From the IMG/VR virus record IMGVR_UViG_3300044675_006217: a DNA stretch of 59,594 nt; one strand, 5' to 3'. How positions within the stretch are numbered: position 1 is the stretch's first letter; the number at the start of each line of letters is the position of its first letter. The stretch is from an uncultured virus (IMG/VR IMGVR_UViG_3300044675_006217) (lineage: Duplodnaviria > Heunggongvirae > Uroviricota > Caudoviricetes). This document shows, in pieces, positions 1 to 59,594 of the stretch. Position numbers and translations under genes: made by a program. The notes under the pieces were generated by a model, which was given only the letters and a program-made list of their open reading frames with translations, was not told the origin of the DNA and made no database searches.

Positions 1-789
1 AAGTTAGATGGAAAGGGAAACCTTGAGATTAATTACCAACAACATGTTTACAAGTGTTGGGGGTGTGCTGAGACGCATGGTACTCACGGACACTTAGGAA
101 AACTTATAGATAAGTTTGGTTCAAAAAAAGATAAAAAAATATATAAATTAATTAGACCCGATGAGTTTGAAAAAAAAGAAAAGGTTTACAAAAAACTTGA
201 ATTACCAAAAGAATATAAAAAGTTTGACGAGATACACCCACTTCATATTCCAAGAAAAGAGGCTTTTAATTATTTGAAAAAAAGAGGAATCACTGATGAG
301 ATTATAGAAAAGTATCAAATTGGTCTATGTTTAGAGGGTGAATATTCCGGTAGAATCATTGTTCCATCTTTTGATAAAAAAGGAGAATTAAACTTTTTCG
401 TATCAAGGTCGTGGAACCCACGAAGTAAATTAAAATACAAAAACCCTGAAGCATCAAAAGACTTTTTAATTTTTAATGAGAGTTTAATTGATTGGAAAAA
501 AGATATATACCTTGTTGAAGGAGTCTTTGATAGTTTCTTTTTGGACAATTCAATTTGTCTATTAGGGAAGTTTTTAACAGACAACCTTTGGGAAAAACTA
601 TACTCAAAGGCGAAAAAAAATATTATAGTTTGCTTGGATGGCGACGCATATACCGACGCTAAAAACCTATATGACAAACTAAACGGAGGAGCTTTATATA
701 ACAGAGTTAAGTTAGTGAAGTTGCCAAAAGATAAAGATGTGTGTGACCTTAAAGGTGACATCGAAAAATATTATGTAGAATTTAAATGA
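1..789 (+). CDS. DNA primase (Zn-binding + TOPRIM), 5'-truncated by window edge
   Basis: Frame 1 is open from base 1 (KLDGKGNLEINY...KCWGC). It continues into YLKKRGI, RIIVP, YKNP, LVEGVFD and CLDGDA (TOPRIM DxD) and ends in KDVCD, as in DnaG/gp61-like primases. Confidence 0.85.
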   Translation, partial: KLDGKGNLEINYQQHVYKCWGCAETHGTHGHLGKLIDKFGSKKDKKIYKLIRPDEFEKKEKVYKKLELPKEYKKFDEIHPLHIPRKEAFNYLKKRGITDEIIEKYQIGLCLEGEYSGRIIVPSFDKKGELNFFVSRSWNPRSKLKYKNPEASKDFLIFNESLIDWKKDIYLVEGVFDSFFLDNSICLLGKFLTDNLWEKLYSKAKKNIIVCLDGDAYTDAKNLYDKLNGGALYNRVKLVKLPKDKDVCDLKGDIEKYYVEFK

Positions 790-1646
790 TAGATTTAAAA
801 GAAGTAGCAAAAGAAATACGAGAGATTATTTCTGAAAAACAAAAAGAGTTTCAATTAACTTTTGAAGAAGATAAACACAAGTACACAATGTTAGATGTGA
901 ATGGTGTTGTTAGAGATGATTTCCCATCTGTATCAAAAGTGATGAAGTTATTTTATGATGAATTTCCGGCTGAGGATGTTGCAAGAAAATTGGCGAAAGG
1001 TAGTCCATATGCGATGCACACTTATTTAGAAGAGTGGAAACAATCCGGAATCATTTCAACAAATATGGGTAGTAGGGTTCACTATGAACTTGAATTAGAA
1101 ACAATTAACAAATTCAAAATAGATAAAGAAGTTCGACAACCATTATTTGAATGTGATTTAGAACTTACTATGAAAGGCGATAGAATGATAAAGGCTGGTA
1201 AAAAGTTTTTGTCACTCATGGAAGAACGAGGAGCTGTCTTACTTGATACGGAGATTGTTTTAGGTCATCCTGAATTAGGATATACTGGTCAGCCCGATAA
1301 AGTTTGGTTAATGTTAAATAAACAAAAAACCGGATTCGGTATTGTAATTACGGATTGGAAAACCAACAAGGAAAAAAACATGGAAGTAAATGACTACACA
1401 AAACCCATGAAAAAACCTTTTGAAAAACTCCCAAACAACGCTCTTGGTCACTACAACACACAATTACCTTTTTATGGTAAGTTATTATTAAAGATGTTAG
1501 AAGGGACTAAATATGAAAATATTCCACTAATGGGTGGTGTAATTGTTCATTTAACAGAAAACGTTGAGTTCAAAGAATACCGAATACCAAGAGATGTCGT
1601 CGACACTATTTTGAAAATGGATATGTCTGAATATTTGACTAAATAA
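786..1646 (+). CDS. PD-(D/E)xK superfamily exonuclease
   Basis: PSVS, GSRVH, E-x-G-QPD and DWKT motifs, plus a Q-L-x-x-Y motif. Confidence 0.75.
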   Translation: MIDLKEVAKEIREIISEKQKEFQLTFEEDKHKYTMLDVNGVVRDDFPSVSKVMKLFYDEFPAEDVARKLAKGSPYAMHTYLEEWKQSGIISTNMGSRVHYELELETINKFKIDKEVRQPLFECDLELTMKGDRMIKAGKKFLSLMEERGAVLLDTEIVLGHPELGYTGQPDKVWLMLNKQKTGFGIVITDWKTNKEKNMEVNDYTKPMKKPFEKLPNNALGHYNTQLPFYGKLLLKMLEGTKYENIPLMGGVIVHLTENVEFKEYRIPRDVVDTILKMDMSEYLTK

Positions 1647-1754
1647 AACTAATAAATTATATTTCACTATGGAAACTACAATTACACCTGTTTGGTACAT
1701 AAATACCAGTTGGGACAATTCAACAATTAAAATAAACATAAATTATATAATAAA

Positions 1755-1973
1755 ATGAGCGACGATATTATTAGACCAAAAATTGATTTAAGACAACAAG
1801 AAACTATTAAATGTGAAAAATGTGAATCAATTTATTTTAAAGAAGTGACTATGTTAAAAAAAGTTCCTAAACTTTTGACAGGTAGTCATGAAGACACGAT
1901 TGTTCCATTTCCTACTTACATGTGTAGTGATTGTGGTAATGTGAATAAAGATTTACAACTATTCGACAAGTAA
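1755..1973 (+). CDS. small zinc-ribbon protein
   Basis: CEKC ... CSDC pairs, 72 aa. Confidence 0.7.
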   Translation: MSDDIIRPKIDLRQQETIKCEKCESIYFKEVTMLKKVPKLLTGSHEDTIVPFPTYMCSDCGNVNKDLQLFDK

Positions 1974-2119
1974 TGGAAGTAAGTAAAATGACAATTACGG
2001 AAGCTTTTCCACATTTAAAAAGTATTGCAAATCTTTATGGTTTAAAACTTAATAGAGCAAAAGAATTTAAATTGGCAAGAACCATTTTAATTAATCTTTA
2101 TTGTAGAGAATTATGTTAA
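1973..2119 (+). CDS. hypothetical protein (48 aa, not in ORF track)
   Basis: TAATG overlap with the upstream gene; MEVSKMTITEAFPHLK...RELC*; fills the gap in the operon. Confidence 0.55.
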   Translation: MEVSKMTITEAFPHLKSIANLYGLKLNRAKEFKLARTILINLYCRELC

Positions 2120-2355
2120 GTTATAAAGAATTTTATATTTGGTTACAAGGTTACCTTCATGGAAAATTAGAAGATAAGAACATTGATATTGCACCAATTG
2201 TGGAAAAGATGGATTTGGTGAAAGAAAGTAGCAAAATTGATATTTCTGAACCATTTAGAATACCAATACCGGTGAATCCTTTTCCAATTCAAGACGACCC
2301 ATATAAACCACCATTTGAGGTATATTGTAATGATAAACAACAATTAAATGATTAA
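2113..2355 (+). CDS. hypothetical protein
   Basis: Operon-packed ORF with phage-type F-x-x-WLQGY N-terminus. Confidence 0.65.
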   Translation: MLSYKEFYIWLQGYLHGKLEDKNIDIAPIVEKMDLVKESSKIDISEPFRIPIPVNPFPIQDDPYKPPFEVYCNDKQQLND

Positions 2356-2554
2356 AATTATGAAAACAGAAATTAATGAGATGGCAATTACTCAACAAGT
2401 AAAAATTGCATTAGAAAACTCCAACTTAAATGTTGTTGTTACACCGATTATGTTTGACTCCGACGCATTTAATCCTGTGTTAGGTGTATTAGTAAAAAAC
2501 GAAGATTCAAGTTATACTAGAAAATATACAATAACGGTTAAACCGAACAATTAA
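2348..2554 (+). CDS. hypothetical protein
   Basis: Operon-packed ORF. Confidence 0.6.
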   Translation: MIKIMKTEINEMAITQQVKIALENSNLNVVVTPIMFDSDAFNPVLGVLVKNEDSSYTRKYTITVKPNN

Positions 2555-3334
2555 ATGATTAAAACTTTAGTACACTTTTCTGACTTACACATCCGTCTTT
2601 TTAAAGACCACGATTTGTATAAATCAATTTTGGAAACTGCCATTGAACAATGGAAAGAATTAAATCCAGATAGGATTGTATTCACTGGCGACTTAGTTCA
2701 TTCTAAAAATCAGATGACACCTGAACTTATTGAGATGGTTAGATGGTTATTGACTGAATGTTCAAATATAGCTAAGACAATCATCATACCTGGAAACCAC
2801 GACTTCTTGGTAAATAACACGGAAAGATTGGACGCACTATCACCTATTATTAGTTCACTTAATAGTAATAATATTTCCTACTACAAAGATAGAGGTGTCT
2901 ACGAAGATGAGAACATTAGTTGGTGCGTATATTCACAATACCAAGGAAATATTCCACCTGATTTAACCGAAGCAAAAGGAACCCGAATTGGATTATTTCA
3001 TGGACCAATTCAAGGAATGAAAACAGACCTTGGTTTTGACTTTGGTGAAGAGGCATATGATGTTGAAAAGTTTGATGGACTTGAAACCGTATTATGTGGT
3101 GATATTCACAAACGACAAGAGTTTAAATTTAAAACAGGTAAAGGTTATATGATTGGAAGTCCAATTCAACAAAACATTGGTGAAAGTATTGGAAGACACG
3201 GTTATGGAATATATGATGTTGAAAGTAAGGACTATAATTATGTTGATTTAGATAACCCAAAACCATTTTTGAAGTTTTCCATAAAATCATTTGAAGATAT
3301 TGAAAATGGAACAGAAAGACTCCAAAATATTTAG
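2555..3334 (+). CDS. SbcD/Mre11/gp47-like metallophosphoesterase nuclease
   Basis: SDLH, TGDLVH, PGNHD, FHG and GDIH calcineurin-like motifs; an SbcC-like gene lies nearby. Confidence 0.9.
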   Translation: MIKTLVHFSDLHIRLFKDHDLYKSILETAIEQWKELNPDRIVFTGDLVHSKNQMTPELIEMVRWLLTECSNIAKTIIIPGNHDFLVNNTERLDALSPIISSLNSNNISYYKDRGVYEDENISWCVYSQYQGNIPPDLTEAKGTRIGLFHGPIQGMKTDLGFDFGEEAYDVEKFDGLETVLCGDIHKRQEFKFKTGKGYMIGSPIQQNIGESIGRHGYGIYDVESKDYNYVDLDNPKPFLKFSIKSFEDIENGTERLQNI

Positions 3335-4061
3335 TAAAGAAATAATGCAGGCAGTGTCTGCATTTTGTGAATCTAAAGAAATAAAAGACGTTGATAATTT
3401 TATTTATCTATGTTTTAAACAAGGATTTGATATTAAAAAATATGGGTTTTTGGGAAAACCACTTAATGAAGGTGAAAAAGACTTAAATACTAATGAAACC
3501 GGTGAAAAAGACTTAATAAAGGAAGTGATTGTTGAAAAACTGGTAGAAGTACCTATTGAAGTCATCAAAGAGGTTGAAGTAATTAAAGAAGTTCCGGTCG
3601 ATAGAGTGGTTGAGAAAATAATATATACCACCGATGACAATCAAATAAACGAACTTGGTAAAAAAAACGCCAAGTTGGAAATCGAACTGTTAAGAAATTC
3701 CGAACAGTTGGATGAACTGTTGTTAAAAATACAACAGTTGAACGGAGAAATTACGATTAAGTCCACAGAAATTGACAACATTAGACAAGAATTTTCAATT
3801 AAAACAAAAGAAATGGAAAATTTTTATCAAAATGAAATGTCTAAAAAGGATAATGATTTAGACGAACTTAGACGTAATTTAGACATTTCTGTAGACGATG
3901 GTAAGTCGAAGATGTTACAACAAACCATCCAAAATTTAAATTCAGAAATAAGGGATTTAAAAAATAAAAACAAAGAATTAGAAAAAAAAATATTAGAGCA
4001 ACCAAAAAATAATTCGTTTATCAACGCAAAATTTCACGGAAGCTCCAATTTAAACGGTTAA
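3291..4061 (+). CDS. coiled-coil protein with EVIKEV repeats
   Basis: VEVPIEVIKEVEVIKEVPV low-complexity repeat followed by a heptad-rich C-terminal half. Confidence 0.65.
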   Translation: MKILKMEQKDSKIFSKEIMQAVSAFCESKEIKDVDNFIYLCFKQGFDIKKYGFLGKPLNEGEKDLNTNETGEKDLIKEVIVEKLVEVPIEVIKEVEVIKEVPVDRVVEKIIYTTDDNQINELGKKNAKLEIELLRNSEQLDELLLKIQQLNGEITIKSTEIDNIRQEFSIKTKEMENFYQNEMSKKDNDLDELRRNLDISVDDGKSKMLQQTIQNLNSEIRDLKNKNKELEKKILEQPKNNSFINAKFHGSSNLNG

Positions 4062-4071
4062 AAAAAAATAT

Positions 4072-4422
4072 ATGGAAATTTTAGTATGGTTTATTTTAAG
4101 TTATGGATTAATGAACATTATGGTTTATGGGTCCATATTTCAGGGTTTAAGAAACTTTTTTAAAAATTGGGGTGAAAATAAATTCATGCCACTTCATTTT
4201 TTAGGTGAGTTTATTTCAGGGATATTATCCTGCCCGATGTGTTTTTCAACATGGGGAGGTTTTGTATTATCCTTGTTGATTTATTCACCAACAAATGATA
4301 TGTTTAATACACCGATTTGGGGTTCATGGTTCTTTGATGGTGTTTTGTCATCAGGAGCTGTTTGGGCAATCAATTCGGTAATTGAATGGTACGAACAAAA
4401 CAGACCAAGTAATAAATTTTAA
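4072..4422 (+). CDS. membrane protein, DUF1360-like
   Basis: Hydrophobic helices with an L-S-C-P-M-C-F-S-T-W motif. Confidence 0.6.
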   Translation: MEILVWFILSYGLMNIMVYGSIFQGLRNFFKNWGENKFMPLHFLGEFISGILSCPMCFSTWGGFVLSLLIYSPTNDMFNTPIWGSWFFDGVLSSGAVWAINSVIEWYEQNRPSNKF

Positions 4423-4433
4423 ATTAAATAAAA

Positions 4434-4721
4434 ATGGGTAAAGCGGCAAAAGCACATAGAGCAAAAGTTCAAAAGAGAAACAAAAAAGTTAAACAAGAAG
4501 AATATACTCTTAGAAAGAAATGGAATGAGGCGTTTCAAAAACAAATGGAAGAATTGAAAGAAAAGTTCGCACAAATGTCAGGAGACACCGAAAATATTGA
4601 AGATGTTGTTTCTGAAGGAACAGATAATGATACTACGGAAACACCCAATTATGACACAATATTAGAAGACGGAACAAAAGTGCAAATATCAGGTTTCCAC
4701 AACGTTGGTGAAAACGATTAA
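4434..4721 (+). CDS. hypothetical protein (basic N-terminus, acidic C-terminus)
   Basis: Operon-packed ORF. Confidence 0.6.
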   Translation: MGKAAKAHRAKVQKRNKKVKQEEYTLRKKWNEAFQKQMEELKEKFAQMSGDTENIEDVVSEGTDNDTTETPNYDTILEDGTKVQISGFHNVGEND

Positions 4722-4726
4722 TCAAT

Positions 4727-7099
4727 ATGGATTTATTTAATCCACCAAAAAAATTTAATTACAATATTATGATTAAAGACCTTGATTTTTCAAAGTTTAT
4801 AAACCCGACCATACAAGTTGTTTGGGAAGATTTGCCTGAAAATTTTACACAAGACAAAATTAAAAGTGTTAAACATTACTTTTCCAAAAAGTATAACACT
4901 ACCAACGTCAATGTTTTAACAAAGGCTAAAATCACAAATACTGACGAGGTTCAAACGATAGATGTGTCAGTTAATATAACTGATGCGAACTACCAGTTGG
5001 GTTTAATGAGACAATATTTGGAAGGTAAAGGTCTTACAGGTCATACCGATGAAATCCTTTCAATTAATAAAATAGTTGAAAACAAGATTTTAGAAAAACA
5101 CGAAGAAACCACACAATTTAAAAAGTGGTATATTAAAAACATTGAGTTCTCAAACTTTCTATCTTATGGCGAAAATCAAAAATTAGATTTTGAAAAACTT
5201 AACGGTATTGTTGTTATTGAATCGGACCCACCAAACTTTGGTGGTAAGACGGTTTTATCGGTAGACCTTTTGATGTTCTTGTTTTTTAATGAAACAACCA
5301 AAACAACAAAGGCTGAAGAAATATTCAACCGATTTACAAATAAAGATAAAGTTTATGTAAAAGGTGAAGTATCAATCGATGGTGAAGATTACATTATCGT
5401 AAGAAACATTGAAAGAAAGTTGTCCAAGAAAAATGAATGGAATGTAAAAACAGAATTGGACTTCTTTAAAAAATTATCTGATGGTAGTTTACAAAACTTT
5501 ACTGGCGAACAAAGACGTGAAACTGAAGCATTTATTAAAACTTCTATTGGAACAAAAGAAGACTTTTTAATGACCATTCTTACAACAGCATCAAATCTTG
5601 AAGAATTGTTGGAAGCAAAACCAACTGCTCGTGGTCAGGTGTTATCAAGATTTATGGGGTTGGAGTTTTTGAAAAGAAAAGAAGAAATTGCAAAAGAAGT
5701 ATATGGAGATTTTTCAAAATCAAAGATGTCAAATGTATATTCTTCACAACAACTTAAAGACAACAACGAAGAGTTGAAAAATACAATTTCTACTAATTTG
5801 AAAAAAATTGAAGAAGTTAAAATTGAGTTGAAAGATATTGAGGAGAAAGTTAAAAAAGGAAAAGAGTATCGGGATGGAATGTTAAAGAAAAAACATTCTG
5901 ATATTGACCAAGAAATCTCTGTGTTGAATCCTGAAAAAACACAAGAAGAAATCAACACAATCAACTACGAAAAAAGCACATTCATATCAAAAATAAATGA
6001 ACTTAAAGTTGTCGAACCAAGTGAGTTTTATCATGAAGATAAACATGATGAAGTTAAAGAACAATATAATAGTGTTTATAAAGAGATTGTTCAAATTGAC
6101 ACGGAAATTTCTTCAATTAACAAATTGAAGTCTTCAGTCGAAGGTGGAATTAAATGTGAACATTGTGGGATTGAGTTAATGAATGCAGCAATCACCAATT
6201 CAAAAATTGCAGAATTAGATGGACTTATTGTGCAAAAAAACACAAAAACAACACTTATTACGGATTTATCCAACAAAGAACAATCATTTGTGCAACTTAA
6301 AAAAGAGTTTGATGAATATGAAAAAAACAAACTCATCAAGGAAAAATACGAATTATCAGTTGAAAGTTGTGATTTGAAAATTGAAAGTTTTAATTCAAAA
6401 CTTAAAAGATATTTTGAGATACAGGATAAGATTAAAGACAATCAACAAATTGAAACAATGTTGATTAAAGCGGATATGAGACTTGATGAACTTGAAACAC
6501 AAAAAACATCAAAGAAATCTGAAATTACAACACTGGAGGTGGGTAATACTAACAACCAAGAAAAAATTGAAAATAACCTTAAACTGATTGAACAAATCAA
6601 AAAAGAAGAGGAAAAAGAAAAGAACTTTAAAATCTACTTGGAGTTGTTTGGTAAGAATGGAATATCAAAAATGATTATGAAGACTATGATGCCACTAATC
6701 AATTCAGAACTTCAAAGATTGATGGAGGATAGTTCATACTTTAAATTGGAGATTAGAATTAACGATAAAAACGAGGTGGAGTTTGTGATGATTGATAACT
6801 CAACTGGAATTGAAAAACTGATGGTTTCTGGTTCAGGATATGAAAGAACCATCGCAGCTATGTCATTAAGAGCTGTACTGTCAAAAGTATGTTCACTTTC
6901 AAAACCAAATATAATAGTGTGGGATGAGGTCTTTGGAAAAATAAGTAATGATAACTTGGATATGGTTTATGAGTTCTTCACTAAGATTAAAGACTATTTT
7001 GAAAAAATCTTTGTTATAACACACACGAATTTAGTGTCGCAATGGGCGGACAGTGTTGTTAAAATTAAAAAAGAAAATAATGTGTCAAAAGTTTTGTAA
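4727..7099 (+). CDS. SbcC/Rad50/gp46-like SMC ATPase with ~130-aa N-terminal extension
   Basis: NFLSYG, variant Walker A (PPNFGGKT), long coiled coil with CEHC zinc hook, SGSGYE signature, IIVWDE Walker B, ITH loop. Confidence 0.92.
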   Translation: MDLFNPPKKFNYNIMIKDLDFSKFINPTIQVVWEDLPENFTQDKIKSVKHYFSKKYNTTNVNVLTKAKITNTDEVQTIDVSVNITDANYQLGLMRQYLEGKGLTGHTDEILSINKIVENKILEKHEETTQFKKWYIKNIEFSNFLSYGENQKLDFEKLNGIVVIESDPPNFGGKTVLSVDLLMFLFFNETTKTTKAEEIFNRFTNKDKVYVKGEVSIDGEDYIIVRNIERKLSKKNEWNVKTELDFFKKLSDGSLQNFTGEQRRETEAFIKTSIGTKEDFLMTILTTASNLEELLEAKPTARGQVLSRFMGLEFLKRKEEIAKEVYGDFSKSKMSNVYSSQQLKDNNEELKNTISTNLKKIEEVKIELKDIEEKVKKGKEYRDGMLKKKHSDIDQEISVLNPEKTQEEINTINYEKSTFISKINELKVVEPSEFYHEDKHDEVKEQYNSVYKEIVQIDTEISSINKLKSSVEGGIKCEHCGIELMNAAITNSKIAELDGLIVQKNTKTTLITDLSNKEQSFVQLKKEFDEYEKNKLIKEKYELSVESCDLKIESFNSKLKRYFEIQDKIKDNQQIETMLIKADMRLDELETQKTSKKSEITTLEVGNTNNQEKIENNLKLIEQIKKEEEKEKNFKIYLELFGKNGISKMIMKTMMPLINSELQRLMEDSSYFKLEIRINDKNEVEFVMIDNSTGIEKLMVSGSGYERTIAAMSLRAVLSKVCSLSKPNIIVWDEVFGKISNDNLDMVYEFFTKIKDYFEKIFVITHTNLVSQWADSVVKIKKENNVSKVL

Positions 7100-7141
7100 T
7101 TCTAAATATTTTTATTATTTTTATAGTATAAATAAAAAAAA

Positions 7142-7714
7142 ATGATTTCAGAAAACACGCTAAAACTGATAAAAAAAGAAAATAAGTTGGTATACTATCT
7201 TATTATTGCGTTTTTTAAACTAATTGAATTAAAAAAATTAAGAGATTTAGGAAAAATATTAGCAGAATCCAATGAATACATCCAAATGGATTGGATAAAT
7301 GAAAATACTTTTTTAAAAATTAAAAAACGAGACGATAATGACTTGAATGGGAGTGGTTATGATTTAATTACTTGGGATGGATTAATAACTATCCAAGGTA
7401 AAATTAGGTCCGATAAGTTTCACTTAGAACAGACACGTAGAAAATCTGAAAAAAACAAAAACTCATCTGTTACTGGTCACGTTTCATACTCTGTTGGTGA
7501 GGCCGACATTTATTTGTTTTCTAGACCGGATACGGAAGATTATGGTAATATTGAAAAATGGTCTTTTATTGCAATTCCCGAACGTGAGTTAATTGACCCT
7601 AAAAATCCTAATTATTTAATAACTAGTGTCCCTAAAAAAATTTGGTTAAATTATTTGGACAAAGCAAAAGAAGTTCTTGAGAGTGAATATAATAAAAAAG
7701 TTAACAGAGATTAA
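7142..7714 (+). CDS. putative restriction-endonuclease-fold protein
   Basis: GYDL-x9-QGK resembles a PD-(D/E/Q)xK core; lies directly upstream of an MTase. Confidence 0.45.
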   Translation: MISENTLKLIKKENKLVYYLIIAFFKLIELKKLRDLGKILAESNEYIQMDWINENTFLKIKKRDDNDLNGSGYDLITWDGLITIQGKIRSDKFHLEQTRRKSEKNKNSSVTGHVSYSVGEADIYLFSRPDTEDYGNIEKWSFIAIPERELIDPKNPNYLITSVPKKIWLNYLDKAKEVLESEYNKKVNRD

Positions 7715-7763
7715 AATTATTGATTAGTGGTTTATTAATTGGTTTTTTTAAGTATTTATTAAT

Positions 7764-8708
7764 ATGTTAACAAGTAAAAATATGAACGAATATATTGTAG
7801 GGGATAATTTAATCGAACTAACTAAACTAAGAGAAGAGAAAAAAAAAATTAATTTAATTTATTTTGACCCCCCATATAACACTGGAAGAGACTTTGATGA
7901 CTTTGACGATAAGTATAAATCATACGAATCATACCGAAATGATTTTATAAAACCAAGATTAGAAATCATGCATAATCTATTGGTTAGTTCTGGTGTTATA
8001 ATTGTTCATGTGGAACCTTCAGTTTCACACCATATTAGAATTGTATTAGATGAAGTGTTTGGTGAAAAAAATTTTAGAAATGAAGTAGTTTGGAAAAGTG
8101 GGGGCAACAAAAAATCATCTAAAAAACTGATGAGATTTCACGACACCATTATCGTGTATTCAAAATCCACAAAGTATACGTATAATCCACAGTATTTACC
8201 ATATAACGATGATTACAAGAAAAAAAATAATCTAAAAAAAGATGATATTGGTGAGTACACCACCAGCGCCGCTCACAACTCACAACCTAATGTTGTACAG
8301 AGACCTAATTTAAGATACGAATGGAATGGACATTTCAAACAATGGTGGTGGTCTATAGAAAAAATGAAAGAGTTAGATTCCCAAAAAAGATTGGAATACA
8401 ATGCTAATGGAATCCCAAGAGTAAAAAAATACTTACACGAAATGGATGGTATTCCGGTAAGGGATTTGTGGATTGACATTAACCAAATACAAGGAAGCGA
8501 AAAACTTGATTATGCAACACAAAAACCTGTAAAACTATTAGAAAGAATAGTAAATATGTTTTCTAACAAGGGAGATTTAGTACTTGACCCGTTTGCGGGT
8601 TCTGGAACAACAGGTAGGGCGTGTATTAATACTAATAGAAATTACATAATGTTAGATATTAATAGTAAAGGAAAAAAAATATTTGAAGACTCAATTTTAA
8701 AAAAATAA
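7764..8708 (+). CDS. N6-adenine DNA methyltransferase (beta class, N6_N4_Mtase)
   Basis: DPPYNTG, FRNEVVW, TQKP and LDPFAGSGTT motifs. Confidence 0.93.
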   Translation: MLTSKNMNEYIVGDNLIELTKLREEKKKINLIYFDPPYNTGRDFDDFDDKYKSYESYRNDFIKPRLEIMHNLLVSSGVIIVHVEPSVSHHIRIVLDEVFGEKNFRNEVVWKSGGNKKSSKKLMRFHDTIIVYSKSTKYTYNPQYLPYNDDYKKKNNLKKDDIGEYTTSAAHNSQPNVVQRPNLRYEWNGHFKQWWWSIEKMKELDSQKRLEYNANGIPRVKKYLHEMDGIPVRDLWIDINQIQGSEKLDYATQKPVKLLERIVNMFSNKGDLVLDPFAGSGTTGRACINTNRNYIMLDINSKGKKIFEDSILKK

Positions 8709-8712
8709 AATT

Positions 8713-9237
8713 ATGACCCTAACTTATTCTAAAAAAGGGGTAACCTTTTCACCCCTCTCTACGTATACAATGGTAGACGGAACTATGGTTGCAATTTATC
8801 AGGGAAATAGAGGTGAAAATCCTGAACTTGACTTTATTGTAAAATACAAAGAAACTAACAAACGTTTAAGAACACCAAGTCATACGCACTGGATTACTGA
8901 CCTTTTAGTAAAATGTGAATATAATAAAGTGATTGTTGGTAAGTTTGTAAAAAAAGTATTATCTTTGTATGAAACAACGGAACCATTCAACAACACAGAA
9001 GAAAGAAATAGTTACGAACTTAATTTTTACAAAAAACATTTATATGAGTTTGATGTTTTAGACAATCATGGGTATTATAAGATGGACACCCTTGTGAGTT
9101 TTATTGAGTTATTTACCATCTGCGAAAAACAAACAAAAGACGCCTACATGTTCAAAACATTATTAACTTTAGTGTTAGAATATTGTGAAGGAAAAAAGGA
9201 TTTTTACCAAATTGTATCATATTCAAAACGAGTTTAA
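8713..9237 (+). CDS. hypothetical protein associated with MTase cassette
   Basis: ORF starts 4 nt after the MTase; RTPSHTHW motif. Confidence 0.6.
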   Translation: MTLTYSKKGVTFSPLSTYTMVDGTMVAIYQGNRGENPELDFIVKYKETNKRLRTPSHTHWITDLLVKCEYNKVIVGKFVKKVLSLYETTEPFNNTEERNSYELNFYKKHLYEFDVLDNHGYYKMDTLVSFIELFTICEKQTKDAYMFKTLLTLVLEYCEGKKDFYQIVSYSKRV

Positions 9238-9246
9238 AAGATATTT

Positions 9247-9837
9247 ATGAGAAAGAAGAAAACAGAAATGAAATCACAAGACAAAAGATATATGCTTTTT
9301 ATTTTCGGTGATTTCACAGAAATGGAAAAGTTTATTGAGGACATTTCGTATCAGCTAATAACGGTGGTTTCTAGTGAATACCTAAAGTTTAATTATGGTG
9401 AGTTTGGTGTAGTTTTACACTTTAGAACCAAAGAACCTTTTATGGAACTAAAAGAATACGTTGATATGTGTTTGGACGGAGTAGTTGAGCAGTATTTTTT
9501 GATGGAGGCGACAGAAAACGTGGACATCAAAATGGAACGAAAATTGAAGAGAGATTTTTTAAATATAGATGGAGTAAAAAAAGAAACAAAAACAAAAGGA
9601 GTACATAAAGATGAATTATCAGAAGAAAAAAAGAAAAGAATGAACAATATAATGGAGTTCATATTTCCACTAACGGAAGACATGATTAAAAATCCATTTT
9701 TAAAAGAAGAAAAAAAAGAGAAACCGACTGTAGACCAAATTTTGGATAAGATTTCAGAAAAAGGTATAGAGTCATTAACAGAGGAAGAAAAACAAATATT
9801 AGACAATTATGGAAAGAGAGAAAACCGAGGAAATTAA
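9247..9837 (+). CDS. hypothetical protein with C-terminal DUF6576-like helical motif
   Basis: VDQILDKISEKGIESLTEEEKQILD. Confidence 0.65.
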   Translation: MRKKKTEMKSQDKRYMLFIFGDFTEMEKFIEDISYQLITVVSSEYLKFNYGEFGVVLHFRTKEPFMELKEYVDMCLDGVVEQYFLMEATENVDIKMERKLKRDFLNIDGVKKETKTKGVHKDELSEEKKKRMNNIMEFIFPLTEDMIKNPFLKEEKKEKPTVDQILDKISEKGIESLTEEEKQILDNYGKRENRGN

Positions 9838-10624
9838 ATCTTCAAACCCGATTAACCAAGACGAAATTCAACTTTATTTAAAAGACATTCGAAAGTTAAA
9901 AGTAATGACACCTGAAAGGGAAAAAATCCTTTCAAAAATGATTACAGATGAAAACTGTACTGAAAGAGAAAAAGAGTTAATCTATAAAGAACTTTTAGAG
10001 GGCAACTTACGTTTTGTTATTACCGTTGCAAAACAATATCAAAATCAAGGTATTGACCTATCAGACTTAATTGCTGAAGGAAATTATGGACTGTTAAAGG
10101 CCATTAAGAATTTTGATTGGACCAAGAACAACCGTTTTATTTCTTATGCTGTTTGGTGGATTAAACAATCAATCCTTCAATCACTAAATGATAATTCAAG
10201 AACAATCAGACTCCCGGTTAATGTTGTTCAAGATATGCAAAAAGAAAAAAAGGTTTTGGAAAAAACTAACGGGGAATTATCCGCAAAGTTTGCACAACTT
10301 CCAAAAATTGTTGATTTGGATATGCACATCAATGAAGACGGAGACACATTAATTGATGTAATAAAAAATGAAAATATCGTTTCACCTGATGAAATGTTTT
10401 CAACAAAGGACACTCTCAAACTTAAAATGATGGAAATTATGTCAGTATTGGATGAGCGTGAAAAAGTAATTATTGAGGATTACTACGGTATTACCGGCAC
10501 ACCTCGTACTTTGGAAGATATTGGTACAGATTTTGGTCTTACAAAAGAAAGAGTTCGTCAAATCAAAGAAAAGGCTCTTCGTAAACTACGAAACGAATGT
10601 TCAGATTTATTTGAATATTTATGA
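9809..10624 (+). CDS. RNA polymerase sigma70-family factor (RpoD/RpoS-like)
   Basis: YLKDI (region 1.2), NLRFVITVAKQY and DLIAEGNYGL (2.1/2.2), RFISYAVWWIKQSI, RTIRLP, TLEDIG..FGLTKERVRQI..KALRKLR (region 4). Confidence 0.95.
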   Translation: MEREKTEEIKSSNPINQDEIQLYLKDIRKLKVMTPEREKILSKMITDENCTEREKELIYKELLEGNLRFVITVAKQYQNQGIDLSDLIAEGNYGLLKAIKNFDWTKNNRFISYAVWWIKQSILQSLNDNSRTIRLPVNVVQDMQKEKKVLEKTNGELSAKFAQLPKIVDLDMHINEDGDTLIDVIKNENIVSPDEMFSTKDTLKLKMMEIMSVLDEREKVIIEDYYGITGTPRTLEDIGTDFGLTKERVRQIKEKALRKLRNECSDLFEYL

Positions 10625-10631
10625 TAAAAGT

Positions 10632-10662
10632 TTTGGCAGTTTAAAAAAAACACTTATCTTTG
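10632..10662 (+). promoter_or_regulatory. Bacteroidota-type housekeeping promoter
   Basis: TTTG (10632), N19, TATCTTTG (10655). Confidence 0.65.
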
Positions 10663-10669
10663 TATAACA

Positions 10670-10780
10670 AACAATGAGACATGTATCAGTGTTTGTCGGG
10701 AAGCTTACTCCTGGGGTCGTAAGTCGTCGTGACACCGCGGTTAGTGTGTCGGGTTTAAAATCCTCTAATCGGTACGGGAA
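10670..10780 (+). ncRNA. putative small structured RNA
   Basis: GC-rich island between a promoter and a terminator; stems GCTTAC/GTAAGT, GACAC/GTGTC and GTATC/GGTAC. Confidence 0.45.
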
Positions 10781-10784
10781 AATT

Positions 10785-10814
10785 AAAAAGGGTGGGATTT
10801 TTCTCACCCTTTTT
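10785..10814 (+). terminator. intrinsic terminator
   Basis: AAAAAGGGTGGGA-tttt-TCTCACCCTTTTT. Confidence 0.8.
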
Positions 10815-10827
10815 GTATTTATATGAT

Positions 10828-11367
10828 ATGAATTTATTATCCGTATTAAAAAATATCATCATAGTTGAATCTAAAAAAGAAAAAGATAGAGGTACGGTTT
10901 TATTTTCTAAAATCATAGATAATAAATTGATACAATTAAAATCAACTTACCACCAAAGAAAAGAAAGGTTTGGTAAAGAAAGTTATGATAGTTTAGTTGA
11001 TATGTATAACGACCACCTTGCAACTAGACGCTCAAAATACGTACAACCACCAAGAATAGCAGTTCCTGACTCCATGATAAAAAAATTGTTTGAAAATAGT
11101 TTAGAAAAAATTTATAATTCATTCGAAACTGAAAAACCTGAAAATAATCAAATTATTTTTGTTAAAAAAAGAAAGGATAATGAAGACGACAAGCATTTTA
11201 ATTATGTTGAAATTTTACTAAATAAAGATGGTAATTTTTTCAATATAATAACATCTGCATTTTCAAATGATGGTCAGTTTTTAAAGACTGATGTTGAAGA
11301 AAAAAAATCAAAAAGAGTTACAATAGAAGGAATAAAAAACAATAACATATTAGTTATTTACTTATAG
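10828..11367 (+). CDS. hypothetical protein (late-type leader)
   Basis: ATG lies just after TATTTATA; MNLLSVLKNIIIVE leader. Confidence 0.65.
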   Translation: MNLLSVLKNIIIVESKKEKDRGTVLFSKIIDNKLIQLKSTYHQRKERFGKESYDSLVDMYNDHLATRRSKYVQPPRIAVPDSMIKKLFENSLEKIYNSFETEKPENNQIIFVKKRKDNEDDKHFNYVEILLNKDGNFFNIITSAFSNDGQFLKTDVEEKKSKRVTIEGIKNNNILVIYL

Positions 11368-11493
11368 GGTTGAACCGAGATTACCCTTACAACTCGGCGG
11401 AATGGGACACGAAGGACCCTGGGTGAGAATCCTCAATTCTATCTATACGGTAGAATGAAACTACACTCCCTCATCGGCGCCGGTGAGGGTTTT
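11362..11493 (+). ncRNA. putative structured RNA ending in a terminator
   Basis: Crossing helices AGGGT/ACCCT and CCGAG/CTCGG, hairpin ATTCTA/TAGAAT, terminal CCCTCATCGG/CCGGTGAGGG-TTTT. Confidence 0.45.
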
Positions 11494-11529
11494 ATTTATC
11501 TTTAATATTTATCTGTTATAGTTATTAAT

Positions 11530-12642
11530 ATGAAAGAAAAATTACTACCTTGGTTTTTGTTGTTTTGTGCTCTCGGATTATCAGGGACTGCTGCGTATTA
11601 TAGTGTTGTTGGTTTATCCGTTGTGTTTGTTGGAGTCGCTTTACCTGTAATAATAATGGGTGGGTTTTTAGAATTATCAAAAATTGCCATCGCAACATAT
11701 CTCCACGACAAGTGGAAAGAAACTTACGGAGTATTAAAATTATATATGACTGTTGCTCTTGTGACTTTATCTCTTATTACGTCATTGGGGATATATGGAC
11801 TTTTAAGTACAGGGTTTTCAACTAACATTGCAAAACTTGAAATTGGTCAGAAGGAAGTAAAAAACATTGAAGTAAAAAAACAAAGATTTGAGGAAATTAA
11901 AAACGAGTATCAAAAAGAAAAACAAATATTAGATAAAGACATCTCAAAATTAAGAAACGCCTTATCGACTAACACTACAACTCAAAGCGTAGATAGACAA
12001 ACAGGCCAGGTTGTAACAAGAGCAAATAATGCGAATCGTAAATCATTTGAATTACAATTAGGATTGGCGATTGAAAATCGTGACAAAATGTCAGGTAAAG
12101 TGGACGCTCTTAATGACAGTATTACCGCATTAGATATAAAAGTACTTGAATTAGAATCAAAAGAGATTTCAGGTAATGAACTTGGGACCATAAAATATAT
12201 CAGTGAACTTACCGGGTGGAGTGTTAAAAAAACCGCAAACATATTCATATTAATTTTAATTTTTGTGTTTGACCCTTTAGCCATTACATTAGTTATTGCA
12301 ACAAACCAAGCATTCAAAAATAATAGAAAAGATGAGGAAGATGATTCCCTAAAACAGAAAGTCACCCCCCAAGTTACCCCTCAAGTCACCCCCCAAGTTA
12401 CCCCTCAAGTCGCCCCTCAAGTCACCCCCCAAGTTACCCACGAACTTCCCCATGAACTTCCCCACCAAGTTGAAGAGGAAGTCAATGTCCCTGATAATTT
12501 ATTAGACATTACTGAACCAGTAGTAGAAGAAACACCTGAAGAAATTATTAGTAATAATACAGAAGAAACTCAAACAATAACAAATAGAAGACTTTCATAC
12601 ACTAAGAATGATACAGGTAATTTCAAAATTAATAGAATCTGA
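11530..12642 (+). CDS. multi-TM coiled-coil membrane protein
   Basis: Three N-terminal TM helices (AAYYSVVGL, LELSKI), a coiled coil, IFVFDPLAI TM and a PQVT-repeat tail. Confidence 0.75.
   Translation: MKEKLLPWFLLFCALGLSGTAAYYSVVGLSVVFVGVALPVIIMGGFLELSKIAIATYLHDKWKETYGVLKLYMTVALVTLSLITSLGIYGLLSTGFSTNIAKLEIGQKEVKNIEVKKQRFEEIKNEYQKEKQILDKDISKLRNALSTNTTTQSVDRQTGQVVTRANNANRKSFELQLGLAIENRDKMSGKVDALNDSITALDIKVLELESKEISGNELGTIKYISELTGWSVKKTANIFILILIFVFDPLAITLVIATNQAFKNNRKDEEDDSLKQKVTPQVTPQVTPQVTPQVAPQVTPQVTHELPHELPHQVEEEVNVPDNLLDITEPVVEETPEEIISNNTEETQTITNRRLSYTKNDTGNFKINRI
12361..12470 (+). repeat. 12-bp tandem coding repeat (VTPQ, then ELPH)
   Basis: GT(C/T)ACCCC(C/T)CAA units in tandem without spacers. 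Confidence 0.9.
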
Positions 12643-13216
12643 AGTTCTGTCTCGTAACGACAAAAAAAGTCAAATAATTTTGGCCGATACTAAAAGGCCT
12701 TATAGATTTTATATACAATCATTATTACACAGGTACAATCAAAATAACCCACATATACCTAATTATTTAATTAATAAAAGTGGTGAAATATTTATGATTT
12801 CAGAACCTAATATGTATTCAAATTACATAGGTGATGAGTCGGTTGACAAAAACTCCATAACTATTGTTTTAGAGAATTTAACTTGGTTAAAAAAAATACC
12901 AATAGAAACAAACTATTTAAATTGGATAGGTGATATTTATAAAGAGAAAGTTTTTGAAAAAAAATGGAGAGAACAATTTTTTTGGGACCCATATACTCAA
13001 AAACAAATTGAAAGTTTGGTTTTTTTAACACATGAGTTGTGTGAAAAGTTTAACATCGATAAAAAGACAACAAAAACAAATGTCAAATTATCGGGAGTTG
13101 AAAACTTTAACGGAGTTGCAACAAAAAGCAATTACAATTCGAACTGTAGAGATATAAACCCATCTTTCAATTTTAACAATTTTGAAAAATTATTAGAAGA
13201 ATATGAACCAGTATGA
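12608..13216 (+). CDS. Amidase_2 (T7 lysozyme/PGRP-fold) homolog, apparently lacking Zn ligands
   Basis: QIILADT, NYLINKSGEI, SITIVLEN, YTQKQIESL..L and DINPSFNF follow the amidase_2 layout. Confidence 0.6.
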   Translation: MIQVISKLIESEVLSRNDKKSQIILADTKRPYRFYIQSLLHRYNQNNPHIPNYLINKSGEIFMISEPNMYSNYIGDESVDKNSITIVLENLTWLKKIPIETNYLNWIGDIYKEKVFEKKWREQFFWDPYTQKQIESLVFLTHELCEKFNIDKKTTKTNVKLSGVENFNGVATKSNYNSNCRDINPSFNFNNFEKLLEEYEPV

Positions 13217-13748
13217 TGAAATAAAAATGTTGTTGAAAAGGTCTAGACTTTTGCAAGAACAAGTAGGGCCAATTAATATGGCAAAAAGTATTGAAGACAA
13301 CATCGAACAAGATGAAGAACAAGAAACTGATGTGGATGTTGATAAAGTAAAAAAAGACAAAAGTAAAACTTATCGTATATCGGGGGGTCTTTTAACTCTT
13401 CACGGTAAAGATAAAAAAGAGTTGGAATTAACAAACGACGAAAAACAATCTTATCAAGAAACCATGGAAGAATTTGTTAATGAAGTATCTGACCTTTCAG
13501 ACTTTGGAGTACTAAATGTTTATAGTAATTCAGTTCAATGGAGTGGTAAGATAGTTGATGCTGACGTTGAGTTTTTCTATTCTATTGGTGAAAACAACGG
13601 TGTATATATAAATGGTGATATGATTAAATTGGACCAAGAGCTTGTTGATTTGACAAACAAATTAAAATCTTTTTTTGAAAAATTTAAAAGCAAATGGGCA
13701 AAAATAATTTCAGTTAGGAAAAAAACTAAATTTACAGAAGAAGAATAA
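13203..13748 (+). CDS. hypothetical protein
   Basis: Operon-packed ORF with RLLQEQ leader. Confidence 0.65.
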   Translation: MNQYDEIKMLLKRSRLLQEQVGPINMAKSIEDNIEQDEEQETDVDVDKVKKDKSKTYRISGGLLTLHGKDKKELELTNDEKQSYQETMEEFVNEVSDLSDFGVLNVYSNSVQWSGKIVDADVEFFYSIGENNGVYINGDMIKLDQELVDLTNKLKSFFEKFKSKWAKIISVRKKTKFTEEE

Positions 13749-13749
13749 T

Positions 13750-14100
13750 ATGGAATTTTTAAAAAAATATTGGCAAAAAATTTTAATAGGTGTTGGTGTA
13801 TTTGCCATCATTTATCTTTTAATACTGATTTTAACAAAAAAACCAGAAATGTCTGAGTTGGATAAATATAAATTGGAGCAATTGGATAAACACATCGGAG
13901 AACTAAAAAACCTTCAAAAAAGTTTAAATGATTCAATCAATTCTTATAATCAAAAAGTAAAAGATATTGATAAAAAAATATCAAATATAAAAATAGAAAA
14001 AAAGGAAGTTAATAACTACTACACTCAAAAAAAAGAAGAGATAAAAAACGCAGACAAAAAACAAGTAGATAGTTTGCTTAGAAAAAGATATAATTTTTAA
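13750..14100 (+). CDS. N-terminally anchored coiled-coil protein (possible spanin-like)
   Basis: Single N-terminal TM plus coiled coil, downstream of the amidase-like gene. Confidence 0.5.
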   Translation: MEFLKKYWQKILIGVGVFAIIYLLILILTKKPEMSELDKYKLEQLDKHIGELKNLQKSLNDSINSYNQKVKDIDKKISNIKIEKKEVNNYYTQKKEEIKNADKKQVDSLLRKRYNF

Positions 14101-14101
14101 G

Positions 14102-14515
14102 ATGAATAGAATAACAATTTTACTATTAATTCTTTTTATTGGGTTTAATAGTTTCGCTCAAAAACCAAAACCTCAAGATACTTCAGAAATATGTATACCT
14201 TATGGGGTTGCACAAAAAATGTTATTGGATTTAAATGACTATGATAGATTAAAAGAAATAAATAAACTTAACGAAAAACAAATCATACAACTTAACGACA
14301 AGGTTTTTTATATGGAAAAATTAATTTCAAGTTGGCAGAAGTTAGACTCCACAAACAAAATATTGGTTTCAAATACCGAACAAAAGTTTAAAATAATGTC
14401 AGACGAAAACGAAAGGTTAAGAAAAGAATTTAAAAAACATAAAGTAAAAAGTGCATTCATACAGGTAGTTGGAGGTTCTATAATACTAACATTAACAGGA
14501 CTATTAATTTTTTAA
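14102..14515 (+). CDS. signal-peptide coiled-coil protein with C-terminal TM (possible spanin-like)
   Basis: FNSFA-Q signal peptide, coiled coil, hydrophobic C-terminus. Confidence 0.5.
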   Translation: MNRITILLLILFIGFNSFAQKPKPQDTSEICIPYGVAQKMLLDLNDYDRLKEINKLNEKQIIQLNDKVFYMEKLISSWQKLDSTNKILVSNTEQKFKIMSDENERLRKEFKKHKVKSAFIQVVGGSIILTLTGLLIF

Positions 14516-14517
14516 TC

Positions 14518-14769
14518 ATGCCGTTTTCACAATCAGATAAAAAAGAAATAGAAAAAATTGTTAAAAGTGAAATCAAAAGTTTTTTCAATTCTAGTACCCT
14601 AAAACAATTTGAAAATCAAATGATTGATTTGATAAGAAAAGAAATTAGAAATGGAAAAATAAAAGGGGACATTACTGATTATATTACAAAGGCATTTACC
14701 GAATTTTACTATGAGATGTATAGACAAAAACATATGTGGACCAGCACATTTAAAAATTTAAAAATATAA
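14518..14769 (+). CDS. hypothetical protein
   Basis: Operon-packed ORF. Confidence 0.6.
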   Translation: MPFSQSDKKEIEKIVKSEIKSFFNSSTLKQFENQMIDLIRKEIRNGKIKGDITDYITKAFTEFYYEMYRQKHMWTSTFKNLKI

Positions 14770-14773
14770 GTAA

Positions 14774-15346
14774 GTGAAAAATATAGACCACCAAAAGTTA
14801 ATAGAAAACGCACTAAGAGAGTTGATAGAAGAAAAATCTTCAACAATTAGTAGACCAATATTTAGTTTGTTTTCTAAAGATACTGAAGCAAAAAAAGAAT
14901 ACAAAAAAACAAAAAAAGAAACCAAAGAAGGTATGGGAGCGGCATCGGCAGGAAGTTTTGCCCCCGCTTTGAATTTCAACGAAGAGGAAGATGTTGAAAA
15001 AATAGAAGCAACTGAAGCAACTGGTTCGGCGTCTTCAGGTTCATATGAAGGGGCATCTTTTTTGGCTAAAAACTTAAATAGTTGGGGACCGTCTAAAAAA
15101 ACACAATTACCTGGTGGGTTATTTGTAAAACCAAAAGAAAAATGTAAAACTTTCCCTTATTGTAATCAGGGAGATATAAACGCTTTAGAATTTGGTAAAA
15201 CGGGTGGTTTTAATACTAAATTAACAAAGTCAACTCCTAAAAAAACTAAGAAAAAATCAAAATTAAAAGAGGCTATTGAGAACGTATCATATAGAACTGG
15301 ATTAAGTGAATCTGAAATTCTAAAAATTCTTATAGACTATATTTAA
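14774..15346 (+). CDS. hypothetical (putative virion) protein
   Basis: Repeated E-x-x-G-(A/S)-A-S-(A/S)-G-S-(F/Y) motifs; CKTFPYC. Confidence 0.6.
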   Translation: MKNIDHQKLIENALRELIEEKSSTISRPIFSLFSKDTEAKKEYKKTKKETKEGMGAASAGSFAPALNFNEEEDVEKIEATEATGSASSGSYEGASFLAKNLNSWGPSKKTQLPGGLFVKPKEKCKTFPYCNQGDINALEFGKTGGFNTKLTKSTPKKTKKKSKLKEAIENVSYRTGLSESEILKILIDYI

Positions 15347-15375
15347 GTTTTCCATTAAAGGTAATATTTATTATT

Positions 15376-16944
15376 ATGGAAAATTACATAAAAAACATAA
15401 CAAAAAGAATTATATCTGAAGAGATAGATAATAGAATTTTTGACATAGAAAATAAAATATTTGAAAATAAAAATATGAAAGAAGAAATGTGTGAACAATG
15501 TGGTGGTAAAATGTATGAAGGTGAAACATGCGAACAGTGTGGTACATATGAAGGTAATATAAATGAATTAGGAGGTATGGATGATTCTCATCCTTTTTTT
15601 GGGGGTAAAAATTTACGAGATATACCAAAAAAAGATATAGAAAGATTTTTTAGAAACAGAGAGGAAGACGAAGATTTAGAAAATACATTTTCATTTGAAG
15701 ATGACGATATGCCAAACATAAGAAGAATGAAACATCATATGAAAAATAAAGATAGAGAACTTGGACAATCATTTGAAGAAGAAGATGAATTTTATTTAGA
15801 TGAAGAATATGATGGATTTACAGATGGTAGACGGAAAATAGATAAGGCGAAACCATTTGGTAAAATTACAGGTGCAGACTTTAAAGCACTTCGTTCTATG
15901 AAAAAAGAAGTGGAAGAAACTTTATATGAGTTGGATTTAGAAGAAGAAGATGTTGAAGAAGGAAATGCTTTTTCAGGTGCATTATCAGCAGCAAGAGAAA
16001 GAGGAGATAAAACTTTTAGAGTCGGAAACAAAACTTACCCCGTTGAAGAGTCATACATAACTGAAAAATGGAAAGGAGATGTTGAAGTTAAAAGTACTGG
16101 TGAGTATGCAGATATGACAATTGATGAGATAGACACCGAAATTAAAAAAATTAAGAAAAGAAATTCAGAATTAAAAAGATTAGGTAAAAAAGTACCAAGC
16201 TCAAGTCGAGAAAAAATGGGACAATTATACTTTGCTAAGAGAGCAAAAAAAGATTGGCCAGGTAAAGGAAAGGCAAAAGTTGAAGAGTCAAGATTGATTT
16301 TTACAGAAAATGAAATGATAAGTTTAATTGAGAATATTGTTTTAGAAGAAAAAAGAAAAAAAGCAACTAAATCTGATACATATTTGAAATCATCATTAGG
16401 TCAATCTAAAAAACAAGAAGAGGACTATATTGATAGTGTTGTTAAAAAAATGAAATCTTATTTAAAAACAGGTTCTAAAGGTAAATACGAAATGTCACCA
16501 AAGAATTTTCCCAAAGGGAATGGAGAACTTGAAAAAATGGATAAAATGGCTTACGTACCATCTAAGGCGGTTGATGAATATATAACTAACTTCACAGCGG
16601 CAAGTTTAGAGAACTTAGATTACGACACTTTTGAACCAAATGAAGAAAGAGTATCTAAATATGTAAAAGGTTCATCAGAAACAGGTAATAACCCAAAATG
16701 GGCAAATGCAGTAGAAACTCCTGTGAACGCAAAAAGAGATGAAGTAAGAAAAAATAATTATTTGTCAAAATTAAAAAAGAAGGCATATAACAAAGCACCT
16801 CAACCTGTCGTTACTGACAAGAGCGGGTCTGAGTCAGGTGCTGACAAAATTATGATGAAGTTAGAATCCACTGACAAACAAAATGTTTTGACCGAAATGG
16901 AAAAAATGAAAAGTTTAATTGGTTATGATAGAAAAACACAATAA
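15376..16944 (+). CDS. putative head-internal/virion protein
   Basis: TATTTAT upstream; KRIISEE leader; two CEQCG motifs; many acidic L/I-x-E sites; KITGADFKALR and GNAFSGAL motifs. Confidence 0.55.
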   Translation: MENYIKNITKRIISEEIDNRIFDIENKIFENKNMKEEMCEQCGGKMYEGETCEQCGTYEGNINELGGMDDSHPFFGGKNLRDIPKKDIERFFRNREEDEDLENTFSFEDDDMPNIRRMKHHMKNKDRELGQSFEEEDEFYLDEEYDGFTDGRRKIDKAKPFGKITGADFKALRSMKKEVEETLYELDLEEEDVEEGNAFSGALSAARERGDKTFRVGNKTYPVEESYITEKWKGDVEVKSTGEYADMTIDEIDTEIKKIKKRNSELKRLGKKVPSSSREKMGQLYFAKRAKKDWPGKGKAKVEESRLIFTENEMISLIENIVLEEKRKKATKSDTYLKSSLGQSKKQEEDYIDSVVKKMKSYLKTGSKGKYEMSPKNFPKGNGELEKMDKMAYVPSKAVDEYITNFTAASLENLDYDTFEPNEERVSKYVKGSSETGNNPKWANAVETPVNAKRDEVRKNNYLSKLKKKAYNKAPQPVVTDKSGSESGADKIMMKLESTDKQNVLTEMEKMKSLIGYDRKTQ

Positions 16945-16984
16945 TTAAAATTCATTTCTAATAAAATTATACTATATTTTCCCC

Positions 16985-17479
16985 ATGTCTATTAGTAATA
17001 ACATGGGGAATTTTTTTGATTGGTTGGCAAAACCTATGGAAAAAGAAGATATTGTTGCTTGGTATTTAGCAAACAATATTATACCAGAATACACAGAACT
17101 ATTTAGAGACTTTTGTTTTTCCTTTTATGGTTTAATAAAAATGACATATTTAGGTGAGGAAGACATTGATTCGTTAGAAACCAAAACTGGAATGACGGAA
17201 CAACAAAAAAAAGAACATTTTGTTTGGTGTCTAAATAAAACAATCGAGAATTTTAAAAAAGAAAATATAGAATTTGATATTAATCAAAATGATATTTTAT
17301 TCTTTGAGAATTTCTTTTTTGATACGTTTTATAACCAAAACGATAAAAAAATAAAAGAAACGGTAGATAAATTTTTTAATCATATGTTTGATTTAGAAAC
17401 ACCAAAAAGTAAATCAGACGTAGAAATTTTTACCGAAATTTATAAGATGTTAGAAAGGTCTGTAAAACTGATTGATTAG
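16985..17479 (+). CDS. hypothetical protein
   Basis: 164-aa ORF. Confidence 0.65.
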   Translation: MSISNNMGNFFDWLAKPMEKEDIVAWYLANNIIPEYTELFRDFCFSFYGLIKMTYLGEEDIDSLETKTGMTEQQKKEHFVWCLNKTIENFKKENIEFDINQNDILFFENFFFDTFYNQNDKKIKETVDKFFNHMFDLETPKSKSDVEIFTEIYKMLERSVKLID

Positions 17480-17538
17480 TCTTTACATTACAAACCACGT
17501 ATTTAAATTAAAAAAAATAAATGTATAAAAATTTTTAA

Positions 17539-17721
17539 ATGGAAACTTTAGAACAAATCAAAACATTAATTGAAGAACTTTCAGTTGATACAACCAAATT
17601 TTATGGAGGTAATAAGTCTGCAGGTACTAGAGCTAGAAAAACTTGCCAACAATTAAAAAGTTTAACACAACAGTTAAGAACTGAAATTTTGAACCACAGT
17701 AAAGAAGAAAAAAATGATTAA
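17539..17721 (+). CDS. Hc1/histone-H1-like small DNA-binding protein
   Basis: KFYGGNKSAGTRARK motif typical of Bacteroidota Hc1-like proteins. Confidence 0.75.
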   Translation: METLEQIKTLIEELSVDTTKFYGGNKSAGTRARKTCQQLKSLTQQLRTEILNHSKEEKND

Positions 17722-17896
17722 TTATCTATTACTTTTTTGTTTTATTTTCTCTATATTATTACTAACAAAGTTTATATTTAGTTTCGTAAGGTCAGTATAT
17801 TCAAATCCACCAGCACCTTATGAATTTGAAAAATATGAACAACTATATTATGGTATTGCAATATCATATGTATTAACTTATTTAATTATGGTATAA
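17714..17896 (+). CDS. small 2-TM membrane protein
   Basis: Two hydrophobic segments. Confidence 0.6.
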   Translation: MINYLLLFCFIFSILLLTKFIFSFVRSVYSNPPAPYEFEKYEQLYYGIAISYVLTYLIMV

Positions 17897-18360
17897 TGGT
17901 TTATAGTGAATTTATTAACAAAACGTCAACTTATCTTAACTCTGTTAGAATTTTAAAAAATTATGTAACTTTTGATATGATTTTCCCATCGACATGGTCG
18001 ACTCTTAAAAGAGCTCCTGAAGGAATTGAAATATTACAAAATCAAAATAATGATAATAGAACTATCACATCTTTTGTTTGTGAAAACAATCCATCGTTAA
18101 TCGATATTGTTGAAAAAACAATCGATGCTGTAATATCAACTAATTTAGAAAGAGAAGAAAAAGAAAGACTATTTAAGTTGAAAGTTTCAGAATTGAAAGG
18201 TATATTTGAAAATGGGGATATAGATACTTTAAGAACATTAAAGTTTGACACAAATGAATTAACAAGTTTAAATACTAATGGAGCCAAACAAAAACTTACA
18301 CCCACTTCTGAGGGAAATGGAGTCCTTGAAGGAGGAAGTAAAAAAATCAAACAAGATTAA
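17896..18360 (+). CDS. hypothetical protein
   Basis: Translationally coupled (TAATG). Confidence 0.65.
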   Translation: MVYSEFINKTSTYLNSVRILKNYVTFDMIFPSTWSTLKRAPEGIEILQNQNNDNRTITSFVCENNPSLIDIVEKTIDAVISTNLEREEKERLFKLKVSELKGIFENGDIDTLRTLKFDTNELTSLNTNGAKQKLTPTSEGNGVLEGGSKKIKQD

Positions 18361-18490
18361 CGAAGAAGAGAAAAAAAAGTTTTCTTCTGAAATAAAAATG
18401 TTTAAACCTTCAGATATAAGAAATACAATATTTGAAGAAGAAAAAATGAATTTATGGCAGAGAATCAAGAGAGTTTTAGGGGTGATTTAG
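18278..18490 (+). CDS. hypothetical protein
   Basis: 70-aa ORF ending LWQRIKRVLG. Confidence 0.5.
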   Translation: MEPNKNLHPLLREMESLKEEVKKSNKINEEEKKKFSSEIKMFKPSDIRNTIFEEEKMNLWQRIKRVLGVI

Positions 18491-18675
18491 AAAAACTGGC
18501 TCAAATTTCAGATTTACTTGAAAGTTCATTTATCAAAAATGAAAAAGTTGAATTAAAGGTGTCTTTGGATGAAGGCACCTTTTCTAATCTATTACAACAT
18601 CTGATGTTGAATCAAAATGAAAAAAAATGCACGATACAAATTTCAAACGTTGAATTTACCTTTTTGAGAAAGTAG
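18454..18675 (+). CDS. hypothetical protein
   Basis: 73-aa ORF. Confidence 0.5.
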   Translation: MAENQESFRGDLEKLAQISDLLESSFIKNEKVELKVSLDEGTFSNLLQHLMLNQNEKKCTIQISNVEFTFLRK

Positions 18676-19297
18676 TTTTTTGTCTGTATAAATTTTTCTT
18701 ATCAAAACCCATCTCTTCTAAAACGCTGTAAATCCATTTTCTTTGTGCGTTTGATACATCCCTAACAATAATAGCATCCATCCTTGAATTTTCATAAAAG
18801 TGTTTTTCTAAAATATTTAAAAACCTAAAAGACTCATCAATGTCTTTCAATGAAAATAGACTTATAGTTTCATTTATCTGTATACATATTTTGTTGTTTA
18901 ATGAAAAGATGTTTTTCAACTCATTATTACTACAGTACTTCTTTAAAAACTCTGAAAAACTGATTTTGTCTTTAAGTTGATAATCATATATCTTTTCTTC
19001 CACATTGTACTTTTCAATATCAATAAAAACGTATTCTTTATCTTGTAAGTTTGCAACATGATTTCTACCTAAATCATCAACAAAATGTAAAGTATTTTGA
19101 ACATTGGATTGATTTGTTAGTAAACCAATGTGGTAATTAACTGGTGTTGCATTTTCTATTTTCTTATCAAAAACTATTTCTTTATTTTGTTTTACAAGTT
19201 TTTTAAAAAAAGATATGGCGTTTTTTTCTGTAGAATAACGTTTGATAATTTTTCTTTTTTTCCTATTCTTAAAAAGAACTATTATATAATTTGACAT
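18656..19297 (-). CDS. hypothetical protein
   Basis: 213-aa ORF, divergent from dnaJ. Confidence 0.7.
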
Positions 19298-19298
19298 T

Positions 19299-20261
19299 AT
19301 GAAAAACTATTACGAAATATTAGGTGTAAGCGAAAATGCAACACAAGAGGATATAAAAAAAACATATAAAAAACTAAGTAAGCAATACCATCCAGATGTA
19401 AACCCAAACGGTGAAGAAAAATTTAAAGAAATTTCTGAAGCCTATGATATTTTAGGGGACGACAATAAAAGAAGTGATTACGACATGAAACGTAGAAACC
19501 CATTTGGTAATGGTGGGTTTGGGTCAATTTTTGAGGAAATGATGGGGCATTCACAAAGACAACCTAAACCAGCTGACAAAATTATTGAAATAGTAATCAC
19601 ACCTGAAGAATCTTATAAAGGTGTAGAAAAAACAATCGAAGTTGACACAAATAAATCTTGTGAAAGTTGCTCAGGAACAGGTGGAACTAAAAAAACATGC
19701 ACAAGATGTGCAGGTAGAGGGTTTATTGTACAAACAGTTGGTACAGGATTTTTTAAAACACAAATACAATCAAATTGTTTTGAATGTAAAGGTACTGGTG
19801 AACATTTAATTGATGCTTGTGGATTTTGTTATGGTAATGGGGTTATTTCTAACCACAGCAAGTTTAACGTACAAATACCAAACAACGTAGATAATGGTGA
19901 CTTTATGAGGATGAGAGGTATGGGGGATGAAATACCTAAATATGGTAGAGGTGATTTAATTTTAAAAGTTTTGTGTATAAAACACAACAATTTTGAAAAA
20001 TCAGGAAATGACCTGATTTATTATCTAAAATTAAATTTCAAAGACTTATTAATAAACGACCAAGTTGAAATACCTCATCCTGATGGTAATATAAAAATAA
20101 ATCTACCTGAAGGATTTGATACTGAAAAACCATTAAGACTTTTCAAAAAAGGATATAAAGTTGATGGTACTGTTGGTAATTTTTACATAAAAATAAGCAT
20201 ACAGAATAATCTGACTTTAACTAACGAACAAAGAGAACAAATTAATAATATATTAAAATAA
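19299..20261 (+). CDS. dnaJ: DnaJ chaperone
   Basis: J-domain with HPD, four CxxCxGxG repeats and a C-terminal domain (GDL motifs). Confidence 0.95.
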
Positions 20262-20408
20262 AGACATTATATTTTTAACGATTTCTATTGTTCCGTAGAC
20301 AGCTGCGATTAACATGTAAACCGCCAAAATAGTAATCCAAATTTGAGAGTTGGACATACCTTTTTTACAAATACTACACTCTACTTCTGTTGCTTTTTCT
20401 TTTTTCAT
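20253..20408 (-). CDS. small CxxC membrane protein (51 aa, not in ORF track)
   Basis: [17 protein letters not shown] followed by a TM helix. Confidence 0.55.
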
Positions 20409-20467
20409 ACCTATAATTTATGTATTAATCATTTGAAAATAAATATCAAAAAAACTATATTTGAAAT

Positions 20468-21307
20468 ATGTTAAGTTATATTGGAGGTAAGAGTAAAATT
20501 GGAAAGTGGATAGTCCCTTTCTATGATAAAGATATGGAAGTCTATTTAGAGACTTTTGGAGGGATGTTTTGGTGTTTCTATAATATGGACCTAAAACAGT
20601 TCCCAAATCTTAAAAAAGTGGTTTATAATGATTTTAATCCACTGAACTATAATCTATTCAAGTGTGTTCAAAACCCTACTGAATTGTTAAGGGCAATCAA
20701 CTCTATTGATTGTCAAAAACAAGGTGTGGACATTACTCCTGAAATTTATAAACAACAATTTATCAACTTTCAGGCTGAAGTTTTTAATCAAGGTTTCAGC
20801 GTAGAACCTGGCGATTATGAGGTGGCGGCTAAATACGTTTATATTCTAACACAAGTATTTAGTGGGTCCAAACCTGAAACATCCAACTTTATTGACTTAA
20901 AAGGTAAATATAAATCAAAATATCTTACCTTTAGAGATAAGTTGTCAAAACCTGATTGGGTAGACCATTTTTTAAAAATTACTGATGTTGAAAATATGGA
21001 TTTTGCCGATGTCATTAACAAATATGACTCACCATCCACTTACATTTATTTGGACCCACCTTACTGGAAAACTGAGAATTACTACTCTAATCATGATTTT
21101 GATAGACAAGACCACGAAAGATTGGCAAATGGTTTACATAATGTCCAAGGTAAGTTTTCATTATCATATTACGATTTTGACTTATTGCATCAGTGGTTTC
21201 CTGAAGACCAATACACTTGGGTTAAAAAAGAGTTTGCAAAAGCAGCTGCAGCCAAGAAAGGAGAGAAACAAAATATGGGTGAAGAATTACTCATTATGAA
21301 CTACTAA
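20468..21307 (+). CDS. Dam-like (D12 class) adenine methyltransferase
   Basis: SYIGGKS, variant motif I (ETFGGMFW), VYNDFN, YLDPPY. Confidence 0.9.
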   Translation: MLSYIGGKSKIGKWIVPFYDKDMEVYLETFGGMFWCFYNMDLKQFPNLKKVVYNDFNPLNYNLFKCVQNPTELLRAINSIDCQKQGVDITPEIYKQQFINFQAEVFNQGFSVEPGDYEVAAKYVYILTQVFSGSKPETSNFIDLKGKYKSKYLTFRDKLSKPDWVDHFLKITDVENMDFADVINKYDSPSTYIYLDPPYWKTENYYSNHDFDRQDHERLANGLHNVQGKFSLSYYDFDLLHQWFPEDQYTWVKKEFAKAAAAKKGEKQNMGEELLIMNY

Positions 21308-21355
21308 GTTTTATTTTTTTCAAAATTTGCAATATTTATATATAAAATTAAAAAG

Positions 21356-22720
21356 ATGGCAATTAGATTTACTAATATATTACGAGACATAATAGTTGAA
21401 AGTTCAAGATTTCAAGTTTTATTTGACAAATTTGTTAAACCAAAAGAAAGAGGGCAAAAAGGTATTATGCCTTTTGAAACTTTATTTGCATTAATTGCTG
21501 CCGACCCAACAACAAGAGTTCCTGAAGGTATGGATATTGATTCAGTAAAACCTGAAGATATGGAAAAGGTAAAAATTGGTAAGTACGCTCAGTGGTTGTT
21601 GAAAAACTTTGTGACACCTAAATTACCATCAGACCACCCACTAATGGTTTCTGACCCACAATCAGGACAATATAAATCAGCACTTAAACAGTATCAAGAT
21701 TTATTCTTAGAAGACTTGTATAAAGTAACTGGCGACTTACAAAAGTTTGAAAGATTTAAAAATAGACTACCTCAAGATGCTAGAGATATTAATAAATTAA
21801 CACCTGAGACATTATATGATTATGTTAAAGATTTTAGTTTAGAAAAAACTAAAGCAAGTGCAACTGAAAAGAAAGAGGCATCTAAAACTTACGCACACCC
21901 TGGAGCTGACATTGTGTATAGAGGTCAAAATTGGACAGTTGCAAGAATTTCAGACACCGGTAAATTAGGTAAAGATGCGGCATGTTTCTACGGAGGTTCA
22001 TATCAAGAACCTGGTAAAGGCGAAACAAGATGGTGTACATCATCACCAGGTCTTACTTGGTTTGATAGATACATCAAGGATGGACCTTTATATGTGGTTA
22101 TACCAAATTCAGGAATGAAGTATACTGCCGATAAAGAATATGGTGAAGTTTCTGGACTTCCAGCATATAGGTACCAATTCCACTTCCCATCTAATCAGTT
22201 TATGGACCCAGCAGATAGACAAATTGATTTGGTTGACTTTTTGAATACTAATGAAGAAGGTTTGAAAGAATACTTTAAATTTGAGTTTATGAAAGGTTTA
22301 TCTACTGCAGGAGGAACAAAAGTTTCTGTACAATATCCAAGTGATTCAGCATCTAAATTTATTGCACTTTATGGGTTTGATGAATTTTTCACAACATTAC
22401 CTAAAAACATAACAAGACTTGAGTTTATTGCTAAAAGTTCAAAATTGGATTTAAATATACCTGATACTATTGGTAATTTTACAGATTTAACAGCAATTCA
22501 CTTTGTTGGTTGTGTCGCTACAATACCACCGGCAGTATGTAATTTGACTAAGTTACAGTTTTTATCACTACCTGACAATCCTAATTTACAGAGATTACCA
22601 GACTGTATTAAAGACCTTCCTAAGTTGTCTATTATTAATTTAAAAAATAGTAATTCAAACGCATTACCTGAAGATTTACGAGATTTACCTGAAGAATCTG
22701 ACTTACATATTTTTGTTTAA
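21356..22720 (+). CDS. hypothetical protein with C-terminal leucine-rich repeats
   Basis: TRWC motif; IPDTIGNFTDL, IPPAVCNLTKL and LPDCIKDLPKL LRRs; late-type leader. Confidence 0.7.
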   Translation: MAIRFTNILRDIIVESSRFQVLFDKFVKPKERGQKGIMPFETLFALIAADPTTRVPEGMDIDSVKPEDMEKVKIGKYAQWLLKNFVTPKLPSDHPLMVSDPQSGQYKSALKQYQDLFLEDLYKVTGDLQKFERFKNRLPQDARDINKLTPETLYDYVKDFSLEKTKASATEKKEASKTYAHPGADIVYRGQNWTVARISDTGKLGKDAACFYGGSYQEPGKGETRWCTSSPGLTWFDRYIKDGPLYVVIPNSGMKYTADKEYGEVSGLPAYRYQFHFPSNQFMDPADRQIDLVDFLNTNEEGLKEYFKFEFMKGLSTAGGTKVSVQYPSDSASKFIALYGFDEFFTTLPKNITRLEFIAKSSKLDLNIPDTIGNFTDLTAIHFVGCVATIPPAVCNLTKLQFLSLPDNPNLQRLPDCIKDLPKLSIINLKNSNSNALPEDLRDLPEESDLHIFV

Positions 22721-22759
22721 TAATTTTACTGAATAAATTATTTTTATTAAATTTGTCAT

Positions 22760-23047
22760 ATGAATAATGTCGATATAGAAATTTACATGACAACCCTTGT
22801 CAAGTTTTTTACACAAAACCCTGACCAACTCAAGCTATTAATTGGTGACAATGACGGCTCAAAGTTTTATCAAAAAATTAGAGAAATTGCCGAAAAAAAC
22901 CAAAAAGAAGAAAAAGAAATAGCACCAACAAGAAATCAGATGATTCAGGTGATTTTAGAAATTCAAAATAAGGTTAAAAAAAACACCTTAAATAATGTGG
23001 TTTCCAATTTTATGGACCACCATATGGGAAAAATTTCATTGAATTAG
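22760..23047 (+). CDS. hypothetical protein
   Basis: ORF after TAAATTTG promoter element. Confidence 0.65.
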   Translation: MNNVDIEIYMTTLVKFFTQNPDQLKLLIGDNDGSKFYQKIREIAEKNQKEEKEIAPTRNQMIQVILEIQNKVKKNTLNNVVSNFMDHHMGKISLN

Positions 23048-23082
23048 TTTTTTAATTTCCAAAATTTATTTATCTTTGTACT

Positions 23083-24822
23083 ATGTTAGAAGTAGAAGGA
23101 AAAACATTTCATAAGTTTATTGAAAAAAAGAATTACAGAGTTGAACTTTATAAAAACTTCTGTGATATTGACTCAAAACATAATAACAGTTATGAGTCAG
23201 TTCATTTTACAAAAAACAAAGAAAAGTTTTACACAGACACCCAACTATTTTCTGAGGATGATTTTGTTAAACATTATGGCAACCCTTGCGCGTCAGTATT
23301 TAGAATAAGATATAGATTTTTTATTGAAGAAAGTGAAAATAAAATTTCCTTAAAGTATCAATTATATACAAAGCAAAGAAGAGTCGGAGGTAAGTTTTTT
23401 GTTGAAAGAAAAACAACAGAATATTTTTCATTTAATTTCAAAACTAAATTGTTCTACTCAGGAACATTTATCACAAAGAAAAAACAAAAAATGGGAGCTC
23501 GCATGAAAGTTAATCCAACTTATGTTGCGGTTCAAAGTTTTTTAAGAAGTGTTCATGTTGATGAAAGCGTAAAACCTGAAAATCATTTTATTTTCTTTTT
23601 AGAAAAAATATGGGATAAATTAGGAATTGAAAATCCACAGGATTTTAAGTGGGATTCACCGGAGTCATTTTATAGTCTTACATACTATTTGGTTAACGGT
23701 ATTAAAATTCCAAACAGTTGGAAAAAATTCACTTATTTTTTTATTCCAAAGAAAGATTTAAAATCATCAAATATGAATTTGGTTGATTCAATAATGAAAA
23801 AACTAAATTTAAAAGGGTCAAAAGTTAAACACATTTTTAATGAAATGGAATGGATTGATTTTGATAGATTGTATCTAACATATAATCTTTTGGGAATTGA
23901 TAGGTTTAACAAAATTGAAAACAAAGTATTTGAATCATACTATGGTGATGAGACAATGCCAATAGAAATGAATCGAATGGGCGGGTCTTATGAATGTTTT
24001 TATTCAGATAAAGAACAATTTAATCAATATTTCTTGGGTAGAACATTAGTTCCTTTAACTCCAAAAGAAAAAGATAGAATTTTAGATTTGATGCCATATT
24101 TTGACCATTATAAATGGAGAACTTTAATTGACCATTTAGTGATGAAAAAAGATTTAATAAATCTTGGTGAAGATGTTAAATTTAAATTCACAAACATTAG
24201 TAGTTTTAATTTAGAACATGAGGAGTTTAGTCGTCTTTTACAATCGTACAGAAAAGGTGAAGTTGAAAGATTCTATGGTGATGTTGATAGTTTAGAAACA
24301 CCCATTGAACACCAAGGTGAAACTTATTATCCTGTTCTTTTAAGAAAGACTATGGACTATGAAAAAGAATCACAACACCAACGAAATTGTGTTCGTGGGT
24401 ATTCAGAAAGACCGGATTGTTTAATATTCTCAATTCGTAAAGATTCAACCGATGGTGATGATAGAATAACTGTGGAATATAGATATAAAATAGATGAAAT
24501 ATTAAATGTTCAAGAAAGGACTAGATTTAATGAAACACCATCATTAGAGTTTTCACAAGTTGCTAAAATTCAACTTGCAAATATTAACTTACTTTACAAA
24601 CTCGGAACTTTAAAATTACCAAGGATGGTTAAAAAGTATCGTAACGGTAAAACTGTGGAACAAGAGGCAACATTTAAAAGTTTGGAACATGATGGGACTA
24701 AAGTAATTGCAATGACCCCACATTGGAATTACCCAACTCCCGAACTACAGAATTGGCAAAATGATATTTTATACCATCAAGATTATCAACATTTGGACTT
24801 TGTAGAAGATTTACTTCCATAA
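23083..24822 (+). CDS. PcfJ-like domain protein
   Basis: ES..QRNCV.GY....C.IFSIR....R.TVE C-terminal motif. Confidence 0.65.
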   Translation: MLEVEGKTFHKFIEKKNYRVELYKNFCDIDSKHNNSYESVHFTKNKEKFYTDTQLFSEDDFVKHYGNPCASVFRIRYRFFIEESENKISLKYQLYTKQRRVGGKFFVERKTTEYFSFNFKTKLFYSGTFITKKKQKMGARMKVNPTYVAVQSFLRSVHVDESVKPENHFIFFLEKIWDKLGIENPQDFKWDSPESFYSLTYYLVNGIKIPNSWKKFTYFFIPKKDLKSSNMNLVDSIMKKLNLKGSKVKHIFNEMEWIDFDRLYLTYNLLGIDRFNKIENKVFESYYGDETMPIEMNRMGGSYECFYSDKEQFNQYFLGRTLVPLTPKEKDRILDLMPYFDHYKWRTLIDHLVMKKDLINLGEDVKFKFTNISSFNLEHEEFSRLLQSYRKGEVERFYGDVDSLETPIEHQGETYYPVLLRKTMDYEKESQHQRNCVRGYSERPDCLIFSIRKDSTDGDDRITVEYRYKIDEILNVQERTRFNETPSLEFSQVAKIQLANINLLYKLGTLKLPRMVKKYRNGKTVEQEATFKSLEHDGTKVIAMTPHWNYPTPELQNWQNDILYHQDYQHLDFVEDLLP

Positions 24823-24844
24823 TAATATATTTATTTTATTTACT

Positions 24845-25186
24845 ATGGATAAAATCGAGTTTGTACCTTCTTATGTATATGATACTTTCAATACTTTATT
24901 TGAGAGTGGTATAAGACCCAACTCCGTAAAAACTAGAAATATAACTTCTCAAGGATTAACAACTTTAATGGAAAAAGGTACTGTGGTATGGTCCAATTCC
25001 TTATTTGACCAAAAACATTATTATTTAGAGGGAGTTATTAGATGGAGTAAAAACCAAGTACTAATTTATTTCCAAAAAGTTGAAAATGAATCAACATACA
25101 AAATAAACATTCTGACTGATGATTTATCAAGAATAGATATTCTTTTGGTTGGTTTAAATAAATTTTTTACAATAGATAATATATGA
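24845..25186 (+). CDS. hypothetical protein
   Basis: 113-aa ORF. Confidence 0.6.
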   Translation: MDKIEFVPSYVYDTFNTLFESGIRPNSVKTRNITSQGLTTLMEKGTVVWSNSLFDQKHYYLEGVIRWSKNQVLIYFQKVENESTYKINILTDDLSRIDILLVGLNKFFTIDNI

Positions 25187-25473
25187 AAGTTATTGTTTTA
25201 TTTACAATGAAAGGGTGTCCACATTGTACAGATTTGAAAGAATTATTTCAAAATAATGAAGTAGCATTTATCGATAGAGATATTTTTGAATATTCTGATG
25301 AGTATGAAGAATTTGTAAGTGCAAAAAAAAATGAATTTGTTCCTGCAATGATATTCATGACATTAGATAAATCTGGCGAAAACTATAGTGACGTTAAATT
25401 GTTGGCTCCTGATGATGATTACCAAGACATTACAGAAGCCTTCAATTTAGCGAATAGTTATTTATCAGAATAA
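25183..25473 (+). CDS. glutaredoxin
   Basis: CPHC active site and FVP cis-Pro motif. Confidence 0.85.
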   Translation: MKVIVLFTMKGCPHCTDLKELFQNNEVAFIDRDIFEYSDEYEEFVSAKKNEFVPAMIFMTLDKSGENYSDVKLLAPDDDYQDITEAFNLANSYLSE

Positions 25474-26316
25474 AATAATCTCGTTTAGTAAATCTAACTC
25501 TTCTATTTTTTCTTCGATATTTTTATTTCCAAAAGTATCAGATAAAGATTTTTCATCAAATGGAAATACATCTAAAATCATTGATTCCATCCATTCAGTT
25601 TTAACCACATGATTATCATTATTAATTTTAAAAATGATATTTTCTGAATCAATGTTGCTATATAATTCATCACTATAAATTGAAAAACTTAAATTGTCTG
25701 ATAGTGATTTTGCAAAAATATGGTTAGAAATATAATTACCTAAAAAACTATAGTATTTCTCAATACCATTAGATAAACCATATTTTCTTTCAGAATGATA
25801 CTCTAAATTTTCAAAATTAAATTCAATTAATTTATAATTTGGATAATTTAACCTTAAAACATTACTTAAAACATTATTATCGGAATCAGAATTGAAAAGA
25901 ATAATTTTATTATTGTAGTCAAGTTTTATATTAATTTTTACACCACTGTCAAAAAAATTATCAACAAACCCCAAAAGACTTTTTTCTATTTTCTTTGATA
26001 ATTTATCAAAATTAAAATTCAAATTGATAGGGTTTGTTTTTAATACATCAACAAAATTAATAATGTCAATTACTTTAACCGTTTCATATCTACTATCTTT
26101 AAATTCACTTAAATAGTTTCTAAAACTTTCAAGAATATTAACAGTTTGTTTGGCTGTGGTAAAACCATTAACAATGAAAAAACTCCTGTGATTAAAAACC
26201 GTTAATTCAGTCTTACATCCAGGAGTTACTTCTTCGAATTTGTTTACAAGAATATTTGCTAGTGTGTTGCATAATCTTTTTCCATCTAAAAGATTATTAA
26301 TTTCAATTTGTGACAT
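25465..26316 (-). CDS. divergent S-adenosylmethionine synthetase (MetK)-like protein, catalytic motifs lost
   Basis: N- and C-terminal segments align by eye with MetK (see findings). Confidence 0.5.
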   Translation of the reverse strand: [283 protein letters not shown]

Positions 26317-26379
26317 TATTAATATTTAACTTTTTATTTTTACAATCTTATGTAAAAAAAAAATTTAGTTAAATAGTAA

Positions 26380-26523
26380 TTATTTTTTGTTGTAATACTT
26401 TTCAACAATTTTTGTAACTGCACTCTTAACAGACTGTGTGTTTTGTTGACTCTGTGTTTGAGTTTGAGTCTGTGTTTGAGTTTGAGTTTGTGTTTGGTTG
26501 TTTTTACATCCGCATCCTGACAT
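26380..26523 (-). CDS. small protein with GCGCK N-terminus and (QT)n tract (47 aa, not in ORF track)
   Basis: MSGCGCKNNQTQTQTQTQTQTQTQSQQNTQSVKSAVTKIVEKYYNKK*. Confidence 0.65.
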   Translation of the reverse strand: MSGCGCKNNQTQTQTQTQTQTQTQSQQNTQSVKSAVTKIVEKYYNKK

Positions 26524-26538
26524 AATCTTTATTTTTAT

Positions 26539-27126
26539 TTAGTTTATTATTTTAAATTTATGTTTATAACAAGTTTTTCTAATAGAACCATTATAACCAT
26601 TATTTACTTTCTTACCTCTAAGTGAATTTGACAATTTCATTCTAACATTTCTATGTTTTCCTTTAGCAAACCCATTTTCAATTAAATAGTTTGCTCCATC
26701 AACTAAATTGTCAAAAACAAACTCATTTTTATTATAAATATTAATCAAAACAAATCTTTCAAAATTACCATTCTTTTTTTGATTATATTTTGACAATTTA
26801 TTTTTAACTTCGTCGTTGTACGTGTTCCTTCTAAATTCATTAACTGTCGCTAAGTTGTAACCAAAATTAGATTCGTTTGATTTAAAAATTGTAATATATT
26901 TATTTTCTAACTGAATTAATTCTATTGAATTACATAGTTCTAAAATTTCGAATGTAAAGTTTTCTTCACCAAACTTGTTATATGAATTTTGTAAATGACT
27001 ATTGTCGTGTTTATTATTACGCAACATCCAAAAATGTTTGTATTTTCTGGCATGAACATTAACAGAACTACCTATATAGGTTTTACCATCAACTAAGTTT
27101 CCTATTTTATATATTCCTGCATTCAT
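26539..27126 (-). CDS. GIY-YIG homing endonuclease (free-standing)
   Basis: GIYKI...YIGSS..R..H...L, E..YI, GYN motifs. Confidence 0.9.
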   Translation of the reverse strand: MNAGIYKIGNLVDGKTYIGSSVNVHARKYKHFWMLRNNKHDNSHLQNSYNKFGEENFTFEILELCNSIELIQLENKYITIFKSNESNFGYNLATVNEFRRNTYNDEVKNKLSKYNQKKNGNFERFVLINIYNKNEFVFDNLVDGANYLIENGFAKGKHRNVRMKLSNSLRGKKVNNGYNGSIRKTCYKHKFKIIN

Positions 27127-27204
27127 ATAGTATAAATATCTAATTAAATATTACTAAAACTTTCATATAAGCCATAAACTAAATTTGTAATATATTTATA
27201 ACAT

Positions 27205-28404
27205 ATGTCATTAGAAAAAATCATAAAAAGGGTCATTTATGAACAGATTGAAAATGTTATAAGGATTTCACCTGAAGACTTTAAAGAAAATTTGCCCTAT
27301 TTCAATAGTGATGTTGCATTACTAAAAAAATATTACAAAAATAAAGATATTATAATCACCGGTGATTTAGATTTACAATACGACAAAGAAATTAAAAATC
27401 TTGATTCACTCTCTAAAATTGAAGGTAATTTAGATATTAGTTATAGTAACGTTGATGTTTTTGATGAAAGTAAGGCTAAAAACTTTAGAGACTGGAATAG
27501 TAAAAGATATTATATAAGACAACAAAAAATACTTCAAGAAAAACTTAATTATTTAGATGAACTAAGAAAGAAAAACGATTGGAATATTCAAAATGGAAAA
27601 AAAATATCCTACCAAACAGAGGCATTATACGAACATTTAGAAAATCAACGTAAATTGTCTTATTATGACGATGGCGTTAGTGAGGAAGAAGTTCTTGAGG
27701 ACAAATATTTTATTTATCCTGAAAAATACACACATTATGGTGGTGGTTTTTTTACTTGGTTAGGTGAGGATGATAGAGACACAGAATGGATGGTATATAG
27801 TGAAGACGAAATAGAAAGTGCCGCTAGACGTTCAATCGAGGGGAGAATAGATGAACTTGGATATGAAGCATTTGCTTCTTGGGTTTGGGAAGACCATTTA
27901 GATAATGAGTCGGTTAGAGGTTTTTTAAGTGATTATATATCAGAATCAATTTATGATGACCCTGAAAATTGGGGAATTAAAAAAGATTTAACACAACAAC
28001 AAGAAAAAATTGTAAATATATACAAACAAAAAATTGAAAAATTAGAACAAAGAATAAATAATGAAGATTTAGATGAAGAAACCGAAAATAGCATCCAAGA
28101 CGAAATTGATGATATAACACAACTAATAGAAGACGTTGAAGAAAATCCAGAAGGTGATTACAACCAAGACGAAATAGAATCAGCAATTGAATCTTATGTT
28201 GACGATAATGAAGATGAATTTGTTTCATTTTTAAACGACCAAGGATTCGACAAAAATGAAATTTTTTATTATGTTGATACGGAGGCTGTAATAGATTATA
28301 TAATTAATAGTGATAGTTGGGGGGATATTTTAGGTAGTTATGACGGTGACCACGATGAAATTGATGTAAATGGAAAGACATTTATTATAATGAGATATAA
28401 TTAA
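27205..28404 (+). CDS. acidic hypothetical protein (putative virion)
   Basis: KRVIYEQ leader; GDLDL/GNLDI LRR-like units; very acidic C-terminal half. Confidence 0.65.
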   Translation: MSLEKIIKRVIYEQIENVIRISPEDFKENLPYFNSDVALLKKYYKNKDIIITGDLDLQYDKEIKNLDSLSKIEGNLDISYSNVDVFDESKAKNFRDWNSKRYYIRQQKILQEKLNYLDELRKKNDWNIQNGKKISYQTEALYEHLENQRKLSYYDDGVSEEEVLEDKYFIYPEKYTHYGGGFFTWLGEDDRDTEWMVYSEDEIESAARRSIEGRIDELGYEAFASWVWEDHLDNESVRGFLSDYISESIYDDPENWGIKKDLTQQQEKIVNIYKQKIEKLEQRINNEDLDEETENSIQDEIDDITQLIEDVEENPEGDYNQDEIESAIESYVDDNEDEFVSFLNDQGFDKNEIFYYVDTEAVIDYIINSDSWGDILGSYDGDHDEIDVNGKTFIIMRYN

Positions 28405-28443
28405 TTTATTTACTGACCAACATATTTTTCTTATTTTTTATAC

Positions 28444-29196
28444 ATGGAGACAAATTGGGTATTTCAAGAGCCAGTAGATTTTGAACACAAACAATATATT
28501 TTATTAGGGTATTTACAAAAAATTGAAAAAGAGTTAAACGATTTTAAACTTTATCCAAATTTTCAATTGTTGTCACTTCATTTGGCTAATATAAATTTAG
28601 TATTACAAAAAGGTCAATATTTGTCATTGACAAAAAAATTAAAAGAAAAAGACGAAGAAATTTTATTATCAGATTTAGTTAGTCAAGAAATACCACCAAT
28701 GACTGGACAAGAAATCTTAGAATTATATAGAATAAGCAAATATTCATCAGAGAAATTACAAAACTTTTTTGACCACGCAAAAGCAATTTGGGAGTTGGTG
28801 AATGATAGTATTTCATTAACTGTACTAAACAACTCAAAAAAAATTGAAAGCAAACAAGGACTTTTTATAATTAAAAACAAAGAAAAAAATTACTTATACG
28901 AATTTGTAATTAAAGAAATAAAAAAGAATTTTCCTGATGTTAAATGCTACATTAAAAAAATATGTGAGATTGAAAACCAAGAAATTACTCCAGAGTTATT
29001 TGAAAACAAAAAAACTTTAATTAAAAATTTAAGCAGTGAAGAAGTTCATAGAGAACTTATACTATTCAAAGTAAATCACGACGATAATTTTCCATTCAAT
29101 GAGACATTGATTCCTTTGACCAAAAGAAAATTGTTAAACTTTATACAACAATCTAAAATTATAAATAAGGTTAATTTGACAAAAACAATTCAATAA
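28444..29196 (+). CDS. conserved hypothetical protein (DFExKxYxLLxYLQ motif, Bacteroidota-like)
   Basis: N-terminal motif. Confidence 0.6.
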   Translation: METNWVFQEPVDFEHKQYILLGYLQKIEKELNDFKLYPNFQLLSLHLANINLVLQKGQYLSLTKKLKEKDEEILLSDLVSQEIPPMTGQEILELYRISKYSSEKLQNFFDHAKAIWELVNDSISLTVLNNSKKIESKQGLFIIKNKEKNYLYEFVIKEIKKNFPDVKCYIKKICEIENQEITPELFENKKTLIKNLSSEEVHRELILFKVNHDDNFPFNETLIPLTKRKLLNFIQQSKIINKVNLTKTIQ

Positions 29197-29210
29197 ACTA
29201 TACTATTGAT

Positions 29211-29339
29211 ATGAAGAAAAAAGAAATCATTAAAGAGATTAAAAGTATGGTTAAAAAGTATCCCAATGACTTAGATTTAGGAAACCAAGTGAGAACCTTT
29301 TTGTTAAACTTAAAAAGTAAAAAGAGTAATGGGATTTAA
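29211..29339 (+). CDS. small hypothetical protein (YPNDxDLG motif)
   Basis: 42 aa; fills the operon gap. Confidence 0.55.
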   Translation: MKKKEIIKEIKSMVKKYPNDLDLGNQVRTFLLNLKSKKSNGI

Positions 29340-29511
29340 TAAAAGATTTCTTAACAAAGAACAAATTTTAAAAAATCAACATCATATAATTGAGTATCTT
29401 CAAGCAGATGCACTTTTTATAACGGATAAGTTTTCTGAAGAAGTTTACAGATTATTCAAGGATGGGGCAAATGAAAAAACAATAATTGAATATATAAATA
29501 AAAATAAATGA
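29329..29511 (+). CDS. hypothetical protein
   Basis: 60-aa ORF. Confidence 0.55.
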   Translation: MGFNKRFLNKEQILKNQHHIIEYLQADALFITDKFSEEVYRLFKDGANEKTIIEYINKNK

Positions 29512-30626
29512 AAGTAACCTTAGAATATGTATGGTTAGATGGATATACTCCAGAACCAAACCTTAGAAGTAAAGTAAAAGTTGAAGAAATTAATACAAAT
29601 GTGAATGAGTTCAAATTTCCAGAATGGAGTTTCGATGGGTCATCAACAAATCAAGCAAACACAGAAAATTCAGATAAAATATTAAAACCTATAAGATATT
29701 ATACTCAAAAATCTTTTCCTTTAGAAAATAGCAGGGTATATGTTTTATGTGAAGTATTAAATTCAGACGGCACACCCGACGAATCAAACATTAGGTCAAA
29801 AGTTGAAAACCAAGAAGATTTGTGGTTTGGTTTTGAACAAGAATATTTTATTAAAAATTCAAAAACAAATAATATCTTAGGCCACGAAACCCCACATTTA
29901 GAACCCCAAGGAAAATATTATTGTGGAGTTGGACATAATGTTGTTGGAAGGGGTTTTGCTGAGGAACACATGGCGTTATGTTTAATGTATGGTATGGAAA
30001 TAACAGGTATTAATGCTGAAGTCGCATTAGGACAATGGGAATACCAAGTTTTTTCTAAAGGAAGTTTGAAGGCTGCCGATGATTTATGGATGACAAGATA
30101 TTTTTTACATAGACTTTCAGAAAAGTACAACTATGAAATAATTTTACACCCAAAACCAATTAAAGGTGATTGGAATGGTTCAGGGATGCATACCAATTTT
30201 TCAAATGAAAGAATGAGAACACTTGGTGGTTATGAATATTTTCAAGCAATTTTCAATACATTTGGTTCAAGACATCATGACCATATTAAAAATTACGGTT
30301 CCGAAAATAATTTGAGACTTACAGGAAAACACGAAACACAATCAATTGAAAAATATAGTTATGGTATTGGTGATAGAGGGGCATCAATTAGAATCCCAAA
30401 ATCAACCGCCGAAAATTGGAAAGGGTATATTGAAGATAGAAGACCGGCATCTAACGCTGATTCATATAAAGTTGTTTTAGAAATTATAAAATCACTTAAA
30501 AGTACAGAAACATTAATGGAGATTACCATGAAAATGAATACCAAAATAAACGTAGATGAACTGAGCGGTAAATACGGAACAGTTACAAATGAAGAGTTGT
30601 TAAAAGAATACAGAGAAGAGGAATAA
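29508..30626 (+). CDS. glnII: glutamine synthetase type II (auxiliary metabolic gene)
   Basis: EYVWLDG, LRSK, WSFDGSST, GFEQEY, NAEV..GQWEYQ, DWNGSGMHTNFS, RLTGKHET, RGASIRIP, YIEDRRP. Confidence 0.95.
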   Translation: MKVTLEYVWLDGYTPEPNLRSKVKVEEINTNVNEFKFPEWSFDGSSTNQANTENSDKILKPIRYYTQKSFPLENSRVYVLCEVLNSDGTPDESNIRSKVENQEDLWFGFEQEYFIKNSKTNNILGHETPHLEPQGKYYCGVGHNVVGRGFAEEHMALCLMYGMEITGINAEVALGQWEYQVFSKGSLKAADDLWMTRYFLHRLSEKYNYEIILHPKPIKGDWNGSGMHTNFSNERMRTLGGYEYFQAIFNTFGSRHHDHIKNYGSENNLRLTGKHETQSIEKYSYGIGDRGASIRIPKSTAENWKGYIEDRRPASNADSYKVVLEIIKSLKSTETLMEITMKMNTKINVDELSGKYGTVTNEELLKEYREEE

Positions 30627-30976
30627 TGGTTAATGGATGGGCGTTATTAGTGGAGATAGTTTTTGGTTTTTTAGCCCAAATTGGAACATTCTTCCAACTT
30701 CAAGGACCTTTTAAATATGAATGGATAAAAAATAATTATTGGTTAACAGTAATGATGGGTATACCAATATCTATGTTATTTATTTATTCTGTAAAAAATA
30801 TGATAATAGCGTTTAATGGTCAAATGTGGCCTTCAAGGTTGATTGGGTTTAGTGTTGGAGCAGTTGTTTTTACATGGTTAAGTTGGTTAATTTTTAAAGA
30901 ACCACTAACACTTAAAACCATAGTTTGTTTAATTTTAGCAATAGGAATTTTAATAATACAATTATTTTGGAAATAG
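30626..30976 (+). CDS. small 4-TM membrane protein (DMT/EamA-like)
   Basis: Four TM helices; FKEPLTLK motif. Confidence 0.6.
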   Translation: MVNGWALLVEIVFGFLAQIGTFFQLQGPFKYEWIKNNYWLTVMMGIPISMLFIYSVKNMIIAFNGQMWPSRLIGFSVGAVVFTWLSWLIFKEPLTLKTIVCLILAIGILIIQLFWK

Positions 30977-30977
30977 A

Positions 30978-31211
30978 ATGGAAAATAAAGAACAGGTAAA
31001 CCATCCAGAACATTATGGAGGTTCAGAAAACACATACGAAGCAATCAAAGTTATTGATGCTTGGGATTTGGGATTTAGTTTAGGAAATACAGTAAAATAT
31101 ATATCACGTGCAGGAAAAAAAAGAAAAGATAAAGAACTTGAAGACCTCAGAAAGGCTCTTTGGTACCTCCAACACCACATCGAAACGCTTGAAAAAGAAA
31201 ACAGGTTTTGA
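30978..31211 (+). CDS. DUF3310 family protein
   Basis: VNHPEHY...GNTVKYISRAGKK...EDLRKALWYL. Confidence 0.85.
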   Translation: MENKEQVNHPEHYGGSENTYEAIKVIDAWDLGFSLGNTVKYISRAGKKRKDKELEDLRKALWYLQHHIETLEKENRF

Positions 31212-31503
31212 TAAAGAAATAAATGTTTGGGACGCTCTTACAACACCAAACGAATTATTAAGAGAAACCCTTATAAATTTTATGTGGGGATTTTTAGGTA
31301 ATTCAATAGTAGTTTTTGCGGCAAAAGAACTGGACTTTATGGTTTTAATTAACTATATTGTTTATTACGTATTGATTTCTTACATTGTTAATAGAAAAAA
31401 ATATGAAACCATGTTAGGTAAATTTGTTGTCCTACCTGGTTCGGCGGCGGCAGGGGCATTTACAGGATATAAATTAGCACAAATAATAGCAGAATTGGTA
31501 TGA
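31189..31503 (+). CDS. membrane protein
   Basis: Hydrophobic helices; TTG start inferred. Confidence 0.6.
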   Translation: MKKKTGFDKEINVWDALTTPNELLRETLINFMWGFLGNSIVVFAAKELDFMVLINYIVYYVLISYIVNRKKYETMLGKFVVLPGSAAAGAFTGYKLAQIIAELV

Positions 31504-31618
31504 AAATTAAAAAAAAACATAGAAAGAAGATATAGAATTATTGCGGGATGTATAATTTTATTTTGGTTAATGATGACAAGGGTTTTAGTTAGTGAAGTAA
31601 TAAAAATGATATTTTAAA

Positions 31619-32470
31619 ATGATAGAAACAGGAAGAATAATTAATGGAGATTGTATTGAGGTAATGAAGACATTACCAGAAGGGTGTATTGATTTGGTTG
31701 TTACAAGTCCACCATATGGTGTGGGAATTGATTATGACGTACATGAAGATGATGTTGAGTTCACAGAGTATGTTGAATTTGCTAAGTCTTGGTTGTCTGA
31801 AACATATAGATTATTAAAAGACGATGGACGTATCGCTTTGAACATTCCCTATGAAATCAACAGACAAAAAAAAGGTGGACGTATTTTCTTTGTTTCTGAA
31901 ATGTGGCAAATCATGAAAGAAATTGGATTTGGTTTTTTTGGTATTGTCGACCTTGAAGAACAATCACCACATAGAAGTAAAACTACAGCTTGGGGTTCTT
32001 GGATGAGCCCATCATCACCTTATATCTACAACCCAAAAGAGTGTGTTATTTTAGCATATAAAAAACATCATATTAAAAAAGTTAAAGGAGAACCGCAATG
32101 GATAGGAACACCAACTGAGGTTGAAAATAAAGATGGTATAGTAAGAACTAAAAATGTATATGAAGAACAGGATAAGAAAGAGTTTATGGAACTTGTGTTT
32201 GGTCAGTGGAATTACTTTGCAGATACTAAATCACTCACCAAGGCAACGTTCTCGATGGACATTCCAACCAAAGCGATTAAAATACTATCCTACAAGAACG
32301 ATATAGTTATGGACCCATTCGCTGGTAGTGGTACTAGTTTAGTGGCCGCACAAATACTTGACCGAAGGTGGTTGGGAATAGAACTAAGTGAAAATTATAC
32401 AAATATCGCAAGAACAAGAGTTGAATACTTCAAAACATTAGAAACTCTACAAGAAACCCCACCATTATAG
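31619..32470 (+). CDS. DNA methyltransferase (beta class, SPPY; likely N4-cytosine)
   Basis: GDC, VTSPPY, MDPFAGSGTS. Confidence 0.92.
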   Translation: MIETGRIINGDCIEVMKTLPEGCIDLVVTSPPYGVGIDYDVHEDDVEFTEYVEFAKSWLSETYRLLKDDGRIALNIPYEINRQKKGGRIFFVSEMWQIMKEIGFGFFGIVDLEEQSPHRSKTTAWGSWMSPSSPYIYNPKECVILAYKKHHIKKVKGEPQWIGTPTEVENKDGIVRTKNVYEEQDKKEFMELVFGQWNYFADTKSLTKATFSMDIPTKAIKILSYKNDIVMDPFAGSGTSLVAAQILDRRWLGIELSENYTNIARTRVEYFKTLETLQETPPL

Positions 32471-32503
32471 TGGGGATTTTTGTTTTATAGTATATTTATT
32501 GTT

Positions 32504-33505
32504 ATGAATACAATCCTCAACGAACAAATTTTAAGAATTAAACAAGTCATGGGAATTTGTGAAACTAAAGAAGAGGATAAAAAAATTATAGATAATTGGT
32601 TTGAATATGTTAAAAATACATCACATGAGGATGCTGTAAATCAAATGAATAATGGGGGAAAATATTTAGAACTAAGACAAGAATCTATTGATGCTGGGGA
32701 AAGAATTTTTGTTTATGAAAAAATAGAAGAAGCCAAGTCCATTGATGAATTAATAAATTTATTTAGAAGAGACTTCAAGTTTATAGATTATGTACGTAAA
32801 CATTTTTGGGGAACTGGAAATCAACGGTACTTGGAAATGAAACAAGCGTTATGTCTTCTTAATGGGGGGTCTGAAAATCAATGTTATGATTTAGATTTGC
32901 GTTCTGATATACTACTCTATGATAAACCCATAAATTGGGACAAAGTAAATAAAATTGTTGACGAAATACCAGGACTAAAAGAAAGGGTTTATAGATTAAA
33001 AAGAATAGCTAGTGCGAATAAAATAACCTCAAATTTTGAAACTAATCAACCAAACATCAAAAAAAACAAACCAACGAGCGGTCCTGACCAATACATATCA
33101 AAATTAAACTACAGTGATGTTGGATTTAATACTGCAGAACCCAGTGAAAGTATGAAAAAATACGCCGAAGCATTATCAAAAGAAAACCCAAATGAAATTG
33201 AATCGTTGGTAAATAATTTAGTTGACAGGTTCAAAAATTTGATGACAACCAAAGTAAATAAAGAAATAAGCGCTGCGGGTATGAGTAAAAGTTGGGCATA
33301 TTGGGATATTGGTAAACAACTTTATTTTTATAATAATCCTGAAGAAAGTAATTACAGACTTGGAAATCCTCTAACTGACAAATGGATACAACAAAGTATT
33401 ATTAACAGAATGATTGGTTGGGAAGTTACAAATGGAGGAAAAAAACAAAATGGCGATAAATATTCTTCTGAAGAATTAACAAATATTGGAGAAACTTATT
33501 TATGA
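32504..33505 (+). CDS. hypothetical protein (putative virion)
   Basis: ATG after TATTTAT; LNEQILRIKQVMG leader. Confidence 0.65.
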   Translation: MNTILNEQILRIKQVMGICETKEEDKKIIDNWFEYVKNTSHEDAVNQMNNGGKYLELRQESIDAGERIFVYEKIEEAKSIDELINLFRRDFKFIDYVRKHFWGTGNQRYLEMKQALCLLNGGSENQCYDLDLRSDILLYDKPINWDKVNKIVDEIPGLKERVYRLKRIASANKITSNFETNQPNIKKNKPTSGPDQYISKLNYSDVGFNTAEPSESMKKYAEALSKENPNEIESLVNNLVDRFKNLMTTKVNKEISAAGMSKSWAYWDIGKQLYFYNNPEESNYRLGNPLTDKWIQQSIINRMIGWEVTNGGKKQNGDKYSSEELTNIGETYL

Positions 33506-35013
33506 AAATTATTATAACTGAAAGTCAATTTAGAATGATGATTAAAGAATCAGGTATTAGAGATATTAATGATATTGCAAAAAGATACCCAAAGGCTAAA
33601 ATTTATTTTCATCAAGATTTAGATGGTGTTACAACGGCAATAGCCATGAAAAACTATTTGGAACAAAATGGTATTGATGTTGTTGATTGTGAAGTAATAC
33701 AGTACGGGTCAAAAGAATTTGCAATAAAAAAACCTGAAGGTGAAGGGAACATTATGCCGGTCTTAGTTGATTTTGCACACGGTAAACCAATGTTTGTTAT
33801 TCATACAGACCATCACGATAGTCAATCCGGTGTCGAAGACGATACTGCGACAAGTTTTAAACACGCAAGGTCCAATGTTGAAACAATTTCTCAAACAATT
33901 TCACCAAAAGATTTATTTAAAGACGAAGATTTATATCTAATATCGACAGTCGATTCGGCAAACTTTGCTGTAAATCAAATAACTCCAGAAATGGTAATGA
34001 ATTTTGTTTTTAAGTATGACAAATATGAAAGTGTTAAAAGAAATAAAATGATGATGGGGCTTGTCGTTAATAAACTTCTTTTATCGTATAAAAATGATAA
34101 GGTTAATGGTAGAAATTTTCTTGAATATTTAGTAATGAACTGCGAACCATCACTTGAAAATTTATATAATACAATAACAAAAATTGCAAAAGAACAAGGA
34201 TATGCCACGGTTGAAACTATGACACAAAATCAAGAAAAATTCATAGAAGCAAGAAAGAAAGAAGGGGCAATAGAAAAAACAGGAAATGTTATATCACAAT
34301 ATGGGTTAGGTAGTATGAGAAAAGGTTCTTATGATAGATACGTTCCATTTAGAATACACCCTGACGCAGACTTTCTAGTTACAGGTCTTGGAGGGCAAGT
34401 CGGAATGGTTCAAGCATCTTGTAATCCATTTAAAGAAGAAAGAGCACTTAAAGGTATAAACTTAGGTGAAATCAAAGATGAAGTTTTAAATATCTTCAAA
34501 CCTGAATTAGAAAAAGAAATATTAAGTTTTAGAATTATTAAAAGAATCTCAGAAAGAGAGGCAACACCTGAGTCAGTTGGATTCACATCAAAAGATATGA
34601 TGGCGTTATATGGTAAAATGCCTTCATTTGATTCTGAAAAACTAACTATTAATGGTTATGACTTTTTGAAAGCAAATTCAGGAGGACATAAATGTATTAC
34701 CAACATATCAGGAATAAACTTCCTATATAGTGGATATGATAAACCATACACGAAAGATTTACCTGAAGAAACATTACCGATTGCAAATTACGAAGGAGAT
34801 AATAATTTTGTTAAAGACATTAAACAAAAACTTTTAAGATTTAGAAAGTTGTCAGAAAAACAAATTGAAGCGGCTCTTAATCAAATAAGAAGAGAAGGTA
34901 TAAATTTTGAAGATGAAACAGAAAGTACTCCAAAAAGAACTTATTCGGATTTAGTAAAAGATATGAAAAATACTTTTGTGGATATTTTAAATAAAAAAAT
35001 TGAAAATAGTTAA
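33502..35013 (+). CDS. DHH-family phosphoesterase with virion-type leader
   Basis: HQDLDG, LVDF, TDHH, VDS and SGGH motifs; MKIIITESQF..MIKE leader. Confidence 0.7.
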   Translation: MKIIITESQFRMMIKESGIRDINDIAKRYPKAKIYFHQDLDGVTTAIAMKNYLEQNGIDVVDCEVIQYGSKEFAIKKPEGEGNIMPVLVDFAHGKPMFVIHTDHHDSQSGVEDDTATSFKHARSNVETISQTISPKDLFKDEDLYLISTVDSANFAVNQITPEMVMNFVFKYDKYESVKRNKMMMGLVVNKLLLSYKNDKVNGRNFLEYLVMNCEPSLENLYNTITKIAKEQGYATVETMTQNQEKFIEARKKEGAIEKTGNVISQYGLGSMRKGSYDRYVPFRIHPDADFLVTGLGGQVGMVQASCNPFKEERALKGINLGEIKDEVLNIFKPELEKEILSFRIIKRISEREATPESVGFTSKDMMALYGKMPSFDSEKLTINGYDFLKANSGGHKCITNISGINFLYSGYDKPYTKDLPEETLPIANYEGDNNFVKDIKQKLLRFRKLSEKQIEAALNQIRREGINFEDETESTPKRTYSDLVKDMKNTFVDILNKKIENS

Positions 35014-35366
35014 AACATTGAGGTTTTAATTTTGTCACCCTCTTTAATGTTTAATTCTTTACAAGTACCACCATTAAGTTCCAAAACAGTATTTCCAAAT
35101 CCTTCAAACATTTCACAATCTTCCTCATTACCACAAGGAAGACAATTATGATTTATTTTGGTAATCACATTACCGTCAATCATTATTATATCTAAAGGAA
35201 TAATACAATTGTACATCCAAAAAGTTTGGGTTTTTTTCTCTGGCATCATAAATAACATACCATCAAAATTATTATCAAACTTTTTACCCATCATACCTTT
35301 CTGAATTGAATCAGTATTAGCAACGACTTTACAATTAAAAATGTTATCTTTGACTAAAATTTTCAC
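35010..35366 (-). CDS. DUF192 family protein
   Basis: KGMM, GMLF, FWMYN..IPLDII, VLELNGG. Confidence 0.85.
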   Translation of the reverse strand: MKILVKDNIFNCKVVANTDSIQKGMMGKKFDNNFDGMLFMMPEKKTQTFWMYNCIIPLDIIMIDGNVITKINHNCLPCGNEEDCEMFEGFGNTVLELNGGTCKELNIKEGDKIKTSMF

Positions 35367-35422
35367 ATAATATAAATATTTCAAAAAAATTTAAAAGCAA
35401 TAAAACTTTTGATAAGCAAAGA

Positions 35423-35468
35423 TATATTTATATTTATCACAAAAAAATCAAAAAATTTTTATTGTAAT
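35423..35468 (+). repeat. 46-bp direct repeat, copy 1 (copy 2 at 35974-36019)
   Basis: TATATTTATATTTATCACAAAAAAATCAAAAAATTTTTATTGTAAT is identical at both sites. Confidence 0.9.
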
Positions 35469-35485
35469 ACGAACAAATATCAAGA

Positions 35486-35956
35486 ATGAAATCTATGATA
35501 AATATTTTTGAAAGTGGCCATATTCCAACTAATATTTTATTTGAGGGAGAAACTAAAAATACTTTTGGTAAAAAAATAAAAATTATGGGTTTAGATGAAA
35601 ATTTAATTGGTTATGTGAATGTAGTATCTTTTGATAATGGGTGGGAATTAGATTATGACATACCTAGATTATATGAAGAAAAAAGTTGGTGCAAAAAAAA
35701 TTGTGATAAAAACTTTTTTAATAGGGACAATAGCACACACATTTACGATGTATATGTAAATGAAAATTTTAGAGGAAATGGTTTTGGAAAACAAATTATG
35801 AATTTGGCTCACGATGTATCTAAACAGGAAGGATTTAAGTATTGTACTTTAATTACTCATCGAGAAAACAATACCGCACAAAACTTATATAAAAATTTAG
35901 GATACGATTTACACTATTCAGATGACGTAAAAGATTTTTATTTTCTTGAATTGTAA
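35486..35956 (+). CDS. GNAT N-acetyltransferase
   Basis: VYVNENFRGNGFGK (acetyl-CoA motif A) and N..A..LY..LGY. Confidence 0.9.
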   Translation: MKSMINIFESGHIPTNILFEGETKNTFGKKIKIMGLDENLIGYVNVVSFDNGWELDYDIPRLYEEKSWCKKNCDKNFFNRDNSTHIYDVYVNENFRGNGFGKQIMNLAHDVSKQEGFKYCTLITHRENNTAQNLYKNLGYDLHYSDDVKDFYFLEL

Positions 35957-35973
35957 CTTTTTGTAAACTTAGC

Positions 35974-36019
35974 TATATTTATATTTATCACAAAAAAATC
36001 AAAAAATTTTTATTGTAAT
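35974..36019 (+). repeat. 46-bp direct repeat, copy 2
   Basis: Identical to 35423-35468. Confidence 0.9.
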
Positions 36020-36100
36020 GTTTGACAAATCAAAATAATAGTATTAGATTTGTAAAACAATTGGGAAACGACCCATTGTATAATTTGAAAAATTGAAAGT

Positions 36101-36244
36101 ATGAGTGAAGATTTAATCAACATTTCAGAGATTTTTTATTATTTTGACGATAAAGGAAGAAAACTTTATACTTCAAATGAAGTCTTTGCAAGTGTGAGAG
36201 CAAACTACTACGGAACTGAAGATGTTTTTGTAGAAAAAGTTTAA
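36101..36244 (+). CDS. small hypothetical protein (47 aa)
   Basis: MSEDLINISEIFYYFDDKGRKLYTSN...; follows the promoter at 36021-36052. Confidence 0.6.
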   Translation: MSEDLINISEIFYYFDDKGRKLYTSNEVFASVRANYYGTEDVFVEKV

Positions 36245-36250
36245 AAAAAA

Positions 36251-36348
36251 TTTGACAGTCTCAAATTAAATACATAACTTTGTAAAAGATTTGAAACTTA
36301 TAGGTGATGAAAGATACTCAGTATTCAAATCACAAACGTTCTTTGAAA
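36251..36348 (+). promoter_or_regulatory. promoter, hairpin and boxA-like antitermination leader
   Basis: TTTG (36251), N20, TAACTTTG (36275); GTGAT/ATCAC hairpin; GTTCTTTGAAA at 36338. Confidence 0.6.
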
Positions 36349-36431
36349 TTTAATACGAACAAATTGTTCAAACAAAATTTAAAAAAAAAGATTAACCCCC
36401 TTTTCTTTAAAATTTGTAAAACGAAGAGTTC

Positions 36432-37234
36432 AATGGGCCGTGTATGGTCCATTAAAATAAACCACGAAAGTGGGATAAAGTGAATCAAAAGTGTAATTGA
36501 TTTGCGTCTTGGTTGTCTTCGGATAATCGAGGTCGAGTACACAAGCGGGATACCGTTTAACCTTTAGTACCGAGGGCAACGCTGTAGGGAAAGTGGTTAG
36601 ATGATTGGGCGATGTGGGTCGTCTAATTGAGGTGGGAACACCAATAGGAATAACTCGTAGGAATTTTGCAAAACAAAGTGTTCCAACACTTTTATTGCGA
36701 GTTCCATTATTAGAGGATACTTAAAACCGAAAGGTATGTTGATGTACAGGTGGTGCTGTTATTGACCTTGACCGACTCCCACCAAGGAGTTAGTTTCGAA
36801 GTAGTCTTGAAATATGGAAATGGGGACATTTCAGAGAGTAGTTGTGTATTCTATTGTTCAAAAGATAATAGAGCCCGTGACGGACCACTACTTTCACAAT
36901 CCACGACACAAAACTTAATTATTATTAACTATTAATTTTAAATAAGGAAAAGTGTCCGTCAGGTCTAATCGAAAGGTGACTACATAGTCGTGAGTTGTTC
37001 ACGGCACATAAAGCTCCCAAGGCTGAGTGTATTTTTACAAAAGACCTCTATTCCCGCAAGGAAGAGTTGGGGAGGCATCCTCGAAGAGAGTTGAGTAATA
37101 AGAGAGTAGTTTAGACCTCAAGGAGTGATTCACCTAAATAATCGTCACTGAGAAATACCATTCAAAAGATGGTGGATAAGAGTAGAAACAATAATGACTC
37201 TAAAGGTTCTCACAATAAACGTGTAATCTCAGCG
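36432..37234 (+). ncRNA. large ornate structured RNA, probably GOLLD-class
   Basis: ~800-nt GC-enriched region with no credible ORF, many GNRA/UUCG hairpins and long-range helices, and two domains joined by an AT-rich linker. Large structured RNA is well supported; the GOLLD identity is an inference. Confidence 0.7.
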
Positions 37235-37332
37235 TTTTTTTTTAATGGAGCCACCGGTAAAAAAATTGATGGATAGTAAAATATTATTATCCATTTTTTT
37301 GTGCAATTAATTTTTTTATATATCTTTGTGGT

Positions 37333-37716
37333 ATGGAAAAAAATCAATTAGTTAAAGACAATCAAATAGCGGTAATCAAAAAATTCTTAGGTAAAAACAT
37401 TTTCAAATTAGTTAATTTATATAAATGGAGTGAGTATAACAACACTGTTGTCAAAATAACAAATATTAGAAAATATTCAGACGGGTATAACAAATATCGT
37501 ACTCACGAAAAATACATTTATCAATTCGATGTAATTGTTGATATGAAATGTGATTATTGGGCTTACTCAACTCAATATCAAAAAAATCACGCTAGAAATG
37601 CAAATAGATACATAAGACGATTAATCGATGCAACAATTAAAGAAGAATTGAAATATTTTGCTATATCAGATATTGATGAAATAGTAGTTAAAAAAATTAC
37701 TTGGGATTATTTGTAA
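37333..37716 (+). CDS. hypothetical protein
   Basis: Follows TATCTTTG (37321). Confidence 0.65.
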   Translation: MEKNQLVKDNQIAVIKKFLGKNIFKLVNLYKWSEYNNTVVKITNIRKYSDGYNKYRTHEKYIYQFDVIVDMKCDYWAYSTQYQKNHARNANRYIRRLIDATIKEELKYFAISDIDEIVVKKITWDYL

Positions 37717-37749
37717 TATTGAAATATTATTTTTATATTTGTAGAAGAT

Positions 37750-38016
37750 ATGGCAACAATAAAAAATATACTACTTGTTCACCCTAAGCACGGGGAAATA
37801 TTAAATGAAACTTTTGTTGATGAGATTCAGTTTAAAATATTCTTAAACATGATTCACTCATCATTGACTCTTAAAGAAGACTTTTCAACTTTTAATGGGA
37901 AGGATTTCTTGATACATATTCCCTTTAATATGTTAAAAGAGTCATTAGTTTTGGGGACCAACAAGGACATAACCATGGCTGAAGTTCTTGTTGCAAAATC
38001 TAAATTGGAGGGGTAG
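37750..38016 (+). CDS. hypothetical protein
   Basis: Follows TATATTTG (37734). Confidence 0.65.
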   Translation: MATIKNILLVHPKHGEILNETFVDEIQFKIFLNMIHSSLTLKEDFSTFNGKDFLIHIPFNMLKESLVLGTNKDITMAEVLVAKSKLEG

Positions 38017-38081
38017 TTTCTTTGTTCTATAAAAACAAAGTGGTGGAGAGATGTTGGCACGAACCGTGTCGACCCAAAATT

Positions 38082-38108
38082 AAGGTGAAGGAGACTTCAC
38101 CTTTTTTT
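38082..38108 (+). terminator. intrinsic terminator
   Basis: AAGGTGAAG-gaga-CTTCACCTT-TTTTT. Confidence 0.8.
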
Positions 38109-38129
38109 ATTAATGATATATTTATTGTT

Positions 38130-38498
38130 ATGAATATTTTATCAACCATACGAAAGATTTTAATTGAAGAATCATTCCATCAGGATTTTATTTATGAAGA
38201 CATTTACGGCAATGTTGAAGAAATAAACTTGATACATGAGGCGGAGTATCAGGGACGAAAAGTTCAACTTGGTAAGATTATGCAAGGAGACATCAAAAAG
38301 TTCAAGGTATACGTTAAAAACGACAAAGGAAAGGTTGTTAAAGTGAACTTTGGGTTTGGTGGAAAATCAGCAAAAGGAAAACGAATGGTGATTAAAAAGA
38401 ACAATCCTGAAAGGAGACGTTCATTTAGAGCAAGACACAATTGCGATAATCCTGGCCCAAGATGGAAACCAAGATATTGGGCTTGTAGAACTTGGTGA
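38130..38498 (+). CDS. conserved basic phage protein (AEYQGRKV...SFRARHNC...RYWAC)
   Basis: Motif familiar from T4-like/huge phages; late leader IRKILIEE. Confidence 0.7.
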   Translation: MNILSTIRKILIEESFHQDFIYEDIYGNVEEINLIHEAEYQGRKVQLGKIMQGDIKKFKVYVKNDKGKVVKVNFGFGGKSAKGKRMVIKKNNPERRRSFRARHNCDNPGPRWKPRYWACRTW

Positions 38499-38502
38499 TA
38501 TT

Positions 38503-38802
38503 ATGGGAAGAATTATTATAACAGAAGAACAACTTGAAGAGGTTGTAAAACAACTTAAAGAAAACCATGAAGGAGGTTCTTACATGGCAAAACAACAACT
38601 TTTTACAATTGCAACTTTGGCACATAAAATGTGGGAAATGATGGAAGAAGGTGAACAACTTGAAGATTGGATGGAAACAAAAATTGCCCAATCAGAACAA
38701 TCAATTTTGGCGGTTGTTAAATCATATATGTATGATGAAATGGAAGATAGAATTAAGGGGTCAAGAGGATTTAATCCTGATGATTTAATTATTGGAATGT
38801 AA
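38503..38802 (+). CDS. hypothetical protein (virion-type leader)
   Basis: MGRIIITEEQL...LKE leader; MAKQQL and LEDWMETKI motifs. Confidence 0.7.
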   Translation: MGRIIITEEQLEEVVKQLKENHEGGSYMAKQQLFTIATLAHKMWEMMEEGEQLEDWMETKIAQSEQSILAVVKSYMYDEMEDRIKGSRGFNPDDLIIGM

Positions 38803-38898
38803 AAATTATCTTTTTTATAATTAACCCTCCTTTTTTTAATTGGGGGGTTTTTTATTTAAACAAAGTTTTATATATTTGTAATATAAATTAATTCAAAT

Positions 38899-38971
38899 GG
38901 TCCCATGATGTAATTGGATAACATATTTCTCTTCTAAAGAAATCTTTCAGGTTCGAACCCTGATGGGACTA
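38899..38971 (+). tRNA. tRNA-Arg(TCT)
   Basis: GGTCCCA/TGGGACT acceptor, TTTCT-cTTCTaa-AGAAA anticodon arm, GGTTCGAACC T arm. Confidence 0.88.
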
Positions 38972-39032
38972 CAAAAAAATAATAGGTATTGGTTCGTTTT
39001 TATTAAATTATAATATTTATAATAAAACAAAC

Positions 39033-39623
39033 ATGGGAATTGACAAAAAATATAAAAAAGAAGACCTTATAAGGTTAATTTTTACAGAAAATAAATCTTA
39101 CCGAGAAATTGGTAGAATTTATTCTGTTAGTGATACTTACATAAAAAAAATTGCCAATAAATTAGGGATTACTTTAACAAGGCGGAGAAAATTCCCTGAA
39201 GGTTACAAACCTCATAATTTTGGAAATTCAAAAAAACATACGTGTAAAAATTGTAATAAAGAATTTATACCATACACAAAAAAAAATTTATATTGTTCTA
39301 TGACATGTGATAATCAATATAAAGTACTTAAAAAGTATGAAGATTATATTGAGAATCAGGAAAAATATTGTTACGAAAGAGATATGAGATTTTTAAAAAA
39401 ACATATTTTAAACGAACAAAATAATTGTTGTAATATATGTGGGATAAAAAATATGTGGAACGAAAAAGAATTAATTTTTGTATTGGACCATATAGACGGA
39501 AATGCGTCAAATAATATGAGAAATAACTTAAGGTTGATTTGTCATAATTGTGACTCACAGTTGGACACATATAAGTCTAAAAATAAAAACTCAGCTAGAA
39601 AAAAAAGATATATTAAAAACTAA
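39033..39623 (+). CDS. HNH endonuclease
   Basis: CNIC, LDHIDG..SNN..NLRLIC.NCD; N-terminal HTH and Zn motifs. Confidence 0.9.
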   Translation: MGIDKKYKKEDLIRLIFTENKSYREIGRIYSVSDTYIKKIANKLGITLTRRRKFPEGYKPHNFGNSKKHTCKNCNKEFIPYTKKNLYCSMTCDNQYKVLKKYEDYIENQEKYCYERDMRFLKKHILNEQNNCCNICGIKNMWNEKELIFVLDHIDGNASNNMRNNLRLICHNCDSQLDTYKSKNKNSARKKRYIKN

Positions 39624-39634
39624 AAAAAATAATT

Positions 39635-39760
39635 ATGGAAGACATCTTTGAACAAGAACATTATGATTTTATTAACTCAGAAGATTATTTTCAATACATG
39701 AAAGAATTTTTTGAATATGAAGAAAAAGAAGCTTTATCTTCAGAATTAAATGAATTATAA
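39635..39760 (+). CDS. small acidic protein (41 aa)
   Basis: MEDIFEQEHYDFINSEDYFQYMKEFFEYEE... Confidence 0.5.
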   Translation: MEDIFEQEHYDFINSEDYFQYMKEFFEYEEKEALSSELNEL

Positions 39761-39785
39761 TTAAGGTAGGTTAATAGATGGTATA

Positions 39786-39855
39786 AGTCGTATAGCTCAG
39801 TTGGTAGAGCAATCCATTTATGGACGTGTCACAGGTTTGAATCCCGTTGCGACTT
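39786..39855 (+). pseudogene. tRNA-like element with 4-nt anticodon loop
   Basis: AGTCGTA/TGCGACT acceptor, canonical D arm, TCCA-ttta-TGGA arm, T-loop TTTGAAT. Confidence 0.65.
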
Positions 39856-39929
39856 ATCAAAATTAAAAAAGGTGTTGGAAACAACACCTTTTTTGTTTGT
39901 TGGCATATTTATATTTAAATAATAAAATT

Positions 39930-40610
39930 ATGAATAGAAGTTATAGTAAAATTAGACACATGCAACAATCAAACTTGATGTTGGAAAATAGAATAATGGA
40001 AGAAAAATCAAGACAATTTTTGATGGAAATCACCGATGACAATGGTCTACTTACCGCTTATCCTGATTTAAAAACAGTATTGGAACCAAAACTTAAAGCT
40101 GCCGATAAAACAGGAGAAACAAGTGTTGGTGTGTATGGTTCAAAGGCATATTTTAGAGCGGCAAAAGGTCAGACTAATTGGACTATATATGTCTATACTT
40201 TTGGACCAAGAACATATGGTAGACCCAAATATGCTAATCCGGCAACGGTTCTAACTTTAGATTTTCCTGATACTACAATGAATGAAGTTCCGTATTTCTT
40301 TTATGGTAGTCCTGACACAGGTAGCGGCTCAGCAGCCCAAAAATTTTATTTGTCGGGAAGTTTTGGTGACATAATAGCCAATAATGGTTCATTGAAATTA
40401 TCTACTAAACTCGAAGTAAAAACTGACGACGAAGTTGCTGCCGATATATCCAAACATTTTCCTGGTTTTGACGCCGCAAAGTTAGTTACAATTGCAAACA
40501 ATTTAAAATTAGGTTCCTACGCAAAAAATCTATCTAAAGAAACTAGAGCTAAATTAACAGGAGTCGCTAAAACGGTTTATGATACAATTGCAGGACCGGC
40601 TCAAAAATAA
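39930..40610 (+). CDS. cassette-array protein 1 (ends PAQK)
   Basis: Leader ...KSRQFLME; unique body. Confidence 0.75.
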   Translation: MNRSYSKIRHMQQSNLMLENRIMEEKSRQFLMEITDDNGLLTAYPDLKTVLEPKLKAADKTGETSVGVYGSKAYFRAAKGQTNWTIYVYTFGPRTYGRPKYANPATVLTLDFPDTTMNEVPYFFYGSPDTGSGSAAQKFYLSGSFGDIIANNGSLKLSTKLEVKTDDEVAADISKHFPGFDAAKLVTIANNLKLGSYAKNLSKETRAKLTGVAKTVYDTIAGPAQK

Positions 40611-40622
40611 AATAAAATAATT

Positions 40623-41066
40623 ATGAAACAATTTATTATATCAGAACAAGAAAAACAAAGAATTTTGGAAATGCACCAAAATGCCACGTCAAAACAATAT
40701 TTAAACGAAGACCTTTCTCAGGTTATTTTATTGTCTTTAACTTTACAATATAATTTAGCACCGGGAAATATTAAAAAATATTCCCCAACTGTTTTTTTTA
40801 GTGCTGATATTTCAACTCACAATATAAAAACAATTAGACAAATTTCTTTATTTAATCAGATTGAAGTGGGACCAAGTTATCAATCTTTAAAAGGTAATAT
40901 TATTAATGGTCAATTTTCCCTTACTCCCGAACAAATCAATATATTAAAACCAAAGATAAATAAAGGACCACAAGTTTTAGAAGGGAATATGGTTATCGCC
41001 GAACAAGGCACTCAATTTGGGGTCAAACCTACAATTATTGAAAAACAAATGCCAACTCAAAAATAA
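40623..41066 (+). CDS. cassette-array protein 2 (MKQFIISEQEK leader, PTQK)
   Basis: Shared leader and tail. Confidence 0.8.
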   Translation: MKQFIISEQEKQRILEMHQNATSKQYLNEDLSQVILLSLTLQYNLAPGNIKKYSPTVFFSADISTHNIKTIRQISLFNQIEVGPSYQSLKGNIINGQFSLTPEQINILKPKINKGPQVLEGNMVIAEQGTQFGVKPTIIEKQMPTQK

Positions 41067-41078
41067 AATAAAATAATT

Positions 41079-41618
41079 ATGAAACAATTTATTATATCAG
41101 AACAAGAAAAAAATAGAATTTTGGAAATGCACCAAAGTTCAACTTCAAGACAATATTTAATGGAACAATATGTAGCAACAAGTAAAAACAATTCAGTGAT
41201 TATTACTTTACCTTACAAAAAAATTAAAGACCAAAAAGGTAATATTGTAGAGGTTCCTGCTAAAGAAGCGTTTTTCAAGCCGGAATACGTCCCAACTTTT
41301 TTAGCTTTGGATGGTGACCCAGATTTAGCAAAAGAATTAAGTAAAAACCCAAATATGAAAACCTACACTCTAAATAGTATAGACCTTGGAGGTGGTGCTG
41401 GTGAAGGTACTATAACAACTTTTGGTCCTCAAAAATTTGTAAAAGGTGGTGATGGATATATTTACCTGTCCGGGAAAGCTTCAATGGGGGGTGTAACTAA
41501 AATAAACTTTGGAATCTTTCCATCTGGAAATGTAACTAAATTTTCAGATACAAATACCCCAAAAACGGGTGGAGTTACAATAAAAAAAGGAAAAGAATAC
41601 ATCCCAACTCAAAAATAA
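41079..41618 (+). CDS. cassette-array protein 3 (MKQFIISEQEK leader, PTQK)
   Basis: Shared leader and tail. Confidence 0.8.
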   Translation: MKQFIISEQEKNRILEMHQSSTSRQYLMEQYVATSKNNSVIITLPYKKIKDQKGNIVEVPAKEAFFKPEYVPTFLALDGDPDLAKELSKNPNMKTYTLNSIDLGGGAGEGTITTFGPQKFVKGGDGYIYLSGKASMGGVTKINFGIFPSGNVTKFSDTNTPKTGGVTIKKGKEYIPTQK

Positions 41619-41641
41619 TAAAATAAATAAAAAACAAAAAA

Positions 41642-42010
41642 ATGAAAAGAATTGTAAGATTAACTGAGTCAGATTTAGCTCGAATTGTAAGAAGGGTTAT
41701 TAATGAACAAGCACCAACATTACCAAAAGTTCCTAATTTAGAATTTCCGAATTATACATTTATATTTAGTTATGACGCCAGTGATGACAGTATTATTTGC
41801 CGAGGATATATAAAAAACCCACAAAGAGCATTGAAACAACTAGACAGTCCGGTTAATATGGGTAGTGATTATATTATGAAAAGTACTTTACGAGGTTGGG
41901 GAATGCAATCACAATTTGATGGAACAATTGGTCGTAAAATTAAAGAAACCTTGGACAATTTATTAATGCAAATTGTAGAGTACAAAAAAAAGAAACCCAC
42001 TCAAAAATAA
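41642..42010 (+). CDS. cassette-array protein 4 (MKRIVRLTESDL leader, PTQK)
   Basis: Shared leader and tail. Confidence 0.8.
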   Translation: MKRIVRLTESDLARIVRRVINEQAPTLPKVPNLEFPNYTFIFSYDASDDSIICRGYIKNPQRALKQLDSPVNMGSDYIMKSTLRGWGMQSQFDGTIGRKIKETLDNLLMQIVEYKKKKPTQK

Positions 42011-42022
42011 AATAAAATAATT

Positions 42023-42514
42023 ATGAAACAATTTATAATCTCAGAACAAGAAAAAAGTAGAATTTTGGAAATGCATCAAAGTGCAACTTCAAGACAATAT
42101 TTAATGGAAGCGGTTCAATCTGTAGTTTTAAGTTTAAATATTCCAACAATCAATGGTCAAATAGATAGAAATAAAAACATATCTTTTTCTATAGGTCCGC
42201 TTGGTAAAAACGCCGCAAATGAATATACAGGAATATTAAATAGTATGATTATCAATGGTGGATTTGCAAATAAATTAACAAATCAAAAATTAAATGGTGA
42301 GTATGTAAATGGAGAAATCATGTTAGGAAACGATGCCGATTTACTTATAAGTGCGATTAATAATGTGAAAAGTGATGATTTAATTGATACATCTATGTTT
42401 AATAGAAACTCCGCAAGTTTTGTAAGAAAAAAAGACCCGAACAATCCATCATCTGGGCCACAAACGGTTTTTATACAAAAAATTATTAAAAAATCGACAC
42501 CAACACAAAAATAA
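42023..42514 (+). CDS. cassette-array protein 5 (MKQFIISEQEK leader, PTQK)
   Basis: Shared leader and tail. Confidence 0.8.
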   Translation: MKQFIISEQEKSRILEMHQSATSRQYLMEAVQSVVLSLNIPTINGQIDRNKNISFSIGPLGKNAANEYTGILNSMIINGGFANKLTNQKLNGEYVNGEIMLGNDADLLISAINNVKSDDLIDTSMFNRNSASFVRKKDPNNPSSGPQTVFIQKIIKKSTPTQK

Positions 42515-42530
42515 TAAAAATAAAATAACT

Positions 42531-43013
42531 ATGAAAAAAATTATAAGACTAACCGAAAGAGACCTAACTCGTATTGTTAAAAGAGTTATCAATGAAAGAC
42601 AATATTTGATGGAAGAAGAAGTTGCAACAAACTATTTCAACACTATGAAAACTAAGTTTGATGGTCAAATGACAGCATATAAATTACCGACCATTACATT
42701 ACAACTAAATAACAATGGAACTATTTCGATTGTTAAAGATGGAAAAGCGGTATATACGTCAACAGTTTCACCAGATGTCCCAACTTTATTACAGGCCATA
42801 TCATATAATGAAACTGTAAAAGGGACCGATATCCCAACGGTAAAATTAAGTTCTTTATTATTACCAAATTTAGTAAATGGATATACCAACTATGTTAAAT
42901 CAACACCCGACGCTAAGTTAACACTAGGTCCGGTTACTGGAGCTTTACGAAGTGCTGTAACGGAAGTTGTTAACACATATTTTAAAAATAAACAACCAGC
43001 ACAACCTAAATAA
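42531..43013 (+). CDS. cassette-array protein 6 (MKKIIRLTERDL...RQYLME hybrid leader, PAQPK)
   Basis: Shared leader and tail. Confidence 0.8.
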   Translation: MKKIIRLTERDLTRIVKRVINERQYLMEEEVATNYFNTMKTKFDGQMTAYKLPTITLQLNNNGTISIVKDGKAVYTSTVSPDVPTLLQAISYNETVKGTDIPTVKLSSLLLPNLVNGYTNYVKSTPDAKLTLGPVTGALRSAVTEVVNTYFKNKQPAQPK

Positions 43014-43019
43014 AAAATT

Positions 43020-43050
43020 AAAAACCCCACCTGAAAAGATGGGGTTTTTT
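43020..43050. terminator. bidirectional terminator
   Basis: AAAACCCCA/TGGGGTTTT between convergent genes. Confidence 0.8.
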
Positions 43051-43051
43051 A

Positions 43052-43468
43052 TTAAGAGGCTTTTTCAAAACGACACTTTGAAATTTTCTTTACGGTTGTC
43101 ATGTAATCGGTAAACCAATACCACATCACAGATTCATCTTTTGTGTTCACCAACAAACCATAATCAAAACCATCTTCAAGAATACTAACTTTTAAAACAT
43201 CATCACCAAAATCTTCGTATTCAATTGGAAGAACACTTTTTTCTACATCATTAACAAAATATGTAGAAGTTTTTTCATCCAAATCTAACACGTAACGTGT
43301 ATATGTGGAATCAACGTCATAACTATAATCAGGACTTGAATAAACAGAATCCAAAGTTGTTTTTCTTTCGCAAACCATTTCTTGTCTTTCAAAAACATGA
43401 ATTATAATTTTTTGAGAAAAACTCAAAGTGGACAATAAAAGACCGAATGTTAAAAATAGTGTTTTCAT
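43052..43468 (-). CDS. secreted hypothetical protein
   Basis: Bacteroidota-type signal peptide ending SFS-Q. Confidence 0.7.
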   Translation of the reverse strand: MKTLFLTFGLLLSTLSFSQKIIIHVFERQEMVCERKTTLDSVYSSPDYSYDVDSTYTRYVLDLDEKTSTYFVNDVEKSVLPIEYEDFGDDVLKVSILEDGFDYGLLVNTKDESVMWYWFTDYMTTVKKISKCRFEKAS

Positions 43469-43597
43469 GAGGTTTATTTTTTTAAATGATTATTTCTACA
43501 AATATACACATAAAAATTAAACCAAAAAAACTTTATTAGTTTTTTTTATTCAACTCTATATTTATATATTAAATAATAAAAACAAAACACAAAGATT

Positions 43598-44443
43598 ATG
43601 AAGTTTTTAATTTCAGAAGAAGAAAAAAGTAGAATACTTAATATGCATAAAAATGCTATTAAAAGACAGTATTTAAAGGAACAAGAACCTACTGTGGCGG
43701 GTAATATATATAATGCAGGTCGGTCAGACAGTTTAGTTGAACAAGGAATGTATTATATAGGATTTTCAGTGGGAGGTGATAAAAACCAATATTATTACCA
43801 ATGTATTTGGGACCCTAATTCGTTTTATGATGTAACAACAAACAAAGGAACCTCGCAAGAACCTGGGGCGATTTTCGGTTCTGGTGGTAAAGTAATTAAA
43901 AATCCTGAAGCAACATTAGGTTTAACCGGTAATTGGAAAGAACAATTAAAAAATGGATGTGCAACGTCATATAGTCAATTACAAAAATTCAGAGATACTC
44001 ATTGTCCTAACCAAAAAGATAAAGTGTGGAAAAGTCCTGAACATTATAAACAACAATGCGAGGGTTGGAATATAAGTAAACAAAATGATGCAAAGCAAGC
44101 TGCTGCGGCGGAGGCTGAAGCTGCGACAGCGGCGTCTCAAAAAGCTGCGACAGATGCGGAAATACAAAAAAGGGCGGAGTTAAATGCTCAAGACTCTGCA
44201 AATGCACAAAATTTTAAAACAACAATGGCTGACTATAGAGCAAAGTTAGATAAGTTTGAAAGTATGACACAAGAAGAATTAGAAGCACTAATTAACGAAA
44301 TAAATGCATATTGGAAAAAAAATTCTTGGACTAGTAGTGATGAAGACGAAAAGACATATATAAGGGTGTTCCCGAAATTCAACAACGAATTTAAATATAA
44401 ATTCCCAGAACTTAAAGTATTATTAACAACAAAAACTTATTAA
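43598..44443 (+). CDS. hypothetical protein with MKFLISEEEKSRILNMH leader
   Basis: Same leader family as the cassette array; Ala-rich linker. Confidence 0.75.
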   Translation: MKFLISEEEKSRILNMHKNAIKRQYLKEQEPTVAGNIYNAGRSDSLVEQGMYYIGFSVGGDKNQYYYQCIWDPNSFYDVTTNKGTSQEPGAIFGSGGKVIKNPEATLGLTGNWKEQLKNGCATSYSQLQKFRDTHCPNQKDKVWKSPEHYKQQCEGWNISKQNDAKQAAAAEAEAATAASQKAATDAEIQKRAELNAQDSANAQNFKTTMADYRAKLDKFESMTQEELEALINEINAYWKKNSWTSSDEDEKTYIRVFPKFNNEFKYKFPELKVLLTTKTY

Positions 44444-44489
44444 AAACAAAATTAATCTAAAAAAAACCCACCCCATAAAGGTGGGTTTT

Positions 44490-45002
44490 TTATTTATATA
44501 CCGTTAAAACACAATAAAAAATCTGACCATTATCATAAGTAACCCCATCTATAATAATCTTATCTGAAGTTTTACTACCAACACAAAATCCGTTGTATTT
44601 TGGGTTTAACATCAACGCATTATGTTTAGGAGAATTTTTCCATAACTCTAACACTTCATTCGCTCTTTCTTCATCCGTCTTCAAATCTCTAAAACTACAA
44701 AGGTTTTCCCCAATATATGTGTAGTTGTACCCATACAAATATGTTATTCTATCTATGAATGTTTCAAATGTTGTTGGAAAAGAAGATACAATTCTTTGAG
44801 AATGGTCCATAGGTAATGTAGATGTCTCAATCATATAGTTTAACATTTGGTCGTTGGCCAATTTGGCTTTAGATTCATATACTAATTCAGGAATACCATT
44901 TTGTTTTCGATATAAATTAATTTTTTTAATAATAAGTTCATTTACCTTTTGACCAAAAGAAAACGAGAATATAAATAAGAATGTTATTAAAAGTATCTTC
45001 AT
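44490..45002 (-). CDS. secreted CAP/SCP-domain protein
   Basis: Signal peptide; INLYR..NG.PEL, GENL, WKNSPKHNALML. Confidence 0.8.
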   Translation of the reverse strand: MKILLITFLFIFSFSFGQKVNELIIKKINLYRKQNGIPELVYESKAKLANDQMLNYMIETSTLPMDHSQRIVSSFPTTFETFIDRITYLYGYNYTYIGENLCSFRDLKTDEERANEVLELWKNSPKHNALMLNPKYNGFCVGSKTSDKIIIDGVTYDNGQIFYCVLTVYK

Positions 45003-45098
45003 GTTGATTGTATTATTTCTACAAATATACACATAAAAATTAAACCAAAAAATTTTATCATATTTTTTTGATTTAAATATTTTTCGTATATTTGTATT

Positions 45099-45596
45099 AT
45101 GAAAAACAAACTACCATACGAAGCCACATCAAAAGCAATCCAAGGTTATTCAGAATCAGTGATTGCAAAATCAGAAAATAATGACTGTGTTGTTAGAGCA
45201 TTTGCATCGGCATTTGACATTCCATATGACAAAGCACATAAGTATGTTGCAGAACAATTTGGTAGAAAACCAAAAAAAGGGACTTATGGGACTGTAAGTA
45301 AACTTGTAAGAATGGCTGACAATAGAACGACTGTAAACTACAAAAAAGTTTATCCTGTTGGGGTTAGAAAAAGTTCCACATTGATTAATTCTTTGTCTTA
45401 TAATGTTACAATCAAAGGAGAAACCAAATTAAGACAAATGACCGTTGGGACTTTCATCAAACAAAACCCAAAAGGAACATTCTTTGTTTTAGTTAGACAA
45501 CACGCATTTACAATCAAAGATGGTGTTGTTATTGGAAACTTTGAGGATTCGGTTAAAACAAAAAAAATTATGAGGTGTGCTTTCGAGATTAAATAA
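45099..45596 (+). CDS. hypothetical phage protein (NDCVVRA motif)
   Basis: NDCVVRA...H....DG motif; early-type promoter at 45087. Confidence 0.7.
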   Translation: MKNKLPYEATSKAIQGYSESVIAKSENNDCVVRAFASAFDIPYDKAHKYVAEQFGRKPKKGTYGTVSKLVRMADNRTTVNYKKVYPVGVRKSSTLINSLSYNVTIKGETKLRQMTVGTFIKQNPKGTFFVLVRQHAFTIKDGVVIGNFEDSVKTKKIMRCAFEIK

Positions 45597-45636
45597 TTTT
45601 TTCAACTAATGATATATTTATAATAAAAATATTATT

Positions 45637-45954
45637 ATGAGAAATAGATTAACTGAAAGAGATTTATCACGTATTGTTAGACGTGTAATCAAAGAAGACA
45701 AAAACGATAGAAGAGAAATCAATAGCATTCTTGATGATATATTCGCAACTTTTGAATTTTCTGAAAAAGGAAATGACGAAATGATTACATTAGCTAAGTT
45801 TATTGTTGAAAAACCAAATGAAGTTGCAAGTTCAATTATGGCAAGACTTAAAAAAGGTTATGGTGCACACGATGAAGATGACACTTTTGGAACTTATACA
45901 TCAAAAAGAGATGAATTAAGAGACTTAGAAAGTAGATTAGGTTCAAGAATGTAA
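45637..45954 (+). CDS. hypothetical protein (RLTERDLSRIVRRVIKE leader)
   Basis: Leader family; TATTTATA at 45615. Confidence 0.7.
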   Translation: MRNRLTERDLSRIVRRVIKEDKNDRREINSILDDIFATFEFSEKGNDEMITLAKFIVEKPNEVASSIMARLKKGYGAHDEDDTFGTYTSKRDELRDLESRLGSRM

Positions 45955-46032
45955 TATTACAATCTAAAATATTTTAGAAACCCATCTTCAAAAAAAGGTG
46001 GGTTTTTTATTTTAAAAAAAGTTTAAAAAAGA

Positions 46033-46136
46033 TTTGGTAAATCAAAATAAACTACATATATTTGTATAACAAACAACGGGGGTGAGAAAATGTGATGGTG
46101 GTCTCACCCCCACAACAATAGAAAAAAGTTCTTTGA
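46033..46136 (+). promoter_or_regulatory. tRNA-operon promoter, hairpin and boxA-like leader
   Basis: TTTG (46033), N20, TATATTTG (46057); GGGGGTGAGA/TCTCACCCCC hairpin; GTTCTTTGA at 46128. Confidence 0.65.
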
Positions 46137-46243
46137 TTTAAGATATTGTGATTGTAAGAAAAGGGAAACTCGTAAAGTGCATTAACCTGTTGATACAAGA
46201 TGGTGAAACGAGAGTGTGTATCAACTACTAATTACAAATAATT

Positions 46244-46318
46244 GGTGTGGTAGCTCAGTAGGTAGAGCAAAGAGCCCGAAAACTCTTGTGCCGATGGTTC
46301 GATTCCATTCCCATACCA
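46244..46318 (+). tRNA. atypical tRNA-Phe(GAA)-like gene with 8-nt anticodon loop
   Basis: GGTGTGG/CCATACC acceptor; AAGAG-cccgaaaa-CTCTT; extra nucleotide in the T/acceptor junction. Confidence 0.55.
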
Positions 46319-46462
46319 CAAAAGAATTTACAACGGACAAGGCTTAGGCAAGTGAGTTGAAAATGAGTAGTAGGAGATTTAATCGTTTAGACTACAGAAA
46401 GTTTGATACAATAGATTGGTGGGATGCGAGTGGTTGACCAAAATTCTTTTAAATACAAACAT

Positions 46463-46536
46463 AGTTAATTAGCTCAGTTGGTTAGAGCGATTCCCTGATA
46501 CGGAATAGGTCATTGGTTCGAGTCCAGTATTAACTA
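46463..46536 (+). tRNA. tRNA-Ile(GAT)
   Basis: Full cloverleaf; ATTCC-ctGATac-GGAAT. Confidence 0.9.
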
Positions 46537-46612
46537 CAACTAAGGAAGCAATACGAGAGTCCTGAATTGTACACAAAATATCCGTATTGACATCTCGGAA
46601 AGACGAGGACAT

Positions 46613-46679
46613 AGTCAGGTGGCGTTATTGGAGTACGCATCGTAAATGAAGATTGCAGGTTCGAATCCTGTCCTGACTA
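46613..46679 (+). ncRNA. tRNA-like element with truncated anticodon arm
   Basis: AGTCAGG/CCTGACT acceptor; GCGT/ACGC D stem; CAGGTTCGAATCCTG T arm; no 7-nt anticodon loop. Confidence 0.6.
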
Positions 46680-46751
46680 CAAAGGGGTAGAATATGAAAA
46701 AGGGCTTTTCCTGAAAGACGGCTAGCTAAGCCCGCGTCTACCCTCATTTAC

Positions 46752-46823
46752 GGCCCATTCGTCTAAAAGTAAGGACAGTTGGTTTTCATCCAACAAATCT
46801 CGGAGCGTTACCGGGATGGGCTA
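46752..46823 (+). tRNA. tRNA-Glu(TTC) with non-canonical T-loop
   Basis: GGCCCAT/ATGGGCT; GTTGG-ttTTCat-CCAAC; T-loop AGCGTTA. Confidence 0.8.
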
Positions 46824-46874
46824 CAAACCTAATCCTTTGTGATAGGCTTTTATCCACTAAGAGATAAATTAAAT

Positions 46875-46993
46875 AGTCAGGTGGCGGAATTGGTTAGACG
46901 CTGCTGTGGGGCGACACCACTGTATAAAAATAGCATAAGCTCCTATGATGAAGTACAAATCATAGGGTACAGGTTCAAATCCTGTCCTGACTA
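46875..46993 (+). ncRNA. tRNA-like element with expanded anticodon domain and long variable arm
   Basis: Same acceptor and T arm as 46613; Leu-like D arm; TGCTGT/ATAGCA and CCTATGAT/ATCATAGG helices. Confidence 0.6.
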
Positions 46994-47010
46994 CAAAAAA
47001 ATTAAAAGTT

Positions 47011-47280
47011 ATGAAAAAATTTGAAGATTTAGAATTTGATAAATTGTCTGATGAACCATATATGTCAGGTGTTCGTTCTCGAATGATGTTTGAAAACGGA
47101 TTTGGAGTTAGTGTTGTGTCTCACACATATTCATATGGTGGAAAAGATGGTTTGTTCGAAATTGCAGTTTTAGACAAAGAAGGTAATCTAACATATGAAA
47201 CTTCTGTTACAAGTGATGTGATTGGTTATTTAAATCCTGAAGAAGTTACAGAAGTTATGGAACAAGTCCAAAAGTTGTAA
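47011..47280 (+). CDS. hypothetical phage protein (FENGFGVSVV..SYGG..GLFEIAVL)
   Basis: Recognisable small phage-protein motif. Confidence 0.75.
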   Translation: MKKFEDLEFDKLSDEPYMSGVRSRMMFENGFGVSVVSHTYSYGGKDGLFEIAVLDKEGNLTYETSVTSDVIGYLNPEEVTEVMEQVQKL

Positions 47281-47285
47281 AAACA

Positions 47286-47357
47286 GGTCCATTGGTGTAG
47301 TGGCTAACATTCATCCCTGTCACGGATGAGCCGCGAGTTCGATTCTCGCATGGACCG
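47286..47357 (+). tRNA. tRNA-Asp(GTC)
   Basis: GGTCCAT/ATGGACC; CATCC-ctGTCac-GGATG; G discriminator. Confidence 0.9.
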
Positions 47358-47374
47358 CAAAAAAATTATTATAT

Positions 47375-47554
47375 ATGAAAAAATATCTTTTTACCTTTTT
47401 GGGTCTTTTTATGACCATCATTGGTGTTGTGTGTACTTATTTATTTTTTAAAAATGAATTTTCTTGGATGACCATAATTTATTGTTTGGGTTCAGTTATT
47501 TTATTGGGTCCCGCAACTGAAAAATGGACACAGTTTTTCAAAAACCTATTATAA
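47375..47554 (+). CDS. small 2-TM protein (59 aa)
   Basis: MKKYLFTFLGLFMTIIGVVCTYLFF... Confidence 0.55.
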   Translation: MKKYLFTFLGLFMTIIGVVCTYLFFKNEFSWMTIIYCLGSVILLGPATEKWTQFFKNLL

Positions 47555-47561
47555 TTATTTT

Positions 47562-47638
47562 GGTCTTATAGCTCAGCAGGTTAGAGCAACGGTCTCATAA
47601 ACCGTAGGTCTCTGGTTCGAACCCAGGTGGGACCACCA
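47562..47638 (+). tRNA. tRNA-CAT (elongator Met or Ile2)
   Basis: Full cloverleaf; ACGGT-ctCATaa-ACCGT; encoded CCA. Confidence 0.9.
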
Positions 47639-47870
47639 CAAATGCTAAAAAAAAGAATGGTTATGAAAGTTTTGACAACTCTTGTAACCACCATTAATAT
47701 TGTTTTACATATATATAAATAAAAAATTATGTCTATTACCGAAATCATCGCAGCATCGACTCCGTGTCTACTTATCGTTTTTATAATTTACAAATACTTT
47801 CAACACAAAGCGTAATTTTTATGATGTTTATTATATTTATTAAAATAAATAAACGTTCAAGAATTTAAAA

Positions 47871-48044
47871 ATGAAACTTACGAAAGAACAAATTTTAGGA
47901 ATTGTCAGACACGGACTTACTTTTATTGGTGGTATATTAATTACTAAAGGTTTAATTGACGAATCTACCGCAACAGAAATCATTGGTGGTATTATAACAT
48001 TAGCAGGTACTATTTGGTCCATAATAGAGAAAAACAAATCATAA
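47871..48044 (+). CDS. putative small holin (57 aa, not in ORF track)
   Basis: MKLTKEQILGIVRHGLTFIGGILITKG...GTIWS, two TMs, Pam3-gp28-like pattern. Confidence 0.65.
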   Translation: MKLTKEQILGIVRHGLTFIGGILITKGLIDESTATEIIGGIITLAGTIWSIIEKNKS

Positions 48045-48072
48045 TTTTTTCTAAATTTTTCAATTCATTAAA

Positions 48073-48684
48073 ATGGACGGAATTTATCAATTAATTATTG
48101 CCTTCATATCGGGGGTATTGGGTCCCATATTACTTTTATATATCAAACATCTTTTGGATAAACAAAAGACAAAACCTGATATGGTTATGGACACATTACG
48201 AGTTAGTGAACTTGTAAATCAAAAAATAGAACATATAAAAGAAGAATTTGGTGCCGATAGAGTATGGGTTTCACAATTCCATAACGGAGGTAATTTTTAT
48301 CCAACAGGTAGGTCTATGGCTAAGTTTTCAATAGTTTATGAAACTGTTGGACCCAATACAAATTCCGTCCAAACAAATTTTAAAAACATACCTGTAAATC
48401 TTTTTTCAAAATCAATTAACGAACTTTACAATAATAACGTAATTGAAGTTCCTGATTTTAAAGATGAGAAAATCGCAACGTTTGGTTTAAAATATGTTGC
48501 TGAGGAATCTAACTGTAAATCTTCTTATTTATTTGCCATTAAAACAATAGAAGAAAAATTCATTGGGGTTCTCTCTGTCGACTTTACCAAAAGAAAAACC
48601 AGATTGGACATTGAATCAATTAACCATTTACAAAATCACGCAACCGCAATAGGTGGAGTTCTGATGACGTATCTTCAACAATGA
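48073..48684 (+). CDS. single-TM GAF-like domain protein (T4 holin T-like architecture)
   Basis: N-terminal TM; ADRVWVSQFHNG; FIGVLSVDF. Confidence 0.6.
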   Translation: MDGIYQLIIAFISGVLGPILLLYIKHLLDKQKTKPDMVMDTLRVSELVNQKIEHIKEEFGADRVWVSQFHNGGNFYPTGRSMAKFSIVYETVGPNTNSVQTNFKNIPVNLFSKSINELYNNNVIEVPDFKDEKIATFGLKYVAEESNCKSSYLFAIKTIEEKFIGVLSVDFTKRKTRLDIESINHLQNHATAIGGVLMTYLQQ

Positions 48685-49319
48685 TTAATTCTATATTTGA
48701 AAATATTATTGTTAATAAGTTAAAAAAAAACTTAATTAAGGAAGGTAAACTTGATATAGTTGTTAATGAAATATATCGAGATGTAATTTATCATTTCAAA
48801 CAAGAAGAAAATTTTACTAAAAACTATTATGTAGAAAGAGGTGATGATTACGCCGAATTTGATGTGGTGTGTAAATTCATTTATGATGAAGATTTTAATC
48901 ATCCATTTTCAATAAGTGCAGACGCTGAATTTGATATTATAGAAATTGAGATTACATATAGACCTCAAGACTTCCCTAAAGTAATGGTTGATTTTACAGC
49001 CGAATTAAAAGAAACATTAGTACATGAAGTGGAACATATCGGTCAAGATAATTTTGAGGATATGTACTACCCAAGTACTGAATACACCAACAACTTTGAA
49101 TACCTGACAAACCCACATGAAATACCTGCATATGTAAAAGGGTTAATTTCAAGAGCAAGATTCAAAAGAGTATCACTCGATGATGCCATGGAAGAATGGT
49201 TCAGAGAAAATATTTTAAAATTTGACAATCCAAAAAAAGAATGGCCGAAAGTCAAAAAGATTTGGTTGGGATATGCCAATCAAATGAGAGGTAAAAACAA
49301 AGTAAAAAAATTCAAATAA
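48681..49319 (+). CDS. HExxH zincin-like protein
   Basis: LVHEVEH...Y....EIPA motif. Confidence 0.6.
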   Translation: MINSIFENIIVNKLKKNLIKEGKLDIVVNEIYRDVIYHFKQEENFTKNYYVERGDDYAEFDVVCKFIYDEDFNHPFSISADAEFDIIEIEITYRPQDFPKVMVDFTAELKETLVHEVEHIGQDNFEDMYYPSTEYTNNFEYLTNPHEIPAYVKGLISRARFKRVSLDDAMEEWFRENILKFDNPKKEWPKVKKIWLGYANQMRGKNKVKKFK

Positions 49320-49375
49320 AGTTTGATTCTATGGTATTGTTTTTTTATTTTTGACATAAATAAACAATTAAACAA

Positions 49376-49783
49376 ATGAAAAGACTTTTTAAAAAAATCC
49401 ACATCAAGTATCTAAAATTTATGAGAGATGGGTTAAATCAAAAAAAACCTGATGACTTAACTTCCTATGAACAAAAGGCTATGTCAATATTTAGAAAAAT
49501 GTTAAGACATAAAGAATCTAAATTTACAATTGCTCCTTTATCTGGTAAAAAATATATTGTAAATCAAGAATTAGGTATATTCATTATGATTGAAGATTCT
49601 TTTTTAGAAATAACAAACCATATTTACCACTATGAAATAAAATTACAATATAGTAGCTCAACTAAATTGCACAAATTATTCAACACAAGAGTTGAAGAAG
49701 ATGCCATTTCATACGAAAAAGAAATTAAATCTAATATTAAAATGTCCTTGGATACTATATTAACAAAAGTCTCAACAAAATAA
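49376..49783 (+). CDS. hypothetical protein
   Basis: 135-aa ORF. Confidence 0.65.
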   Translation: MKRLFKKIHIKYLKFMRDGLNQKKPDDLTSYEQKAMSIFRKMLRHKESKFTIAPLSGKKYIVNQELGIFIMIEDSFLEITNHIYHYEIKLQYSSSTKLHKLFNTRVEEDAISYEKEIKSNIKMSLDTILTKVSTK

Positions 49784-50049
49784 TGAGAGAGAATGAAATT
49801 TATTCAAGATTGATTGTTGTCACATCACAAATGAGAGTTCATAGTTTTTTAGGATTTATGTGTCTTGTTTTATTTATTGTGGAACAAGTTATGCTTTTTC
49901 TAAATTTTATTAACTTTAATTTTTTATATATTTTAACATCGTCTTCTTTTACTTTGGGATTTTTTGAAAATAAAAAACTATTTGAAAATTATGTAGAAGA
50001 ATACGACAACCTACAAGAAGAACTAAAAGAATTATTTAACAAAAAATGA
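49783..50049 (+). CDS. membrane protein
   Basis: Two hydrophobic segments. Confidence 0.55.
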   Translation: MRENEIYSRLIVVTSQMRVHSFLGFMCLVLFIVEQVMLFLNFINFNFLYILTSSSFTLGFFENKKLFENYVEEYDNLQEELKELFNKK

Positions 50050-50282
50050 AAAAGTTAATTTACCTACTACCTTTATTTTTATTATTTTCTTGTGTCGAGG
50101 AAGATTTTAAATACAAAATAAAAGGAAAAATTTATTTACCAACATCAGGAACCAATCCTATGCATGATGCTATTTGGTATGCGGATTCCATATATTATAG
50201 AGAAGACACCTTAATTTATAAAAATAGTGATGGGAGCGAAACCAAAATAAATCCACCATATAAAGTTTATAAATTGAAATAA
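50046..50282 (+). CDS. putative lipoprotein
   Basis: LLFS-C lipobox. Confidence 0.65.
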   Translation: MKKLIYLLPLFLLFSCVEEDFKYKIKGKIYLPTSGTNPMHDAIWYADSIYYREDTLIYKNSDGSETKINPPYKVYKLK

Positions 50283-50292
50283 ACAAAAACAA

Positions 50293-50874
50293 ATGAAAAC
50301 ATATGAACAATTACCAATACCAAAAGATTCTGATTGGGATAGAAATACTTTATTAAGTAAATTACATTGGAGAATAAGATATTTTTTTACCGGTGTGAAA
50401 AACATTTTTAAATGGATGCCAACTATCTACCACGATAGAGATTGGGACGGCGACTTCATTTTAAAAATATTACAAAAGAAAATAGAGTTTCAAAGAAAAG
50501 AACTTGTAAGTGCTAATAGACATATGAATATCGATAGAGATAATAGAGATATGACTTTGGCTCTTAACTTACTTGAAAGAGTTAGAGAAGAACATTATCA
50601 ATTAGAATGTATGGATTACTGGAACGATGATATAAGTTTTGAGGATGTCCCAAATAAACCTGATTCAAAATCTATTGAAATTAAAACAACTGATGAAAGA
50701 TTTGACAATTATCTAAATAAATATCCTTCTTCAGTTCGCGTGGTTATTAAAAAACACGGAGTTATTGAAGATAAAAAAACTTTATGTTTAGAAGTATCTT
50801 ACTATAATCATAATAAAGCAAATAAACTTCTTTTCCGAATTTTAGAGGAAAGATTACCCTATTGGTGGGATTAA
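50293..50874 (+). CDS. hypothetical phage protein
   Basis: W.P.I..DRDWD motif and C-terminal WWD. Confidence 0.7.
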   Translation: MKTYEQLPIPKDSDWDRNTLLSKLHWRIRYFFTGVKNIFKWMPTIYHDRDWDGDFILKILQKKIEFQRKELVSANRHMNIDRDNRDMTLALNLLERVREEHYQLECMDYWNDDISFEDVPNKPDSKSIEIKTTDERFDNYLNKYPSSVRVVIKKHGVIEDKKTLCLEVSYYNHNKANKLLFRILEERLPYWWD

Positions 50875-50885
50875 AAAAAAAGTAT

Positions 50886-51065
50886 ATGGAAGACAAAAGA
50901 ATTTTACATGGACAGTTGATGTCTGAACACAGACGACTAACTAACGAAATTGCCGACATAAGAGCGGATGGTTTTGAACTAAACGAGGAACAAAAAAGAA
51001 CAATACAAGAATTGGAGTTCAAGTTAAAAAAAATTGCTGAAAAATTATATACCTTATATCAATAA
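50886..51065 (+). CDS. small coiled-coil protein
   Basis: ATG start inferred. Confidence 0.55.
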   Translation: MEDKRILHGQLMSEHRRLTNEIADIRADGFELNEEQKRTIQELEFKLKKIAEKLYTLYQ

Positions 51066-51074
51066 ATTAAAACC

Positions 51075-52085
51075 GTGAAAAATCCATCAGGAAAAAAATT
51101 AGAGAAACTTGTTTTTGGAATGTTTGACCAAATGATTGAAGGTGCAGACAAGTATGTTACAGAACAAGGTTCAACTTGGTTGATATTCACCAAAGAAAAA
51201 AAATGGGTGGTTGAATTTACAAACGATAAAACCTTATGGTTCAACTATAACCTATTTAAAAGTGAGTTGGAACTAATCGGTAAGGATTGCACTGAAGAAA
51301 GAGATTTTATTAAGAACTGGTTTGAATCAAGATTTTTGGGTATTAAACCTGTTGAAGACACCATCCAAAATGGGGTGAAGGACACCCAATGTGATGAACG
51401 CAGCTACCCAAAATGGGTTGAAGACACCATTCAAAATGGGGTAAGACACACCGGCTGTTCCAAAGTCAATCATTCAACGACCGTTGAAGACACCATTCAA
51501 AATGGTGTAAGACACACCGATTATTTCAATTATTCTAGTGACTTGGTTATTGAAGACACCATTCAAAATGGGGTGAAAGAAACAACACCTAGTGGTTATT
51601 TGGGTTCAATAGAGATGAAAGGTAAAATAGTTCATCAAATTGAATCTCCAAAACAAAATAATGAGGTTGAAGACGCTATTCAAAATGGGGTTAAGGACAC
51701 CCACTTCAATTTCCAGAGTGGTTTGATACAAGTTGAAGATGTCATTCAAAATGGGGTAAGACACACCAACCTTTCGGTAAAGGTGAAAGCGAACCAGGTT
51801 GAAGACACCATTCAAAATGGGGTAAGACAAACCAGTAAAAGACTTCAAAAACCGTTTCGGTCAATTAAAGATGCCATTCAAAATGGGGTAAAAGAGACCC
51901 GTTTTCAAAAGAGTAGTAATCTTTACCGTATTGAAGATACTAGAACACTATGGGGAAAAAGTGGTGACGAAGGAGTCGTTGAATACATCATTCAAGAGGG
52001 GGTTAAAGATATTATTGAAGACTCTTATCCACATAAACATAGAGTTGAAGGTGTAATTAAAAATACAGTTAAAGATGGGATTTGA
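51075..52085 (+). CDS. repeat protein: ~90-aa N-terminal domain plus (VEDTIQNGVRHT + 10 variable aa)n
   Basis: The ORF reads through the entire repeat-spacer array. Confidence 0.75.
   Translation: MKNPSGKKLEKLVFGMFDQMIEGADKYVTEQGSTWLIFTKEKKWVVEFTNDKTLWFNYNLFKSELELIGKDCTEERDFIKNWFESRFLGIKPVEDTIQNGVKDTQCDERSYPKWVEDTIQNGVRHTGCSKVNHSTTVEDTIQNGVRHTDYFNYSSDLVIEDTIQNGVKETTPSGYLGSIEMKGKIVHQIESPKQNNEVEDAIQNGVKDTHFNFQSGLIQVEDVIQNGVRHTNLSVKVKANQVEDTIQNGVRQTSKRLQKPFRSIKDAIQNGVKETRFQKSSNLYRIEDTRTLWGKSGDEGVVEYIIQEGVKDIIEDSYPHKHRVEGVIKNTVKDGI
51351..52079. repeat. CRISPR-like array, 36-nt repeats with unique 30-nt spacers, in frame within a CDS
   Basis: Consensus GTTGAAGACACCATTCAAAATGGGGTAAGACACACC at 51351, 51417, 51483, 51549, 51666, 51732, 51798 and 51864; degenerate copies at 51930, 51978 and 52044. 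Confidence 0.9.
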
Positions 52086-52380
52086 TAAAAAAATATTAGA
52101 GCTAAGTAGAACAATTTACCAAACATCTATCATGTGTCATAACGCTAAAGGTAACCCAACTAAGCAGATTGACAAGATAAGAGGGATGATTCGTGAGTTC
52201 ATCAGAACAGAAGTTGTTCCTTATGAGTTGACAAATTCAGAAAAATTAACTTTTATTTTAAAAAACGAATTAATAATCACAGAGGCTGTTGGTAAAGGTC
52301 ATAAAGCAAGTGACGGAGATGAATTTCAAAAGACAAGAGAAAAAATAAAAAAATATAGAAAAGAATTAAACATATTATGA
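52075..52380 (+). CDS. hypothetical protein
   Basis: Operon-packed ORF. Confidence 0.65.
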   Translation: MGFDKKILELSRTIYQTSIMCHNAKGNPTKQIDKIRGMIREFIRTEVVPYELTNSEKLTFILKNELIITEAVGKGHKASDGDEFQKTREKIKKYRKELNIL

Positions 52381-52595
52381 GCGAAGATAGAGTACCTTAT
52401 TTAAGGGAGGACATGAATGAAGACGAACAAAGACTTTGGGACAATACCTTAATGGATGGACTTCATGAGGTTGAAGGATACGAAACAATTCAAAAAATTA
52501 GAAATTACTACAATCGTCTTCACGACATTGACGGTAGACCACCATCCAAACAGGATTTTAATGAGTACCTTGATATATTAGAAAAAAATTTATAA
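52377..52595 (+). CDS. hypothetical protein
   Basis: WDNTLMDGL motif. Confidence 0.6.
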   Translation: MSEDRVPYLREDMNEDEQRLWDNTLMDGLHEVEGYETIQKIRNYYNRLHDIDGRPPSKQDFNEYLDILEKNL

Positions 52596-52605
52596 CTTTG
52601 TTATT

Positions 52606-52851
52606 ATGGGAAAAATAATAATAGAATTTGATTCGGTAGAAGAATCACAAGATGCAAGAGATGCTCTTGACGGTTATAAGTGGAAACTAGCAATGTGGGA
52701 CTTGGACCAAAAATTGAGAACCACAACCAAACATGGTTTTAAGTTTTATTCAAATGAAGAAGCATCTTCTGAAGAAATAGAAATATGTCAAAAAATTAGA
52801 GATGAAATAAGAGAAACACTTACTTCATATAATTTAAATATTGAAAGTTAA
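52606..52851 (+). CDS. hypothetical protein
   Basis: W.LAMWDLDQ.LR motif. Confidence 0.65.
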   Translation: MGKIIIEFDSVEESQDARDALDGYKWKLAMWDLDQKLRTTTKHGFKFYSNEEASSEEIEICQKIRDEIRETLTSYNLNIES

Positions 52852-52874
52852 AAATGGAAAATAATTAAAGAACA

Positions 52875-53066
52875 ATGACATTTGATACTTTAAAAGTAGG
52901 TGACAGAGTTAAAACTAGATACAGTGGTTGGGCTACAGTAACTCAAGTGGGTTGTTATAATGGAAAAATGATTAAGCTTAATTGTGATGAAAGAAAGTGG
53001 TGTTGTCCTTTCTTTTATGAAAGTGAATTAGATTTAAAACAAAAAGAAGATGAACAAACTAGATAA
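52875..53066 (+). CDS. small SH3/KOW-like protein
   Basis: LKVGDRVK. Confidence 0.55.
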   Translation: MTFDTLKVGDRVKTRYSGWATVTQVGCYNGKMIKLNCDERKWCCPFFYESELDLKQKEDEQTR

Positions 53067-53985
53067 ACAATACCAAGATTTACTCCAAACTATTTTAGAT
53101 TACGGAGTTGAAAAGAAAGACCGAACTGGTACAGGAACCAAAAGTATTTTTGGTTATACCATTCGTCATAACATGAAAGATGGATTTCCAGTTCTTACAA
53201 CCAAGAAGATGGCTTGGAAAACTATGGTGACTGAGTTATTATGGTTCCTTCGTGGTGACACAAACATTAAGTTCCTCGTTGATAATGGTTGTCATATTTG
53301 GGATGGTGATGCGTTCAAAAACTTTATGAATACGAGCGAAGGTGACCCTGATTTAATTTGGAACCAGGAACAATTCATTAACATGATTAAGACCGATGAT
53401 GAGTTTGCCAAGCAGTGGGGTTCACTCGGGCCGGTGTATGGAAAACAATGGAGAAGTTGGAGTGCTGGTGCTTTAGAGGATAAACATGGATTGGGAAATA
53501 TAGACCAAATCCAAAACCTAATTCGTGACCTTAAAACAAATCCGGACTCAAGACGATTAATGGTAAATGCTTGGAATGTTGGAGAATTGGACCAAATGAC
53601 TCTTCCACCTTGTCATTATGGATTTCAATGTTATGTCAGAGAGGGTAAATATCTTTCTTTAATGTGGAATCAACGTTCAGTAGATACGTTCTTAGGTTTA
53701 CCATTTAACATTGCGTCTTACGGATTATTACTTACAATCTTAGCAAAAGAAGTGAATATGATTCCTGACCAATTGATTGGAAACTTGGGTGATACTCACT
53801 TATACTTAAATCATATTGAACAAGCAAAAGAACAGATTGGTAGAGAACCATTTGAATTACCAACATTAAATCAGTTCCCAACTTATGAAGGGTCAAGACC
53901 AAGTATTGAATCTTATGTTGTAAGTGATTTCACATTAAAAGATTATCAATCTCACCCATCTATTAAAGCACTATTATCAAATTAA
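53050..53985 (+). CDS. thyA: thymidylate synthase
   Basis: DRTGTGT, ELLWFLRG, GPVYGKQWR, SRR, LPPCH, QRSVD.FLGLPFNIASY, GDTHLYLNH. Confidence 0.97.
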   Translation: MNKLDKQYQDLLQTILDYGVEKKDRTGTGTKSIFGYTIRHNMKDGFPVLTTKKMAWKTMVTELLWFLRGDTNIKFLVDNGCHIWDGDAFKNFMNTSEGDPDLIWNQEQFINMIKTDDEFAKQWGSLGPVYGKQWRSWSAGALEDKHGLGNIDQIQNLIRDLKTNPDSRRLMVNAWNVGELDQMTLPPCHYGFQCYVREGKYLSLMWNQRSVDTFLGLPFNIASYGLLLTILAKEVNMIPDQLIGNLGDTHLYLNHIEQAKEQIGREPFELPTLNQFPTYEGSRPSIESYVVSDFTLKDYQSHPSIKALLSN

Positions 53986-53989
53986 AATT

Positions 53990-54223
53990 ATGAATAGAGA
54001 CACATCGTGGGATGACCCACAATTATCAGACGGAGACTTTCCGTCAAATCAACCTAAGTTCAAAGTAGGTGATAAAGCAGTTAAAGTTAAAGGATATAAG
54101 TTTCCATGTACAATCGTATCAGTATTTCAAACCGTAGAAGGAAATACCAGAGTCGTTGGTGAAATGGATGAATATGGACTTCTTCACATCTTTAACGAAG
54201 ACCAATTAGAAAAAGCAAATTAA
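53990..54223 (+). CDS. DfrB/R67 type II dihydrofolate reductase-like SH3-fold protein
   Basis: FPSN..KF.VGD...K.KG......IV....T......E...G.LHIF....LE..N parallels R67; adjacent to thyA. Confidence 0.6.
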   Translation: MNRDTSWDDPQLSDGDFPSNQPKFKVGDKAVKVKGYKFPCTIVSVFQTVEGNTRVVGEMDEYGLLHIFNEDQLEKAN

Positions 54224-54255
54224 AAATAAAAAACTCAGAGCAATAAATATAATTT

Positions 54256-54453
54256 ATGAAATTATTGAAATATATTTTACTTTGGGTTTCGTCTAACTTA
54301 TCAATACCATTTTGGGTTGTTGGTCACGTTCATTTAACAATGAATGTATATAAAGATATTCATGAATTAATTGCATCTGTGGGTATGAATGTAATTGTGG
54401 CTATTGGGTTTTGGATAAGTTGGGTCGACTATAAAAATGAAAATAAAAAATAA
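54256..54453 (+). CDS. small membrane protein
   Basis: Two hydrophobic segments. Confidence 0.6.
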   Translation: MKLLKYILLWVSSNLSIPFWVVGHVHLTMNVYKDIHELIASVGMNVIVAIGFWISWVDYKNENKK

Positions 54454-54455
54454 AA

Positions 54456-54722
54456 ATGGAACAAGAAAAAAAAACTATAAAAAGAGCAGTTAATCCAACA
54501 AAAAACAAACAAAAAACGGATTATAAAAAAGTTAAAGACCAAGAAATAAATGATTGGGTATTAAGACAAGGTGAAGTTACACAAACAGTAATCAAATATC
54601 CAAAACAAGTTGGTTATTACAAAGTTGGTAAAAGTTTTCACATTTTTTTTGAAAAAAAACCAAATATAATTCACCGTTATTTTTCTAAATTACTTTTAGG
54701 TTGGACTTGGATTAATAACTAA
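54456..54722 (+). CDS. hypothetical protein
   Basis: 88-aa ORF. Confidence 0.6.
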   Translation: MEQEKKTIKRAVNPTKNKQKTDYKKVKDQEINDWVLRQGEVTQTVIKYPKQVGYYKVGKSFHIFFEKKPNIIHRYFSKLLLGWTWINN

Positions 54723-54724
54723 TA

Positions 54725-54751
54725 AAAAACCCCTCCGTTAAGAGGGGTTTT
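54725..54751. terminator. bidirectional terminator
   Basis: AAAACCCCTC/GAGGGGTTTT between convergent genes. Confidence 0.8.
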
Positions 54752-54756
54752 GTGTT

Positions 54757-55593
54757 TTACTTAAGTAAATTGTAGTATTCTTTAAAGTGTTTTATTCGGT
54801 CAGATAAACCTAATGTTCCACCATTTACTCTTTTTGTTACTGATGTAACTGTTGCATCATCAGCTCCTCTGTCACAAATTGCCCATAGTTTGTTTGAATC
54901 AAAGAAGAAGGCTGCAGATGCCAAAGGATATTTAGTTGCCACTAAATCAGGGTTTGAGACACAGTCCTCACCAATAAATTGTGTGAACTTTGTGTAGTTT
55001 GCTTTTCCTGTTAATTGGATATATCCTCTACCTCTAAACTTATAACCTTCTTTTGATGCTTCATCACCATTACCCATTCTATTACCATAAACACGAGATG
55101 CAATCTTCTCGGGTTGTTTTGCGTAAGACTCGTTAAGATTACCAGGAAAGTACTTACCAAAGATTTTTTTCAAACCATCCGCTGAGTAATTTAAGTTTTC
55201 ACTCACGGCCTTAAACCCTCCTGACTCATGACCACATTGTGATAGAAAATGTGCAAGTCTCAAGTTGTTTGTAATGTTGAATTTAGCTGCGGTTTCAGGT
55301 ATTTGTACCAACACTGCGTCAGGAATATGACCCTTCAACTTTTCAATGTTTAACGGTCCTCCTGAAGGTATAACCACATCTTCTTTAACTACAGTTGCAG
55401 TTGGAGTTGACTTACCAAATAGTTTAGCCCAAGTGGCATCACCTACAATACCATCATCTTTTAATCCATTTGCTTTTTGCCATGCTTTAACAGCCGCTTC
55501 AGTTTTAGGTCCGAAGGTTCCAATTGCCTCAACACCTAGTTTTTCTTGGAGTTTTTTTACGTCATCTCCTTTTGACCCATTTTTTAGTATCAT
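54757..55593 (-). CDS. modular endolysin: PG-binding domain + GH19 glycoside hydrolase
   Basis: G..V..LQ..L, FGPKTEAAVKAWQ..NGL..DGIVG..TW; HFLSQCGHES, ENLNYS, RGRGYIQLTG..NY, VNGG..GL.DR. Confidence 0.92.
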   Translation of the reverse strand: MILKNGSKGDDVKKLQEKLGVEAIGTFGPKTEAAVKAWQKANGLKDDGIVGDATWAKLFGKSTPTATVVKEDVVIPSGGPLNIEKLKGHIPDAVLVQIPETAAKFNITNNLRLAHFLSQCGHESGGFKAVSENLNYSADGLKKIFGKYFPGNLNESYAKQPEKIASRVYGNRMGNGDEASKEGYKFRGRGYIQLTGKANYTKFTQFIGEDCVSNPDLVATKYPLASAAFFFDSNKLWAICDRGADDATVTSVTKRVNGGTLGLSDRIKHFKEYYNLLK

Positions 55594-55703
55594 AATAATT
55601 AATTTTCCTATAAATACTATTTTAAAAATTAAAGTAAATAAAAAAATCAAAAAAAAATTGAATTATACCCTATTTGAAAATACTTATTAAAAAAAGGAAA
55701 ATT

Positions 55704-56303
55704 ATGAAATACACAAGAGAACAGGTTGAATCTACCTTAAAAAACAAAGGTTACGTTTATTTTGAAGACAAAAATAACAAAGGTTATGATGTCAATATTA
55801 TTGGTATTAGAAATTCTGATACTGGTCAAAAAGTTACAAATGCATTTGACGACTTACTAACAATGAGTTATAAAGATGAAACGGGAGCATGGAAATATCA
55901 TGAGTGGCCAGCAACAACCGACCCAGGTAAAAAAGGAGTTTTAGAATACCATAACGTTAAAGGAGTTGCAAGATTGGTTGAAGGACAATACAGAGGTTCT
56001 CACGGAATTGGACTCCACCAAGGTAAGTATGAGGCATTGAAACAAGCAAAAAATGTTAAAGTTTATCGTGACGCAAATAAAGACTTAAGTTATGATGAAA
56101 ACAAAGTAGATGAAGGTCTATTTGGTATTAACATTCACAAGGCTGGCGCTGACTCAACTTATGTTGAAAATTGGTCAGAAGGATGTCAAGTGTTTAAAAG
56201 AAGTGCGGACTTTGAAGAATTTATGAAAATTTGTAGAAAGGCTCGTGAAAAACATGGAAACTCTTTTACTTACACATTAATTGAAAGTTCTGACATAAAA
56301 TAA
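55704..56303 (+). CDS. putative peptidoglycan-acting enzyme (YkuD/L,D-transpeptidase-like His...S-x-G-C)
   Basis: GINIHKAG...WSEGCQV. Confidence 0.55.
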   Translation: MKYTREQVESTLKNKGYVYFEDKNNKGYDVNIIGIRNSDTGQKVTNAFDDLLTMSYKDETGAWKYHEWPATTDPGKKGVLEYHNVKGVARLVEGQYRGSHGIGLHQGKYEALKQAKNVKVYRDANKDLSYDENKVDEGLFGINIHKAGADSTYVENWSEGCQVFKRSADFEEFMKICRKAREKHGNSFTYTLIESSDIK

Positions 56304-56321
56304 AAATTTTAAAATACTTTA

Positions 56322-58226
56322 ATGAAAACTATCTATTACCTAACCTTATTACTTTTATTTTTACCATTTATTGGATATACACAAGTACCAGTGGCACCAT
56401 CAAACGGATTGTGGGGAATTATTGCTTCACAGTATCAAGTTGGAACAACAACACAAGGTACAACGGACGCAAAGATTACTTTACAAAATACAACTCTAAC
56501 AAAATTTGCGGGAGTTCAGTTTAGAGTATTCTATGATAATGTTGCTTTTACAAATGCAACTGTTTCATTAATCGGACCATCTGCGAACTTAGACCTTCAG
56601 TATATTACAAATACCGCAAATGGTTATATCACAATTACTTTAGTTTATACAGGGCCAAGTGCAACGTATACAATACCAAACGGTGAAAGATTTCTTATCA
56701 CCTTTGTTCATGCTCCGGCCGCAACATTCAATAACTTGGCGTCTATCTCTAACTTAACTTGGACAGGACCACAAACTTTTACACCATATGCTGCAAAACA
56801 AGACGGTATGGACACAACATTAAGTGTTCATAACTATGGTGGTGTATTTACTCCTGTGAACTTTGCATTTCACGGAACGTTTACAAACGTTACGGGGTCA
56901 CCGGCTAAATATTTAAATTTAGCATTACAAAGAAGACCATTCGGTGGAAACACTTGGACACAACATTCTTCTTATGTTACAGACATAAACGGCGACTTTA
57001 ATATCTCAGTACCGTTAGATACAACATATTGGGATGTAAGACTTGCAATTCAAGGAGACACTATGGGTGTTGGTAATATTATATCTTCAACGGATGCTCA
57101 GTTAATCAATCAGTGGGTTTTAGGAAATGGAACTATGACTGGATTTGATTACTTCACAGCAGACGTGAATGGTTCTAATAATACAACTATATCTGACGTG
57201 TGGGGTGTGTTCGGTAGAGTATCAGGTAGATTTACACAATGGCCTAACAATACAAAAGATGTTAAATTCTTTACCACATCTGAATTTGCAACTATCAATG
57301 GGTCTAACACCAACTACACATCCACAATCCCCGGTGTGACTAACTTTACATTTGATATTTTACCAGGTCAACCTGACTCTGTAGTATATTATGTAATGGT
57401 TCCTGGAGATGCCAACGGTACAGGTTATAACATGGCTCGTGTAACACCAATTGAAGTATTGGTTGGACCAATACCAGGATTGGAATCACAAATCTATAAT
57501 GTAATCGACACAAAAGTTGAATACGATTTTCCAACATCAACAATTGAAGTAAATGTTCCTCACATAACAGTTGAAGCAGGAAACTTGGTTGAATTACCGG
57601 TTAAGGTTTTCACTAACGGTGAAGAGTTGTCATCACTTCAGTTCGGTTTAAAATACAATTCAGAACTATTAGAATTTAAAGGTATATATTCTACATCTAA
57701 TGCGATGGAATGGATTACATATGTCAATCCTAATAACAATCAAGTTGATTGGGGTGGATTTGACATAACAAACGGAGAACAAACATTAAAAAATGGTGAT
57801 GAGGTTGTTAAATTACAATTTATAGCAAAACAACCACAAAACCTTTGGGAAGAAAGTCCTCTTTATACTTCTTTAAAATTCGCAGGAAATGTTCAATCAA
57901 AAGATTTAACAGTAACTCCAACAAACGGAATCCTTCAAGTATTAAAAAGTAATATGGGTCAAGTAATTGGAAACACTATTTCAGTAAAACCCAATCCTGT
58001 CGTTGATGAGGTTACAATATCATTTGAAGTTAAAGAAACCACAAACGCAAACCTATCAATAACTGATGTTGTTGGAAGAAAGTTAATTACAATCTTTGAC
58101 ACTCAATTACCAAACGGAGAATATAACTATGTTGAAAACTTAGGGAGTTTAGAAAGAGGTCTTTACTTAGTTACATTAACTATGGAGAACGGAGAAACTA
58201 AAGTCTCAAAAATTGTAAAACAATAA
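56322..58226 (+). CDS. T9SS type-A CTD cargo protein with cohesin- and dockerin-like modules
   Basis: Signal peptide; QFRVFYD and LQFGLKYN cohesin-like strands; ADVNGSNNTTISD dockerin-like loop; C-terminal PNPV...GLYLV....KIVK. Confidence 0.8.
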   Translation: MKTIYYLTLLLLFLPFIGYTQVPVAPSNGLWGIIASQYQVGTTTQGTTDAKITLQNTTLTKFAGVQFRVFYDNVAFTNATVSLIGPSANLDLQYITNTANGYITITLVYTGPSATYTIPNGERFLITFVHAPAATFNNLASISNLTWTGPQTFTPYAAKQDGMDTTLSVHNYGGVFTPVNFAFHGTFTNVTGSPAKYLNLALQRRPFGGNTWTQHSSYVTDINGDFNISVPLDTTYWDVRLAIQGDTMGVGNIISSTDAQLINQWVLGNGTMTGFDYFTADVNGSNNTTISDVWGVFGRVSGRFTQWPNNTKDVKFFTTSEFATINGSNTNYTSTIPGVTNFTFDILPGQPDSVVYYVMVPGDANGTGYNMARVTPIEVLVGPIPGLESQIYNVIDTKVEYDFPTSTIEVNVPHITVEAGNLVELPVKVFTNGEELSSLQFGLKYNSELLEFKGIYSTSNAMEWITYVNPNNNQVDWGGFDITNGEQTLKNGDEVVKLQFIAKQPQNLWEESPLYTSLKFAGNVQSKDLTVTPTNGILQVLKSNMGQVIGNTISVKPNPVVDEVTISFEVKETTNANLSITDVVGRKLITIFDTQLPNGEYNYVENLGSLERGLYLVTLTMENGETKVSKIVKQ

Positions 58227-58248
58227 ACTAAAAATAAACAAAAACAAA

Positions 58249-58581
58249 ATGTCAGAAGAAACACAAGACACAAACGACGGAACGTGGTCAGGATTAAAAA
58301 AGACCATCGTTGGTACATTATCAACAGTAATTGCTGGTGGTGGAACATGGTTAGGTGTTATGTTATATGGTGGAGGTGACGAAGAACCAAAAGAGGAGAC
58401 AAAAACAGAACAGTCTGGAGGTCAAGCACCTATAACTATAAACGTACAACAAAACCAAGAAAATAAACAAAAAACTGAGAACAATAATGGTGGTGGTGTG
58501 GTTCGTGAAAGAATCATCGAAAAACCTGCGGCTCAACAACCAACTCAACCACAACCTAAAAAAGAGGAAGAGTCTTGGTAA
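58249..58581 (+). CDS. single-TM hypothetical protein
   Basis: Gly-rich TM followed by a polar tail. Confidence 0.6.
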   Translation: MSEETQDTNDGTWSGLKKTIVGTLSTVIAGGGTWLGVMLYGGGDEEPKEETKTEQSGGQAPITINVQQNQENKQKTENNNGGGVVRERIIEKPAAQQPTQPQPKKEEESW

Positions 58582-58601
58582 TAAACAATAAATAAAATAA
58601 A

Positions 58602-58886
58602 ATGGCACAAAAGAAAACAAAAAAATCATTCTTCGTAAGAATGTTTATGGACAAAAACGACATCAACGAGAAATCAATCGTTGGTTTTGGAGCATTTATC
58701 ATGATGGTAATCTGTTTAGCTGTGGATATTTACACAGGATTACATGGACAAGAAATGCCAATCAATAAATTTATTTATGATGGATTTTTATGGATTACAT
58801 TAGGTTCATTTGGTATTGCTTCAGTTGACAAATACTTGTCAGGTAAACAAAATGATAAAGAAGAAGACGAAGAAGTAGAAGGGTAA
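58602..58886 (+). CDS. 2-TM membrane protein
   Basis: Two TM helices; SFGIASVDK. Confidence 0.65.
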   Translation: MAQKKTKKSFFVRMFMDKNDINEKSIVGFGAFIMMVICLAVDIYTGLHGQEMPINKFIYDGFLWITLGSFGIASVDKYLSGKQNDKEEDEEVEG

Positions 58887-59594
58887 TGAAAAAAATACTT
58901 TACATATTACCACTTTTATTGATTGGATGTAAAACAATACAAGCTCAACCCCCTCAAAACGGAGGGGGAATTGGCTCTGTTAAAACAGAACAATATGTTG
59001 CTGATTTTGAAAAAAAACAATCAATTGATTCGGTTGCAGAATACAACGACACTATTCAAGTACCAATACAATTATTAAAAATAGGAATCAATGAAGAATT
59101 ATATTCTTTATATCCCGAACTTAAAGATAAAAGAGTCGGTCTTGGTGTAACAAATATTGTTATAGAATATTTGGAGTATACAAATAGATTTATTTTTACT
59201 GAAGAAAAAGAGGAAATAAAACAAAGAATGATTGCACAAGACAAAGCGTCAGACAAGGGAGTTTCATCTAACAAAATTGAAGTAAAAGGAAATGTAGTTT
59301 TGGCAAAATATTTTGTTTATATTGAAGTATACGATTTTAGTGTTTCTGAAGATGAGATAGTTAAAGTAAATGGTCAACAGACTGTAAATCAAACCACAAG
59401 ATTAGGTCTTCAAATTAAATTTGTAGATGCAGAAACAAGTCAAGTTATTGTTGGTTCAGGGTTAGGTGAAGCAGTTACTATTAAAACAACATCAATTTTG
59501 GGAGACATTTCAGACGATGTAAAATTTAACCAATCAACAATAGGTATATCCACAAAAAAAGCTTTAGAAACCGCATCATCAAGAGTGGTTAAAC
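58886..59594 (+). CDS. CsgG/HfaB-like lipoprotein, 3'-truncated by window edge
   Basis: MKKILYILPLLLIG-C lipobox; GLGVTNI.....TNRF...E; LQIKFVDAETSQV...G.GEA. The frame is open to the window end. Confidence 0.65.
   Translation, partial: MKKILYILPLLLIGCKTIQAQPPQNGGGIGSVKTEQYVADFEKKQSIDSVAEYNDTIQVPIQLLKIGINEELYSLYPELKDKRVGLGVTNIVIEYLEYTNRFIFTEEKEEIKQRMIAQDKASDKGVSSNKIEVKGNVVLAKYFVYIEVYDFSVSEDEIVKVNGQQTVNQTTRLGLQIKFVDAETSQVIVGSGLGEAVTIKTTSILGDISDDVKFNQSTIGISTKKALETASSRVVK

Follow-up and report, generated by a model that had tools for sequence, protein, structure and literature searches.

The window, a 59,594-nucleotide stretch of DNA from an uncultured virus (IMG/VR record IMGVR_UViG_3300044675_006217), very probably carries the gene for a GOLLD RNA at 36432–37243 on the + strand, in the genome of a large uncultured freshwater phage. 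The RNA was about 810 nt long and comprised two domains. The 5′ domain (36432–36833, +) was conserved and covarying, and its equivalent in the GOLLD RNA env-38 makes up the cage's cap. The 3′ domain (36834–37235, +), whose equivalent forms the ring of that cage, matched positions 1–416 of 416 of the Rfam GOLLD model RF02032. A variable AU-rich linker (36896–36953, +) lay within the 3′ domain; it was unaligned and of varying length among the homologues, and in env-38 it is disordered inside the cage. Both ends of the linker had pairing partners: CCAC at 36901–36904 with the loop GUGG at 36614–36617, and GG at 36946–36947 with the loop CC at 37017–37018. In addition to this GUGG, the 5′ domain displayed the loops GAAA (36466–36469), GGAA (36635–36638), GUGGUG (36750–36755) and GGGA (36823–36826), as well as a hairpin (36435–36450) whose loop at 36440–36445 paired with 36537–36542 in the mutual-information scan.

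The flanks of the RNA contained putative transcription signals on the same strand. A promoter-like site, TTGACA-N18-TAACTTTG, was located at 36252–36283, with a putative start of the primary transcript at ~36290, ~140 nt 5′ of the conserved RNA. A U-tract of nine T (37235–37243) directly followed the last GOLLD hairpin (37220–37222/37232–37234), and further downstream an AU-rich 12-bp hairpin with a subsequent U run (37268–37301) was the putative intrinsic terminator of the primary transcript. The original prediction, made from the sequence, described an RNA of ~800 nt with two domains and a variable AU-rich linker, all of which fit 36432–37243. Its span of 36432–37234 was right overall, with the 3′ end misplaced by ~10 bases.

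The scan of the whole window with Rfam 15 at gathering thresholds gave eight matches, namely seven tRNAs and one GOLLD. The GOLLD match (36834–37235, +) scored 328.3 bits with an E-value of 2.5e-93, more than twice the gathering score of RF02032 (150 bits), and this full-length match supported the family assignment that had been proposed. The prediction had also named the Rfam models of GOLLD, ROOL and group I and group II introns as the means of checking it. In a permissive scan of 36200–37400, no second Rfam 15 family appeared at E ≤ 1; the ROOL covariance model and the group I and group II intron models gave no match there at this threshold, and ROOL gave none at its gathering score across the window. 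These models were excluded because the permissive scan listed only GOLLD at E ≤ 1. It is therefore scarcely conceivable that the locus encodes a different or new large RNA class that merely resembles GOLLD, be it ROOL, an intron or an unnamed class: the Rfam scans refuted this, and although the 5′ half (36432–36833) matched no Rfam family within 36200–37400 at E ≤ 1, that half was collinear by eye with the 5′ domain of env-38, and the Rfam model spans only the conserved 3′ domain, by design. Since the model represents the 3′ domain alone, the 5′ 400 nt were analysed separately. The 5′ region of GOLLD has been described as less well conserved by Kretsch et al. (2025; PMC12286853). The RNA at 36432–37243 is thus an ordinary member of an already known RNA class. 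It shares its subtype with env-38, whose structure has been solved, and it adds no new element type.

Relatives of the RNA were found mainly on phage contigs. The nearest virus record, near-identical to the window (G001, 120,302 bp, estimated by CheckV to be 41% complete), shared 82% of the sampled words of the window and carried the same GOLLD match, and on a 216,575-bp IMG/VR contig the RNA recurred at 99.3% identity. Ten GenBank phage records were matched by blastn. The best of them was the 642-kb uncultured phage LR756502.1, whose alignment took in 74% of the query, the 5′ half included, with 64.9% identity; its GOLLD copy scored 275.3 bits, and a tRNA began 10 nt after it. A pattern of two blocks taken from the 5′ domain was present at no fewer than 120 IMG/VR loci, the contigs being as long as 321 kb, and in 185,579 prokaryote genomes it was detected only in three small MAG contigs (labelled Saccharibacteria, Bacteroidetes and Woesearchaeota). 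Two earlier IMG/VR scans with 14-mers of the 5′ domain returned mostly chance matches; the RNA was matched by blastn at only 28 of 227 loci with E ≤ 1e-3 and at 26 with E ≤ 1e-10. Among the loci listed, 94 copies including that of the window were full-length, of which 81 were unique and 70 were less than 95% identical to each other. The identity of the 69 other non-redundant copies to the window ranged from 60 to 86% (median 69%), and the 5′ domain was conserved with covariation in these 69 phage contigs.

Both halves of the RNA have been preserved in shape by selection, in nested helices and in five or more pairings that cross others or act over a long range. In a structure-blind MAFFT alignment of 18 sequences (A2), RNAalifold predicted 208 pairs, 151 of which showed at least one compensatory double change. 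In the 70 non-redundant sequences it predicted 219 pairs in 43 helices, nearly all of them 88–100% canonical and covarying in both halves; the helices of the 5′ domain were mostly at least 90% canonical and those of the 3′ domain (36834–37235) 88–100%, in each case with covarying pairs. A curated structure of 238 pairs was 95.0% paired on A2, vs. 78.1% in shuffles, with double-sided changes at 166 pairs vs. 95.2 and a covariation score of 0.544 vs. 0.213. None of the 500 shuffles reached the observed paired fraction, number of double changes or covariation score. When the partners were moved by 1–3 columns, pairing fell to 38–43%, a comparison that is somewhat favoured because the curated structure came from the same sequences.

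A mutual-information scan of the 70 sequences was used for pairings beyond the nested fold. The non-nested pairs 36441–36442 × 36540–36541, 36978–36980 × 37144–37146, 36947 × 37017, 37177 × 37226, 36616 × 36902 and 37122 × 37134 covaried and were 99–100% canonical. The pseudoknot pair 36442/36540 occurred as CG in 33, GC in 24, AU in eight and UA in five of the 70 sequences. The crossing helices 36879–36885/36954–36960, 36976–36980/37144–37148 and 37122–37123/37133–37134 also covaried. For the contact between the linker and the 5′ domain (36614–36617 × 36901–36904), all four pairs were canonical in 18 of 18 rows of A2 and two were changed on both sides; in the larger set, 36615/36903 and 36616/36902 were 97–99% canonical and covarying. 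The pair 36947/37017, at the other end of the linker, was 100% canonical and existed in G-C, C-G and A-U forms. A long-range pairing proposed by RNAalifold (36535–36543 × 37222–37230) contained several non-pairs and did not covary, and was dropped.

The strings quoted in the original prediction all lay where they had been placed, and eight of its nine helices were supported. The helix GAGAGTAGT (36834)/ACTACTTTC (36887), with pairs 36834–36842/36887–36895, and the helix crossing it, TGACGGAC (36878)/GTCCGTCA (36954), with pairs 36879–36885/36954–36960, were canonical at every position in 69–70 of 70 sequences and each existed in several pair types; the pseudoknot predicted to span the AU-rich linker is thus real. 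The helix AGGTCTAA (36961)/TTAGACCT (37111) was also present, as were CCAC-GAAA-GTGG at 36462–36473 (with GAAA at 36466–36469 kept in 70 of 70), CC-GCAA-GG at 37054–37061 and the ACC-GAAA-GGT hairpin at 36727–36735, whose short form was shared by 54 of the 70 family members. Two hairpins stood in part. In the first, AATGGGCC/GGTCCATT (36432–36453), the core GGGCC/GGUCC (36435–36450) covaried and the outer AAU/AUU pairs were unconserved among the 70 sequences. In the 11-bp stem with a UUCG loop (36507–36532, with four G·U pairs), the basal 5–6 pairs were conserved and the distal part was missing in nine of the 18 rows of A2. The helix CTGAGA (37148)/TCTCAG (37227) was not supported: both Rfam and RNAalifold instead paired 37150–37155 with 37206–37211. 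Of its six pairs, only U37149-A37231 (69/69) and G37150-C37230 (69/70) were near-invariant, and none covaried. TCTCAG sits in the terminal loop, whose own covarying contact is at 37226. The closing U-tract was present as the nine T at 37235–37243.

Two ORFs on the + strand overlapped the RNA (36304–36483, 59 aa; 36750–36935, 61 aa), and they might be taken to mean that the region codes for protein or serves as the 5′ leader of the gene at 37333, the helices being incidental. This is extremely improbable: one frame stayed open in only two of the 70 homologues and the other in only eight, so that no reading frame was conserved; the substitutions kept the pairing intact rather than the codons; before the next ORF came a U-tract, a hairpin resembling a terminator and, at 37299, a distinct promoter-like site; and the neighbouring genes of the homologues differed and were often tRNAs.

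The conserved RNA starts at ~36432; the sequence upstream of this position was unrelated even among relatives that were 88% identical. The site 36252–36283 may possibly mark the start of a longer primary transcript near 36290, judging from its promoter-like sequence. It conformed to the motif TTG-N17–21-TAnnTTTG, which had 12 sites on the + strand of the window, eight of them within intergenic DNA (11.5 kb in total), giving a density of 0.70 per kb in intergenic vs. 0.08 per kb in coding DNA. The intergenic sites included 36022, 36252, 37299 and 46034, the last just 5′ of the tRNA cluster. The sequence immediately 5′ of the RNA (36408–36416) did not fit TAnnTTTG. A generic sigma-70 promoter scan found nine sites vs. 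6.4 ± 2.4 in shuffles, which was not above chance. At the other end, the U-tract (37235–37243) is likely the 3′ end of the mature RNA, and a T-run followed the RNA in many homologues. The region 37215–37310 had a minimum free energy fold of −19.4 kcal/mol (z = −2.45). A generic terminator scan was not above shuffles; it gave a single terminator-like site within the RNA, on the minus strand, and the hairpin at 37268–37301 was missed by this simple scan.

The locus was also found in sequencing runs from lakes. The segment 36300–37400 was present in 14 lake or freshwater DNA runs and in six lake metatranscriptome runs, the latter with 0.63–0.67 of its words. Contigs of four lake metatranscriptome libraries covered 36366–37269, which indicates presence in RNA libraries but is no proof of transcription and does not address strand, ends or level, with DNA carry-over possible. 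The four runs came from separate studies of similar year and habitat, and their contigs were mapped on 34000–40000. Near-identical contigs spanned 36376–37269, 36454–37250, 36454–37204 and 36454–37178, one contig being 894 nt long with six differences, and two of the four runs contained 118-nt contigs at 36366–36483. No contig from these runs fell on 34000–36210 or 37417–40000, a result that has no bearing on the expression of the genes there. The comparison covered RNA runs only, and the contig ends therefore hint no more than weakly at those of the transcript.

The window had a G+C content of 26–35%, and nearly every gene was on the + strand. Twenty of its 68 ORFs matched PHROGs, including a primase, an exonuclease, SbcCD, three DNA methyltransferases, an RpoD-like sigma factor, an endolysin, GIY-YIG and HNH homing endonucleases and a thymidylate synthase. 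The phage genome is probably larger than 200 kb. Between 38899 and 47638, seven tRNAs were matched by Rfam and six by ARAGORN. The phage setting and tRNA-rich neighbourhood expected of a GOLLD RNA were thus both borne out, by the PHROGs matches and these tRNAs. The tblastn searches with the sigma factor and a DnaJ-like protein against cultured phages gave at most 37% identity, to phages of many hosts, so that no host could be named from them. The three MAG contigs cannot name the host either, because they were too short and too mixed. The motif TTG/TAnnTTTG is what we take to be a Bacteroidota-type promoter consensus, and this resemblance hints at a Bacteroidota host.

No tRNA was located within 1.6 kb of the GOLLD RNA in the window; the nearest was a tRNA-Arg at 38899, 1.65 kb downstream. 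A mismatch at 1:72 and G:C pairs closing the anticodon stem are the hallmarks of bacterial initiator tRNAs. The only tRNA(CAU) of the window, at 47562, was paired at 1:72 by eye. Among the 69 homologue loci, 40 had at least one tRNA in their short flanks, always on the strand of the RNA, and in 13 a tRNA started within 150 nt downstream of the RNA, often within 30 nt. The anticodon CAU accounted for 32 of 68 flank tRNAs, and a same-strand tRNA(CAU) occurred at 31 of the 69 non-redundant loci (within ~1.2 kb upstream or 0.6 kb downstream). The initiator hallmarks (1:72 mismatch plus two or more G:C pairs closing the anticodon stem) were found in 20 of the 32 CAU tRNAs. No report linking GOLLD with an initiator tRNA was found in the literature searched, the reach of which did not extend to Weinberg et al. 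(2009) and its supplement.

By likeness to env-38, a course for the transcription, folding and assembly of this RNA can be proposed. The RNA would be made from the + strand, probably off the promoter-like site at 36252–36283, and the transcript would stop at the U-tract (37235–37243) or at the hairpin (37268–37301). It would fold into the 5′ cap and 3′ ring domains, tied by the floppy linker (36896–36953). Loop-loop pairs and A-minor contacts might then join the copies, with no protein involved, into a closed, hollow cage that would enclose the linkers.

For the function of such a cage, we favour, with low confidence, a role in the tRNA and translation programme of the phage. According to the accessible text of the published work, GOLLD RNAs occur in phages and prophages near tRNAs, their level rises in lysis (PMC12286853), they bind ribosomes in pull-downs, and their linker sometimes carries a tRNA. 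Speculatively, the cage could serve this programme while the phage grows lytically, for instance if it held or shielded tRNAs or ribosomal particles. Any functional claim is weak because the only genetic test in print, known here via citing literature, found the L. brevis GOLLD dispensable for phage production. Another explanation is counter-defence, in which GOLLD would, for example, act as a decoy or a sponge against host immune systems that sense RNA or cleave tRNAs, or as a compartment hiding phage molecules. We consider this unlikely. It is an argument from the circumstances that GOLLD is phage-borne, rises in lysis and, in the accessible accounts, is dispensable in one laboratory host, and that the genome contains many anti-restriction-like methyltransferases; against it, no linked defence or counter-defence gene was shown at the window, and the tRNA linkage in the relatives points at least equally to translation. 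Within the favoured translation programme, a more specific proposal is that a lake-phage subfamily of GOLLD is tied to the initiator tRNA, the cage storing, shielding or delivering phage tRNA-fMet or engaging initiating ribosomes while a large phage takes over translation. Its basis is the frequent tRNA(CAU), mostly of initiator type, beside the RNA in the relatives. We hold this to be improbable; the GOLLD copy of the window itself had no tRNA(CAU) neighbour.

GOLLD RNAs are among the largest structured RNAs of bacteria and phages, and in 2025 they were shown to form protein-free cages bigger than the ribosome. The window provides a clean and complete example, carried by a large freshwater phage that is found in lake RNA libraries. 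In the alignment of 70 diverse relatives, covariation was seen in the cap domain, in the pseudoknots and in at least one of the contacts that would form the cage. Together with the frequent initiator-type tRNA neighbours, this set of 70 relatives could help to frame experiments on function.

The closest known system is env-38, an 833-nt GOLLD RNA that forms a 14-mer cage of D7 symmetry via bridges B1–B10 in cryo-EM (Kretsch et al., 2025; PMC12286853). In the accessible text of that study, its 5′ domain comprises nt 1–420, its 3′ domain nt 421–833 and its disordered linker nt 497–538, its gene lies downstream of a tRNA-Met, and the L21a and L21b loops join the 14-mer's two half-shells; its structure is PDB 9MEE according to the listing in PMC12990946. 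The window was mapped to env-38 by eye against the printed supplement sequence, and single residues may therefore be off by one. As far as the printed material extends, the two RNAs were collinear along their full length, with the same order of helices and loop motifs, a similar length (~810 vs. 833 nt), and the 5′ cap, 3′ ring and AU-rich linker at the same relative places. Both came from aquatic metagenomes, and both had L21a- and L21b-type hairpins (37051–37063 and 37067–37084 in the window). They differed in that the sequences have diverged, an env-38-like locus (L075), the 5′ domain of which aligned with that of the window in A2, being ~65% identical to the window. The 5′ domain of the window was also ~20 nt shorter, and its ACC-GAAA-GGU hairpin (36727–36735) was much shorter than the extended hairpin of env-38. 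The B7 pair was C-G instead of U-A, and the window RNA had no adjacent tRNA, whereas env-38 lies downstream of a tRNA-Met.

All ten bridge donor and receptor motifs of env-38, as printed, had counterparts in the window by eye. B1 corresponded to the donor GAAA at 36466–36469 and the receptor U36988·G37004, B2 to GAGGG·AAC at 36572–36580 and B3 to GGAA at 36635–36638; both tetraloops were kept in 70 of 70 sequences. B4 was assigned to GGA 36824–36826 × UCC 36682–36684, a kissing core that was kept in 64 to 70 of 70 sequences, depending on the pair. B5 was assigned to GUGGUG 36750–36755 (kept in 67 of 70) × ACCA 36781–36784. The counterpart of B6 was the donor UCAAAAG at 36858–36864, kept in 54 of 70 with CCAAAAG in 14 more, and the receptor G37070·U37081; that of B10 was UCAAAAG at 37162–37168 (55 of 70). 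B8 fell on the loop CGCAA (37055–37059) and B9 on the loop GGCA (37074–37077). The L21a loop was CGCAA or UCGAA in the 70 sequences, and a GC/CG switch in L21a was reported by Kretsch et al. (PMC12286853). The B7 pair, GG 36946–36947 × CC 37017–37018, alternated between G-C, C-G and A-U among the 70 sequences and thus covaried; this contact was counted as selected because covariation is expected only under selection.

From the conserved bridge motifs and the covarying B7, we infer that the window RNA would self-assemble into a dihedral, RNA-only cage. The explanation that competes best with this is that the RNA, while a GOLLD, assembles unlike env-38, as a 10-mer or 12-mer, another closed form, a monomer or a complex with proteins, and that its working form in the cell is something other than the cage. 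This is a possibility of some weight, though clearly the less probable one. GOLLD forms 10-, 12- or 14-mers according to small structural differences in the accessible part of PMC12990946 (a 10-mer for the 3′ domain of the Streptococcus agalactiae GOLLD alone, a 12-mer for its full-length RNA and a 14-mer for env-38), and the shorter hairpin and 5′ domain of the window are differences of structure from env-38. The accessible literature also yielded no in-cell structure of a GOLLD RNA. The presence of all ten bridge motifs, the retention of both the L21a and L21b loops and the covariation of B7 argue against this explanation and for an env-38-like cage.

Other known RNAs resembled the window less closely. 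The S. agalactiae GOLLD is of the same family, has the conserved 3′ domain (P14–P27) in common with the window and is a cage former, as described in PMC12990946; it is without P9, P11a–c, P21b and parts of P7 and P10, whereas the window had L21a- and L21b-type hairpins and a 5′ domain of the env-38 type. The GOLLD of the Lactobacillus brevis prophage is likewise phage-borne (Weinberg et al., 2009, via citing literature), but it resides in a Firmicute prophage, and the RNA there accumulates on lytic induction. The ROOL RNA is also large, ornate and phage- or tRNA-associated and assembles into cages of RNA alone whose internal linker is disordered; in contrast, its cages are 8-mers or 6-mers, and its sequence and fold are unrelated to those of GOLLD.

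A tRNA(CAU) gene on the same strand was found close to the GOLLD RNA in 31 of the 69 homologue loci (non-redundant phage contigs with full-length GOLLD relatives: L228–L310, L002, L175, and L199). Among the tRNA(CAU) near GOLLD in these loci, 20 of 32 were initiator-like, with a 1:72 mismatch and at least two G:C pairs closing the anticodon stem, and nine were positioned between −11 nt and +26 nt relative to the estimated GOLLD 3′ end. In the 642-kb uncultured phage LR756502.1 (L002, region 1922–2410), the GOLLD RNA (275.3 bits) was followed by a tRNA 10 nt downstream, to which ARAGORN could assign no anticodon.

A possible further GOLLD variant came from the lake metatranscriptome X19, in which a 1078-nt contig (record 13), compared with 34000–40000 of the window, reached a word depth of 2522 and matched in short pieces only. 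This contig looks like a different GOLLD variant that was highly abundant in that library. Depths of the other partial matches were 63 to 230.

The tRNA calls of Rfam and ARAGORN in the window were not in full agreement, and all of the following calls were on the forward strand. The tRNAs at 39786–39855 (46.1 bits) and 46613–46679 (41.8 bits) were detected by Rfam only, and a tRNA-Glu at 46752–46824 was detected by ARAGORN only. By eye, the 5′ and 3′ ends of 46878–46993 were near-identical to 46613–46679, with ~50 additional bases mid-sequence, and this element may be an interrupted tRNA. The tRNA-like gene at 46244–46319 scored 37.6 bits with the Rfam tRNA model, and in the ARAGORN prediction its anticodon has four bases (cgaa), giving an anticodon loop of 8 nt. 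This gene may encode a tRNA of the frameshift-suppressor type, or it may have decayed.

Matches to PHROGs identified two homing endonuclease genes, one of GIY-YIG type (26539–27126, reverse strand) and one of HNH type (39033–39623, forward strand), the latter flanked by tRNA matches at 38899 and 39786. Forward-strand PHROGs matches also comprised three DNA methyltransferase genes (7764–8708, 20468–21307, and 31619–32470), an RpoD-like sigma factor gene (9809–10624), and a DnaJ-like protein gene (19299–20261). In tblastn, the best cultured-phage matches of the sigma factor and the DnaJ-like protein were at most 37% identical, jumbo and huge phages being among them.

Per kilobase, the bipartite motif TTG-N17-21-TAnnTTTG was ~9 times as frequent in intergenic sequence of the window as in coding sequence, with 8 of its 12 forward-strand sites intergenic (10633, 20433, 36022, 36252, 37299, 46034, 49323, and 52570). 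This motif is similar to the Bacteroidota promoter consensus, a possible hint at the phage host.

Follow-up and report, generated by a model that had tools for sequence, protein, structure and literature searches.

The open reading frame at 51075..52085 of the window, by which we mean the whole 59,594-nucleotide stretch of viral DNA that was analysed, has the layout of a CRISPR array and probably encodes a cassette-mosaic protein that is translated, rather than a guide-RNA array. The DNA resembles such an array because a repeat of 36 nt and an insert of 30 nt add up to 66 nt, or 22 codons, and because selection holds the array open and in frame. Judged by its sequence, the gene is a member of a large family of lake jumbo-phage proteins, an abundant and fast-rearranging family of large lake phages that has so far gone without a name. 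CRISPR finders flag the locus and the protein is annotated as hypothetical or as 'dodecin'; on our reading, the CRISPR call and the dodecin label are both wrong.

The repeat array lies within an intact gene

An earlier note on this DNA had described an intact, in-frame gene with eight good 36-nt repeats, three decayed copies at the 3' end and intervals of 30 nt (eight), 81 nt (one) and 12 nt (one). All of these numbers were reproduced. The well-kept copies start at 51351, 51417, 51483, 51549, 51666, 51732, 51798 and 51864 and differ by 0-7 mismatches from GTTGAAGACACCATTCAAAATGGGGTAAGACACACC, whereas the decayed copies at 51930, 51978 and 52044 have 19, 10 and 16 mismatches, respectively. The intervals are, in order, 30, 30, 30, 81, 30, 30, 30, 30, 12 and 30 nt, and every copy is in frame 0 of the ORF 51075..52085. 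The G+C count given for the seven 30-mers that follow good repeats (82 of 210) and the synonymous variants ATC/ATT, GGG/GGT and GTG/GTA/GTT were likewise found. The parts of the gene and its immediate neighbour are as follows.

51075..52085, + strand: intact gene from the ORF list, GTG start, 336 aa, with an N-terminal domain, a repeat/cassette region and a conserved C-terminal tail
51075..51341, + strand: N-terminal domain, aa 1-89, conserved; predicted helix, four strands and two helices
51351..51899, + strand: eight well-kept 36-nt repeats, each coding for [V/I][E/K]D[T/A/V]IQNGV[K/R]xT, with 30-nt inserts and one of 81 nt between them
51387..51416, + strand: 30-nt insert QCDERSYPKW, its cluster in 14 of 120 homologs
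51453..51482, + strand: 30-nt insert GCSKVNHSTT, in 4 of 120 homologs; within IMG/VR, an exact DNA match is found on no contig but the window's own
51519..51548, + strand: 30-nt insert DYFNYSSDLV, in 6 of 120 homologs
51585..51665, + strand: 81-nt long cassette TPSGYLGSIEMKGKIVHQIESPKQNNE, shared more widely than any other cassette of the family, in 62 of 120 homologs
51702..51731, + strand: 30-nt insert HFNFQSGLIQ, in 17 of 120 homologs
51768..51797, + strand: 30-nt insert NLSVKVKANQ, in 15 of 120 homologs
51834..51863, + strand: 30-nt insert SKRLQKPFRS, in 32 of 120 homologs
51900..52082, + strand: C-terminal region with the three decayed repeat copies, the conserved segments RFQKSSNLYR... 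and IEDSYPHKHR and the tail VKDGI
52075..52380, + strand: 101-aa ORF, conserved immediate downstream neighbour, overlapping the last 11 nt of the gene

Elsewhere on the + strand of the window a single repeat match with 14 mismatches was seen, nothing comparable to the array copies, and the reverse strand had no match at 12 mismatches or fewer. The G+C content is 36.5% in the ORF and 30.1% in the window. A copy of the gene that is 100% identical is carried by an IMG/VR contig (L001), and the phage was seen in 19 runs of a lake series that covers 2016-2024. Against 50,697 phage records, blastn with the gene returned nothing at 1e-5 and just chance pieces of 20-40 nt at E<=10. In 12 of 20 non-redundant loci the downstream 101-aa ORF lies at this place and overlaps the gene in this way; it did not match Pfam or PHROG. 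The gene is surrounded by replication and nucleotide-metabolism genes and by early genes. Given this genomic setting, a role of the protein in conflict between phage and host or between phages is probable.

Repeats and inserts are under coding constraint

The array was then followed through 29 related loci. These contain 220 repeat-like 26-mers, 218 of which are in frame inside stop-free family ORFs; the remaining two are one solitary copy between tandem paralogs, found in two duplicate loci. The stops or frameshifts in homologous arrays that, according to the earlier note, would refute a coding function were not observed in the family ORFs. All 195 inserts from 25 distinct genes have a length divisible by 3 and no in-frame stop, and 144 of them are exactly 30 nt long. 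The entropy of the 220 repeat copies is 0.68, 0.38 and 1.02 bits at the three codon positions, which is variation of the coding type. The pN/pS ratio was 0.41 for the 30-nt inserts (8 related pairs), 0.21 for the 81-nt cassette (36 pairs of 9 distinct DNAs) and 0.26 for the N-terminal domain (66 pairs), and the insert peptides are kept among orthologs, including deep ones. We conclude from these results that repeats and inserts are under coding constraint, with purifying selection on the peptides. The last of three readings proposed in the earlier note, a translated protein repeat with the geometry of an array, is supported, since the ORF is intact in all relatives, the insert peptides are conserved and pN/pS is below 1.

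A large family with a constant domain and variable units

Homologous proteins numbered 2254 at E<=0.01. Across the family, 4-19 or more units of 22 residues come after an N-terminal domain of about 89 aa, and the gene in the window is built in this way. Each unit has 12 constant residues (VEDTIQNGV[K/R]xT, 36 nt) and, in most cases, 10 variable residues (30 nt). The family also has a small number of longer cassettes that are conserved, as is the tail. The N-terminal domain was found in 267 cluster representatives at E<=1e-3; it is always N-terminal and, fragments apart, has the repeats behind it. The units of divergent members have a period of 22 aa in 474 cases, 23 in 89, 24 in 39 and 21 in 26. 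Insert lengths are 7-56 aa.

The N-terminal domain was modelled with AF2 and reached a pLDDT of 86.8 in the best model and about 50 in the other four. A fold search with this model gave nothing convincing (best Foldseek E 0.33, best VIA Z 4.3), and the ESM Atlas gave no usable match to the domain. The constant 12-mers may form a scaffold on which the 10-mers would be exposed as variable segments. Since the full-length AF2 model is unreliable (pLDDT 44) and was excluded from the fold search, this scaffold and loop architecture is one that we infer.

Alleles are collinear mosaics

When 120 proteins of the family were broken down into 235 cassette clusters, the order of the cassettes was concordant in 7352 of 7482 cassette pairs. 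The same cassette DNA stood beside differing neighbours in all six IMG/VR matches, and contigs from lake metagenomes show alternative inserts attached to identical repeats. Sharing of cassettes is greatest at the C-terminal end, with a mean frequency of 25 compared to 13 at the N-terminal end. The alleles are collinear mosaics that differ in the units present. Whole units are probably gained, lost and exchanged by homologous recombination within the nearly identical 36-nt repeats. Read in this ordinary way, the gene would be a clear case in nature of a protein that evolves as a mosaic of cassettes by means of short DNA repeats, and the locus a useful negative control for surveys of viral CRISPR arrays.

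Inserts and repeats have features that are unusual for protein evolution

Several features of the inserts and repeats are not accounted for by point mutation and recombination alone. As the earlier note had stated for the spacers, the inserts are mutually unrelated: their pairwise Hamming distances centre at 22-23 of 30, and a distance of 6 or less was seen in just 8 of the 4950 pairs. Their composition is nearer to that of translated random DNA (total variation distance 0.108) than to that of the phage proteome (0.149). They have a G+C content of 40.6%, compared to 30.9% in native 30-nt windows, and reach 50% or more in 22% of cases against 2.45% of the native windows. The G+C content over the codon positions is flat in the inserts, at.44/.41/.37, as against.40/.30/.23. 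The possibility that inserts arose from one another through frameshift or inversion was considered and rejected; at 24 bits or more, 55 in-frame pairs, 2 shifted pairs and 1 reverse pair were found, and shuffled queries gave 6.

The repeats retain codons that are rare in the genome, namely ACC in 130 of 152 cases (13% genome use), GGG in 141 of 216 (12%) and GTG in 108 of 205 (11%). Between genes whose N-terminal domains are 54% identical, the repeat DNA is 88% identical. In one relative, L023, all eight repeat copies are identical around seven unique 30-mers, which average 48% G+C between flanks of 27-38%. One of these seven inserts matches the antisense strand of an ERF-family recombinase gene at 27 of 30 positions, 24 of them contiguous, and the similarity ends at the insert boundaries. 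The matched gene (PF04404, 64.6 bits) is on a high-GC metagenome contig and has no flanking repeats. Chance matches of 24 nt in the collection searched, whose size in bases is not given, were estimated at fewer than 0.01. No ERF gene was found in the 190-kb L023 record, and a search of four partial records of related phages gave none. By this match, the L023 insert looks copied from a gene of another mobile element.

Possible involvement of CRISPR adaptation machinery

The features just described bear on a second reading, also proposed in the earlier note, in which CRISPR adaptation machinery makes the repeat region, or made it in the past, and the protein is diversified by spacer acquisition. 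We regard this as a live alternative, though a less likely one than the cassette mosaic. A host Cas1-Cas2 acting in trans would take the 36-nt repeat as a CRISPR repeat or integration site, and the repeat would be duplicated together with the addition of about 30 nt of captured foreign DNA (66 nt, 22 codons). Since translation of the gene has to be preserved, survival would be limited to insertions of exactly 30 nt that have no in-frame stop.

The geometry is identical to that of type VI-B arrays of Flavobacterium, which have a 36-nt repeat and spacers of 29-31 nt (23 of 32 exactly 30 nt) and which, as described in PMC8092290, are filled in trans by a II-C adaptation module. Integration by Cas1-Cas2 at off-target sites outside arrays is on record (PMC7054753, citing Nivala 2018). 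The random-like, GC-rich inserts, the uniform L023 repeats around unique inserts, the ERF match that stops at the insert edges and the lack of an ERF gene in the L023 record point in the same direction, as do the decayed repeats at the 3' end. The share of singletons among the inserts is 2.4 times higher at the 5' end, falling from 0.19 there to 0.08 at the 3' end. As regards the polarity in relatives that the earlier note had asked about, inserts that close relatives do not share are mostly internal, with 3323 at the 5' end, 4875 internally and 1254 at the 3' end, and novelty is not limited to one end.

Against this reading stands, first, that the foreign match is a single one. Matches outside the family were found in IMG/VR for none of five L023 inserts, for neither the one window insert nor the one common cassette searched, and the inserts of the window had no protospacer in 50,697 phage records, in 401 Flavobacteriaceae genomes or, for one insert, in IMG/VR. 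The best match of the window array in the 401 genomes had 47 bits, and the top four places were unrelated genes or frames. Second, no array of the phage-type repeat was found among 185,579 species representatives of cellular organisms; the sole arrays matched there were three Flavobacterium VI-B arrays at 24/36 identity. Third, in the orientation in which the two repeats resemble each other the polarity is opposite, and the leader of the host array falls on the side of the gene's decayed 3' end. Finally, the periods of 21, 23 and 24 aa and the long conserved cassettes are unlike CRISPR.

If this reading were true, an immune-memory mechanism would have been exploited or exapted for protein diversification, and the array would preserve, in translated form, DNA that the phage lineage has encountered. 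Spacer integration would then be seen for the first time as a source of diversity in a protein, and the origins of CRISPR arrays as well as other abilities of Cas1-Cas2 would become directly testable in an environmental phage-host system.

Cas genes and the Cas13b repeat fold were not found

The phage array was compared with the VI-B arrays of F. columnare ATCC 23463 (L040), Flavobacterium sp. J27 (L045) and F. covae (L052). In common are a 36-nt repeat that starts with GTTG, spacers of about 30 nt, a period of 66 nt, mutually unrelated inserts and a decayed terminal repeat. The Flavobacterium arrays adjoin cas13b (845 bits), whereas the phage array has no cas gene. Their spacing varies from 65 to 67 nt and they are not open frames, whereas a single ORF runs through the phage array, whose insert lengths are all divisible by 3. 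The Flavobacterium repeat folds into a closed hairpin of -10.9 kcal/mol, compared to a minimum free energy of -5.6/-5.1 kcal/mol for the phage repeat, which ends GTTG...CACC and lacks the terminal GTTG/CAAC stem of the Cas13b repeat. Selection for an RNA hairpin in the phage repeat was not supported by a comparison with synonymous recodings, of which a fraction of 0.24 (sense) and 0.07 (antisense) was at least as stable.

The earlier note had pointed to a likeness of the repeat to the reverse complement of Cas13b repeats. The orientation was right and the two repeats agree in register at 24/36 positions, but the likeness is confined to the first 21 nt (18/21), and the last 15 nt agree at 6/15, which is the chance level. 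Searched with a profile of 95 phage repeats, the Flavobacterium repeat reached 12.8 bits (E 0.47 per genome) over positions 1-21 only, and this is below random places in the genome of that repeat. By this search, the 24/36 identity is at background level. In 151 Flavobacteriaceae genomes the profile found no arrays, with single matches of 18-26 bits in 29 of the genomes, and in 151 Bacteroidota genomes it found nothing at E<=0.001.

In agreement with the earlier note, there was no cas gene among the 75 ORFs of the window in a PADLOC scan, whose sole cas-related match was a 19-bit Csm2-like one on a 95-aa ORF. Cas1 and Cas13b were found in none of four related phage records, which are 28-63% complete, and the Cas13b search was also silent in the control genomes. 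Rfam at E<=10 returned four chance matches to snoRNA and sRNA families and no CRISPR family in the region 50800-52300. The 32 spacers of the three Flavobacterium arrays had no credible target in the window and 29 phage loci, the best matches being 19/19 (1 mismatch) and 25 nt (3 mismatches). Of the features of a CRISPR array, the locus has the repeat and spacer geometry and lacks the sequence and fold of a Cas13b repeat and spacers free of a reading frame; cas genes were not found in the window ORFs or, for Cas1 and Cas13b, in the four partial records.

These results bear on a third reading, in which the locus functions through its RNA, as a decoy or a CRISPR array without cas genes, and the ORF is secondary. 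Cas13b or another Cas protein of the host would bind or process the transcript, so that guides chosen by the phage are loaded against rival elements or the effector is soaked up. The in-register identity to the VI-B repeat at equal length speaks for it, with a naive binomial P of 3e-7 that becomes 0.011 after multiplication by 17,823 known repeats (count from PMC10651486) and two strands. In one single case, that of the L023 insert, the sequence is antisense to the coding strand of ERF; transcribed in the sense direction, it would form the complement of the ERF mRNA, as is required of an RNA-targeting guide. Viral mini-arrays without cas genes are described in PMC7099407. PMC10651486 reports solitary repeat units (RNA anti-CRISPRs) for all CRISPR types except VI and defines them as non-coding, at least 90% identical to the host CRISPR repeat and behind a promoter.

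The phage gene shares with these elements, as they are described in the two papers, that CRISPR-type repeats are borne by a phage without cas genes. According to the same sources, however, the mini-arrays and RNA anti-CRISPRs are non-coding, carry a lone repeat or 1-2 spacers, and match a host repeat exactly or at 90% identity or more, whereas the phage gene has eight or more units inside a conserved ORF and its nearest known repeat is 67% identical. Moreover, the sense strand is the complement of the crRNA-sense repeat, and identity to the crRNA-sense strand is 16/36. Together with the mismatched last 15 nt, the missing stem, the low profile score, the lack of array-like matches in the two sets of 151 genomes and the strong coding constraint, this makes a function as guide or decoy very improbable. 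The first reading of the earlier note, a working or decoy cas-less array, is not supported: no cas genes were found, the repeat lacks the Cas13b repeat structure, the profile score is just 12.8 bits, and the searches for protospacers of the window inserts gave none.

Likeness to other repeat proteins

The protein has an N-terminal 'leader' domain and, behind it, hypervariable 10-mers with constant flanks, and in this it resembles multi-core RiPP precursors. A precursor in which the 12-mers are recognition sequences and the 10-mers are released as peptides would fit this architecture, the one point in its favour, and is hardly credible, as none of the neighbours could be recognised as an enzyme of processing or modification, the conserved neighbour is the 101-aa protein without a family match, and inserts of 7-56 aa and long conserved cassettes fit poorly.

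The preferred reading, a translated cassette-mosaic protein, has a partial parallel in PARCEL elements. These are described as variable-number in-frame tandem repeats with constant and hypervariable residues, DNA dyad symmetry and horizontal spread, also in a jumbo phage (PMC2996958; PMC7765460). The tandem in-frame repeats of variable number, the two kinds of residue, the dyad symmetry and the horizontal spread are points of likeness. In PARCEL, as described there, the variation is within the repeat unit, whereas here unrelated 30-nt blocks stand between near-identical 36-nt blocks. There is no sequence relationship, since DUF285/PF03382, the 25-residue PARCEL motif, had no match in a Pfam scan at E<=1.

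Dodecin (PF07311) shares the short helix-like motif EDAIQNxV, and some homologs are annotated as 'dodecin'. A dodecin domain was rejected, since the match had 22.1 bits against a Pfam gathering cut-off of 22.5 and covered 13 residues at profile positions 14-26 of 64, a motif echo only. The repeats of Bacillus siphophage tape measure proteins (Ray17, PBC1) share the motif [ST]I[WQ]NG[IV]K and a period of 11/22 residues; the match had a tblastn E of 8e-5 with 23% identity over about 200 aa, and the motif IxNG[VI]K recurs in it. The tape measure repeats are contiguous 11-mers without unrelated inserts in tail modules, whereas the phage gene has its own N-terminal domain and replication and nucleotide-metabolism neighbours.

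The sigma-factor gene gave no clue to the host, as the 120 matches listed were all 82-92% identical and came from metagenomes (contigs up to 299 kb). The assembled contigs of the RNA run X20, which bear on neither expression nor processing, contained only repeat pieces of 31-34 nt with unlike flanks, which belong to other family members, and one 227-nt piece from downstream of the gene.

The repeats lie within one gene

Features of the gene
51075..52085, + strand: repeat-bearing ORF with a GTG start, 336 aa (ORF list)
51351, 51417, 51483, 51549, 51666, 51732, 51798 and 51864 (starts), + strand: eight 36-nt repeats with 0-7 mismatches to GTTGAAGACACCATTCAAAATGGGGTAAGACACACC
51930, 51978 and 52044 (starts), + strand: three decayed repeats (sequence comparison)

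Successive copies were separated by 30, 30, 30, 81, 30, 30, 30, 30, 12 and 30 nt, all were held in frame 0 of the ORF, and the seven 30-mers behind good repeats contained 82 G+C in 210 nt. The earlier note's account of the repeats, intervals, G+C and frame was exact on recomputation. No comparable copies were found in the rest of the window. In runs X1, X2 and X4, the contig depth summed over the repeats (window 51316-51594) exceeded the flank depth 3-10 times, and contigs broke off in this stretch. Single lake samples contain many coexisting family members or alleles.

The gene belongs to a translated protein family

Homologous proteins numbered 2254 at E<=0.01. When the 89-aa N-terminal part alone was searched against 1.84 billion proteins, 267 cluster representatives were obtained, with the match N-terminal in every case and repeats behind it except in fragments. 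Family members carry 4-19 units. Exactly 10 aa were found in 644 of 999 inserts (120 proteins), and in divergent members the period was 22 aa in 474 cases, 23 in 89, 24 in 39 and 21 in 26.

The earlier note had named stops or frameshifts in homologous arrays as evidence against a coding function. Instead, 218 of the 220 repeat-like 26-mers in 29 related viral loci were in frame within stop-free family ORFs, the other two being one solitary copy between tandem paralogs, and all 195 insert lengths from 25 distinct genes were divisible by 3 nt. The entropy at codon positions 1, 2 and 3 of the 220 repeat copies was coding-like (0.68, 0.38 and 1.02 bits). The pN/pS ratio was 0.41 over 8 pairs of related 30-nt inserts, 0.21 over 36 pairs of the 81-nt cassette and 0.26 over 66 pairs of N-domains. 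Several inserts were still recognisable as peptides where the N-domains share only 37-47% identity; to this extent the peptide conservation that had been listed among the signs against a CRISPR origin was found. Two tandem paralogs occurred in 4 of the 29 loci, duplicates counted.

Tandem paralog pairs, each with its own N-domain (strand not stated)
L004 2731-4787
L005 (= L013, identical) 2689-4570; a solitary degenerate repeat copy lies between the paralogs at position 3340
L018
L020

As the whole story, we consider it somewhat better than an even bet that the gene is a translated cassette-mosaic repeat protein and not a guide array.

Alleles are mosaics of cassettes

In the 120 proteins, the inserts formed 235 clusters including 137 singletons (Chao1 about 660), and the cluster order was concordant in 7352 of 7482 cluster pairs, taken from 1059 protein pairs with at least 3 common clusters. 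Identical insert DNA was seen next to different neighbours, and in lake contigs the window's repeats were joined to other inserts. Whole units would be gained, lost and exchanged via recombination in the repeats. Along the gene, the singleton share showed only a drop from 0.19 (5' end) to 0.08 (3' end). Inserts that close relatives did not share were mostly internal (4875, compared with 3323 5'-terminal and 1254 3'-terminal ones).

The inserts resemble random DNA

The 100 distinct 30-nt inserts were mutually unrelated, with Hamming distances centred on 22-23 and 8 pairs at <=6. In an insert-versus-insert comparison they were not frame-shifted versions of one another. At the peptide level there was a small excess of 4-6 identities in 10 (93 versus 50, 22 versus 3.3 and 8 versus 0.2). 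The amino-acid composition of the inserts was nearer to translated random DNA (0.108) than to the phage proteome (0.149), and their codon-position GC was flat. Their GC content was 40.6%, compared with 30.9% for native 30-nt windows, and at least 50% GC was reached by 22% of the inserts versus 2.45% of these windows. Genome-rare codons were kept in the repeat (ACC 130/152, GGG 141/216, GTG 108/205). Between the window and L023, a 190-kb relative, the repeat DNA was 88% identical, the N-domains only 54% (DNA) and 26% (protein). Repeat identity was alike within genes (0.878) and between genes (0.862). The unrelated, random-like, GC-rich inserts, the rare-codon repeats and the conservation of the repeat at the DNA level are not accounted for by ordinary protein evolution.

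Divergent family member
L023 3226-3785 (190.5-kb IMG/VR contig), strand not stated: gene truncated by the end of the contig

In L023, the 8 repeat copies that are visible are 100% identical to one another in DNA and surround 7 unique 30-mers averaging 48% GC. When the metagenome collection was scanned with the central 24 nt of one insert, exactly one match was obtained, on a high-GC 3.3-kb contig without flanking repeats; chance matches for the 24-mer were estimated at <0.01, the collection size in bases not being given. Insert and contig were identical at 27 of 30 positions, and the similarity stopped at the insert edges. The match was on the antisense strand of an ORF placed by Pfam in the ERF recombinase superfamily (64.6 bits, E 1.3e-17). 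Over the match the ORF encodes AITYGRRYAL; the insert, when reverse-complemented, encodes AITYGRRYAM in frame. The 190-kb record of L023 itself yielded no ERF gene. The inserts might be made by CRISPR adaptation machinery that works on the repeats of the gene, a reading that we take seriously but hold to be rather unlikely. However, 5 other L023 inserts, 1 window insert and 1 common insert had no non-family match in IMG/VR, and for the window array neither the phage collection nor 401 Flavobacteriaceae genomes gave one. Within the L023 insert YSDVIYHVSY there is a perfect palindrome of 18 nt.

The likeness to type VI-B arrays is one of geometry

A pattern built from the window repeat was used to scan 185,579 species genomes and matched 34 places, 31 of them single and 3 in arrays (F. 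columnare, F. covae and Flavobacterium sp. J27). In J27 the array lies next to a Cas13b gene (845 bits). The Flavobacterium repeat GTTGTAGATACCCTTCAAAATAAGGGCTTTCCCAAC was identical to the window repeat at 24 of 36 positions, with 18/21 in the first 21 nt, which is forced by the search pattern, and 6/15 in the rest. The naive binomial probability is 3e-7, or ~0.01 when corrected for the 17,823 known CRISPR repeats given in excerpts of PMC10651486. Against a profile of 95 phage repeats, the Flavobacterium repeat reached no more than 12.8 bits (E 0.47 per genome, over positions 1-21), and random places in the same genomes reached up to 17.1 bits. No array-like matches to the phage repeat were found in 151 Flavobacteriaceae or in 151 Bacteroidota genomes. 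The likeness to Cas13b repeats put forward in the earlier note was borne out in orientation, at 24/36, and was limited to the first 21 nt.

The closing GTTG/CAAC stem of the VI-B repeat is missing from the phage repeat, which folds at -5.6/-5.1 kcal/mol, whereas the Flavobacterium repeat folds at -10.9 kcal/mol; the phage fold had no extra stability over synonymous recodings. In excerpts of PMC8092290, the VI-B leader lies on the side of base 36 when the repeat is written GTTGT..., and the array is transcribed from the leader inwards. On this basis the sense strand of the gene matches the complement of the crRNA, and the host leader side corresponds to the decayed, conserved 3' end of the gene. 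Membership in the VI-B arrays was rejected; these arrays are closest in form to the gene and have geometry alone in common with it. Next closest are viral mini-arrays and RNA anti-CRISPRs, which, in the excerpted text of PMC7099407 and PMC10651486, are non-coding and need near-identity to the host repeat. That the region acts as an RNA-level array or decoy we consider very unlikely.

Predicted structure and function

The full-length model was unreliable (pLDDT 44). For the N-domain, the best of five models reached pLDDT 86.8, the other four being near 50, and predicts a helix, four strands and two helices; this model had no fold match in the PDB. The constant motif resembles [ST]I[WQ]NG[IV]K, which recurs in the tape measure proteins of Bacillus phages, and, below threshold only, dodecin. 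Function is therefore inferred solely from the architecture and the rapid turnover. The constant 12-mers of the repeat protein would be a scaffold displaying the variable 10-mers, probably with a role in phage-host or phage-phage conflict; that the protein is a multi-core peptide precursor has hardly any credence with us. PARCEL repeat proteins are a conceptual parallel, described in PMC2996958 and PMC7765460 as variable-number, horizontally moving intragenic repeats, but are unrelated in sequence. A full-text literature search on the motif wording found no published account of the motif.

Genomic setting

The window corresponds to the part of a large phage genome that serves replication, nucleotide metabolism and early functions, and it encodes a primase, an exonuclease, an SbcCD-like nuclease, a sigma factor, three DNA methyltransferases, homing endonucleases, thymidylate synthase, an endolysin and six tRNAs. 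Relatives of the gene are borne on viral contigs of up to 283 kb; since, in addition, the 190-kb relative is rated 63% complete, the phages of this group are jumbo phages. Near-identical DNA was detected in 19 DNA runs of lake or freshwater origin, with dates from 2016 to 2024. The sigma-factor gene (9809-10621) has thousands of metagenome relatives, 82-92% identical among the matches listed, on contigs of up to 299 kb, which suggests a very abundant lake jumbo-phage clade to which the phage collection offers no cultured relative.

As the earlier note had stated for the window, no recognisable cas gene was found among its 75 ORFs. The sole cas-related signal, a weak Csm2-like PADLOC match (19 bits, E 3e-4) of a 95-aa ORF at 22760-23044, is probably due to chance. 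The SbcC-like ORF had its best match in a Microcystis phage (25% identity). A tRNA with a four-base anticodon (cgaa) was called by ARAGORN at 46244-46319 with no identity assigned, within a cluster of five others (Arg, Ile, Glu, Asp, Met; 38899-47638).

A 101-aa ORF without a known family (52075-52380) overlaps the last 11 nt of the gene. Since this position is kept in 12 of 20 non-redundant related loci, it may encode a partner of the repeat protein. In 6 loci, the ORF that directly precedes the family gene (L004 2412-2729) has a 32-bit match to Janus/Ocnus (PF05005), a phosphohistidine-phosphatase-like family.
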